Below are positions 1-64,000 of a stretch of 64,000 nucleotides of DNA, one piece after another (within the stretch, counting starts at the first letter, position 1; each line of letters opens with the position of its first letter). The notes below the pieces were generated by a model. It did no database searches. It saw only the letters and a list, made by a program, of their open reading frames with translations, and was not told the DNA's origin. A program made the position numbers and the translations under genes. Source of the DNA: Basidiobolus meristosporus CBS 931.73 (lineage: Eukaryota; Fungi; Basidiobolomycota); assembly GCA_002104905.1 (NCBI GenBank), contig MCFE01000392.1, forward strand, positions 18,747 to 82,746, given 5' to 3'.

Positions 1-2326
1 AATCTAGAAGCAAATCTACCTAAAGAAACAATGATGTGAAATGTAGTAAGAGGAATAGAAGTTAAGCCCAAAGTAACAGCAGCAGAGGTCTAGATATTTT
101 AAGAGAAGGATTGAAAACTTGTCTAAGCAATATGTATCAATATGCAAGATTCCTTCATTGGGCAAGTCCATGCTGCTGATGCAGCCAAAGCGGCATGGAG
201 ATCCCTAGAGAAGATCTCCAGAGCAAAGTTGGTGTCAAGCAACCCTTATTTATAAAGAAAACTCTTCTAGGTGAGGAAGAAGCCAGAGGATGACATGCCT
301 CAGCTGATTATCAGAATGAAGATAATTGCAGAAGAGTTTTACAGCTTTGATGTGGGTATAGATGTTGAAGTAAATGATAGCTGTCTGCATTGCAAATAAG
401 AAAAATATGTGCCACTCATACTTTCTTTTGAAAGCAGAGAAAACAATCTGACACAGACTCTATCATAAGAAGACTACTCTGTGAAGAGATCAGACATAGT
501 GACCAAGCACAGAAAGATGAAGATAATGCTTTATTCAGAGCAGAATGACACATAGAAGGAGGGAAAGCAATACAGCCACAGAGAACATGGCTGCTGTAAC
601 TACTGCAAGTAGCTAGGACACAGGGCAAGGAAATGCAAGAAAAACAAGCACACAAAAAACCAAAATAGAGCATACAAGCAATATAACCACAGATGAACAG
701 TTATTTGAGACTGCACAAGAGTGCGCAAGTAACAACAATAATGAAAATACATTGACTCTGAAGCAGCACATCATATTTGTGGTACCAGGGGGTGGTTCAG
801 CAGCTTGAAGACTATTTGTCAAAGAAAGCCTCATTGGAGATACAACACTTTACTAGAAGCCACTGCCAGTAGGCATTGGCAGTTAAAAACAAGTGATATT
901 ACAGGGGTACAGCAGCAAGACTGATCAATGTACTCTATATTCCTGCAATAGCTAAGAACTGACTCTCAGTGGGTAAAGCAAATACTCAGGGGCTGAGATT
1001 TGCTTTTACCCAGCAGATCTGCTTAATAATGAGTGATAATGGTCAATAATTTACTTTTGGAATCACAAACTGTAAAAGTGATAATGCAAGAACATTATAC
1101 CTGTGGATGTCAACATTGCTGAAACTGATGAAGCTAAATGTGGGTTATACCATCAAAGGCTAGGAAAGAATGGGGAACACAAAATGAGCCAACTGGTGAA
1201 AATTAAATAATTTTTTGACTTGACTACTCCATTCTAATCCTACTGAATGTCTGGAAGGGATCCTCATATGGCAAACAAGCTAAGCAAGGTTTTAAGAGCT
1301 CAGGAGGCACTAATACTGCAAGAATATTGCCTTGTGTATACTGAGATATATGTAGGCCCTATTGAAATAATAAAGAGTAATATTGGAAGTGAAATGGTGA
1401 ATTAGTAGATTGGCATGAAATTCACTTGGTGAATCATTGAGTTGTAACAGAGTATTAATACTTATTGCAGAACTAGTCAAGTGCAACTCTATGTGCATTA
1501 TTAGGGGAGACTCAGGAGTAGATGGGCCAAGTTTTAGCTCATTAATACAAGTAACAAATTCTCCTCAAATTATGTACTTCACTAACTTCTGATAATTTGC
1601 TGATATCTTACAAATCAATTTCTCAGTTTATAATCTGAAATATGTCATTTAGCTAAGTGCTAGTTCATAATATACTAATTATTAGATAGACTCCTAATAC
1701 TTCAACAGGACCATGAGAACAATGTGCTTTGGAGCTAAGAGATATTACACAGCATATAGTGAAGACAGGACAAAATATACAAGGGTGTACTACATAAAGA
1801 CAAAGAATAAGGCACTAGATGAGCTCAAGCACTTCAAGTACATGGCAGAAATGCAAACTGGGTGTAAATTGAAAGCATTTTAGAGTAACTATGGAGAAAA
1901 AAAATGCTCCAAGGAATTTGCAAAATACTGTTCACCTACTGGTACATTTCAGCACACCACTGTACCATATACTCAACAGCAAAAAGGAGTAGGTGAACAT
2001 GCAAATAGGACTTGAGCAGAGAAGGGACAATGTATGCTACATACTATGCAAATGGGCAACATGTGTTGGGCTGATGCTGCTGCTACCACACTATTCAATG
2101 AGAATGGATGTCTCACAACAGTACCCCAAGATTTTGCGCCCTTTAAGGTGTATACAGGGAGAAACACAGACCTCCAGCACTTCAGGATCCTTGGTAGTGA
2201 CTTCTTCAATCAAATCCCTGACAAATGTACTCAGAGTTGGATCCAAAAAGTAGTAACAGGATCTTTCTTGGCTATTAGGAGGATTCTCAATATTACATAT
2301 TGTACAATGGTAAGTTTGGTAAAAGG
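1..2326 (+). mobile_element. Degenerate Ty1/copia family A relic (gag-protease-integrase), interrupted by a solo LTR
   Basis: Colinear nucleotide similarity to the near-intact element at 19020-20990 (e.g. 141-240 vs 19150-19260; 1710-1900 vs 20390-20570). Many stops and indels. No LTR in window. Ends at a junction with a G1 fragment near 2327. Confidence 0.85.
1360..1707. mobile_element. Solo LTR (348 bp) of a family not otherwise represented in the window
   Basis: Termini TATTGAA...TTCAACA (TG decayed to TA). Flanked by GGCCC/GGACC (5-bp TSD, 1 mismatch). Splits the integrase motif that reads tgtggccccatgag in the intact copy at ~20385. Confidence 0.8.
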
Positions 2327-3015
2327 CTACATAATGTAACTTGTTTTCTGGAGCAATCCCCTTAACCTTGAAAGCTTTTTCAATCTGGAAGAGCCAAGTT
2401 CCCAGGTTTTGATTGACTTTGCCATGGTATTGATTGACCTTCAAACCAAATTTGCTCTTGACAGGGTTTTGCTGGCTTTGGGCCATGGTAGTCATTCCTT
2501 GCTGTTGCTGGCTTGGATCTTGAGTAACTTTTGCTGTTGGGCCAGGATTTGCTGCATAGCATTCTTTCATTCATGATTTTTGGACATCTTAAGGGAGGCT
2601 TCTTCTTTCTTAAGGAAGGAGGTTTCTGATTATTGCTGCTACTAATGTTACAAGTCTTGGTATAAAAGTTGTAGAGGAATAAGGAGTTTAGCTAGTATTG
2701 TACTCACTAAAACTTGAGCTCACTTTTATTGAAGTTCCAGCAGCTTCTTATATACATTTTGCCAGATCAGCTGTTGACTAATTGTGCTTTCCCAATGTAG
2801 GTTATAGCTAATGACTCATTTGATTGCATGATCATCACCAAATAATATCTTACTCAACATATCTATTCCTGTCTGGTAATGATCTGCTGCTTCATTTGCT
2901 GACTAATGCTACTGATCTGATAGATGATACTGATATATTGATAGGCTATATATATATTAAATTGATTTGATTAATAACTAATCTAACTTAGACATTCAAG
3001 TAGCAGATCATAACA
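2327..3015 (-). mobile_element. Truncated Ty3/gypsy family G1 copy: 5' LTR (2646-3015), decayed PBS and start of gag
   Basis: Colinear with 16945-17629. LTR reads TGTTAC...ATAACA. ORFs 2091-2570 and 2380-2574 contain the gag N-terminus QQQQGMTTMAQSQQNPVKSKF seen in ORF 15712-17202. Confidence 0.85.
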
Positions 3016-4133
3016 CATATGCCAAGAAACTGATCAGAATTCAGCCAAAACTCAAGCCAAAAAGTGTAAAATGCTTTTTTTAGGCTATTGTAAAGTGAGT
3101 AAAGCAAACATACTGTACAATGCCAGAGCAAAGAAGCTTCTCAAGTCTAGGGATGTGTTATTTGATAAAAACTCAAAATTTTCACACAAAATGAAATTAG
3201 ATGATAATCAAAATTTGATTGCAAGTCATCCAGTGGTCATGATTGAATCAGAGCAAATCAATAAAGTTGTCTATACTTTGAGGGAACTTACAATTGTGGC
3301 TCAGCCTGAATCAGTGTCCAAAGTATCCCAGCAGTGCTCATTCCAGTATTACAATTCAGGCAATCCAACAAGACCAGAAAGAGCCCATATTATTACATTA
3401 ATCAGGCTAGAAACTTAATATATGCCAATTCAGTTTGTATTGATGAGCCCCAGACGGCAAAAGAGGCCATAAATAGCCTTCAGAGAAAATATTGAAGATC
3501 TGCAATGACTGGGGATTCTCAGGTCCTGATAGAGAATCAAAGTTGGGACTTGGTCAAGTTACCAATCAACTAAGTATTATATGGATGCCAATGGGTCTTC
3601 AGGACAAAATGTGAGTACTAAATGTACTACACATTCTTTGCCCAAGAGTTCTCCCCAGAGTCCTACCCAAAGTCCCCCAGTATCCTCCCTATGATTCGCC
3701 TACATATCCTCCCTCCTATTCCTGCCCTTATCTAGTTAGAACACTTACCATAACAGGAAGGTACTCACACCCCTATTTTATAACACATTATCTATCATCT
3801 AAGCCCCCCCAAGTGATATATATATACCTATCCAACTGAACCAAGTGAAGGGACAAGAGGATTTGGATGGAATAAACACAAGTCTTTATTACCTTGCTAC
3901 CTTGTATTGGAAGCTATTCTAAACCAAGTGGTACTGACTTGACCTACAAGCTCTCCTGCTCACCAAGTACAGTCAGTAACAACTCACACAAAATACAAGG
4001 CTGATGGTAAAACCATGAGATACAAGGCAAGACTTGTGGTCAAAGGGTACTCTCAAACAAATGGATATTACAATGCTGAGATCTTTGCACTGGTCACCAA
4101 GTTTAATTCTACTAGATGATTATTGGCTGTTTC
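3016..4133 (+). mobile_element. Degenerate Ty1/copia family C-like fragment (integrase C-terminus to RT start)
   Basis: ORF 3071-3418 (FLGYCKVSKANILYNARAKKLLKSRDVLFD) matches ORF 58236-59450. Nucleotide colinearity continues to 4133. Confidence 0.8.
3610..3988. mobile_element. Solo LTR (379 bp) of an otherwise unrepresented family
   Basis: 7-bp inverted termini TGTGAGT...ACTCACA. Perfect 5-bp TSD CAAAA (3605-3609, 3989-3993). Splits the copia RT motif WVFKTKYKA. Confidence 0.85.
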
Positions 4134-7100
4134 TGTCATGATTACATGGCATCCTTGGCCGTTCATGATTTGAAAAATTAAGTCAGTGAAGAAATCCTAG
4201 TTCCTACTAGAAAGTTTTACTACATTCTAGCTACTTCTGGAAAGCTCCAAGTCAATATTACCCAATGGAGCATTCTATGGAAGCTTCCCTTTGGAATTCA
4301 TGTAGCCCAATACCATATATGGTAATTTCATATCATGGGACTTATTTATATGATCAGCTGACTCTTGGCATATCCCCATATGGTGCTCTAGTTTGTTTCT
4401 TATTATATTTCTATCTTGGCACACTGACTGTGCCTCACCCCAGAAACCCATCAGTATTAGCCAATAACTCTTGGCATCCATATTGCCAAAAAGTGTATGT
4501 AGTTCTATCTCCCTGTATGTATTCCTCAGTCTGATAAGCATAGGTCCTGAATAAATAGCCCTGCCTAGGAAACACACCTTGCCTTGTTGATCCACACCTA
4601 AATCCTTTCCTGGTTCTGCCTTGCCAAGCTCTGCTCTCCTATCTTGTGTCTGTTCATAGCAGTTTTATCAGACTCCTCTTGACTTGCCTTTAGATCTCTG
4701 CCTTCTACCCACAGTTCTTGAGAAGAACTTGTAAAGGAATACCAACCATAAGTATCACCCTGCATCTTTCCATAGTCTTATCCTCAAAAGGCAAATATAA
4801 TTTGTCTTTGTAAAATTATTGGCCAATGCTGCATTCACTATATTACACTGCTGGTGTAGTAACAGTAGTAACAGTGTTGGAAGCTTTAGTACAATACCCT
4901 ATCAAAGGATGTTCAAGCAAGTACCATCTGAAGTGATGCTAACTTATTCAAAGTTGGGGATTGTAACTCAATAATTATATTCTTAACAAACTAGTGGCTT
5001 TATAACCCACATATTAGCTAGTAGTATTCAGTATTCCTGAGCAAGATATACTCCACTACTAAGTTCAGTGGCTCCTAAAATGAATTCTGAGGTTTCATCA
5101 ACATAGTCAAACACTACTTGTAACTATAGCCTAATTGGTACTTAACAGATCAAGCAAAAGTTGGTTGTATCTCTGGCCTGTTCACTGGATTCACCCAGAT
5201 ATAGTTCTCCCTTTTGGCAGCAACCAACTCCCCTCTACTCAATGACTACCATACCCTCCTTACAGAAATGGAGCTGACATTTGGCAACATTGATCAAGCC
5301 AGAGCTGCTGTCAACAACATCAAGAACTTGAAGCAAGGAATCAGACCTGATCAGCCTATCCTCTGAATTCTGGCCACTAGCCAGTGATTTGGGTCTTTGG
5401 GGTGATGCTACCCTAATTGGTCAGTGTCAAGATGGACTCAATGATGCAGTCAGTGACCAACTACTAACACTCCTGGACCCAACTACCTTGGGTGAAGCAT
5501 ACATCAAGTAATTTAGGGTAGGGTGACCATGTGACAATTGCCTTTTCCAGAAGAAACAGAAGTTCAGACATACTTATCAGCCAACCTCCTTCCCGGTAAT
5601 CCAGTCACCTGGTACAAAGCTTAATGATCCTATGAAAAATGACAGTGCCAAATACAAGAAAACTACAAAAGAAGAAAGATCTAGATGTCAACAGGAAACC
5701 TCTGCCTTTACTGTGGCCAATCAGGCCACTTTGCCAAGTCTAGTTCCAGCCAGAAGTCCAGCTACAAACTCATACAATCATCCAGTGAACAGCCTTCTCC
5801 AGAGTTGTTGGGAAGCTCCAGTGTCCGGATACAATGACAGGCTTGTAATTGGACCCTCCCATGAAAATTTAACATAGTTAAGAAGCATCATATGCTACAG
5901 AGTCCATCAGACCTGAAGAATGCCTGTCAACATCCATATCCCTGAATCCAGTCCTGTCCATATCCTTGCACTCATAAATTCTGGTGCTTCCTCCTATTTC
6001 ATTGACCAGTCCTTTGGCCAGAAGTACAACATCCCTACTATCCGGAAGTCCTGTCCTGTTCAAGTAGAAGTCATTGATGGAAAATACCTCTCTATTGGTG
6101 CTGTTACCCATGGGATATGTTTACTTGAGCTATCCAGTACTGGTCACCATGAGACACTAGCCTTCATCATCAACTTTCCCCATTACCCCATAGTTCTTGG
6201 AAGCTCATGGCTTAGTTACCATAGCCCAGCTATCAACCGGTAGTCCAAAACCCTGACATTCCCCAGAGTCCATCATGTCAGCTCTGTGAAAGCACCTGAC
6301 TTATCAGGTGAAGAAGTATCTTTTCCCAAGCTACCCCAGACCCAAGAGCCCATCATCACTGAAGAAACCCCCTCCATGTGTTTGATAAGAAGAAAGCAGA
6401 ATTACTCCTGGTGCCTAGATGCCATAATTGTCCCATTGACCTTCAAAATCAAAAAACCCCACCTTTTGGCCCTCTCTACAGCCTCTCACTGCCTGAGTTG
6501 AAAGAACTCCATTACAATACCAAAGAAAACCTCCAGACAGGCTTTATTCAGCTCTCCAAGTCCCCAGCTGGTGCCCCAATCCACTTTGTCAAAAAAGAGT
6601 ATGGCACCCTAGAATGTATGTAGACTATTGTGCACTGAATAAGATTACTTCAAGAGCTGCTACCCTTTGCCCCCAATCAACACCCTGCTGTATCAACTCT
6701 CTGCTGCAAAAGTATTTACCATAATTGATCTCAGAGGAGCTTATAACCTTGTCAGGATCAAGCGTGGTGATGAATGTATAACTCCTTCTTTTGTGCCCCC
6801 TGCTTGCTCACCCTGACCTTGAGGAACCTTTCATCATACAAACTAATGCCTCCAACTTTGCCCTTGGTACCATCCTTTCCCAGTATGATGACAAGAATGT
6901 GCTACAACCCATTGTATTTTACTTTTGAGAATTTACTCCATCTGAAGTAAACTATGATATCTATGACAAGAAACTACTTATAATCATTGATGCTTTTAAA
7001 TAATGAAGACACTACCTTGTTTGTTCATCCCAAAAGATAAAGATCTTGTATGACCACCAGAACCTTGAGTACTTTACCACCTGAAAAGTACTAAACCAGA

Positions 7101-7737
7101 GACAAGCCAAATGGTCCCTCTTCCTGTCTAGCTTTGACTTTGCCATCACCTATAGACCAGGGGTGAAACAACAAAACCTGATGCTCTCTCCAGAACGGCA
7201 GAGTAATCCCTCAAAGTAGGAGATGATGCCTGTAGGCAAATGAAATACCCTGTACTCAACAAAATACACTTTGAGCTCCTTGCAATCCAGTCCTCCAGTA
7301 TTCTAGCTCCTGTACTCCTTAAGAAAGTCAGGACCAGCCAAGCCACCAACTCCATAGCAGCAACAATCAAGAAATATTTCAAGTCTCCCACTGACCCAGC
7401 ACCCAAGTTCACAAACCTCCAGTACCTACATCTAGTCAATAACATCATCTATCACAAGCACCAACTATTTATCCTATACCTTGATACCCAGTTGGATATC
7501 ATCCATTCTTGCCATGATTCAATGGCTGCAGGACATCTTGGTACTGCCAAGACCATGAATGCAATTAAGAGACTTCTGGTGGTGCAAGATGATATCCCTT
7601 GTCAAGGAGTACATCTAATCCTGTGATACATGTAATTGTGCAAAATCAGCCAGACACCAGCCATATGGCCTTCTTCAACCCTTGTCAATCCCTGACCAGC
7701 AATGGCAGTAAATCTCAATGGACTTCATCACTTATAA
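4134..7737 (+). mobile_element. Degenerate Ty3/gypsy family G3 relic (Tf1/sushi-like): probable LTR 4134-5147, gag, protease, RT, RNase H, integrase start
   Basis: TGTCATG start with tentative TTAACA end at 5147. Retrotrans_gag-like remnant 5170-5520. Protease ORF 5920-6243 (LINSGASSYFID, D to N). RT start 6378-6623 (PFGPLYSLS...SPAGAPIHFVKK). RNase H remnant ~6830-7150. Integrase zinc-finger remnant CHDSMAAGHLG in ORF 7240-7626. Many stops and deletions. Confidence 0.75.
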
Positions 7738-7739
7738 TC

Positions 7740-10700
7740 AGAGAGCCTGAGGAGTCTGCATTATTACCTTCAATGGGCACACTGTCCACAGGGCCTTTTT
7801 TGGATGAAGCCCTGCTTTTTGTACTGAATGTCAAAGCAGACTATTGTCCAACTGTACTTCTGTTGCCATCAGCAGTGGGGTTTGGTTGAGGTCTAGACAA
7901 CTTTGCTTTATTTTTTAGTGGCACATATATGGAAGTGAATCAAATCAAAGGGGAAATAGCGTTACATATATGTGTGTATGTGGTGCCACAACTTTATTTG
8001 TAATGCTTACTATGGTAGGTCATCATTGAATCTTACAATCATGTAGGTTCAATGTCTCAAATTCAAGACTGTCTTTAATCCATATGAGTATTGACCAAGA
8101 GGTGATATGATAGCGTTACATTGTTGAAGGTCAAACTGTTTGCCCCATGGACAAGACTACTTTGACTCAGCGTTGTAAGAGAAGAGAAAAAAGACTATGT
8201 GGCTATTGTGGCAAACTTCTCAGCCATGAAGCACACAAACAGCATGGGAAGTATTACAAGGATCACAGCCAGTGTTTTGCCACCCAAGTCATGTTTGACC
8301 ATTAATTGAACACTACTGTACCAACATTATCTTGCCAGCCAGTTGATATATTTGTATTGGCACCTGACTGTATTTGTCACCTTGCGCAAACTGAGTCAGG
8401 TGAGTTTGTGATGCCTTTAGGCTCACCTCAGCCTTCTGGATATGGCACACATAGTGATAGCTCTGATAAAGAAGGTTCACTGATAGCTGTTGAGCCTATC
8501 TCCCCTAACAACAGTACCACATAAGAGCCTGGTCAAGTCCCTATATGCAATGAGACAACACCTGTTGAAACAAATGCCAAGGATACTTTATGGTGCCAAG
8601 TGAGCCCAGTAATCCATCTACTGGTGAATGATGTAATGTTGTGGCTAAAAAAGTGGCATGTCTCCACTAATATTAGTAATGGTGCTTTGAGGATTTATTA
8701 CTACTTGTTGCCATAATCATACTAGCATGCAACTTGCCATGTACATGGTACAAGTGGACAATCATCATGCGGTTGGCAACCTATGATCCCAAGACTGTCC
8801 TGATTCCAGCATGTGTTAACAGTTGAATGGCATTTGCATCCAAAAATGCTACCATTGCAACATGTCCAAATTGTCAGGAATCCACCACAATTGAGGGAAA
8901 ACATTGTTGACACTCCGGATATATTCTGGTCATATCCCATCTGAGGAAGCTGATGCAGTCCAACAAATATTGCAAAGCTATACGGTACCGCACCTAGTAT
9001 CAATCAAGCACAAACATATCCAGTATATTTGATGGCAAACATTACAAACAGCCAAGAAGTAAGGGCTACTATGAAGGTATGTATGACCATGACTTTGCTT
9101 TAGCACTTGATGAATTCTCATTGAACAAGCACTCAACCAGCAAATCTGGTTGGCCACCAATTCTCTTCAATATGAATCTGCCACCCATCTTACAATATCA
9201 GAGCAATAATTTGATGGTAGTCTCACTGGTATCTGGGCCTAAATCACCGTCCAACCTGGATAGCAACCTGAATCCATTGCTGGATAAATTCTGTATGCTT
9301 TCCAGCATGATAATGGTAAATGGCCATCATGTAAAAGCTGATATAATTATCTGCATTGGAGATACCACAGCCATCAGCAAGATAGCAGGTTTTTCTGGGC
9401 ACAATAGATGGTATTGCTTTCATATGTGTGAGATCCAGGGGATTTACTCCATAACTCACACACATTATTAGTACTCAAACACTGGCACTAAGAACATCAT
9501 TTTTCCACAGAGAGAACATACAGAAGTAAGCCTGCAAATGCAGCAAAGTTGGCAAGGTATAAGCCATTAGCTGGAGTATGGAATCAATTGGAGACCAGAG
9601 ATACTTAAGATAGAGGGTATCTGTTGGAGCAAAAGCTTTTCGCTAGGAGCAATGCATTTGCCTTTCAACAATATCCCTATACTGATGACCAAGTTGTGCA
9701 TGAGGCATTTCAAGCTAAATGAGCCCTTCAAGATACCGGAGAAATTTGTAAGAATTGGCAAGATATTACAGAGTATCTATTACCCTAAGTACTTCTCATG
9801 GGCTCCAATTAATATTCATATGCTTAGGTGACAATACAAATGCAAAGACTGGATGAACTGGATATGTATTTATTCAAATGGTGTTCTGAAGTCATTCCTT
9901 CCAAGAGTACATTGGAAGCATTGGGAGTAATATGTGGACATTGTAGGAATATATATCCAGAAGCGGATCACCAATGCCAACTTGACACATCTACAGTTGT
10001 TGTGTGAAGAGTTTGTGACAGGATTTGAGCTGCTATGTTACAAATATAAAGCAGAATGTGTAGATCTCTGCCATTACTGTAACTATTCTCTACTCCATCT
10101 TGCACAATGTGAGGAGTATATTGGGCCTTGCTTCACCTTTTGGGAGTTTCCTATCCAGTGGATGTGTGGGGAGATAGGAAGACAAGTCAAGTTGCAAGTA
10201 CTACCATATCCCAATCTCATCAAGAATATTACCTTCAAGTCTGTCATTGATGTGATGAGTTGGCACATGGTGAACAGCCAGAAAGGGCTCAAAAATACTG
10301 AGGACAAATGTGCACATGGAGACACCCATGCCTATGGCATTAAGAAGCTGAGCAGTCCCAATGTGTGGGTAATCAGTTAAGTAATGCAAAGTTAGGTTGG
10401 GTGCAACAAGCAACTAAATAATATCAGGAAAACTCTACCAAGGTATGCCAGATTTCTCATGGTCACAAGCCAGCTTCTACACCATTCAATACAGAATTCA
10501 CACAAACAAAAGCCAGAATGCACCTACAGGGGGGATTAGAAGCCAGCAGGGAGATAGAATATATTGGCTAAATACCAAGAAGTTCTTTGCTGATATTCAG
10601 GAGGTATTCACGGCAGAGGTGGCAACAACTGAGCATATGTTTACAAGATGTATATGTTACCAGCAGTAAAAGGTATATGGCAACTTTGCAAGTATCACAC

Positions 10701-11290
10701 TCAAAAGCCATAAAGTTGAGGTGATAAAAGTGTGTCAATTGCGGCAGGTGTGTGTGTTTGAAAGGTCAGTAAGCAGGAGGCCATAGTTTTTTTGATTCAA
10801 ACTATGTATGGAATACCCAAGGTAGTAGTGGGTAAGCAAATAAAGAGGGGTGATTCTACAGTGGAATATATGATTGCACAAGGGGAGGTAGAAGAAGGAA
10901 ATACCATTTGGTATGCTGGTATGGTAGCATTATACAGAACCAGCAGTAGGCCATCATACCGCCAATATAATACCATCAGAGTCTTGCTGTAAGGCCTTCA
11001 AAATACCGTCAAGTTTCTTGCCACATAAGGCAGTTGGATGTCCTTGCCAACTGGATCCACATAAAATAGTAATAGAGCGCAGAAAGACCGCAACAATACC
11101 ATGCAAATATTGTCAAGTTTTATCCCTGTATTTGGTTGTAAAGTTAGTGAAACACTATTATGATCCCATCATAAGATTGTTAAGAGGGTCACTAATTCCA
11201 TGCTGCTGTAATTATGATGGTCTCTAAACAGGAATTCAATGGCTGATACAGATTGCATTTACCCACAGGACCAAATTATTTTTCATAGGG
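7740..11290 (+). mobile_element. CMC/EnSpm (CACTA-superfamily) DNA transposon, 5'-truncated copy alpha, right terminus ...TTTTCATAGGG at 11290
   Basis: Transposase remnants (next feature). Homology with the minus-strand copy at 24944-28400 stops exactly at ggaccaaattatttttcataggg in both copies, which defines the terminus. Left boundary approximate. Confidence 0.8.
8150..10730 (+). pseudogene. Transposase_21/TnpD-like transposase pseudogene with DUF4218-like region
   Basis: Motifs: Cys-rich N-terminus, CVNS...C..C, GWPPILFNMNLPP...GPKSPSNLDS.L.PLLD (ORF 9079-9471), LLHLAQC..YIGPCFTFWEFP..WMCG (ORF 9934-10380). These resemble fungal EnSpm transposases. Multiple stops and frameshifts. Limits approximate. 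Confidence 0.75.
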
Positions 11291-12690
11291 AGGTATATAA
11301 CAAGACAAATATTCAAGTCCAGAATGTGCTGAGAGTGAGGGGATTTGCAGAGGAAGCTGTGTGCAATGAATGCCTTGCACAATTTGCACAGTACAGGCTG
11401 GATGTATCTGGTTTGTGCCTTAACTTAGGGAGCCAAAGAGATTTTGAATATGTTTTATCTCAAATGACTAATGTAATAAATGTTATATTAGTGGAGCTAA
11501 GTGGCTTCTGAGAGCAATACACACAGGACTCATTAAGGCAACAGTTCCAAAGTATTGGACAGACAGTAAGTGAACACCTTGAGGAATCGAAAGGTGAGCT
11601 TCAGGAGGACGCATACTGACCGCAAGCAACTGTGTTAAGATTGCACCAGAATGCCTTGCCGGATTCCTTACCATCCCCTGCAATGTTGGCATGCCAGTGC
11701 ATGTCAGTACTACCTATGCCAACACCCTTCACAAGTGTGCCCTGCATCAAGTCAGTGCACATCACTTTAACATGAATGCTTCAGAACAAAATTACCAGAA
11801 CTCACCTTACTGCTCATGTAGACACAATTCCATTGGAGTAGGCAAAGTTGCATCAACATGTAACAGCACATCAAGCTCAGCCAAGGGCTATACCAAAACA
11901 TCAGGTTGCAACTGTGCATACAAATACACCTGAGCATCAGCAAGTTACTTGTGGTGAACTGACTGACAATCACCCACAGGAAGTGCCTCCACCACCAGAA
12001 CCTTTGGCAAGTAAAGAACACATCAGCACATGGTACTTCATGTGGGTTCTGCTATATCATCTGGAGCAATTCAGTGCAGCCAAGCCCCAGCATTACACTC
12101 ATCACTTAGGAAGCAAAATACTGACTGCAAGTACACAAGTAGCCAAGAGGATAGTCAACAAGGAAGTAGTTCAGGTGTGCAAAGTGAATAACTACTAAAC
12201 ACCTCAGTGGTAATCCCTGTGAGAAAAAAACCTAGGAGAAGATAATGCAATTGCATTAAATTGGTACCATTTGTCATGATCCAAATAATGCATTTTTGGA
12301 ATCCATATTGAGCCATCACAAATCAGTGATCATTAGATTTTTGATATAAGTTATATCAAGATGATCTCACATTTACAACGGAGCCCCTATGATAGACTCA
12401 CTGCATATGAATACATCATCTGTAACACCAGTGCAGCTATATGATCTGATTTGCACTTGCACAATTGGTTGCATGCTTGCTATGATGCCATATCCAATTG
12501 CTAACATGAGGGACTTACTTGCTCAATGAGCAAAATGGGATATTTGATGGCAAATCAGGTAGCTTGTGTATTAGTCAATAAGCCAATTGGTGGCTAAGAG
12601 CTTCAGGATACCTTAGACCAATCAGCCATTGACATTCCATCCAATTAGAGGGATGATAACCAAAATGGTAAGTAACAGTGTAGTTGATAG

Positions 12691-13059
12691 TGTTACAAGT
12701 CTTGGCATAAAAGTTGTAGAGAAGTAGGGAGTTTAGCTAGTATTGTATTCACTAAAACTTGAACTGATTTTTATTGAGGTTCCAGCAGCTCCTTATATAC
12801 ATTTTGCCAAATCAATTGCTGACTAATTGTATTTCCTAATGTAGGTTGTGGCTGATGACTCATTTGATTGCATCATCATCACCCAATAAGATCCTACTTA
12901 ATATATCTATTTCTGTCTGATAAGGATCTGCTGATTCATTTGCTGACTAATGCTACTGATTTCATAGATAATACTGATATACTGATAACCTAAACATATA
13001 CTAATTGATTTTGACTAAAAACTGATCTAACTTAAACATTCAAGCGGCAGATCATAACA
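12691..13059 (-). repeat. G1 3' LTR
   Basis: TGTTAC...ATAACA. Near-identical to 17261-17629. Abuts polypurine tract (reverse complement of ttctccccta, 13060-13069). Confidence 0.95.
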
Positions 13060-13069
13060 TTCTCCCCTA

Positions 13070-16000
13070 CTAAAGTTGAGAGGGTTCTCCTGAATCTCTT
13101 TTCTTGTGATACCAATATCTTAATGGTTCAGTATTATCAGCAAGTCTTGCAAGCTTGAGTCTGTCCCTATGCACTAAGTCTTCCCGGATATTGCCTTGTT
13201 TGTCCACCAGTTGGTAAGTTGCAAATGGACATTCTCTGATGATCTTGAATGGTCCTGGCCATTGTGGCTCAAACTTCTTCCAAGTGTTGTTTCTTAGCAA
13301 TACAAAGTTCCCAACTGTCAATGCTTCTGGTGCTATAGTCTTATCAAATCTCTGCTTCATCTTTTCTGCGCTTTGAGATACTTTGGTCTGTGCCTCTTGA
13401 CGTCTTTGTTCCAGTTGCTGGTGTCTACTTGGCTGACTGAGTTCATCATCTAAGGTGTCTGTAAGCTTTGGTTGTGTGAGATCTCCTGGAATCCTTGGTT
13501 CACATCCATAAACTAAGTAAAATGGTGATTGCTGGGTGGTGTTGTGTACTCTGACTCTGCATGCCAAGAGTGCTTGGTCTATATACTCATCCCATCTACT
13601 GACAACTCCATTTGCATACTTGGTCAGCATTTTTCCAAATAATCCATTAAACCACTCAGTGACTCCATTAGTTCTGGGGTGATATGCTGAGGTTTTCAAG
13701 TGTCTGATCTGCTGCATTTCCAGGTAAGCCTCTAATGTCTTTGCCATAAAGTTTGCACCTCTATCGGATAAGATCTCCACAGGGCATCCAAACTTCATTA
13801 GGATCTCATGGTAAATGAAACTTGCAACTTCTTGTTCACTGGCTATTGGTACAGCTTTAGCAGCTGGCCATTTAGTGGCATGGTCAATTGCTACTAGGAT
13901 CCAATGGTTGCATTTCCTGGTAGTTGGCAGTCTTCCAATAAAGTCAATTCCCCATCTCTCAAATGGTCTTACAGGCTCCAAAGGGAAGAGTTTGGCAATT
14001 CTTTGTGGCTGGCCTTGATTGATTTGGCAGTTTGGGCATGTTTTTACTAGCTTCTCAATGTCTTGTTTCATTCTGGGCCACCATGCTCTGGCTTTCACAA
14101 GGCTATAGGTTCCTTCAATCCCAAGATGTCCATATCCATTGTGTAGCTTATGTATTAAATCCAGGCAAGCAACATAAGGACAATAGGCAATAGGGCTTCC
14201 ATCAACAACTTGGTAGAGTGTTTCATTCTGTACAACAAATTTGCTGGCTTCATCACGGATTATCTTCTTGATATCTTCATCCACCTCATTAGGAATGGCT
14301 TGGTCCTCCAAGTACTTTGGTAATGGGCTAGGCCAATCTGATTCATGCACCAAGTTGAGTTGTGCAACTTGATCTAATCTTGATAAGGCATCAGCTATTG
14401 TGTTGTTTTTTCCAGGACAGTAGACAATCTCCAGGTCAAATTGCTGAATGTATTCACTCCATCTTGTCATTCTTCTAGAGAGTACCTTCTGAATAAATAT
14501 ATACTTGAGGGAGGCATGATCAGTCTTCACAGTGCCTTTGACTCCTTCAATATAGCATCTCTATGTCTTCAAACAGTGTATTATAGCAAGCATCTCCTTC
14601 TCATGGACTGGATAGTTTTGCTCTGCTGAGTTCAGTTTCTTGGATTCAAAGGCAACAGGGTAGTCCTTTCCCTTGTGTTCTTGGCTCAGCACTCCACCAA
14701 TTGCATAATCTGAAGCATCTGTGCACAGAGTGAACTCTTTTCTGAAGTCTGGTATTCTTAGGCTTGGCAGCTTAGCAAGTTCATTCTTGAGCGTCTGGAA
14801 GGCAGTCTCACAAGCTATGTCCCACCTGTAGGTATTGTCTTTCTTGAGGATATCAGTTAAAGGGGCTGCAATACTTGCAAATGACTTGACAAATCTCCGG
14901 TAATAGGAAACCATTCCAAGGAAGGATCTGAGTTCTGATATGCTATGGGGCTGCTTCAAATTCTTGATAACTTCAACCTTCTTAGGGTCTAAGGTCACTC
15001 CTGTGCTAGTCACTATGTGTCCCAGGTATTCAACGTGTTCCTTGAAGAATTCACACTTGGCTAGCTTGCCATATAGCTTGTTCTCTCTTAGTTTCTTCAA
15101 GACCTTTTCAATGTGCACTACGTGATCCTCTTCTGTCTTGCTGTATATCAATATGTCATCCAGGTAGATTATCACAAACTTGTCTAAGTGCTCCTGAAAG
15201 ACAGTCTGCATCAGCGTCATGAATGTTGCAGGGGCATTAGTGAGGCCAAAACTCATGACTAAGTACTTGTAATATCCATATCTGGTCCTAAATGCTGTCT
15301 TAGGAATATCTTCTGGTTTCACCCTAATTTGGTTGTATCCTGACATGAGGTCAATCTTACTGAAAATAGTGGCTCCATTAAGTTGGTCCAAAAGCTCATC
15401 AATCCAAGGTATGGGGTACTTATTCTTGACGGTAACTGAGTTCAGGGCTCTGTAGTCAATGCACATCCTAAGTGTTCCATCCTTCTTTTTCACAAAAAGC
15501 ACTGGTGCTCCCCAGGCTGACTTGCTGGGCCTGATGTATCCTTGCTCCCATAGCTGATCAATTTGTCTTTTCATTTCCTCCAATTCCAATGGACTCATTC
15601 TGTAAGGTGTCTTGCTCACTGGAGGGCTATCTCCTGTGTCAATGGCATGATCCACGTCTCTGACTGGTGGTAGGCTTACAAGCGCAACTGGAAACACGTC
15701 TGAATATTTCTTCAAGAGAGTCTGGACCTGCTGGGGTGCTGGGGTAGAGGAATCCTCCTGTAATACCGCCATGAGGAACATCTGGGTACCTTTTCTAAGT
15801 GCTCTACAGAACTGGGTCTTGCTAAGTTCACTTGTCTCACACACACTGGAATTGACCAAGTTGAAATCCAGCCTGGCAGGTAATAGCTCATAGGTCTTGT
15901 TGTCTTTTTGGATCTGAGTAGCATGGGTTCTCCAGTTGATTGATGGATTACGACAAAATAGCCAGGTTTTCCCAAGTACAAGGTCAAACTTGCAGTTCCA

Positions 16001-17202
16001 AATATATAAGCCTGTAGGTCTTCTTCATAGTCATTGATCTTCATTCTTACTGGCTGGGGAATACAGTTGATTATGTGGGAGTTCCCATCAGCTGAGGAGA
16101 CTGAAGTTGATTTGGTAGGTTCTGAGTTGATTCCAGCTTTCAAAGCAAATTGCTCTGACATGTACTCATGCAATGCTCCTGAGTCAATCATGATCTTGGC
16201 AGGTACTCCATTGATTACTCCATTCAAGTACAATAACTTCCCTGAGTTTGAAGTCATTTGGGACAAGTACTCTTCTGTCATTTGAAAGGTGAGTTCCAAG
16301 TCTTCTTCAAGCTCATCTTCCACATTACTGTGTTCATGGGACTCAATATGGTTGAAGGTTCTTGTTGGCTGGTGTCCATTTCTTCTCTGAGGGCAGTACT
16401 TTGCAATATGTCCCTGCTGGTGGCAATTGAAGCAAAGTCCTCTCTTCTTGCATTCTTTTAAGGAGGGATTCTTCTGCATAGCATCTATTTCCATTGGTAC
16501 TGCTTCTGATTGTCTTCTTTCATAATGATTATAGCCTTTCTGATTAGTCACTGTAGGCTTCCCAACTCCAAACATAGCTGAGTCATGGTCAATGGCAATC
16601 TTGATGGCTTCTTCAATAGTCTGAGGTCTTTGGTAATTGACTTCCTTGCAAGTTCTTTCTTTCAACCCATCAATAAAGTATTCGGCTTGATCCAAGGGGT
16701 CCATTCTTTCAATTTGTCCAAGTAGACATCTGCACTCATAGATGTATTCTTGCACCATTCCTTTCTGTCTGAGTGTCTTTAACTTCCTTCTTAGTAGTGT
16801 CTCCTGGTGTGGAGGCTCAAAAGCATCCTGAATTTCCGACACAAACTCATCCCAGGTAGAGATTGTAGAGCATCGCATCATAGTAGCTGACCTGATCTTG
16901 TTGTGGTACCACTGTAAAGCTGCATCTGCCAGGTAAGAAGCTGCATAATGCAACTTGCTCTCTGGAGCAATTCCTTTAGCTTTAAAAGCTTCTTCAATCT
17001 GAAAGAGCCAAGTTCCCAGGTTTTCATTGACTCTGCCATGGTACCGGTTGACCTTCACACTAAAGTTGCTCTTGACAGGGCTTTGCTGGCTCTGAGCCAT
17101 GGTAGTCATTCCTTGTTGCTGTTGGCTGAGGATCTGGAGTAACTGTTGCTGTTGGGCCAGGATTTGCTGCATGGCATTCTTCCATTCTTGATTCTCTGAC
17201 AT
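13070..17202 (-). pseudogene. G1 gag-pol (gag with CCHC knuckle, aspartic protease, RT, RNase H, integrase), broken by one frameshift and one stop
   Basis: ORFs 15712-17202 (CFNCHQQGHIAKYC; MIDSGA), 14561-15859 ([30 protein letters not shown]) and 13070-14530 (H..H..C..C, WGIDF, TDHAS). A 1-nt loss near 15990 and a TGG to TAG change at 14561-14563 split an originally single ORF. No chromodomain seen. Confidence 0.93.
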
Positions 17203-17249
17203 CTTGAGGGTGGTTTCTTCTTTCTTCAGGAGGGAGGTTTCTGGTTATT

Positions 17250-17259
17250 GCTGCTACCA
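17250..17259 (-). promoter_or_regulatory. Primer-binding site TGGTAGCAGC, compatible with the 3' end of initiator tRNA-Met
   Basis: Begins 1 nt inside the 5' LTR end. TGGTAGC is the complement of the conserved GCUACCA end of eukaryotic tRNAi-Met. Confidence 0.7.
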
Positions 17260-17260
17260 A

Positions 17261-17629
17261 TGTTACAAGTCTTGGTATAAGAGTTGTAGAGAAATAGGGA
17301 GTTTAGCTAGTATTGTATTCACTAAAACTTGAACTGATTTTTATTGAGGTTCCAGCAGCTCCTTATATACATTTTGCCAAATCAATTGCTGACTAATTGT
17401 ATTTCCTAATGTAGGTTGTGGCTGATGACTCATTTGATTGCATCATCATCACCCAATAAGATCCTACTTAATATATCTATTTCTGTCTGATAAGGATCTG
17501 CTGATTCATTTGCTGACTAATGCTACTGATTTCATAGATAATACTGATATACTGATAACCTAAACATATACTAATTGATTTTGACTAAAAACTGATCTAA
17601 CTTAAACATTCAAGCGGCAGATCATAACA
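17261..17629 (-). repeat. G1 5' LTR
   Basis: Direct repeat of 12691-13059, adjacent to PBS. Confidence 0.95.
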
Positions 17630-18527
17630 ATAGTGTGATACACATTTATCTCTATTTACATTAAAGAAAAATATCCAAGTACTATATTTTACCTACCATA
17701 ATAATGGTATCCAATTGCATATATGATGCAAACATTACAAGCATGCACAATCATCTGTGCTAACCTGATTGTGTCAAAGTGTGCTATAGTGTGCAAGATT
17801 GTTCCACATGGTGCAAAATGGTCCAAGAGCAAACCTGCCTAATGGTAGCTACAATTCCATGCTTGATTGTTTTTTGCAGCTGCAGATTGACTCTGGAGCA
17901 TCTCAACACTTTGCACAACAATAAGTATATTTTACCCAATTTCAAGAAAATGCAATTAAGAAGGTTTTCATGGGTGACAATAGAGCTATTCATGAATTGG
18001 GAGAAGGAAGTATCCAAGTAAACCTTAGAAGCAGTGAAGGGAGCCATACACTAACTTTTGAATTAGTTCTTTATGTACCAGGAATAGCCAAGAACTTATT
18101 ATCTATAAGCAAGTCCACAGCAGAAGGATACAGTTTCAGCTTTACTATTTCTGGATGCATGATCACTGATCAAAAAGGTGCCCACCTTGCCTTGAGTATC
18201 AGAGATCAGAATCTGTATTATTTAACTTATATGCCATCATATCTTGAAGCCATTATAAGTGACTTGAATGAAGAAACACTAATGCCTTGGCCCCAGAGAT
18301 TTGAACACATCAATTCTGACCATTTGCGCAAAATGATCAAAGATCAGCTAATTTCTGGTGTAAAAATTGATCCCCAGCTAACTTAGAGCACTGTGAAGTC
18401 TGCATACATAGGAAACAAGCCAAACTAACAATCAAGACCTCTAGGTTAGTTAAAACTGAGAAAAATTTAGATCAAATACACTCAGACCTGTGCAAACCTA
18501 TTCAAATCCCATCCTTAGGTAGGATGC

Positions 18528-18896
18528 TGTTGAAATATTGGACTATTTGGTATCATTCAGCAGCTAAAAATTTACTTAACAGTTCTAGGCTAGTCTTAGT
18601 CACTGTAGGACTCATTTACTGCCTTAACTTTGCCACTTTCTCCAGATATATGATCTTATGATTATTCCCCTATAGTCAGGATCAAATTAGCACTATTACC
18701 AAACATTATGTACTAACCCTGAAACTGTTACAGAATGCTCCTGAATATTGAGAAACCCTCCCTACTTAGTGTTGCAGCTGTATTACTTCTACAAAGGTAT
18801 AAATACTGAGCTTCTTTATGAATAAACAACAGTTCAACTATTATCACTATTTCTTGATAAGTTCCTTATATCCAAATCACTTCTTAAATTGCAACA
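18528..18896 (+). repeat. Copia A1 5' LTR
   Basis: TGTTGAA...TGCAACA, repeated at 22845-23213. Confidence 0.97.
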
Positions 18897-18908
18897 GGTT
18901 ATGAGCCC
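18897..18908 (+). promoter_or_regulatory. Primer-binding site GGTTATGAGCCC (half-tRNAi-Met type)
   Basis: Directly abuts the LTR. Exact complement of GGGCUCAUAACC, the anticodon arm of fungal initiator tRNA-Met, as in Drosophila copia and yeast Ty5. Confidence 0.9.
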
Positions 18909-18932
18909 CGATTGCCTTAATCTATTCTAAAG

Positions 18933-21104
18933 ATGACTTCTACCAGCAAACAAAGCAATACCAACATCTTCCCTGTAAAGGAGAGGTTTGATGGGAAGAA
19001 CTACAGACTTTGGAGAATCAAGATGCAGATCCACCTTGAGGAAAGAAAGCTTTGGAACATAGTAACAGGAAAGGAAGTTGAGCCCAAAGGAACAGCAGAA
19101 GATGTGGAGAAGTTTCAAGAGAAGGAGAGAAAGGCCTTCAATGCAATATGCATCAATGTGCAAGACTCCTTCATTGGACAAATCCATGTCTCAAATACTG
19201 CCAAAGCAGCATGGGAATCCTTAGAGAAGATCTTTAGAGCAAAGTCAGTATCAAGCAAGCTTTGTTTGAAACAAAAGTTCTTCAACATGAGAAAAAAGCC
19301 AGATGATGACATGCTACAACTCATTACCAGAATGGAGACACTTGCAGAAGAACTTTACAGTATTAATGCTGGTGTAGATGATGAAGAAAAGATACTCTGT
19401 CTGCTTTGCAGCCTACCAGACAAGTATGAGCTACTCATACTTTCTTTTGAAAGCAGAGAAGACAACTTGACTTTAGACTATGTCAAAGGAAGACTTCTCC
19501 ATGAAGAACTCAGACGTAATGATCAAGCAGAGAAAATTGAAGATAATGCTTTATTCAGTTCAGAAAGGCATACAGAAAAGAAGGGAAAGCAACAAAACCA
19601 AAGAAAACCTGGCTGCTGTAACTACTGTAAGAAGCCAGGACACTGGGCAAGAGAATGCAAGAAGAAACAAGCAGACAAAAAACAGAAACTAGAGCAGGCA
19701 AACCATATAACTACTGATGAACAGTTATTTGTCACTGTACAAGAGAGTGCAAGTAACCAAAGTAATGAATGGTATATTGACTCTGGAGCATCACAGCATA
19801 TTTGTGGTATAAAGGATTGGTTCAGCAACTTAAAGACTATTCCCGTAAGAAAGGTTTATCTGGGAGATAACTCTGCATTGGAAGCTACCGCTAGTGGGTC
19901 TATACAACTAAATATGAGTGATAACTCAGGGGCAACAACAGCAAAACTGACTGACGTACTCTATGTACCTGGAATAGCTAAGAACCTACTCTCAGTCAGT
20001 AAAGCAACTACTCAGGGACTGAAATTTGTTTTTACTAAGCTGAGCTGCTCAATACTGAGTGAAAATGGTCAAAAATTAGCTTCGGGAATCAGAGATCACA
20101 ATATATACAAGTTACAATGCAAGATCATTGTACCTGAGTATGTCAACATTGCTGAAACTGATGAAACCAACTGGGAGACGTGGCATAGGAGGCTAGGACA
20201 CATAGGGGAACAGAAAATGAGCCAATTGGTGAAAAATCAGCTTGTTTTGGGCCTAAAATACTCAATTCCGATCAAATTGAATGTTTGTAAGGGATGTTCA
20301 TATGGCAAACAAGCTAGGCAACGTTTCAAGAGCTCAGAAGGCATTAATACCACCAAAATATTGGCCATTGTACACTCAGACATATGTGGCCCCATGAGAA
20401 CACTGTCCTTTGGAGCCAAGAGATACTTTATGACGTTTATTGATGACAAGACAAGATATACATGGGTGTACTTCCTCAAAACAAAGGATGAAGCTTTAGA
20501 GACGTTTAAGCACTTCAAGAACATGGCAGAAACACAAACTGGGTGTAAATTGAAGGTACTACAAAGTGACAATGGAGGAGAATACTGCTCAAAGGAGTTT
20601 GCAAAATACTGCTTGTCTACTGGTATACTTCAACAGACCACAGTTCCTCATACTCCACAGCAAAATGGAGTAGCAGAACGTGCAAATAGAACAATAGTAG
20701 AGATGGCAAGATCTATGCTACATGATAAGGGAATGGACTACAAGTTTTGGGCTGAATCTGTTGCTACCGCTGTATACATCAAGAACAGATGCCCAACAAC
20801 AGCACTACGTGATTCTACACCCCTTGAAGCATATACAGGCAAAAAACCAGATCTCCAGCACATCAGGATCTTTGGCAGTGATGTTTTTTATCACATCCCT
20901 GACAAAAAACGCTCAAAGTTGGAACCAAAGAGTAGAAAAGGGATCTTTCTTGGGTATTGTGAAGATACTAAAGGGTATAGAGTGTATGATGGCAAAATTC
21001 AGAAGCTGATCAAGAGCAGGGACGTTGTATTTGAGGAGAATTCAGATCAGAAAGCCACAGAAATCATTGGCCAGCTGCCTGATGATGCAATCAACACAAA
21101 TTAA
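18933..21104 (+). CDS. Copia A1 polyprotein part 1: gag (UBN2-like, CCHC), protease, GAG-pre-integrase, integrase core
   Basis: 723 aa. CNYCKKPGHWAREC, WYIDSGASQH, WHRRLGH...C..C, HSDICGP, SDNGGEY, QQNGVAER. Ends at a single TAA in frame with part 2. Confidence 0.93.
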   Translation: MTSTSKQSNTNIFPVKERFDGKNYRLWRIKMQIHLEERKLWNIVTGKEVEPKGTAEDVEKFQEKERKAFNAICINVQDSFIGQIHVSNTAKAAWESLEKIFRAKSVSSKLCLKQKFFNMRKKPDDDMLQLITRMETLAEELYSINAGVDDEEKILCLLCSLPDKYELLILSFESREDNLTLDYVKGRLLHEELRRNDQAEKIEDNALFSSERHTEKKGKQQNQRKPGCCNYCKKPGHWARECKKKQADKKQKLEQANHITTDEQLFVTVQESASNQSNEWYIDSGASQHICGIKDWFSNLKTIPVRKVYLGDNSALEATASGSIQLNMSDNSGATTAKLTDVLYVPGIAKNLLSVSKATTQGLKFVFTKLSCSILSENGQKLASGIRDHNIYKLQCKIIVPEYVNIAETDETNWETWHRRLGHIGEQKMSQLVKNQLVLGLKYSIPIKLNVCKGCSYGKQARQRFKSSEGINTTKILAIVHSDICGPMRTLSFGAKRYFMTFIDDKTRYTWVYFLKTKDEALETFKHFKNMAETQTGCKLKVLQSDNGGEYCSKEFAKYCLSTGILQQTTVPHTPQQNGVAERANRTIVEMARSMLHDKGMDYKFWAESVATAVYIKNRCPTTALRDSTPLEAYTGKKPDLQHIRIFGSDVFYHIPDKKRSKLEPKSRKGIFLGYCEDTKGYRVYDGKIQKLIKSRDVVFEENSDQKATEIIGQLPDDAINTN

Positions 21105-21110
21105 GAAGAT

Positions 21111-22850
21111 ATGTACCAAATCCAGCCAGAGATGGAAGATACTTCTACCAGTTCCAGATCAGAACAGATTATCCCAGTTAGGAGATCTACCAGAATAAGA
21201 AATGCCCCTGGATCCTGGTGGCAGACATCCAATGATCATGAAGAAGCTTATCTTGCCTTATGTGCCGAACCTCAGAATCTGGAACAGGCAATGCAAGGTC
21301 CAGATGCTACTAAGTGGCAACAAGCCATGCAGGAGGAGTACCAATCACTGATCAAGGCAAAAATGTGGGAACTGGTAGATTTACCAAATGGGAGAAAGCC
21401 AATAGGATGTAGATGGGTCTACAAGATCAAGATAACCTCAAATGGTGCCGTTGATAAGTACAAGGCTAGATTGGTAGCTAAAGGCTATTCCCAGATCCAG
21501 GGACTAGACTTTAAGGAAACATTTGCTCCGGTTGCCAAGTTTAACTCTATTAGGACAGTTCTAGCCCTGGCAGCTGTACACAGTCTAGATCTACACCAAA
21601 TGGACGTCAAAACAGCCTTTCTAAATGGGGATTTGCAAGAAACTATATATATGGAGCAACCAGAAGGTTTTACCAATCCAAAAAGCCCCCATAAGGTGTG
21701 CAAACTTAGAAAATTGTTGTATGGGCTTAAGCAGGCACCCAGAGCATGGTATAACAAGATTGACACATATCTAGAGGAAATTGGGTTCTCTCGTAGCACT
21801 GCAGATCACAGTATATATGTGAAACAGCTCAAAAAGGGTGTAATTATTCTAGTTCTTTATGTGGACGACCTAATTATAGCTACAAGTGATCAAGAGGCAC
21901 TTAAACAGACGAAATCAGATCTCTTCAGCAAGTTTGAGATGAAAGATCTTGGAAAATTGAGCTATTTTCTTGGAATTGAGGTCAAATTTGACATACCTAC
22001 GCAGAAAATTGTGCTGAATCAGTCTAAGTACATCAGGGACATTCTTAGACGCTTCAAAATGGAAAATTGCAAGCCTGCAGCAACACCTATGGACAATAAC
22101 CTGAAATTAAGCAAATCTCAGCCAGTTATGGATGAAAATGGCTTGAATATGGACCAAAACTTTCCCTATCAATCAATGGTCGGTAGCCTAATGTACTTGA
22201 TGGTGTCTACATGTCCAGATATTGCAGTAGCAGTTGGAATAGTCAGTCAATTCATGCAGAATTATGGATCAGATCAAATTGCAGCAGTTAAGCGGATTTT
22301 CAGATATCTACAAGGTACCATAAATATGGTACTGGAATACTCTGGAGCAGCTAATAGGCAAAAATTTGATGGTTATAGTGATTCAGATTGGGGTAGAGAT
22401 CTGATTGACAGACGCTCTACCACAGGCTATGTATTTCTTTATGCTGGTGCAGCTATTACTTGGAATTGCAAGAAACAACCAACTGTGGCACTATCTACAA
22501 CTGAAGCCGAATATATGGCTGCATGTCAAGCAACTAAGGAGGCTATATGGCTACAAAAATTATTCAAAGACTTAGGTTTTAATTCAGGTGAACCAACATG
22601 TATTTACAAGGATAATCAAAGTTGTATTTCATTAGCTAGAAATCCTACTAATCATGCCAGAACTAAGCACATTGATATACAGCATCACTTTGTGAGGGAA
22701 GCTGTAGAAAATAACTTAGTAGAGCTGGTTTACTGCCCAACTGACCAAATGGTGGCAGACATATTGACAAAACCACTAGCTAGGCCACAGTTTGAGATCC
22801 TTAGAGAGAAATTGGGATTAAGAAATTATTTAGTTGAGGGGGAGTGTTGA
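21111..22850 (+). CDS. Copia A1 polyprotein part 2: reverse transcriptase and RNase H
   Basis: 579 aa in the same frame as part 1. [49 protein letters not shown]. Confidence 0.93.
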   Translation: MYQIQPEMEDTSTSSRSEQIIPVRRSTRIRNAPGSWWQTSNDHEEAYLALCAEPQNLEQAMQGPDATKWQQAMQEEYQSLIKAKMWELVDLPNGRKPIGCRWVYKIKITSNGAVDKYKARLVAKGYSQIQGLDFKETFAPVAKFNSIRTVLALAAVHSLDLHQMDVKTAFLNGDLQETIYMEQPEGFTNPKSPHKVCKLRKLLYGLKQAPRAWYNKIDTYLEEIGFSRSTADHSIYVKQLKKGVIILVLYVDDLIIATSDQEALKQTKSDLFSKFEMKDLGKLSYFLGIEVKFDIPTQKIVLNQSKYIRDILRRFKMENCKPAATPMDNNLKLSKSQPVMDENGLNMDQNFPYQSMVGSLMYLMVSTCPDIAVAVGIVSQFMQNYGSDQIAAVKRIFRYLQGTINMVLEYSGAANRQKFDGYSDSDWGRDLIDRRSTTGYVFLYAGAAITWNCKKQPTVALSTTEAEYMAACQATKEAIWLQKLFKDLGFNSGEPTCIYKDNQSCISLARNPTNHARTKHIDIQHHFVREAVENNLVELVYCPTDQMVADILTKPLARPQFEILREKLGLRNYLVEGEC

Positions 22851-23213
22851 AATATTGGACTATTTGGTATCATTCAGCAGCTAAAAACTTACTTAACAGT
22901 TCTAGGCTAGTCTTAGTCACTATAGGACTCATTTACTGCCTTAACTTCGCCACTTTCTCCAGATATATGATCTTATGATTATTCCCCTATAGTCAGGATC
23001 AAATTAGCACTATTACCAAACATTATGTACTAACCCTGAAACTGTTACAGAATGCTCCTGAATATTGAGAAACCCTCCCTACTTAGTGTTGCAGCTGTAT
23101 TACTTCTACAAAGGTATAAATACTGAGCTTCTTTATGAATAAACAACAGTTCAACTATTATCACTATTTCTTGATAAGTTCCTTATATCCAAATCACTTC
23201 TTAAATTGCAACA
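22845..23213 (+). repeat. Copia A1 3' LTR
   Basis: Direct repeat of 18528-18896, preceded by PPT, followed by TSD GATGC. Confidence 0.97.
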
Positions 23214-25066
23214 GATGCAACATTTAATTACTATTAATGACAGTTGTACAAGATACACATGGGTCTACATCATTGAGAGAAAGGATGACGGTCTATCTAG
23301 GCTCAGGGAGCTTATAGCACTGGTGGAGAGAGAAACTGGTAAAAAAATCAAGAAAATACACTCTGACAATGGTAGAGAATATACCTCAAAACTTTTCATC
23401 CACTTCTGCAAAATTCAACAAGCAGAGCAAGAAACAACTGTACCAAACTCCCCACAGCCAAATGAAGTAGCAGAATGTGCAAATAGATCAATAATTGATA
23501 TGGCAAGATCCATGATCCATTATCATAAATCATCCTGTGATTTTTGGGTGGAATTAGTTGCCACAGTTGTATAACTTAAAATTAGGAGCTGTAGCAGAGT
23601 GCTTTGTGATTCTGTTCCACTTGAAGCATGGTATGAATAACGGACAAGTGCCTAGCACCTATGATTATTTAGGTGTACAGCATATGCCACAAAACATCCC
23701 TGGAATCTGTTATAATTTGAGCCAAAAAGTGTAAAATGCATATTTTTAGGCTACTGCAATGATATTAGAGCATACAGACTCTACAATGCCAAAACTAAGA
23801 AGCTGATCAAGTCCAGGGATGTGTTATTTGATGAATATTCAAAATGCTCATAAAAAATGAAATCAGATGTTGACAAAAATTTCATCTCAAGTCAACTATT
23901 TGTCAGGATTGAATCACAGCAAATCAATGCAAGCTTTTTCACTCTAATGGTCTCTACAACCATGGTGCAGCCTGAATTAGCACCCAGGAATATCCCAGAA
24001 GTGATCATCCAATATCAAATGACAGGAGATCTAACCAGACAAACATAACCCAAATTACTATATCAATGAGGGTACATACTTAGCCCATGCCTATTTGGTA
24101 TATGGTGATGAGCCCCAGACTGTAAAAGAGGTCCCAAATTGCCCTCAGACAAAACTTGGAGATCTGCATTGACTGAAGAATATCAGGCCCTGATGGAAAC
24201 TCAAACTTAGCACTTGGTCAAATTACCAATCAACCAAAAATTGATTGGATGCAGATGGGTCTTTAAGACAAAGTACAAGGCTAATGGTCCAGCTGAAAGA
24301 CACAAAGCAAGACTTATGATCAAAGGATACTCTCAAACAATAGGATTTGACCTCACTGAGACCTTTGCACCAGTAGTCAGTTTAATTCCATCAGATTAAC
24401 ATTGGCTATTGCAGCCAAATACAAGTTTTTGATAAATCAAATGGATGCAAAACTGTATATTTGATTGGAGAACTTGAAGAGGATGTGTATATGGATCAGC
24501 CTGATGGGGTTGCTGACCAAGATAACCTGCATTTGGTCTTCAAGCTTAAAAAAACTTTATATGGACTCAAACAATCACCAAAAGCCTGGAACTGCAAAAT
24601 GAATATTATTTGGCATCTTTGAGTTTCATAAGGAGTAATGCTAATTATAGTATGTGCCATAACCCATATAGAGCAAATCCAGTTCTATTAGCTCTATATA
24701 CAGATGATCTTATTATAGCCACAAATAACCTAGAAACTTTGGAAGAGACTAATTCCAGCCTATCTAAAGAGTTTAAGATGTCCAATCCAGGAGAACACAA
24801 TTACTACTTAGGGATAGGGTTCTCCATGGATAGGAGTACCCAGACTATTACTCTAAGCATTTCTGGTTATATTCAAGATATACTAAAGAAATACTAAATG
24901 GAAGATTGTAAACTGGCAGCTACCCCAATGGAGACAAACCTTACCCTATGAAAAATAATTTGGTCCCACTAGTGAATTCAATCTAGATCAGCTGTCAAGA
25001 TCCCATAATGAGACTGTCATAACACCAACAGCTTGGAATAAATGACCATCTACACAATCTTATGAC

Positions 25067-25415
25067 TGTTGTAGAAATTTGTATTTCCACCTAAATATTC
25101 ACCTAACTTCAACACTTAGATCATCACCTTCAAATCCTAGAGAATACTGACCAAAATTCCTTGTTGGGATTTACTTAGAATACTTTCACTAAAATACCAG
25201 GTACCCAGAACATGAAAATTCTCAAAGTTGTCCAAACAGCCCCAAACTTTGCACACATGTTCTTGGGACCTTCCTTAACCTATTCTATGTGTTTGTTATG
25301 CCAAGACCAGGTAAAAGTATAAATACTACTTTACATTCAGTATATCATTAAGTGAAAACCACATAATCTACTTGTTCTCCAAATCACTTCCAATATCTCC
25401 AAGACTCTTACAGCA
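25067..25415 (+). mobile_element. Solo LTR of copia family C (349 bp)
   Basis: Matches LTRs at 56097-56445 and 60430-60778. Perfect 5-bp TSD ATGAC. Confidence 0.93.
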
Positions 25416-26214
25416 ATGACAGTATCACAATAGCATGTGGCTAATTTTACTGCCAAATACAGTTAAAAAACTGAATGGTGTTTAAGCAGTGTTCTACCTA
25501 AGGTAGCATGGCATTGTTGTGGTCTTATTGTGCTCTAGAACTATTTAAGTGAATTTAACTGGCCAGTATATCCAATTGCCTTATGTGGCAAGAACTTGAC
25601 AGTGTTTTGATGGCCTCCTTGCAGCCTCTGATGGCATTATCACAGTGGCATGGTGGCCCACAGCTAGTTCTGTATAATGCTACCATTTCAACTTAACAAA
25701 TGGTGTGCCCTTTTCTATATCCCCTTGCACGATTCATATACTCTGCTATAGAATCACCCTTCTTTTTTTGCTTACACACTTCTACCTTGGGCATTCCACA
25801 TATAGCTCAAATCAAAAAATAATATGGCCTCCTGCTTACTAGCCTCTACAAACAGGCACATCTGCCATAATTGACATACTTGTATCACCTTAACTTTAAG
25901 GCTTTTTAGTTCAGTACTTGCAAAGTTCCCTTATACTATGTATTGCCGGTAACATATACATCTTTCAAACATATCCTTGGTTGCCACCACTTCTGCCATG
26001 AACACCTCCTGAATATCAACAAAGGACTCTTTAGTATATAGTCAATATGTTCCTTCTCCCCAATGAACTCCAGTTCCCCTTATAGATGTGCTCTGGCTCT
26101 TGATTGTGTTAATATTGTATTGAATGATGTAGAAGTTGGCTTATGACCAAGAGATACCTGGCATACCTTGGTAGAGCTTTCCTAATAGAAATTACTTGCA
26201 TGTTGTACCCAACC

Positions 26215-26750
26215 CAGGAATTTGGGATGGAGCTCATCAACAGCAGACTGGGATTTGAGATCCCAGATCTTGATGCAGGATGAGGTGGCAGCACAGAGCC
26301 AGTATCTGTTGAGGCTGAAGACCAAAGCAGTAACTTCATCACTAGCCTCCATGGAGTAAATGTGCTTGCTGTTATTGAGATCCACAACATGACAACACCA
26401 TCCTTACCAGCAGTAATGCAAAGGGAACCATTAGGAGAGATGATAACAGTGTTGATGTAACTGGTCTGGCCAATATGGTTGGTGCTGATCTTGCACTTGC
26501 AGAGATCCCAGACCTCAAGAAGCAAAATGCAAGCAAATGTCACAGGCTAGGAGAGAAGAGGATTGGATGTGGGAAGAAGGGTGGGTAACCAGAATATGGT
26601 GATAGTTTGTTTCATGGCAAGTTGCTCTGAAGTAACAAGTATTTTCATACATTGTGTAACCCCATGCATCTTTGCTCAGTTCTGGAGATATACATACCTT
26701 CACAAGCTTTTCCCAACCACCAGAGACAATGACAGGGTTGGCAGGCACTG
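26215..26750 (-). pseudogene. RACK1: Captured internal fragment of RACK1 (Asc1/Cpc2, WD40 ribosomal scaffold): partial exon, 184-nt intron (26697-26514), partial exon
   Basis: Joined translation PANPVIVSGGWEKLVK|[99 protein letters not shown] matches the RACK1 WD4-WD6 signature (GWDKLVKVW...SPDGSLCASGGKDG...[12 protein letters not shown]...DEL). GTATGT donor. One 1-nt frameshift near 26384. Confidence 0.93.
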
Positions 26751-28369
26751 ATACCTTCAAAGTAGCCCTTAATTCTTTGCTGTTATCAATGTTTGCCATC
26801 AAAAATGTGGGATATATTTGTACTTGATTGATACTGAGTGAAGTACTCAATAGCTTTACAATATCTTCCAACTTCAAGAGCTTCTTGATATGGGATATTA
26901 CTGGAATATATCCAGAGTGTGTACAATGTTTTCCCCCAATGGTGGAGGATTCCTGACAAGTTTGACACCTTGAAATAGTAGAATTTTCTGATGTGAATGC
27001 TATGCAACTGTTAACACATGTTGGTAGCAGGATAGTCTCTGGTTCATATGTTACAAGCTGCATGATGGTTATCCATTTATACCATGTACATGGTCAGTTA
27101 CATCCAGGATGATTTTGACATTAAGTAGTAGTAAATCCTCAAAGCCCCATTACTTATATTAGTGGAAATATGCCACTTCTCTTGCCACAACCTCACATCA
27201 TTCAGCAGTCAATGGATTACTTGGCTTGCTTAGCTCAATAAAGTATCCTGGAATTTGTTTCCTGAGGTGTTGTCTCATGGCATATTGGTATTGTGCTAGT
27301 CTCATGCAGGGTACTGTTGTTTGGGAGGATAGGCTCACACTCCATCAGTACATCTGCTTCTTCAGAGCTATTGCTCTGTATGCCATATTTAGAAGACTAG
27401 GGGGAGCCTAAAGGTATTGCAAACTCACCTGACTAAGTTGGAGCAAGGTGGCAAGTATAGCCAGGTGCCATTACAGAATATCAAGTGGCCAGCAAGATAT
27501 TGTTGGTACAGTAGTGCCTGGTGAAAGGTCATATACAACTTGTGTGGCAAAACACTTGCTGTGATCCTTGTAACACCTCCTATGCTGTCTGTGTACTTCA
27601 TGGCTGAGAGGCTTGCCATAATAGCCACATGGTCTTTTTTCTCTTCTCTTACAGCATTGAATCAAATTAGTCTTGTCTATTGGGCAAACAATTTAACACT
27701 CAACTTCATAATGCTTTTATATCATTTTTTTGTCAAAACTTGTATGAATATGAGACATTGCACCTACATGAATGTATGATTCAATGATGACCTACCATAG
27801 TAAGCATTCTAAACAAAGTTATGGCACCACATACACAAATACATGTAACACAGTTTCCCCATTGGTTTGGCTCACTTCCATATATATGCAACCAAAAAAT
27901 AAAGCAAAGTTGACTGGTTCCCAACCAAACCCCACTGCGGACAGCAGTAGAAGAATGGTTGGACAACAGCTTGCTTTAACATTTAGTGCCATTAGCAGGG
28001 CTACAAACAAAAAAGGCCCTGTGGACAGTGGGTCTACTGAAGGCAATAATGCACACTCCTCAGGCTCTTGGTCAGGTATGGAATTGGGAATCTCTTTGGG
28101 GCTGTAGGCTGACCATAATGCTGAGGCAAATAAGTATGTAGCAAAAGCAGTGCTTTCAGTTAAAGACCAGCAAGTGGCCAACAAAACATTGCCACCACTT
28201 GTATTGGCAAGTATATTGTCCACTAATACACAAGCATTAATGAGGCTATTAGGTGCAGTGGCTGATAGGATAGATGCAATGGCCCAGAGAAACCAGGGAA
28301 TAGTTCAGAAGCTGGATCAGTGGATCATAAGTGTAGCGCAATCAATATCCCAGGTAGAGAAAGAAGTGC

Positions 28370-29570
28370 CTTAGCTGCAAACAAGGAACTCAAGTAGCTC
28401 AATGTCACAACCAAAGCTGAGCAATTTCCCAATGTAACAGCAGAAGAAAACTGCACAGTCCTTGAAGCGCAACAACAGTGCCCAAGGATACAACCCACAG
28501 AAACACCTATCACCACATGAGAGGGAGAAAATGAAGTGTTTATACCCAAGCCCAAAAATCAAAAGACATTATAGATCTGTGAAGTCATTGGGTGCACTGA
28601 TGAAGGGTGAGCCAATGTGTAAGTGGCTATCAGAAGTCCAGCACAGCATCATCTTAAGGCCAGCATATTATGGGACCATCAGAAGCTCAAGGCAAAGCAG
28701 AATGCACTTGACTTGTTCCATGAGCATTATCCTGAGTTCAAGCAGGCAAAAAGATTTTGAGCCAGCATTGGTATGCTAAGAAAGTATCTTAAGAATAGCA
28801 GAAACTATCAAAGGTGGAAGAACAAGGGTGCAATGGCTAAAATCCAGTGGCTTCCTCAAGAGCCCATTACTAGCAGGTCCAAAAGCTCCAAACAAGCATC
28901 AAAGAGACATCAAGTAGCTGGAAGATTACCAATTAGGGGAAAGCAGGTAGACACAGATGTATTGGTACAGTATTTATCAAGGAAAAAGCGTTTTTCTACT
29001 TAAGCAGCACTCAGTGAAATTAGCAGTGAAGGACCTGGCAAATTAAAAACCAGCACCTACCTCAGGAGCCCATTACTGCATGGGCTGTGAGCTCAAACAA
29101 GTGGGAAAAAGTGTTAGGTTGCCTGCAGAGTGCCAGCAAGAGACAAGCAGGCCAAAGCAGATGCATCACAACAGGATTTATCAAGGAAAAAAGGTAGTTC
29201 AATACAAGAAGCACCCAGACAAAGTATCTGTCAAAGACCTGGCAGTAATAAAGGAAAAGGTACAGAGAAAAAAGTCTACCCAAGCCAGAGACAGGGAAGC
29301 ATAAGAAAATAGCTGCAGGTCTTGCTAATTTACACTGTAAGCCCAGAACAGACTTAATTCCATCATAACCAAGGAGAGTCACTGACAAGAAAACAGCTGT
29401 TTGCAGATATGTTGGAAGCACAGACAGATGAGCTACACTCCAGTGAGATAAATGAGTTTGCAGAGAAATGAAATTCACCTACCACAGTGTCCACATCCTC
29501 CAATGTTAACAGGGTGGAAATCCCACTGTCAGACAAAGTAAGTAGGCTCTATGAAAATGATTGTAATGAT
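28370..29570 (+). pseudogene. Divergently oriented accessory ORF of the CMC family (K/Q/S-rich, internal repeat), degraded
   Basis: ORF pieces 28462-28779, 28773-29003 and 29080-29312 are homologous to minus-strand ORFs 38188-38961 and 39868-40802. Opposite strand to the transposase in each copy. Confidence 0.6.
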
Positions 29571-30464
29571 GCATCTCAAATTGAAATTCCCATGACTAAG
29601 AGGTAGTGATCCCATCAGGACACTGTGCAGAGACTGTTGAAAAATAATTGCACTCCAGATTTCCCAAAAAACTTAGCCAAAATTTTTCTTCACTACAATA
29701 GACTTATTTCATTGTACTGTGCCAGGGCATGCAGTGCAATCCACAATCTCTAAGAGCAATTGGGTGCAATATTACAGCTACCAGTAGGCAGGATTGCTCT
29801 TGGACAATTTTGCAACATGTGGGAGAATCATGCACACTATGGTATAATTGGACACAATGAGGTTGGCATGGATGATTGCGCCAATTTGCAATATTTGCAT
29901 CACATGCACAATTGGATACCGCTACTATGGTAGGAAAATCTGGTATTTGAATATGTTTCTTTAATGTAAGTGGAAATATATGTATATCACACTATAAACT
30001 ACACTGTTACTTACCATTTTGGTTACCATCCCTCCAATTGGATGGAATGTCAATGGCTGATTGATTCAAAAGTATTCTGAAGCTGTCAGCCCCCAATGGT
30101 CACCTTGACCAAAACACAAGCTACCTGATTTGCCATCATATATCCCATTTTGCCCGTTGAGCAGGTAAATCCCTGATCCTAGTGGTTGATTAAGGTGTTG
30201 TGCCAAGCACTTGACCAATCAAACAGGTGCAAAACAAATCAAATGGCTGCACTGGTGTAACAGATGATGTATATATATGCAGGGTGTTTATTTATAGGGG
30301 TTCTGTCTCAAATGTGAGACAACCTTGACATTGCTTATATCAAAAATTTAGTGACCGCTGATTTGCAACGGCTTGATTTGGATTGCATAAAAAAATGTAT
30401 TGTTTGGATCATGACAAATAATAGCAATTCAATGCCATCATATCATCTTCTCCTAGGTTTTTTT

Positions 30465-33400
30465 TGTTGCAATTTAAGAAGTGATTTGGATATAAGGAAA
30501 TTACCAAGAAATAGTGATAATAGTTGAACTGTTGTTTATTCATAAAGAAGCTCAGTATTTATACCTTTGTAGAAGTAATACAGCTGCAACACTAAGTAGG
30601 GAGGGTTTCTCAATATTCAGGAGCATTCTGTAACAGTTTCAGGGTTAGTACATAATGTTTGGTAATAGTGCTAATTTGATCCTGACTATAGGGGAATAAT
30701 CATAAGATCATATATCTGGAGAAAGTGGCGAAGTTAAGGCAGTAAATGAGTCCTATAGTGACTAAGACTAGCCTAGAACTGTTAAGTAAATTGTTAGCTG
30801 CTGAATGATACCAAATAGTCCAATATTTCAACACTCCCCCTCAACTAAATAATTTCTTTATCCCAATTTCTCTCTAAGGATCTCAAACTGTGGCCTAGCT
30901 AGTGGTTTTGTCAATATGTCTGCCACCATTTTGTCAGTTGGGCAGTAAACCAGCTCCACTAAGTTATTTTCTACAGCTTCCCTCACAAAGTGATGCTGTA
31001 TATCAATGTGCTTAGTTCTGGCATGATTAGTAGGATTTCTAGCTAATGAAATATAACTTTGATCATTTTTGTAAATACATGTTGGTTCACCTGAATTAAA
31101 ACCTAAGTCTTTGAATAATTTTTGTAGCCATATAGCCTCCTTAGTTGCTTGACATGCAGCCATATATTTGGCTTCAGTTGTAGATAGGGCCACAGTGGGT
31201 TGTTTCTTGCAATTCCAAGTAATAGCTGCACCAGCATAAAGAAATACATAGCCTGTGGTAGAGTGTCTGTCAATCAGATCCCTACCCCAATCTGAATCAC
31301 TATAACCATCAAATTTTTGCCTATTAGCTGCTCCAGAGTATTCCAGTACCATATTTATGGTACCTTGTAGATATCTGAAAATCCGCTTAACTGCTGCAAT
31401 TTGATCTGGTCCATAATTCTGCATGAATTGACTGACTATTCCAACTGCCACTGCAATATCTGGACGTGTAGACACCATCAAGTACATTAGGCTACCAACC
31501 ATTGATTGAAAGGGAAAGTTTTGGTCCATATTTGAGCTGTTTTCATTTATAACTGGCTGAGATTTGCTTAATTTCAGGTTATTGTCCATAGGGGTTGCTG
31601 CAGGTTTGCAATTTTCCATTTTGAAGCGTCTAAGAATGTCCCTGATGTACTTAGACTGATTCAGCACAATTTTCTGGTAGGTATGTCAAATTTGACCTCA
31701 ATTCCAAGAAAACAGCTCAATTTTCCAAGATCTTTCATCTCAAACTTGCTGAAGAGATCTGATTTTGTCTGTTTAAGTGCCTCTTGATCACTTAAAGCTA
31801 TAATTAGGTTGTCCATATAAAGAACTAGGATGATCACACCCTTTTTGAGCTGTTTCACATATATACTGTGATCTGTAGTGCTATGAGAGAACCCAATTTT
31901 CTCTAGATATGTGTCAATCTTGTTATACCATGCTCTGGGTGCCTGCTTAAGCCCATACAACAATTTTCTAAGTTTGCACACCTTATGGGGGCTTTTTGAA
32001 TGGGTAAAACCTTCTGGTTGCTCCATATATATAGTTTCTTGCAAATCCCCATTTGGAAAGGCTGTTTTGACGTCCATTTGGTGTAGATCTAGACTGTGTA
32101 AATCTGCCAGGGCTAGAACTGTCCTAATAGAGTTAAACTGGCAACCGGAGCAAATGTTTCCTTAAAGTCTAGTCCCTGGATCTGGGAATAGCCTTTAGCT
32201 ACCAATCTAGCCTTGTACTTATCAACGGCACCATTTGAGGTTATCTAGATCTTGTAGACCCATCTACATGCAATTGGCTTTCTCCCATTTGGTAAATCTA
32301 CCAGTTCCCACGTTTTACCTTGATCAGTGATTGGTACTCCTCCTGCATGGCTTGTTGCCACTCAGTAGCATCTGGACCTTGCATTGCCAGTTCCAGATTC
32401 TGAGGTTTGGCACATAAGGCAAGATAAGCTTCTTCATGATTGTTGGATGTCTGCCACCAGGATCCAGGGGCATTTCTTATTCTGGTAAATCTCCTAACTG
32501 GGATAATCTGTTCTGATCTGGAACTGGTAGAAGTATCTTCCATCTCTGGCTGGATTTGGTACGTATCTTCTGCATTTGTGTTGATTGCATCATCAGGCAG
32601 CTGGCCAATGATTTCTGTGGCTTTCTGATCTGAATTCTCCTCAAATACAACATCCCTGCTCTTGATCAGCTTCTGAATTTTGCCATCATACACTCTATAC
32701 CCTTTAGTATCTTCACAATACTCAAGAAAGATCCCTTTTCTACTCTTTGGTTCCAACTTTGAGCGTTTTTTGTCAGGGATGTGATAAAAAACATCACTGC
32801 CAAAGATCCTGAGATGCTGGAGATCTGGTTTTTTGCCTGTATATGCTTCAAAGGGTGTAGAATCACGTAGTGCTGTTGTTGGGCATCTGTTCTTGATGTA
32901 TACAGCGGTAGCAACAGATTCAGCTCAAAACTTGTAGTCCATTCCCTTATCATGTAGCATAGATCTTCCCATCTCTACTATTGTTCTATTTGCATGATCT
33001 GCTACTCCATTTTGCTGTGGAGTATGAGGAACTGTGGTCTGTTGAAGTATACCAGTAGACAAGCAGTATTTTGCAAACTCCTTTGAGCAGTATTCTCCTC
33101 CATTGTCACTTTGTAGTACCTTCAATTTACACCCAGTTTGTGTTTCTGCCATGTTCTTGAAGTGCTTAAACGTCTCTAAAGCTTCATCCTTTGTTTTGAG
33201 GAAGTACACCCATGTATATCTTGTCTTGTCATCAATAAACGTCATAAAGTATCTCTTGGCTCCAAAGGACAGTGTTCTCATGGGGCCACATATATCTGAG
33301 TGTACTATAGCCAATATTTTGGTGGTATTGATGTCTTTGGAGCTCTTGAAATGTTGCCTAGCTTGTTTGCCATATGAACATCCCTTACAAACATTCAATT

Positions 33401-35147
33401 TGATCAGAATTGAGTATTTTAGGCCCAAAACAAGCTGATTTTTCACCAATTGGCTCATTTTCTGTTCCCCTATGTGTCCTAGCCTCCTATGCCACGTCTC
33501 CCAGTTGGTTTCATCAGTTTCAGCAATGTTGACATACTCAGGTACAATGATCTTGCATTGTAACTTGTATATAATGTGATCTCTGATTCCCAAAGCTAAT
33601 TTTTGTCCATTTTCACTCAATATTGAGCAGCTCAGCTTAGTAAAAACAAATTTCAGTCCCTGAGTAGTTGCTTTACTGATTGAGAGTAGGTTCTTAGCTA
33701 TTCCAGGTACATAGAGTATGTCAGTCAGTTTTGCTGTTGTTGCCCCTGAGTTATCACTCATATTTAGTTGTATAGACCCACTGGCAGTAGCTTCCAATGC
33801 AGAGTTATCTCCCAGATAAACCTTTCTTACAGGAATAGTCTTTAAGTTGCTGAACCACTCCTTTATACCACAAATATGCTGTGATGCTCCAGAGTCAATA
33901 TACCATTCATTACTCCGGTTACTTGCACTCTCTTGTACAGTGATAAATAACTGTTCATCAGTAGTTATATGGTTTGCCTGCTCTAGTTTCTATTTTTTGT
34001 CTGCTTGTTTCTTCTTGCATTCTCTTGCCCAGTGTCCTGGCTTCTTACAGTAGCTACAGCAGCCAGGTTTTCTTTGGTTTTGTTGCTTTCCCTTCTTTTC
34101 TGTATGTTTTTCTGAACTGAATAAAGCATTATCTTCAATTTTCTCTGCTTGATCATTACGTCTGAGTTCTTCATGGAGAAGTCTTCCTTTGACATAGTCT
34201 AAAGTCAAGTTGTCTTCTCTGCTTTCAAAAGAAAGTATGAGTGGCTCATACTTGTCTGGTAGGCTGCAAAGCAGACAGAGTATCTTTTCTTAATCATCTA
34301 CACCAGCATTAATACTGTAAAGTTCTTCTGCAAGTGTCTCCATTCTGGCAATGAGTTGTAGCATGTCATCATCTGGCTTTTTTCTCATGTTGAAGAACTT
34401 TTGTTTCAAATAAAGCTTGCTTGATACTGACTTTGCTCTAAAGATCATCTCTAAGGATTCCCATGCTGCTTTGGCAGTATTTGAGGCATGATTTTGTCCA
34501 ATGAAGGAGTCTTGCACATTGATGCATCTTGCATGGAAGGCCTTTCTCTCCTTCTCTTGAAACTTCTCCACATCTTCTGCTGTTCCTTTGGGCTCAACTT
34601 CCTTTCCTGTTACTATGTTCCAAAGCTTTCTTTCCTCAAGGTGGATCTGCATCTTGATTCTCCAAAGTCTGTAGTTCTTCCCATCAAACCTCTCCTTTAC
34701 AGGGAAGATGTTGGTATTGCTTTGTTTGCTGGTAGAAGTCATCTTTAGAATAGACTAAGGCAATCGGGGCTCATAACCTGTTGCAATTTAAGAAGTGATT
34801 TGGATATAAGGAAATTACCAAGAAATAGTGATAATAGTTGAACTGTTGTTTATTCATAAAGAAGCTCAGTATTTATACCTTTGTAGAAGTAATACAGCTG
34901 CAACACTAAGTAGGGAGGGTTTCTCAATATTCAGGAGCATTCTGTAACAGTTTCAGGGTTAGTACATAATGTTTGGTAATAGTGCTAATTTGATCCTGAC
35001 TATAGGGGAATAATCATAAGATCATATATCTGGAGAAAGTGGCAAAGTTAAGGCAGTAAATGAGTCCTACAGTGACTAAGACTAGCCTAGAACTGTTAAG
35101 TAAATTTTTAGCTGCTGAATGGTACCAAATAGTCCAATATTTCAACA
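30465..35147 (-). mobile_element. Full-length Ty1/copia family A copy 2
   Basis: 369-bp LTRs (30465-30833, 34779-35147). TSD TTTTT, with the empty site (7 A) at 12234-12240. PBS GGTTATGAGCCC at 34778-34767. PPT 30834-30842. Confidence 0.96.
30858..34742 (-). pseudogene. Copia A2 gag-pol, broken by several stops and frameshifts
   Basis: ORF pieces 34290-34742, 33990-34208, 32925-33797, 32298-32756, 31661-32077 and 30858-31667 are nearly identical to the A1 polyprotein. Confidence 0.93.
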
Positions 35148-35399
35148 TTTTTCTCACAGGGTTTACTACTGAAGCAATTGGTAGTGATTCACTTTGCACA
35201 CCTAAACTACTTTCTTGTTGACTATCCTCTTAGCCATTTGTGTATTTGTAGTCAGTATTTTGCCTCCTAGTTGATGAGTGCAATGCTGCAGCTTGGCCAC
35301 GCTTAAATGCTCCATATGATGCTACCGAGCTGGCCTGCAGTGCTACACACTAACATGCTCTTTTACTTGCCAAAGGCTCTAGTGGTGGAGGCATTTCAT

Positions 35400-36521
35400 G
35401 TGGGTCATCATCAGTCAGTTAACCTGAAGAAACTCACTGATTGTCAGGTGTAATGGCATGTGGTGGCACAATTTGATGTGCTGGCATGGCCCTTAGCTGA
35501 GCTCAATATGATGCTGCTTGTTGATTCAACTTGGCCTGCCCCAATGGACTTGTGTCTAAATGAGCAGTTTGGCAAGTTCTGGTGGTTTTGCTCGGAAGCA
35601 TGCACATTGACCCAACATATAGTGACTCAATGTGTGGCACTCTTGTGAAGGGTGTTGGCATATTTTGGACTGGCATGCACTGGCTTGCAGAAGTTGCAAG
35701 GGATGGTAAGGAATCCAGCAAAGAGTGCTGGTGAAATCAAGTTGCTGTTGCTTGCAATCAGTATTCTTCCTCTTGAAGCCCACCTTCTGGTTCCTCAAAG
35801 TACTCACTTACCCTCTGTCAGTTACTTTGGAACTGTTGCTTAGATGAGTCCTGTGTATAATGCTCTTGGAAGCCACATAACTCTACTAATATATCATGTA
35901 ATACATTAGTCATTTTAGGCAAAAACTCATTCAAATCTCCTTGGTTCCCAAAGTTGAGGCACAAACAGATGTGTCCAATCTGTACTCTGCAAATTGCATG
36001 CAAAATTGTTTCTACATGGCTTCCTCATCAAATCCCCTCACTCTCAGCTCATTCTTGATTTCAATACTTGACTTGTTATGTATCTTGTTACATACATCTG
36101 CTGGCATTTTGATGTAGAACTCATGCCACAGCTTTCTACTCAGGTTCTTCCATCTCTGTCAACTCTCTGAGGTATCTAGTTCTGCTAGGTTAATGAGTAG
36201 TACCAAAATATCTGTATGAAGACTCATCATAGACACTTGGGCCATACTAAAATCATTTAGCAAGAACTCACATGGATTCAACATTGACTTCTCTGGTCTG
36301 GACTGCGCTGTGAGCTGGGGGATACGTTTTGTCTGGGTTGTACTAAAGTTGAGTTGAGACTTGGTATAGGGACTGTAGTGATGGATTTGGGTACTTATAC
36401 AGTAGTGTATTGGCATCAACCTGGTCTTATACAAAATATATATGAAAACTAATGTATTGTTGAGTTTTCTATATATTATGCATGGTGCATCTTGAATTAC
36501 ATTGACACAAATTGGATCCAA
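35400..36521 (-). pseudogene. Putative second gene of the PHIS element, unknown function, degraded
   Basis: Head-to-head with the transposase. Fragments (ORFs 36159-36521, 35818-36003) share protein motifs with the paralog at 11291-11511 (LRVRGF, YRLD, CLN.G.Q, MTNV...ILVEL.GF). Limits approximate. Confidence 0.4.
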
Positions 36522-36968
36522 TTAGTTACAGATTTCCTATTTGATTATAGACTTGTGAGTCAAGCATCAATAAAAATACTAAGTCTTTGTTTGAGTTTGA
36601 TTTTTGCAACATAATCATGGGATACATGGCAATTGATGGAGATTCATTCATAATGCAGGAAAAATCAGATAAATAAAGCTGCTTGTGCCAAATTAAATCA
36701 ATTCACCTCAGCCCAATCACCTACCAATTTTATTATGACTTACTCATCTGAATGATGCTTTTTCATCATTCCCATAATTACCACTGAATTTCCTTTTGAC
36801 ACACTAGAGGAGATCTATATCAAGCACTGTGGACCATCTGCCCTAATCTACTCAAGGAGATCCCTTGTTAAGCTTCTGTGGTACTACAAGAACTATTGCC
36901 CCACAAGGCTTCATTCCACCATCCATTGCAACAAAAGTCCTAGAGGCTTTTACTCCCAGCTGATAGCA

Positions 36969-37622
36969 ATGGAGAACCACCTTGCAGAGGGTATGAATGA
37001 CCTAGAGCAAGCTTGGAATACTAGGTTCAGAAGCTCCAATAGACTTCCATATCCCAGAGTGTTCAGCAGCAGGTTCCATATAAGGAGTATTTTGAATAAC
37101 TTCCCAGTCAGGATTAGCAGACCTTCTAGAGGGCAGAGGCACTTTTATTCTGGCAAGTACAAGGCACCCTGTGTGAAGTTTCAAGCACTGTTGAGCATTG
37201 AGGGTAACATCATCTGGTTTAGTGGGCCTTTTGCTGGAAGTAGGCATGACAAAGCACTCTGGGTAGAGAATCATCCGCAACTCAGTAGAGGGGAGAAATG
37301 TATGGCAGACTTAACTTATATAGGAGAGGATTGCTGGAGATTAGGATGTATTACAGCATATAGGAAGCCAAGGAATGGTGTGCTTAGCAGGAAGCATAAG
37401 CTCTACAATGAGATTTTTAATCATTTCAGAGCAAGGGTAGAGCACACATTTGGATATCTGAAGAGATTCAGCCTATTGGCAGATAAATACAGAGGAAAGT
37501 CATTTATAGGAGAAAAAATCAGAATAGGTAAAATAGTTAAGATACTTATCAATGCACAGTATACTCACACAAGAAGACATGCACTGAGAGAAGTGTGTCT
37601 GGGCATTATGAAGAGTAAATAA
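36969..37622 (+). CDS. DDE_Tnp_4 (PIF/Harbinger/ISL2EU-type) transposase, probably 5'-damaged
   Basis: 217 aa. FYSGKYKAPCVKFQ, GNIIWFSGPFAGSRHD, MADLTYIG, YNEIFNHFRARVEHTFGYLKRF. The expected first catalytic Asp reads N (ILNNFPVRISRP). Confidence 0.85.
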   Translation: MENHLAEGMNDLEQAWNTRFRSSNRLPYPRVFSSRFHIRSILNNFPVRISRPSRGQRHFYSGKYKAPCVKFQALLSIEGNIIWFSGPFAGSRHDKALWVENHPQLSRGEKCMADLTYIGEDCWRLGCITAYRKPRNGVLSRKHKLYNEIFNHFRARVEHTFGYLKRFSLLADKYRGKSFIGEKIRIGKIVKILINAQYTHTRRHALREVCLGIMKSK

Positions 37623-37941
37623 AGCAAGGAAAGCACTATTCCAAGCAACATAAGTAAGATTGAATAAAATTACCAGTAACTATATCCTACCACTGGCATT
37701 ATGGTAGAAATCCAGCACTCTAAACAGGCTGGCACTATGTGGCACTATCCAACATAACAAGTCTAATAAATAAGTGGCTTTTGATTGGTTCCCTGCCAAT
37801 TTGCTCATTTTCTGATGCCAGACACTCTACTACCTCCTATGCTTGTGTGCATTGACTGTCTATTGCATCTTTTTTGCACTCCTTACTTCCTGACTGAACA
37901 ATTTCTCTTACTTTTCATGCATACAAATTGATTTATTTCTG

Positions 37942-39230
37942 TCAAAACTTCAGTTGTACCTCAATTGCCAATTGCATTGACCTACACAAGTCCCTATACC
38001 CTACACTAACATTAAGCCCAATCCCACACTCAACAACTAACTTCATTAAAATCCACCTCTCAATAAGTATTTCTGCTGTAATGTTCTGGTTGCATGACTT
38101 TGGCAGGAACCAAACAGCTTTATGCCACGGCTCATTCACTGGTTCCCACTCATCTTGGTCTTCAGCTGGCACTGCAAGGTCTAGCACCTAATCTGCCAGT
38201 CTTTGCAATAAATCCTTGCAATCTTCAAGTGCATTTTCTTGAGCACGGCTCTTAAAAAAGTGTTGCAACCTCTTGGTGTGCCTATGAATGTTCACAAATT
38301 CCACTGAAGGCATCATGATAGTCTTTTGAGCTCTTGACATTGTAGTCTTTTCTGTCAGTGGGATCTCCATGCTGTCAACAATGGAGGATGTGGAGGCTAT
38401 GGTAGACAAATTTTCTTTTTCTACAAACTCATCCACCTTGCTGGAATGTGGCTTAACTGGTGGTGCTCTCAACTCTTTTGAAAACTGCTGTTTTCTTGTT
38501 GGTAATTCTTCTTGACCATGCTGGGATTTAGTCTGTCCCAGGCTTGCAATGTAAATTTGCAAGAACTGCAGTTTCTTTTGCATGCTTCCCTGTCTCAGGC
38601 ATGGATAGACATCTTTTGCTTTACCTTTTTCTTTATCATAGCCAGGTCTCTCACTTCTACTCTGCTTGAGTGCTTCTTGTAATAAACTACTTTTTCTCCT
38701 TGATAAATTCTGCTCTGAAGCATCTGTTTTGGCCTGCTTGTCCCTTGCTGGCACTCTTCTGGCAACCTGATGTTTCTTTTCTGCTTGTTTTGAGCTCTCA
38801 ACCATAGTTGTGATGGGCTCCTGTAAAAGCCACGGGTTTTTATCACTGCCAGGTCCTTCACTGGTACTTTGACTAGGTGCCTCTTTAATTGTACTACACT
38901 TTTTCCTTGATAAATGTTGTGCTGGCACATTTGTGTCTGCCTGCCTGTCCCTAATTGGCACTTTTCCAGCTACCTGACATCTCTTTGGTGCTTGTCAAGA
39001 GCTTTTGGCCCTGCTTTTAACAGGCTCTTGGGGAAGCTGCTGGTTTTTAGCCATGGCACCCTTGTTCTTCTGCCTTTGATAGTTTTTGCTATTCTTAAGA
39101 TACTTTCTTAGCATACCAATGCTGGCCCAAAATACATTTGCCTGTTTGTATCCAGATAATGCTCATGGAACAAGTCAAGTGCATTCTGCTTGGCCTTGAG
39201 TTCCTGATGGTCCCATAGTATTCCAGCCTT
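37942..39230 (-). pseudogene. CMC accessory ORF (copy delta-prime) with a 207-bp / 69-aa tandem duplication
   Basis: ORF 38188-38961: PIRDRQAD... and PARDKQAK... are 69 aa apart. DNA repeat starts at 38641 and 38848. Confidence 0.65.
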
Positions 39231-39561
39231 ACCCTATGAAAGATTATTGAGATAATCCCATCAAAAGGCTGTCACAAAGTTAAAGTCCTGTGACTAAGAG
39301 GTACTGATCCTGTCAGGACACCATCCAGAGACCGTTGAAAAGTAATTGCACCCCAGATTTCACAAAAAATATAGTCAAAATATTTCATCTCAACAATGTC
39401 TAAGTGGCTTTTGAATGGTTCCCTACCAATTTGCTCACTTTCTGATCCCAGACACTCTATTGCCTCCTACATTTGTGTGAATTGATTGGCTATTGCCTCT
39501 TTTTCACTCTCCTTGCTTCCTGACTCAATTGTTTCTCTTACTTTTCATGCATACAAATTGA

Positions 39562-41100
39562 TTATTTCTGTTGAAGCATCAGTTGAACTTCAATTGCCAA
39601 TTGCATTGACCTATACAAGTCCCTATACCCTACACAAACATTGAGCCCAATCCCACACTCAACAACTAACTCCATTAAAATCCACCTCTCAATAATTATT
39701 TCTGCTGTAATGCTCTGGTTCCACAACTTTGGCAGGAACCCAATGCCTTTGTGCCACGGTTCATTCACTGGTTCCCACATGTCCTGGTCTTCAGCCAGCA
39801 CTGCAAGGTCTAGTACCTCATCTGCCAATCCTTGCACTAAATCCTTGCAATATTCCAGTGCATTTTCTTAAGCACTGCTCTTGAAAAAGTGCTGCAACCT
39901 CTTGGTGTGCCTATTAATGTTCCAAAATTCTACTGAAGACATTGTCATTGTCTTTTGAGCTTTTAACATTGTAGCCTTGTCTGTAAGTGGGATCTCCACT
40001 CTGTCAACAATGGAGGATGTGGAGGCTGTGGTAGACAAATTGCCTTTTTCAGCAAACTCATCTAACTTGTTGGAGTGTGGCTCAACTGGCTGTGCTTCCA
40101 ACTCTTTTGAAAACAGCTGTTTTCTTGTTGGTAATTCTTCCTGGCTATGATGGGATTCAGTCTGTTCTGGGCTTGCGGCATTAATTGGCAAGAACTGCAG
40201 TTTTTTTTGCATGCCTCCCTGTCTCAAGCTTAGGTTGACATTTTTCCCTTCACCTTATCCTTTATCACTGCCAGGTCTTTCACTGCTACTTTGTCTGAGT
40301 GCTTCTTGTAACAAACTACATTTCTCCTTCATATACTCTACTCTGATGCATCTGTTTTTGCCTGCTTGTCCCTTGCTGGCACTCTTCTGGCAACCTGATG
40401 TTTCTTTTCTGCTTGTTTTGAGCTCTCAGCCATAGTTGTGACAGGCTCCTGTAAAAGCAGCTGGTTTTTATCACTGCCAGGTCCTTCACTGCTACTTTGA
40501 CTTAGTGCTTCTTGAGTGGTCCTACGCTTTTTCCTTGATAAATGTTGTGCTGGTGCATCTGTGTCTGCCTGCTTGTCTCTAATTGGCATTTTTCCAGCTA
40601 CTTGATGTCTCTTTGATGCTTGTCTGGAGCTTTCAGCCCTGCTTGTAACAGGCTCTTGATGAAGCCACTTGCTTTTAGCCATGGCACCCTTGTCCTTCTG
40701 CCTATGATAGTTCTTGCTATTCTTAAGATATTTACTTAGCATACCAAGGCTGGCCCAATATCTGATTGCCTGCTTAAATCCAGGATAATGCTCATGGAAC
40801 AAGTCAAGTGCATTCTGCTTGGCCTTGAGTTCCTGATAGTCCCAAGGTATGCCAGCCTTAAGGTGATGGTGTGCTAGACTTCTGATGGCCTATTGTATAT
40901 TAGCCCACTGTTCATTATTGCACTCAACAGCTTCACAGATCTTCAATGACTTTTGATTTTTAGGCTTTGGTATAAACACCTTATTTTTTTCCTACCACAC
41001 TGTGTTAGGTTTTTCTGTGGGCTTTATCTTTGGGCACTGTTGTTGTGCTACAAAGACGGTACAGTGTTCCACTGCTGTTACATCAGGAAATGACTCATTT
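39562..41100 (-). pseudogene. CMC accessory ORF (copy delta), frameshifted
   Basis: ORF pieces 40338-40802, 39868-40227 and 39562-39837. Same 69-aa duplication. Confidence 0.65.
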
Positions 41101-42013
41101 CTTGGCTGTGACATTTAGCTACTGAGTTCCTTCTTTGCAGCAAAGATACTGCTTTCTCTACCTGTGATATTAGTTGCTCTACACATATTATCCACTCATC
41201 CTGATTCTGGACTATCTCCTGATTTCTCTGGGCCATTACATCTATCCAATCAGCCACTGTACCTGATTGCTTCATTAATGCCTTGGTATGAGCTGACTAC
41301 ACACTTGTTAATATGGGTGTGGAGATGTTATCAGGGCCACTTGCTGGTCTTCAACTGAAGGTACTGCGTTTGCTACATTCTCATCTGCCTGAGCATAATG
41401 GTCAGCTTGTGGCTCTGCAGAGGTTCTCAATTGTCCGCATTATTACCTTCAATGGGCATACTGTCCACAGGACCTTTTTTGGATGTAGCCCTGCTTGTTG
41501 CACTGAATGTCAAAGCAAGCTGTTGTTCAACCATTCTTTTGTTGCTACTAGCAGTGGGGTTTGGTTGGGAACCAGAAAAGTTTACTATATTTTGTGGCAG
41601 CATATATATGGAAGTGAGTCAAACCAAAGGGGAAATAGTGTTACATATATGTGTGTATGTAGTGCCACAACTTTGTTTATAATGCTTACTATGGCAGGTC
41701 ATCATTGAATCTTACCTTCATGTAGGTGCAATGTCTCAAATACAGATTGTCTTAAGTTCATATGAGTATTGACCAAAAAGTGATATAAAAGCATTATGTT
41801 GTTGAAGGTCCAACTGTTTGCCCCATGGATAAGACCACTTTGACTGAACGCCGTAAGAGAAGAGAAAAAAGTCCATGTGGCTATTGTGGCAAGCCTCCCT
41901 GCCATGAAGCATGCAGACAGCATAGGAAGTATTACAAGGATCACAGCCAGTGTTTTGCCACCCAAGTCATATTTGACCATTAATTGATCACTACTGTACC
42001 AACATTATCTTGC

Positions 42014-42304
42014 TGTCATGATCACATGACAACCATGAACACCCATGCCAAGTTTCAGCTTCCTAGCTCAAATTCTAAGAGATTCCCTTGGAACCTTCTA
42101 CCACTTTCCAGAAAGTTCCTGACCATTCCAAACCATTGTTACACAGTGGAACATTCCATGGAAGCTTCCCATTGTCTTTTTCATAATCCAGTACCATATA
42201 TGAAAATACCAGGTCACATGACTTAGTCATATGTTCAGGTGACCCAATCCATTTCCCCATCCTATCTCAGTGCCTTGCCTTCTATATTATTATCCCCAGC
42301 ACCC
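42014..42304 (+). mobile_element. 5' fragment of a G3-like LTR occupying a ~0.9-kb deletion in CMC delta
   Basis: Starts TGTCATGATCACATG like 4134 (TGTCATGATTACATG) and shares the cattc..tggaagcttccc...ccatatat block with 4270-4320. CMC sequence resumes at tgggcctaaatcaccg (alpha 9235). Confidence 0.65.
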
Positions 42305-42590
42305 TGGGCCTAAATCACCGTCAAACTTGGATTGCTACCTGTATCCATTGCTGGATGAATTTTGTGTGCTTTCCAGCAGGATAACAGCTAGTGGCTGTCA
42401 TGTAAAAGTGCATATTTTTTTCTGCATTGGATTTACCGCAGCCATTAGCAAGATAGCAGGTTATTCCAGGCACAATGGATGGTATTGCTGTCAAATGTGT
42501 GAGATCCAGGGGATTTACTCCATAACTCACACACATTATTATTACTCAAACACTGGCACTAAGAACATCATTTTTCCACAGAGAGAACGT

Positions 42591-43670
42591 TGTAGTGGGG
42601 TCACAGTGACACCCACAGGCAGATGTGCTCATTCTTATGCATTCACTTCCCTAAAAAGGATTACCCCGCCTATATTATTATCATCCCAAATTTGCAATAT
42701 TTCCTATTTTTGTCTATGTGATTATTACTATGCAACCTGACAAACTATTTGTCCCTATTAACCCATTGCACAAGCTATTCTTATTCCTTGCCGAGATGCC
42801 AAGATAAGATAGTTACCTTATAAGGCAAGTACCCCAACAGTGCCCATGTCACGTGACCATCTTGGTTTCATAATCCCCCATCTCACTACCATAAGAGGCA
42901 ACCACATGACACAGAGGTTTCATGTTACCACTACCTGATTGGCTAGGTGCTACTATATCTCATGGAACAATCCGCCAAGAATTTGCGCTATTTTTAGTAC
43001 ACAAAGACATGATTGGTTGTCTACTACCTTCTGGAAACTTCCGGAAAGTATTTTCTAGCAAGAAATTGAGCAGCAAAAAAAGTATATAAGGGAGGCTATC
43101 CCTTAAAATAAATCATCCCTCTTCCAATATTCCGACTTATTGATTAGTGAGATCACCGCTACCTATTACCACTATTTTCTGACTCAGACCTGACAACACT
43201 CCCAGGAAACCGCGCTGACAGCCAACTGACCTTGGAGGCACTACTTGTGAGGAATACTCAGAGTAGGTATATTTTATTATATTTGTTTGTTTTCCCAAGT
43301 TTGTTCTTGTACAGGCAAAGATACTTTTCAGTCTTTGTAACTATTGGTCAAAGCTGCATTCTTATCAAGTCCCTGTTGGTGGAGTTTACAGTTGTTTTGA
43401 CTTTGGAAGCTTTAGTACATTGTCATCTCAAAGGACGTCGAAGCCATTATAAACTTTTGTTAAGACGCCAACTAAGTTGGGGATTGTAGTTCAATAGTTT
43501 TCCCTTGACAAGCTTGAGGCTTTATCCCCCATCACATTAGATTAGACAAAAGACCCAGTATTCCTAGCAAGCTTTTGCCAGAGGTTATTGCACCCAGTGA
43601 ACACCCCACACACATTCACACTTGAGAAGTGTTGGCCGTATTTTCCCCTTTGGACTTATACACCACCACA
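42591..43670 (+). repeat. G2 5' LTR
   Basis: TGTAG...CCACA, repeated at 48704-49783. Contains TATATAAG at 43083 (possible TATA box, conserved in the 51245 LTR). Confidence 0.97.
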
Positions 43671-43674
43671 TATT

Positions 43675-43692
43675 TGGCACCCAACGTGGGGG
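43675..43692 (+). promoter_or_regulatory. Primer-binding site TGGCACCCAACGTGGGGG, tRNA-Lys(CUU)-like
   Basis: 16/18 match to the known Lys1,2 PBS TGGCGCCCAACGTGGGGC. Lies 4 nt after the LTR. Similar site at 53040-53057. Confidence 0.8.
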
Positions 43693-43810
43693 GTTCATAC
43701 AAGCTCCCTAGGACCCAACAAGATTTACCTGAAGATTTGAGCCGTTACCCATTTATTGAAACAAGACTACCGATATTATCAAGACTAAAACACCAACCTA
43801 CCTACCCAAA

Positions 43811-46800
43811 ATGAACTCTATGCCGTTACCACTCTCACATGGAGCCCCACAGTTTGATGGAAAGAATGTGGAGAGCTTCATATTCAAATGGGAGAAGCTC
43901 TGCAAGATGTGCAGCCTATCTGAACAAGAAATGGCTGAAGACTTCCCCTACTACTGCACCGATGATATTACTACTAAGCTTCTCAGACAAGGAGACATTC
44001 TGACTGACTGGACCTTAATGAAGACCTACCTACAGGCCAAGTATGGCAGACCCCAGATATACTATGGAATTGAAGACCTCAGACACTTTGGGAGGATGGG
44101 ACTCTCCAAGCTACCAATTGAAGAGTTCATTCAACAATATGAAGATATGGCCAAGCCACTCCTAGAGTCCCAGGCGATAACTGAGTTTACCATGACACTT
44201 TACCTTGCACAAGGGCTTCCCCAGGAGTTGGCAAGGAAAGTTGACCTACATGCAGCCAAGGATGACAAGTCTGGCATTCCTTGCTTTGCAGAGATGAAAC
44301 GTGTACTCCTAGAGGCAAAGCAAACTTCTACCTTTATGAGACTCCTGACATCTAATCTGCCAGACCAGCCAACCAAGGAGCTAAAGAGTGCTGTTGCTGA
44401 CAATCAGACCTACACTACCGACAGAATTGACCAACTTGCTGAACAGCTACAAAAGCTAGCCCTCAAGGTTAATGGCTCAGCTGAGGTAGCTACTGAGGGC
44501 CAAAGAGCTTTGCCTAGACACTGCATTTGGTGTGACTCTACTCAGCATGCCAGACGTGAATGCTCAGAGCTTAGCCAGCTACTTAGAGAAGGAACAGTAC
44601 AGTTTGATGCTGATGGAATGCTTGCTGATAAGGAAGGAGAAAGGATTCCCACTAATTTCCGAAGAGGCGGAATGAGAGCCCTTTTCCAGAAGTCTGACTC
44701 AGCAGCTAGAAAGATTACTGTTGATGCCCCTATTGATACTCATACAGTGAGTCCAAACAGCCCTGACAACAGAAAATACGAAGTAGACACCTTTGCTACT
44801 AAGAGACACCTTCCTGAAGAACCTGTCAAACCCATCCTTAGAAGACCACGATTTGAAGAGCCTGAGGTTATTATTGACAAGAGGCCTGGAACACTGCCTA
44901 CTCAAGACCCATTACCTCACTTTCAGATGACCTCAAAGATAGCAGGCTACTCAAGCCCCCAATTGATTACTGAGAAACTACTGAAGCAGAACCTCACTTT
45001 GTCAGTTGGAGAAATCATGAGTGTATCACCGTCTGTTAGGAAGACCTTTGATGAGCAGCTTAGAACAAGAAGACAAGCTGTTGAACATATGGACACCCAT
45101 ATAATCCAGACAAACCATGAAGACCACAAAAAGGATGACACCGCTACCAAATACAAGACCTTTTACTCAGTTGCAACTGCTGTGGTGAAAGGGTATATAT
45201 ATGATGACCCTGTTGACTGCCATATTGACAGTGGTTCAGAGATTTGTGTTATGCCGCTAGACTTCTGGAAGACACTTAGAAGCAAGGAGCTACTGCCTGT
45301 TGATAGAGATATTGGATGGAACATGACTGATGCAAACTCAGGGTCTAGCCCACTCTATGGTGTAGTGCACAAGTTCCCTATTGAGGTACAAGGAATCAAG
45401 GTCTGGCTTCCCCTCTTTATCTGCCAGAAGGCAAACTTTGACCTTCTGTTAGGCAGACCATGGGAGACCAGTACTAAGGCTACAACTACCAACTATTCTG
45501 ATGGGTCAGTGTGGTACACTATACAAGGATCCAACCCAGGACTACAGTCAACATTCTGTGGGGTAACACCCAACAATAAGAGGACACATACCGCTTGCCA
45601 GAAGACACATCTTGTTATAGAAGAAGATGAGGAGCCTGACAGTATACACCCTAACAGTTGGAGCTGCTCATTAGGTATACAGGAGCAGTCAGCTATGGTT
45701 CGCACAAAATACAAGACAGTGGAACAGAAGATTAGACCATCACTTACACCTTTGACTGATGGGTCTCAACCTGCTGATTACATCAGACTACCAGAAGGAA
45801 CACCAGAAGATATACGACTTACACCTGAGAGACTTAAGCAACTTATCATTGGTGATGGAAACCTAACACCGGAGGAGATCTTACTATTTGAAGAAACCCT
45901 GAAAAGGCATGATAAGGTTTTCTCATATAACGACAAGGAGATGGGACTCTTAAAGACATCAGTTGAAAAACCTATCAAAATTCATACAGTGCCCCACACA
46001 CCCTGGTCATTTAAACCTTACCCACTGCCTAGAGGACTCCAAGCTGATGTGCATGACCTACTTAAGAAGAAGATTGAAGCTGGTATCCTAGAACCTTGCC
46101 ATGGACCTTATGCTAACAGATGGTTTGTGACCAAAAAGAAGAATGGGAAGCTCCGTTTCATTCAAGACATGCAACCTGCAAATGCCGTCACTATCAGAGA
46201 TGCCGCAATACCTCCGTCTATTGATGACTTTGCAGAAAGCTTTAGTGGTCACTCCATCTACTCAACATATGATCTCTACTCAGGATATGACCAGATTCCC
46301 CTAGATGAGACATCAAGAGATATGTTTGCACTCCAGACACCATTTGGACTGTTAAGAATGACAAGACTTAGCCAAGGGGCAACAAACTCAGTGGCTCAGT
46401 TCCAGAGGTGCATGGTAAGTGTGCTCTACCGGTTTATTCCTGAGAAACTTGCTGTCTTTGTTGATGACATAGGCATCAAAGGACCAAAACTCCGGGACAC
46501 AACTGAAGTTATGCCTGGAGTAAGAAAGTTTGTCTATGACCATATTTCAGACAATGATGCCATATTAGGAGCCATTGAAGAAGCTGGACTCACCATCAGT
46601 GGTGAGAAAAGCAGCTTTGGTGTATCAGAGATATCCATTGTTGGACAAAAATGCAACACCTTTGGCCGTTCACCTGGAGACTCCAAGACACAAAAGATAT
46701 GCAACTGGCCTACCCCCACAAATCTAACACAAGCTCGTGGCTTTGTGGCAGCTTGTGGGTTCTTTAGGATCTGGATCCCAAGATTTTCTGAGATAGCAGA

Positions 46801-48664
46801 ACCAATCTACCGACTACAGAGAAAGAATGCCCTATTTAACTGGGGAGAAGAGCAAGAAGAAGCCATGCAATTACTAAAAGAGGCCTTAGTATCTCCACCG
46901 GTTCTGAGACCTCTTGACTATCAGAACACTGAATGCCCACCTATCTTGACGGTGGATGCAAGCCCTGTAGGAGCTGGAGCACTACTTGGCCAAGATGATG
47001 AAGATGGTAACCGCTATGCCTGCAGATATGAGAGCTGCCTCTTCTCTCCTAGAGAACAAAGATACTCACAGATTAAGAGAGAGCTACCAGGAGTTGTGAA
47101 GATGCTGAGAAAGCTGAAGTCACAACTCTACATGACACATTTCATCCTGGAGACAGATGCTAAGCCACTTATAGGAATGATCAACAAGCCTGATCTACCT
47201 GATGATGCCACAAATCGGTGGATGGCATGGCTGAAAATGTTTGACTTTGAGGTCAGACATATCCCTGGCAAGACAAATGTTGTGGCTGATGCACTCTCCA
47301 GGAAGGGACCACAGTTGTCTGAAGATATGGACCCTGACTTTGATGACATAATTGATGCAGAAATCCGACAACTACACGTGAAGAAGCCCAGCAACTCTAC
47401 GTGGAACACCATTCAAGACTATCTGAGAACCTTAGAGAAGCCACCAGGAATGAGCCCACATGAATTCAGGAAGCTCAGGAAGAAGGCCCATCATTTCTAC
47501 ATAAAAGATGGCCTCCTCTTCAAACGAGTAAAGCCTGGACAGACACCAAGAAGAGTTATAGTTGAGCCCCAGGAACAACTGACTATTATGTCAAGCCTTC
47601 ATGAAGGAAGACCTGGTGGTCATAGAGGCAGAGATGCCACTTACAATGTTGTTTCCAGTAGATACTACTGGGAGCATATGTATCATGATGTCCAACACTT
47701 TGTTGAATCTTGTGACATTTGCCAAAGAAGGTCAACCAAGAGATATGAGGAGCCGCTCCATCCAACCTACACACCTTGTCTATGGCAGAAGGTTGGCATT
47801 GACCTGGTCCACATGCCAACTGCTGGAACCAAGAAGTACCTTGTTGTTGCCAGAGATGATCTGAGTGGGTGGGTAGAAGCTTGAGCCCTACCCAATAACA
47901 AAAGCCACACCATATGGAGATTTATTCTTGAAGATATAATATGCAGATTTGGCTGCATCAGCCAGTTTGTTGCTGACCGAGGAGAAATGACCTCAAATTT
48001 GATCCAGGAACTCTGCTCACAATACAAGATTCATATTGCCTTCACTACCGCTTATCACCCACAGGCCAATGGAATGGTTGAAAGAGGCCATGGCCCGTTA
48101 GTTAACTCCCTGGTCAAGAGCTGCAACAACATGACACTACAGTGGCCTACACAACTTCATCTAGCACTCTGGGCAGATAGAATCACTACAAAGCGCAGCA
48201 CAGGTCTATCTCCATTCAAATTGCTTTACGGACATGATTGCGTTCTTCCCATAGAGCTTGACTCAATATCCTGGAACATGCTAGAGTGGAGAACTACAAT
48301 GAGTACAGAAGAACTACTGACTACACGCATCAAACAGCTTGATCACCATGAACTTGATATTACCCAAGCAGCTGCTAAACTCAAAGAGACAAGACTTCAG
48401 AACAAGGAACCATTTGACAAGTCACATAGCCTTAGACCAAAGCCATTACTGCAAGGAGATCCAGTACTGCTCTATGATTCCACTTTAGACAAGCAGTGGA
48501 GTCGCAAATTTGACAATAAGTGGTCTGGCCCATATATTGTCTCTGAGGTGATTGGAAATGGAAGCTACTACCTGTCTGAACTTGATGGAACACTGCTAAG
48601 AGCACCTGTGGCAGGACACCGACTTAAGCTATTTAAGCACCGGAATTTCGCACATCACATTTAG
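43811..48664 (+). pseudogene. G2 single-ORF gag-pol (gag, protease, RT, RNase H, integrase) with one premature TGA at 47882-47884
   Basis: 1357-aa ORF (CIWCDSTQHARREC, IDSGSE, YDLYSGYDQI, FVDD, TVDASPVGAG, GGHRGRD...CDIC), then in-frame continuation including ORF 47987-48664 (TAYHPQANGMVER). The stop lies in WVEA*ALP, where Arg is expected. Confidence 0.95.
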
Positions 48665-48703
48665 TTTGCTTTGACCTGAGTTCAAAGCTGAGAGGGGGGT
48701 GGA

Positions 48704-49783
48704 TGTAGTGGGGTCACAGTGACACCCACAGGCAGATGTGCTCATTCTTATGCATTCACTTCCCTAAAAAGGATTACCCCGCCTATATTATTATCATCCC
48801 AAATTTGCAATATTTCCTATTTTTGTCTATGTGATTATTACTATGCAACCTGACAAACTATTTGTCCCTATTAACCCATTGCACAAGCTATTCTTATTCC
48901 TTGCCGAGATGCCAAGATAAGATAGTTACCTTATAAGGCAAGTACCCCAACAGTGCCCATGTCACGTGACCATCTTGGTTTCATAATCCCCCATCTCACT
49001 ACCATAAGAGGCAACCACATGACACAGAGGTTTCATGTTACCACTACCTGATTGGCTAGGTGCTACTATATCTCATGGAACAATCCGCCAAGAATTTGCG
49101 CTATTTTTAGTACACAAAGACATGATTGGTTGTCTACTACCTTCTGGAAACTTCCGGAAAGTATTTTCTAGCAAGAAATTGAGCAGCAAAAAAAGTATAT
49201 AAGGGAGGCTATCCCTTAAAATAAATCATCCCTCTTCCAATATTCCGACTTATTGATTAGTGAGATCACCGCTACCTATTACCACTATTTTCTGACTCAG
49301 ACCTGACAACACTCCCAGGAAACCGCGCTGACAGCCAACTGACCTTGGAGGCACTACTTGTGAGGAATACTCAGAGTAGGTATATTTTATTATATTTGTT
49401 TGTTTTCCCAAGTTTGTTCTTGTACAGGCAAAGATACTTTTCAGTCTTTGTAACTATTGGTCAAAGCTGCATTCTTATCAAGTCCCTGTTGGTGGAGTTT
49501 ACAGTTGTTTTGACTTTGGAAGCTTTAGTACATTGTCATCTCAAAGGACATCGAAGCCATTATAAACTTTTGTTAAGACGCCAACTAAGTTGGGGATTGT
49601 AGTTCAATAGTTTTCCCTTGACAAGCTTGAGGCTTTATCCCCCATCACATTAGATTAGACAAAAGACCCAGTATTCCTAGCAAGCTTTTGCCAGAGGTTA
49701 TTGCACCCAGTGAACACCCCACACACATTCACACTTGAGAAGTGTTGGCCGTATTTTCCCCTTTGGACTTATACACCACCACA
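48704..49783 (+). repeat. G2 3' LTR
   Basis: Direct repeat of 42591-43670, followed by TSD ACGT. Confidence 0.97.
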
Positions 49784-50909
49784 ACGTACAGAAGGCAGCA
49801 TGCAATTGCAGCAAAGTTGGTAAGCTATAAGCTATTGGCCAGACTATGGAATCAATTGGAAACCAGAGATACTTAAGATAGAGGGTATCTGTTGGAGCAA
49901 AAGCTTTCCACTGGGAGCAATGCATTTGCTTTTCAACAGTATTGCTATACTGATGACAAAGTTGTACATGGGGTGTTTCAAGCTGAATGAGCCCTTCAAG
50001 ATACTGGAGAAATTTAAAAGAATTGGCAAGTTTTTACAAAGCATCTGCTACCCTAAGTACTTCTCACACACTCCAATTAATATTCATATGCATATGCAAC
50101 AATACAAATGCAAAGACTGGATGATCTGGATATGTGTTTATTCAGGTGGCATTCTGAAGCCATTCCTACCAAGAGTACATTAGAAGCATTGGGAGCCATA
50201 TGTGGACATTGTAGGAATATATATCCAGAAGCAGATCACCAATGCCAACTTCACGCATCTACAGCTGTTGTGTGAGGAGTTTGTGACAGGATTTGAGTGG
50301 CTATATCACAAATACAAAGCTGAATGTGTAGATCTCTGCCACTACTGTAACTATTCTCTACTCCATCTTGCACAGTGTGTGGAGAATATTGGCCATGCTT
50401 CACCTTTTGGGAGCCTCCTATGGAGTGGATGTGTGGGGAGATAGGAAGACAAGTCAAGTTGCAAGTACCACCATATCCCAATCTCAGCCAGAATATTACC
50501 TTCAAGTCCATCATGGATGTGATGAGTTGGCACATGGAGGACAGCCAGGAAGAGTTGGAAAGTACTGAGGACAAATGTGCACATGGAGACACCTATGCCT
50601 ATGGCATTAAGAAGCTAAGCAGCCCCAATGTGTGGGTAATCAGTTAAGTAATGTGAAGTAGGGTTAGGTGCAACAAGCAACTAAATATTATCAGGAAAAC
50701 TCTACCAAGGTATGCCAGATTTCTCATGGTCACAAGCCAGCTTCTACACCATTCAATACAGAATTCACACAAACAAAGGCCAGAGCACACCTATAAGGGG
50801 GACTAGAATCCAGCAGGCAGAAGGAATATATTGGCTGAATACCAAGAAGTTCTTTGCGGATATTCAGGAGGTATTCATGGCAGAAGTGGCAGTAACCAAG
50901 CATTTGCTT

Positions 50910-51244
50910 ATGTATCCTATCAGCCACTGCACCTAATTGCTTCATTAATGCTTTGGTATGAGCTGGCAACATACTTGCTAATATAGGTGGTGGTGATGTT
51001 ATGGCAGCTACTTGCCGGTCTTCAACTGAGTGTACTGAGTTTGCTACATTCTCATCTGCCTGAGCCTAACAGTCAGCTTGTGGCTCCACAGAAGTTCTCA
51101 ATTACCTACCTTACTGAGAGCTTGAGGAGTTCATATTATCACCTTCAGTGGGCACACTGTCAACATGGCCTTTTTTGGATGCAGCCCTGCTTGCTGCACT
51201 GAATGTCAAAGCAAGCTGTTGTCCAACAATTCTTCTGCTGCAGT
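50910..51244 (+). mobile_element. Additional CMC fragment (region upstream of the transposase)
   Basis: Colinear with 41245-41540. Fused to the end of delta. Confidence 0.65.
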
Positions 51245-54200
51245 TGTAGTGGGGTCAGTGTGACACCCACAGACAGATATGCTCATTCCCATATTTTCTA
51301 CTACCCTTATATTAGTTTTATCCTATTTGTCTTACTTGATCAGTACCATCCCATAAGCCAGCTAACTATCACACTTGCTTACCTTATTACATAAGTTATC
51401 CCTCACTTTATGCAAGATTATTTGATGTAAGTGCTTCTATATTAGGCAGGTACCAATGCCAGTACCCATTACACATGACCAAACCATGTCACAATCCCTA
51501 CCACTTTCATACTGTATATGGTACCACTATGTTACAAAGGCTTCAGAATACTGATTCCTGATTGGTTGGGTATGTTGTGCATCTCAGAACCTTCATGTAC
51601 CTACTTAGAACATTCTTAGGTCATTCCAATGTCATTAAGATTTCTATTGATATCTGGAACCTTCTGGAACACCATGATTAGTAATCACTTAGCCAGTAAG
51701 AAAAGTATATAAGGGAGGCTATCCCTCAACAATAAATCATCATCCCTTTTATCCATATACCAACTTGTTGATTAGTGTGATCACTGCTACCTGCTGCTAC
51801 CTGAACTTCCAACCCCAGACCACAGGACACTCCCAGGAAGCCGCGCTGACAGCCAACTGACCTTAGAGGCACTACTTGTGAGGAATACTCAGAGTAGGTA
51901 TCTTTTATTATATTTGATTCTTTCCCAAGTTTGTTCTTGTGCAGGCAAAGATACTTTCTGCCGTTGTAACTATTGGCCATAGCTGCATTCCTATCAAGTC
52001 CCTGCTGGTGGAGTTTACAGTTGTTTTGACTTTGGAAGCTTTTGCACATTGTCATCTCAAAGGATGCTGAACCCAGCATGTGCTTTTGTTAAGACACCTA
52101 CTAAGTTGGAGATTGCAACTCAATAGTTTTCCATTGACAAGCTTGTGGCTTTATTCCCCATCACATTAGATTAGACACAGAACCCAAGTATTACTAGCAA
52201 GCTTTTGCCAGAGGTTATTGCACCCAGTGAATAGACTTGTTCTGTTGGATAGTGCCACATTGAGCTATGAGTGCCAAATGATGCCATAGTGTGCCAGAGA
52301 GGCCAAATGAGCCTATACTAGGCCACAGAGTGTGAAACATAGATCTGCATCTTCATGCAAAGCAGCCCCTGTGTTTCACCTATGATGCAGGAGAAAATCC
52401 ATTTTTTGATGTTTTTTTGTGGATCAATGTTGTGCAGGATGTGTAAGAACACAGAAGAACTGAAGACATGCATCAGGTTCTCAATATCCATGGCACTCTG
52501 AATCTAGCTCCTGTGGCTTGTAACATGTCACAACAATGCATGGCACTATCTTGGTCCACTGGTACTATCTGGCACTATATTTAAATATTAGCCCTAAAGT
52601 AAGATCAATACAAAGCACTTATAGTGCCAGATAGTACCAGTGGACCAAGATAGTGCCATGCATTGTTGTGACATGTTACAAGCCACAGGAGCTAGATTCA
52701 GAGTGCCATGGGTATTGAGTACCAAATGCATATTTTCAATCCATTTGTGCTCATACACATCCTGCACAATGTTGACTTAAAAAAAAAGGTCAAAAAATGG
52801 ATTTTCTCCAACACCATTGGTGAAACACAGGGGCTGCTTTGCATGAAGATGCAGATCTATGTTTCACACTCTGTGGCCAAGTATAGGTTCACTTAGCCTC
52901 CTTGGCACACTATGGCATCATTTGGCACTCATGGCTCAATGTGGCACTATCCAACGGAACAAGTCTAATACCCCACACACAAAACACTTGAGAAGTGATG
53001 GATGTATCCCTCCCTTGGACTTAAGCACCACCAAATATTTGGCACCCAACATGGGGGCTCATACAAGCTCCCTAGGACCCAACAAGATTTTGCAGAAGAC
53101 TTGAGCCAATACACACTTATTGAAAAGAGACCACCAATATTATCAAGATTACAACACCAACCTACTTACCCAGAGTGAGTTCTATGCCATTTCCACTCTC
53201 ACATGGAGTCCCACAATCTGATGGGAGCAATGTGGAAAGCTTCACATTCAAGTGGGAGAAGCACTGCAAGATGTGCAGCCTCTCTGATCAAGAAATGGCT
53301 GAAGACTTCCCCAACTACTGCACCAATCATATTACCACTAAGCTTCTCAGACAAGGAGACATTCTCACTGACTTGGCCTTAATGAAGACATATCTACAAG
53401 CCAAGTATGGCAGACCCCAAATATACTATGGAGCTTAATATCTGAGACACTTTGAAAGAACTGGACTTTCTGAGCTCCCACTTGAAGAGTTCATTCAGCA
53501 CTATGAAGACATGGCCAAGACACTCCTAGAGTCCCAAGCTATACCTGAGCTTACCATGGCACTTTACCTTGCACAAGGACTACCCCAGGACTTGGCAAAG
53601 AAAGTTGACCTACATGCAGCCAAGGATGACAAGTTTGGCATTCCATACTTTGCAGAGATGAATGTGTTCTCCTAGAGGCAAAACAGACTTCCACCTTTGC
53701 AAAACTCTTGAAGTCTAATCTGCCAGACCAGTTGACCAAGGAGCCAAGGAGTGCTGTTGCTGATAATCAAACCTATACTACCAACAGAGTTGACCAACTT
53801 GCTGAACAGCTGCAAAAGCTAGCCCTCAAGATTAATGGCTTGGCTGAAGTTACTACTTGGAGCCAAAGACCTCCACCCAGACACTGCATCTGGTGTGATT
53901 CTACTCAGCATGCCAGAAGTGAATGCTCAGAGCTTAGTTAGCTGCTTAGAGAAGGGACTGTACAGTTTGATGCTGAAGGAATGCTTGCGGACAAGGAAGA
54001 AAGAAGGATCCCCACCAATTTCCAAAGAGGAGGGATGAGAGCTCTTTTGCAGAAATCTGACTCAGCAACCAGAAAGATTACAGTTGTTGCCCCTGTTGCC
54101 ACTCATACAGTGAATCCAAGCAGTCCTGACAACAGACAATACAAAGTTGATGCCTTTGCTACCAAAAGACACCTCCCTGAAGAACATGTTAAACCCATGC

Positions 54201-54627
54201 TCAGAAGACCACAACTTGAAGAGCCTGAAGTTGTCATCAACAAGGGACCTAGTATGCTGCCCACCCAAGTTCCATTACCTCACTTTCAGATGACCTCAAA
54301 GAGAGCAAGCTACTCAAGCCCTCAACTGATTACTGAGAAGCTCTTCAAATAAAACCTCCCTTTGTCTATTGGAGAGATCATGAGTGTATCCCCATCTGTT
54401 AGGAAAACCTTTAATGAGCCCCTTAGAACAAGACAACAAGCTCTTGAACACATGGACACTTGTATAACTCAGACAAGCCATGAAGACCACAAAAAGAATG
54501 ATTACAGTAGTGGGTATAAGACCTTTTACTCAGGTACAACTGCAGTGGTGAAAGGATACATATATGATGACCCTGTTGACTGCCATTTTGGCAGTGGTTA
54601 AGAGATTTGCCTGATGGCACTAGACTT
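51245..54627 (+). mobile_element. Older, 3'-truncated G2-related gypsy element: 5' LTR (51245-53035, containing a MITE), PBS, degenerate gag to protease start
   Basis: LTR starts TGTAGTGGGG and is similar to the G2 LTR. ORFs 53175-53438, 53708-53941, 53981-54352 and 54362-54601 match the G2 gag. Confidence 0.9.
52233..52966. mobile_element. Foldback MITE (734 bp) sharing termini with the PHIS element
   Basis: AGACTTGTTC...GAACAAGTCT. TSD AAT (52230-52232, 52967-52969); removal restores cagtgaatacccc (cagtgaacacccc in G2). Whole element is an inverted repeat around a 42-nt loop. Confidence 0.92.
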
Positions 54628-56096
54628 TGTTGATGTTCTGCACTTGGTCTGTATCCATACCATGCTTCAAATGGAGTAGAATCACAAAGTATTATGTTAT
54701 AGCTCCTATTTTTAAAGTATACAGTTGTGGCAACTGATTCTGCCCAAAAATCATAGGATAATTTTTGATCATGGATCATAGATCTTGCCATATTAATTAT
54801 TGATCTGTTTGCACATTCTACTACTTCATTTTGCTATGGGGAGTATGGTACAGTAGTCTCTTGCTTTATCTCATGAATTTTGCAGAAGTGAATGAAGAGT
54901 TTTGAGGTATATTGTCCACCATTGTCAGAGCATATTTTCTTGATTTTTTCACCAGTTTCTCTCTCCACCATTGCTTTAAACTCCCTGAAATTAGACAGAG
55001 CTTCTTCCTTTCTCTCCATGAAGTAAATCCACATGTATCTTGTACAATCATCAATAAAAGTGATTAAATACTTCATCCTGTCTTAGGATAAATTTGCATA
55101 GGTACACACAGACCTCAGTGAATTAGATCTGATTTTTTCTTAGTTTTGATTAGCCCAGAGCTCTTAAACTATTGTCTGGCTTGTTTCCCATATATGCAGC
55201 CTTCACAGTGCTCCAGATTTGCTGGGGGGTCAATTTTTACTGCAGAAATTAGCTGATCTTTGATCATTTTGCGCAAATAATCAAAATTGATGTGCCCAAA
55301 TCTTCTGTGCCAAAGCTTTGGTGTTTTTTCATTTAAGTTACTTATATTGCTTACAGATATGATGGAATATAAGTCAACTTGCATAGATTCTGATCTTTGA
55401 TACCCAAGGCAATATGGACACCATTTTGATCAGTGATACTGCATCCAGAATTGTCAAAGCTGAAACTGAGTCCTTCTGCTGTGGCCTTGCTTACAGAGAG
55501 TAGGTTCTTGGCTATTGCTGGTACATAGAGTTCTTCTTTAAAGGTCACTGTATGGCTTCCTTCACTGCTTCTAAGGTTTACTTGGATAGTTCCTTCTCCC
55601 ACTGCATCAAGTATTCTACCATCCCCCATGAAAACCTTCTTGATTGGAATTTCTTGGTATAGGGTAAAAAGTCCTTTTTGGTGTCTAGAGTATTAAGATG
55701 CTCCAGAGCCAATGTACCACTTCTGAGAATCCTTGTTAGTGGTCATATTTATTGCAGATGTGAATAGGCTATCTTCAGTTGTTGCAGCACCTCCATATTC
55801 AGGATTTTTTGCTGATTTCTCTTTTTGAGACACCAGTCTAATGTGAGTCCTTTCCTTTTCCAGCAGTTGCAAAACAGGTGGCTGTTGCCTTTGTAGGGAC
55901 TTGGGTACCTCCTTTGTTGGTTATCATTGCTTATTAAAGCACTTTCTTCTTCCTTCTTATTAGCACTTGTTTTTCTTAATTCTTCATCCAGGAGCCTTCC
56001 ATATACATAATTTAAGGTCATATCTTCAGTTCTGGACTCCAGGGCTGATACAAGGCCCTGAAACTTGTCTTTCAGGCTATTCAGGATGGTTACTAT

Positions 56097-59000
56097 TGTT
56101 GTAAAGATTTGTATTTCCACCTAAATATTCACCTAACTTAGTCACTTAGATCATCACCTTCAAATCCTAGAGAATACTGACCAAATTCCTAGTTGGGATT
56201 TACTTAGAATATTTTCACCAAAATACCAGGTACCCAGAACATGAAAATTCTCAAAGTTGTCCAAACAGCCCCAAACTTTGCACACATGTTCTTTGGACCT
56301 TCCTTAACCTATTCTACATGTTTGTATTGCCAAGACCCGGTAAAAGTATAAATACTACTTTTATATTCAACAGATCATTAAGTGAAAACCACATAATCTA
56401 CTTGTTCTCCCAATCACTTCCAATATCTCCAAGACTCTTACAACAGGTTATGAGACCCAAGCTGTTGCTCTCTGCAATGTCTACTACTGCTATTACTGGA
56501 ATTTTTCCCTCTGCTGAAAAGTTGGATGGCTCTAACTACCAAGTGTGGAAGGTGAAGATGAAGATGCTGCTTCAAGAAAGAGGCCTTTGGGATATTGTCA
56601 TGGGAGAAGAATGCCCTCCTAAAAGCATGGGAGAGGAAGCCTTAAAGTACCAGAAGAAAGAACAAAGTGCCTTTAACTGCATATGCCTTAATGTCAAGGA
56701 CAAATTGCTAATTCAATGCTCAAGAGCAAATACGGCAAAGAATGCCTGGAAAGCATTAGAGGGCATCTACCAGTCATGTTCAGCTGCCAAGGAAATGTAT
56801 CTGAGACAAAAATTCTTTACTACAAAGATGCTGCCTGGAGAAGAAATGAAAAATTGAATTAACACAATTACCCTGCTGGTAGATGAGATGGAATCTGTGG
56901 GCGTACCAACTGCTGATGAGGATGTGATAGTTACCATCCTGAATAGCCTGACAGACAAGTTTCAGGGCCTTGTATCAGCCCTAGAGTCCAGAACTGAAGA
57001 TTTACCTTAAATTACATATATGGAAGGCTCCTGGATGAAGAATTAAGAAAAACAAGTGCTAATAAGAAGGAAGAAGAAAGTGCTTTAATAAGCAATGATA
57101 ACCAACAAAGGAGGTACCCAAGACCCTACAAAGGCAACAGCAACCTATTTTGCAACTACTTCAAAAGGAAAGGACACACATCAGACCGGTGTCTCAAAAG
57201 GAGAGATTATCAGCAAAAGAAGCCTGAATATGGAAATGCTGCAACAACTGAAGATAGATTATTTATATCTGCACTAAATACAACCACAAACAAGGATTCT
57301 CAGACATGGTATATTGACTCTGGAGCTTCTCAACACTTTACACACCAAAAAGAACTTTTTACCCAATATCAAGAAAATCCAATTTAGAAGGTTTTCATGG
57401 GTGACAATAGAACACTTGATGCAGTAGGAGAAGGAACTATCCAAGTAAACCTTAGAAGCAGTGAAGGAAACCATACACTGACCTTTAAAGAAGTACCCTA
57501 TGTACCAGAAATAGCCAAGAACCTACTCTCTGTAAGCAAGGCCACAGCAGAAGGACTCAGTTTCAGTTTTGACAATTCTGGATGTAGGATCACTGATCAC
57601 AATGGTGCTCATATTGCTTTGGGCATCAGAGATCTGAATCCATACAAGTTGACTTATATTCCATCATATCTGGAAGCCAATATAAGTAACTTAAATGAAG
57701 AAACACCAATGCTTTGGCACAGGAGATTTGGGCACATCAATTTTGATTATTTGCGCAAAATGATCAAAGATCAGCTAATTTCTGGAGTGAAAATTGATCC
57801 CCCAGCTAATTTGGAGCACTGTGAAGCCTGCATATATGGGAAACAAGCCATACAACCGTTCAAGAGCTCTGGGTTAATCAAAACCAAGAAAAAATTATAT
57901 CTAATTCACTCAGGTCTGTGTGGACCTCTGCAAAATTTATCCTCAGGCGGGATGAAGTGTTTAATCACTTTTATTGATGATTATACAAAATACACATGGG
58001 TCTACTTCATGGAGAGAAAGGAAGAAGCTCTGTCTAAGCTCAGGGAGTTTAAAGCCATGGTGGAGAGAGAAACTGGTGAAAAAATCAGGAAAATATGCTC
58101 TGACAATGGTGGAGAATATACCTCAAAACTCTTCATCCACTTCTGCAAAATTCATGGGATAAAGCAAGAGACTACTGTACCATACTCCCCACAGCAAAAT
58201 GGAGTAGCAAACAAGCTAACAGATCAACAACTGATATGGCAAGATCTATGATCCATGATCAAAAATTATCCTATGATTTTTGGGCGGAATCAGTTGCCAC
58301 TGCTGTATATCTTAAAAATAGGAGTTATAACAGAATACTTTGTGATTCTACTCCATTTGAAGCATGGTATGGATACAGACCAAGTGCAGAACATCTAAGA
58401 ATATTTGGGTGTACAGCATATGCCAAAAAACTGGCCGGAAATCAGTCAAAATTTGAGCCAAAAAGTGTAAAATGCATATTTTTGGGCTACTGCAATGAGA
58501 GTAAGGCATACAGACTCTACAATACCAAAGCAAAGAAGCTGATCAAGTCCAGGGATGTGTTGTTTGATGAAAATTCAAAAATTTCACAAAAAATGACATC
58601 AGATGATGACAAAAATTTGATCTCAAGTCCACCAATTGTCTGGATTGAATCAGAGAAAAACAATGAAAAATTTTTCAATCCAGAGGACTCTACAACCATT
58701 GTTCAGCCAGAATCAGTGCCCAGAAATATCCCAGAAGTGATCATTCCAGTATCAAATGCCCGGAGATCCAATCAGACAAGAAATAGCCCAAATTACTATA
58801 TTAATGAGGGTACAAACTTAGCCTATGCCTATTCAGTCCATGTTGATGAACCCCAGACTGTAAAAGAGGCCCTAAATAGCCCTCAGACAAAGTTTTGGAG
58901 ATCTGCAATGACTGAGGAATATCAGGCACTGATGGAAAATCAAACTTGGGACTTAGTCAAATTACCAATCAACCAAAAATCAATTGGATGCAGATGGGTC

Positions 59001-60778
59001 TTCAAGACAAAATACAAGGCTGATGATACAATTGAAAGATACAAAGCAAGACTTGTAGCCAAAGGATACTCTCAAACAAAAGGACTTGACTATACCAAGA
59101 CCTTTGCACTGGTACCCAAGTTTAATTCCATCAGATCAATATTGGCTATTGAAGCCAAATATAAGTTTTTTATTCATCAAATGGATGTAAAAACTGCATT
59201 TTTGAATGGAGAACTTGATGAGGACATGTATATGGACCAGCCTGATGGGTTTATTGACCAAGATAACCCCCATTTGGTCTGCAAGCTTAAAAAGTCACTA
59301 TATGGTCTCAAACAATCACCAAGAGCCTGGAATTGCAAGAGAGATTCTTATTTGGAATCATTGAGTTTCAAAAGGAGTAATGCTGACTATAGTATATATT
59401 ATAAGCCAGATAGAGCAAAATCTAGTTCTATTAGCTCTATATGTGGATGATCTTATTATAGCCACCAATAACCTAGAAATATTGGAAGAGACTAAATCCA
59501 GCCTATCTAAGGAGTTCAAGATGTCCAATCTAGGAGAACTTAGTTACTACTTAGGGATTAAGTTCTTCATAGACAGAAGTACCCAGACTATTACCCTAAG
59601 CCAATCCCAGTATATTCAAGATATACTAAAGAAGTACAAAATGGAAGACTCTAAACCAGCAGCTACCCCAATGGAGACAAACCTTAACTTGGTCAAAACT
59701 CAACCAAATCTAGAGAGCTTGGTGCCATCTGAAAGCCCTGACTTTCCTTATCAATCTTTGTCGGTAGTCTGATGTATATCATGGTTGGAACATGTCCAGA
59801 TATCTCATATTCAGTTGGAGTTGTCAGCCAACATAATCAGAATTATGGATCTGATCATATTGCAGCAGTTAAGCAGATTTTTAGATACCTGAAAGGAACT
59901 GCTGATATCTGCTTAAGATACACTTATAAGGATTCAGAACAGGACCTTGTGGGATACTCTGATGCTGATTGGGGACAAAACTTGGAAGACAGAAGATCCA
60001 CCACAGGATACACCTTTCTTTACTGTAAAGGAGCAATTTCATGGAATTCAAGAAAGCAACCAACTGTAGCACTTTCTACTACAGAGGCAGAGTATATGGC
60101 AGCCTGTGAAGCTACAAAAGAAGCAATGTGGCTAAGAAAGCTCTTTACAGACTTAGGCCTATGTCAAAAACGCCTATTACTTTATTTCAAGATAATCAAG
60201 GATGTATACAATTAGGTAGAAATTCAACTTTTCATGCTAGAACCAAGCACATAGATATTAGACATCATTTCATATATGAAGCTATAGAGAATAACTTAGT
60301 TGGCTTAGTTTACTGCTCTACAAATGAAATGATTGCAGACATATTTACCAAACCATTAGCTAGAGACAAGTTTGAATATCTTAGGTCAAAATTAGGACTA
60401 GCCAGTATGAACATTTAGCTGAGTGGGAGTGTTCTAAAAATTTGTATTTCCACCTAAATATTCACCTAACTTAGTCACTTAGATCATCACCTTCAAATCC
60501 TAGGGAATACTGACCAAATTCCTTGTTGGGATTTACTTAGAATATTTTCACCAAAATACCAGGTACCCAGAACATGAAAATTCTCAAAGTTGTCCAAACA
60601 GCCCCAAACTTTGCACACATGTTCTTTGGACCTTTCTTAACCTATTCTATGTGTTTGTAATGCCAAGACCAGGTAAAAGTATAAATACTACTCTTACATT
60701 CAATAAATCATTAACTGAAAACCACATAATCTACTTGTTCTCCCAATCACTTCCAATATCTCCAAGACTCTTACAACA
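56097..60778 (+). mobile_element. Full-length Ty1/copia family C copy 1
   Basis: 349-bp LTRs (56097-56445, 60430-60778). TSD ACTAT. PBS GGTTATGAGACCC at 56446. PPT GAGTGGGAG 60421-60429. Confidence 0.96.
56477..60418 (+). pseudogene. Copia C1 gag-pol with multiple stops and frameshifts
   Basis: Pieces 56477-56857, 57397-58251, 58236-59450, 59380-59772, 59772-60215 and 60128-60418 carry copia gag, protease, IN, RT and RNase H motifs. Confidence 0.93.
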
Positions 60779-61091
60779 ACTATCACATCCTCATCAGTAG
60801 TTGGTATGCCCACAGATTCCATCTCATCCACCAGTAAGGTGATTCTGTTAATTAGATTTTTCATTTCTTCTCCTGACAGCATCTTTGTAGTAAAGAATTT
60901 TTGTCTAAGATACATTTTCTTAGCAGCTGAACATGACTGGTAGGTGTCTTCTAATGCCTTCCAGGCATTGTTTGCCAATTTTGCTCTTGAGCATTGAATT
61001 AGCAATTTGTCTTTGACATTAAGGCAAATGCAGTTAAAGGCACTTTGTTCTTTCTTCTGGTACTTGAAGGCATCCTCTCCCATGTTCTTAG

Positions 61092-64000
61092 TGTTGTAAG
61101 AGTCTTGGAGATATTGGAAGTGATTTGGAGAACAAGTAGATTTTGTGGTTTTCACTTAATAATTTATTGAATGTAGGAGTAGTATTTATACTTTTACCTG
61201 GTCTTGGCATTACAAACACGTAGAATAGGTTAAGAAAGGTCCCAAGAACATGTGTGCAAAGTTTGGGGCTGTTTGGACAACTTTGAGAATTTTCATGTTC
61301 TGGGTACCTGGTATTTTGGTGAAAATATTCTAAGTAAATCCCAACAAGGAATTTGGTCAGTATTCTCTAGGATTTGAAGGTGATGATCTAAGTGACTAAG
61401 TTAGGTGAATATTTAGGTGGAAATACATATTTTTACAACACTCCCACTCAGCTAAATGTTCATACTGGCTAGTCCTAATTTTGACCTAAGATATTCAAAC
61501 TTGTCTCTAGCTAATGGTTTGGTAAATATGTCTGCAATCATTTCATTTGTAGAGCAGTAAACTAAGCCAACTAAGTTATTCTCTATAGCTTCATATATGA
61601 AATGATGTCTAATATCTATGTGCTTGGTTCTAGCATGAAAAGTTGAATTTCTACCTAATTGTATACATCCTTGATTATCTTGAAATAAAGTAATAGGCGT
61701 TTTTGACATAGGCCTAAGTCTGTAAAGAGCTTTCTTAGCCACATTGCTTCTTTTGTAGCTTCACAGGCTGCCATATACTCTGCCTCTGTAGTAGAAAGTG
61801 CTACAGTTGGTTGCTTTCTTGAATTCCATGAAATTGCTCCTTTACAGTAAAGAAAGGTGTATCCTGTGGTGGATCTTCTGTCTTCCAAATTTTGTCCCCA
61901 ATCAGCATCAGAGTATCCCACAAGGTCCTGTTCTGAGTCCTTATAAGTGTATCTTAAGCAGATATCAGCAGTTCCTTTCAGGTATCTAAAAATCCACTTA
62001 ACTGCTGCAATATGATCAGATCCATAATTCTGATTATGTTGGCTGACAACTCCCACTGAATATGAGATATCTGGACGTGTTCCAGCCATCACATACATCA
62101 GACTGCCAACCATAGATTGATAAGGAAAGTCAGGGCTTTCAGATGGCACCAAGCTCTCTTGATTTGGTTGAGTTTTGACCAAGTTAAGGTTTGTCTCCAT
62201 TGGGGTAGCTGCCAGTTTACAGTCTATCATTTTGTACTTCTTTAGTATATCTTGAATATACTTGGATTGGCTTAGGGTGATAGTCTGGGTACTTCTGTCT
62301 ATGGAGAACTTAATCCCTAAGTAGTAACTAAGTTATCCTAGATTGGACATCTTGAACTCCTTAGATAGGCTGGATTTAGTCTCTTCCAATGTTTCTAGGT
62401 TATTGGCTGCTATAATAAGATCATCCACATATAGAGCTAATAGAACTGGATTTGCTCTATCTGGCTTATAATATATACTATAGTCAGCATTACTCCTTTT
62501 GAAACTCAATGATTCCAAATAAGAATCTCTCTTGCAATTCCAGGCTCTTGGTGATTGTTTGAGACCATATAGTGACTTTTTAAGCTTGCAGACCAAATGG
62601 GGGTTATCTTGGTCAATAAACCCATCAGGCTGGTCCATATACACGTCCTCATCAAGTTCTCCATTCAAAATGCAGTTTTTACATCCATTTGATGAATAAA
62701 AAACTTATATTTGGCTGCAATAGCCAATATTAATCTGATGGAATTAAACTTGGCTACCGGTGCAAAGGTCTTGGTATAGTCAAGTCCTTTTGTTTGAGAG
62801 TATCCTTTGGCTACAAGTCTTGCTTTGTATCTTTCAATTGTACCATCAGCCTTGTATTTTGTCTTGAAGACCCATCTGCATCCAATTGATTTTTGGTTGA
62901 TTGGTAATTTGACTAAGTCCCAAGTTTGATTTTCCATCAGTGCCTGATATTCCTCAGTCATTGCAGATCTCCAAAACTTTGTCTGAGGGCTATTTAGGGC
63001 CTCTTTTACAGTCTGGGGTTCATCAACATGGACTGAATAGGCATAGGCTAAGTTTGTACCCTCATTAATATAGTAATTTGGGCTATTTCTTGTCCGATTG
63101 GATCTCCGGGCATTTGATACTGGAATGATCACTTCTGGGATATTTCTGGGCACTGATTCTGGCTGAACCATGGTTGTAGAGTCCTCTGGATTGAAAAATT
63201 TTTCATTGTTTTTCTCTGATTCAATCCAGACAATTGGTGGACTTGAGATCAAATTTTTGTCATCATCTGATGTCATTTTTTGTGAAATTTTTGAATTTTC
63301 ATCAAACAACACATCCCTGGACTTGATCAGCTTCTTTGCTTTGGTATTGTAGAGTCTGTATGCCTTACTCTCATTGCAGTAGCCCAAAAATATGCATTTT
63401 ACACTTTTTGGCTCAAATTTTGACTGATTTCCGGCCAGTGTTTTGGCATATGCTGTACACCCAAATATTCTTAGATGCTCTGCACTTGGTCTGTATCCAT
63501 ACCATGCTTCAAATGGAGTAGAATCACAAAGTATTCTGTTATAACTCCTATTTTTAAGATATACAGCAGTGGCAACTAATTCCACCCAAACATCATAGGA
63601 TAATTTTTGATCATGGATCATAGATCTTGCCATATCAATTATTGATCTGTTAGCTTGTTCTGCTACTCCATTTTACTGTGGGGAGTATGGTATAGTAGGC
63701 TCTTGCTTTATCCCATGAATTTTGCAGAAGTGGATGAAGAGTTTTGAGGTATATTCTCCACCATTGTCAGAGCGTATTTTCCTGATTTTTTCACCAGTTT
63801 CTCTCTCCACCATGGCTTTAAACTCCCTGAGCTTAGACAGAGCTTCTTCCTTTCTCTCCATGAAGTAGACCCATGTGTATCTTGTATAATCATCAATAAA
63901 AGTGATTAAACACTTCATCCCACCTAAGGATAAATTTTTCATAGGTCCACACAGACCCAAGTGAATTAGATCTAATTTTTTCTTAGTTTTGATTAACCCA
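61092..64000 (-). mobile_element. Ty1/copia family C copy 2 (3' LTR 61092-61440, PPT, RNase H, RT, integrase), running off the window
   Basis: LTR matches family C. PPT at 61441-61449. ORFs 61452-63960 are nearly identical to C1. Candidate TSD CTTAG at 61087-61091; the partner is outside the window. Confidence 0.94.

Follow-up and report, generated by a model that had tools for sequence, protein, structure and literature searches.

An intron-bearing RACK1 fragment in place of the transposase core of a probable CACTA-type transposon in Basidiobolus meristosporus

How does a piece of a host gene, intron included, come to lie between the two arms of a DNA transposon? The question is raised by a transposon copy, here called gamma, in the 64,000-nucleotide stretch of Basidiobolus meristosporus CBS 931.73 DNA that was analysed as a whole (the window; contig MCFE01000392.1, positions 18,747 to 82,746). 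RACK1, the gene concerned, encodes a ribosome-associated protein and is single-copy in most fungi. The initial annotation of the locus proposed that a CACTA-superfamily element had exchanged its catalytic core for a RACK1 fragment by Pack-type gene capture. Work on the capture of gene fragments by elements of the cut-and-paste type (Pack-MULE, Pack-CACTA) has dealt almost exclusively with plants, where Pack-CACTA/Pack-TYPE elements are described from Arabidopsis, rice and maize (Catoni 2019; Gisby & Catoni 2022, as cited in PMC13317346). The published fungal cases are hAT elements and Helitrons.

Copies were mapped on a composite element, R, consisting of the left part of copy beta followed by copy alpha. 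The parts of gamma, and the two sister copies with which it was compared, are as follows.

24944–29536, minus strand: copy gamma, colinear with sister copies alpha and beta (BLAST).
24944–25063, minus strand: gamma right end, with the terminal inverted repeat CCCTATGAAA at 24944–24953 (plus-strand reading); exact pattern match, and BLAST to composite R 5616–5737.
25064–25416, strand not applicable: nested 353-bp LTR of a copia-like family in the gamma right arm, outside the capture; 94–95% identity to other window copies.
25506–26214, minus strand: gamma right arm, corresponding to alpha 10395–11104 (junction alignment).
26215–26217, minus strand: right-joint bases CTG (minus strand), matching neither the transposon nor the parental gene.
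26218–26513, minus strand: captured RACK1 exon piece (VWDL...HPKF); PDB phmmer E ~1e-18; 29 differences in 296 bp against the parental-type locus L002.
26514–26697, minus strand: captured intron, GTATGT...AG, 184 bp, phase 0, between K and V of KLVK/VW; base-for-base alignment to L002 4703–4886, 28 differences.
26698–26745, minus strand: captured 3′ portion of the upstream RACK1 exon (PANPVIVSGGWEKLVK), 48 bp; 6 differences in 48 bp against L002 4655–4702.
26746–26750, minus strand: left-joint bases CAGTG (minus strand), matching neither partner.
26751–29536, minus strand: gamma left arm, corresponding to composite positions 746–3527; 79.5% identity over 2810 bp.
7742–11290, plus strand: sister copy alpha, 5′-truncated, retaining 9081–10394 and ending in TTTCATAGGG at 11290 (BLAST, terminus match).
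39232–50910, plus strand: sister copy beta, core retained, in the pieces 39232–42013, 42304–42588 and 49783–50910 (composite mapping).

When the window was compared with itself by BLAST, gamma 28068–26751 aligned with alpha 7742–9080 at 79.6% identity, and gamma 26214–25506 with alpha 10395–11104 at 79.0% identity over 713 bp. The 1314 bp between these blocks, alpha 9081–10394, had no counterpart in gamma, which instead contained 536 bp (26215–26750) at that place. The breakpoints at alpha 9080 and 10395 and the loss of 1314 bp, as first proposed for this copy, were thereby reproduced to the base. The composite map further indicated that gamma lacks the left 745 bp of the element together with its left terminus, and that another copy, delta, begins at 29547. 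With these parts missing, gamma is not itself mobilisable as a Pack element. The description of gamma as a Pack-type element holds in that a RACK1 fragment lies between transposon arms while an intact gene of the parental type exists elsewhere; it does not extend to a complete element with two ends.

The identity of the host element was investigated in the sister copies. CACTA/CMC-EnSpm elements are characterized by a tnp2 transposase, CACTA/CACTG termini, a 3-bp target-site duplication and subterminal repeat arrays. The Pfam domain Transposase_21 (tnp2, PF02992) was matched by alpha 8998–9468 (E 1.1e-12; score 48 bits, cut-off 28.6) and weakly by beta 42243–42590 (E 6e-4). Beta retains the core in its segments 42304–42588 and 49783–50910, which are 88–89% identical to alpha. 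The Transposase_21 match starts 17 bp past gamma's left breakpoint, and the entire recognisable transposase domain is missing from gamma. The family unit is about 5.7 kb long and has termini CCCTATGAAA; its terminal inverted repeats comprise 10 perfect base pairs, and in the termini as printed the two ends have the same base at about 14 of 17 positions. These CCCTA... termini are one base away from the canonical CACTA. Both ends are preserved in none of the window's copies; the triplet TTA flanks gamma on the right and beta on the left, and AGG flanks alpha on the right. Tandem subterminal units of about 210 bp occupy element positions 1030–1446 in beta, gamma and delta. The tnp2 match and the subterminal arrays support assignment of the host to the CACTA/CMC-EnSpm (tnp2) type, and the original reading of a CACTA-superfamily element whose catalytic core had been swapped out agrees with the presence of Transposase_21 in alpha and the absence of that region from gamma. 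The family is hugely abundant: contig depth over the gamma arms is 100–2000x that of exact single-copy contigs. A huge expansion of EnSpm elements has been reported in Basidiobolus (PMC5751038), and the present case points to this genus as one in which gene-fragment capture could be studied.

Copy delta (29547–39231) belongs to the same CACTA family, starts with CTCTATGAAA and adjoins the left terminus of beta at 39232; an insert of 8 kb, lying at about 29700–37770, divides it. At least four family copies are nested within 45 kb.

The origin of the DNA at the breakpoints was then examined. The exon piece matched residues 176–219 of RACK1 in many solved ribosome structures (PDB phmmer, E ~1e-18), a region that falls in WD-repeat blades 4–6. 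The in-frame 55-aa piece was used in a homologue search that returned fungal RACK1 fragments, one of which, P0018, then served as query for full-length RACK1; the 269 proteins retrieved were scored against the fragment. Searches with the window ORFs 26109–26543 and 26518–27063, restricted to a protein size range below full-length RACK1 and outside that of the transposon family, gave no homologues. The top 11 of the 269 were all Basidiobolus RACK1 paralogs, six from B. meristosporus and five from B. ranarum, and the best was P0180 of B. meristosporus CBS 931.73, with 80% amino-acid identity. Basidiobolus RACK1 paralogs in general (within P0159–P0232) had roughly 74–80% amino-acid identity to the fragment. 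Their multiplicity, unusual for a ribosome-associated protein, may stem from ancient polyploidy. The parent, described at first as an essential gene, is not a unique one, since Basidiobolus genomes annotate 5–6 RACK1 paralogs, and the related suggestion that the captured piece might give rise to siRNAs against its parent is weakened by the same multiplicity.

The gene for P0180 is locus L002 (MCFE01000287.1). Window positions 26745–26218 aligned with it over 529 bp without interruption, intron included, and with 87.9% identity. A match of this length and contiguity to a Basidiobolus RACK1 gene with its intron is no chance resemblance. The RACK1-derived DNA is accordingly 26218–26745, 528 bp, of which 48 bp come from one exon, 184 bp are an intron with GT..AG borders and 296 bp come from the exon after it. 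The RACK1 replacement described at the outset is thus real, but of its 536 bp only 528 derive from RACK1, the remaining 5 + 3 joint bases matching neither partner. In L002 the intron (4703–4886) is also 184 bp long, has GT..AG borders and lies between K and V of KLVK/VWDL, exactly where the annotated P0180 is spliced. The captured and parental introns are therefore homologous in sequence, length and position. A parental gene with no intron at KLVK/VW had been named beforehand as the finding that would speak against capture; L002 has a 184-bp intron at that point. The B. ranarum orthologue, L003, shares the neighbours AMPK-beta and Ysc84 with L002; its identity is 74.5% to the fragment and 79.6% to L002. 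An intact, syntenic gene of the parental type is present in both species. In several other fungal gene models (P0018, P0023, P0051 and P0053) an intron just ahead of VWEL seems to have been read through.

Processed retrocopies lack introns and carry a poly(A) tail and flanking target duplications. The unbroken alignment to L002 through the homologous 184-bp intron shows that the fragment is not a processed retrocopy, and no poly(A) was found at the captured piece; this origin was therefore ruled out. The retention of the complete intron supports capture at the DNA level or from unspliced RNA, in line with the earlier suggestion of genomic DNA or unspliced pre-mRNA as the source. In the second case, unspliced RACK1 pre-mRNA would have been reverse-transcribed and the cDNA ligated into a break in the transposon. 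Such a route would account for the intron and for a piece lying wholly within the transcribed region, and reverse transcriptases are abundant in the genome. However, both ends of the piece lie in mid-exon with neither poly(A) nor any 3′-end signature, a DNA template explains all of these features more simply, and nothing in the sequence needs an RNA intermediate. We consider RNA-mediated capture highly improbable.

At the left joint, the transposon can be followed as far as 26751 and RACK1 from 26745 on, with CAGTG between them; at the right joint, RACK1 homology ends at 26218 and the transposon resumes at 26214, with CTG between them. Comparison of the arm ends with the insert revealed no clean microhomology at either joint. 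Two short stretches do recur inside the insert: the 9 nt that close the left arm (TGAAGGTAT, 26751–26759) at 26694–26702 (post hoc p 0.007), and the 7 nt that open the right arm (GGTTGGG, 26208–26214) at 26712–26718 (post hoc p 0.05). Both recurrences sit near the exon–intron border of the insert, away from the joints. A one-step, microhomology-primed copy was considered and rejected, as the positions of the 9-nt and 7-nt matches do not fit it.

Internal-deletion derivatives of Ac/Ds, the P element and En/Spm (dSpm) carry filler DNA. Like them, gamma has lost its transposase region between retained arms and has short unmatched bases and ectopic sequence in its place, as interrupted gap repair predicts. 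Unlike theirs, its filler is long (528 bp) and is an identifiable piece of an unlinked host gene. An account along these lines, with later duplication and decay, is in our judgement the probable history of the copy as a whole. A member of the CACTA/CMC-EnSpm family with CCCTATGAAA termini would have suffered an internal break or gap that took out 1.3 kb, including the transposase (tnp2) core. Repair would have copied 528 bp of genomic DNA from one host RACK1 paralog, the orthologue of P0180, running from mid-exon through the complete intron to mid-exon. Synthesis would have switched to the unlinked RACK1 template and back, as in interrupted gap repair after excision, and the few untemplated bases left at each joint would be the trace of these switches. 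The product would have been a non-autonomous, Pack-type chimeric element, duplicated at least once thereafter and then decaying neutrally in CpG-depleted, presumably methylated repeat DNA, and the left end of gamma would have been lost through a later rearrangement. The synthesis-dependent repair with template switching, and mobilisation by transposition, are the steps that we infer. Gap-repair template switching, the mechanism originally favoured for this locus, remains the simplest account, but it is one of three mechanisms that yield the same product.

End-joining capture of a free DNA fragment gives the same product. So does a route proposed for Arabidopsis Pack-CACTA elements, involving tandem insertion and complementary deletion (Catoni et al. 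2019, as summarised in PMC13317346). Applied here, a RACK1 paralog would have received two family members in the same orientation with about 0.5 kb between them. Aberrant excision would then have removed the 3′ portion of one member and the 5′ portion of its partner, and the remaining hybrid would enclose the chromosomal DNA that had separated them. The outcome would likewise be a contiguous, intron-bearing genomic piece between internal transposon positions, and the great abundance of the host family (arm depth as above) and the presence of spare RACK1 paralogs that could be sacrificed are favourable to it. However, it has to invoke two separate insertions and, in addition, large deletions of 2.2 and 4.8 kb, where the gap-repair account needs a single repair event; moreover, both arms are equally diverged from alpha, and the P0180-type gene is intact at L002. 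Tandem insertion therefore appears unlikely here, and we retain gap repair as the preferred explanation.

It might also be supposed that no capture took place, and that a RACK1 pseudogene was independently struck by two truncated transposon fragments or that the structure is an assembly artefact. The region is indeed a dense nest of broken elements. However, the RACK1 piece adjoins internal element positions 3527 and 4842 rather than termini, the two arms are co-oriented, colinear and equally diverged from alpha, and no RACK1 sequence was found outside gamma's two arms. The internal, colinear position of the joints, together with the absence of RACK1 sequence beyond the arms, rules out that insertions simply struck an existing RACK1 gene.

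The joints were checked against short-read contigs. Two DNA contig sets from one sample, X1 and X2, hold 76% of the sampled words of the window, and possibly derive from the same sample as the assembly. Exact contigs covered 26260–26579 and 26559–26925, the latter crossing the left joint (26750/26751) with 192 and 175 bases on either side. Among the contigs listed, none crossed the right joint (26214/26215) exactly. A contig of 771 bp with 88% identity (82 differences, 2 gaps) covered 25999–26693; it takes in 216 bp of right arm, continues across the right joint and through the long exon, and reaches almost to the end of the intron. It diverges from gamma past 26693, so that its view of the second copy stops before the left joint. 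This contig represents a second chimeric copy, 12% diverged from gamma, and at least one further chimeric copy therefore exists. The same right joint in a diverged contig is not expected of a one-off accident or a misjoin. Misassembly, raised at the outset as a way in which the structure could prove spurious, is thus unlikely: the left joint is crossed exactly, the right joint only by the 88%-identical contig. The internal colinear joints and the contigs across them largely refute both the disrupted-pseudogene and the misassembly readings, and we regard the possibility that no capture occurred as very remote.

Depth in the intron bin was about 780, compared with 135–165 for the exact contigs, or about five times single-copy. 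This allows for about five intron-bearing copies, gamma and the parental gene included, and the copy number of the chimera is low. The second chimeric copy could have arisen by segmental or whole-genome duplication rather than by transposition. The parental-type gene was seen in the sample contigs only as exon-matching contigs. Contig set X3, from the same sample, shares none of the window's sampled words and covers just the two exon parts, not the intron; our guess is that it consists of RNA or of paralog-only sequence. X4, from organism B, contains a contig of 16.8 kb that is 88% identical to the long exon, as L002 is.

To what extent the captured piece has decayed was determined by comparison with L002, from which it differs by 63 substitutions and one 1-bp deletion. 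C>T or G>A changes account for 39 of the substitutions, and 26 substitutions fall at parental CpGs; none of the 24 CpGs of the parent survives in the fragment. The ratio of observed to expected CpG is 0.095 in the whole window against 0.84 in the parental gene. TpG and CpA are in excess across the window (1.39 and 1.33), where CpG depletion is extreme in all repeats. The missing base, after 26381, causes a frameshift in the captured exon, and all non-window contigs have an extra C behind 26381 that restores the reading frame. The encoded amino acid is changed in 20 of 114 codons, and a further 14 are changed only synonymously; the long exon differs from L002 by 10% and the intron by 15%. Judged by the frameshift, the 20 changed codons and the loss of all 24 parental CpGs, the captured piece is dead. 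Its decay is neutral and has taken place inside CpG-depleted repeat DNA, which, from the mutation pattern, is presumably methylated and subject to heavy repeat decay driven by CpG methylation. The fragment thus offers a dated example of CpG decay, 24 of 24 CpGs having gone after a gene piece entered repeat DNA. A 182-aa chimeric ORF (26515–27063) runs from the transposon into the RACK1 exon; its frame differs from that of alpha's transposase ORF, and a functional fusion protein was therefore rejected. The ORF is an accident, not a fusion gene.

The initial annotation knew of no well-documented fungal cases of such capture. For fungi at large this does not hold, since transduplication by hAT elements and Helitrons has been published (PMC6710886, PMC4289320, PMC3538342); for CACTA elements, searches of the literature on transposon gene capture turned up no fungal case. 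Gamma resembles the plant Pack-CACTA elements in being non-autonomous, in containing host exon and intron sequence, in existing in more than one copy and in the pseudogenisation of the captured piece. It differs from them in that it resides in a zygomycete fungus, has CCCTA... rather than CACTA... termini, lacks one end and has a very low copy number, its mobilisation being only inferred. The transduplication of histone H3 by a hAT transposon in Pseudocercospora fijiensis and Pyrenophora tritici-repentis (PMC6710886, PMC3538342) likewise placed housekeeping gene sequence in a cut-and-paste transposon, with copies inactivated by genome-defence mutation while the original gene survived; there, however, the copies number tens to hundreds and bear the marks of RIP, in contrast to the few copies and CpG-site loss of the CACTA-type chimera represented by gamma. 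Gene capture by fungal Helitrons, described in Pleurotus and Fusarium (PMC4289320, PMC5148889), also yields a fungal DNA transposon with a host gene fragment, but these are rolling-circle elements that capture by read-through of an end, whereas in gamma an internal segment was replaced.

The capture in gamma is real and well documented, but of an ordinary kind among transposon gene captures. Taken alone, gamma is the dead and truncated remnant of an element present in few copies, and nothing indicates that it has a function. As a clean capture, intron included, by a CACTA-type element of an early-diverging fungus, it shows that the process is not peculiar to plants. A bolder reading, that the CCCTA-ended Basidiobolus CACTA family is a habitual gene-capturer, the first Pack-CACTA system outside plants, and that the RACK1 chimera is one of many mobilised captures, is possible but doubtful. 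If it were true, the mechanisms of capture would be testable in a fungus.

Several other repeats were noted. A young LTR retrotransposon at 42591–49783 splits beta; its 1080-bp LTRs (42591–43670 and 48704–49783) are 99.9% identical and it has intact ORFs of 1357 and 225 aa. It has probably been active recently. Copia-like LTR copies of about 350 bp were present at 25064–25416, 56097–56445, 60427–60779 and 61092–61443, those outside gamma being 94–95% identical to gamma's. This LTR has the highest contig depth of the region (extreme in X1 and X2, summing to >3 million in X1), is the only part well covered in X3, and may be transcribed. In P0001, a database protein of 186 aa, the RACK1 segment found in gamma occurs three times in tandem (GKAWLWDLNEGKHLY...TIKIWD); here a RACK1 exon was amplified in another genome or a metagenome, independently of the capture.
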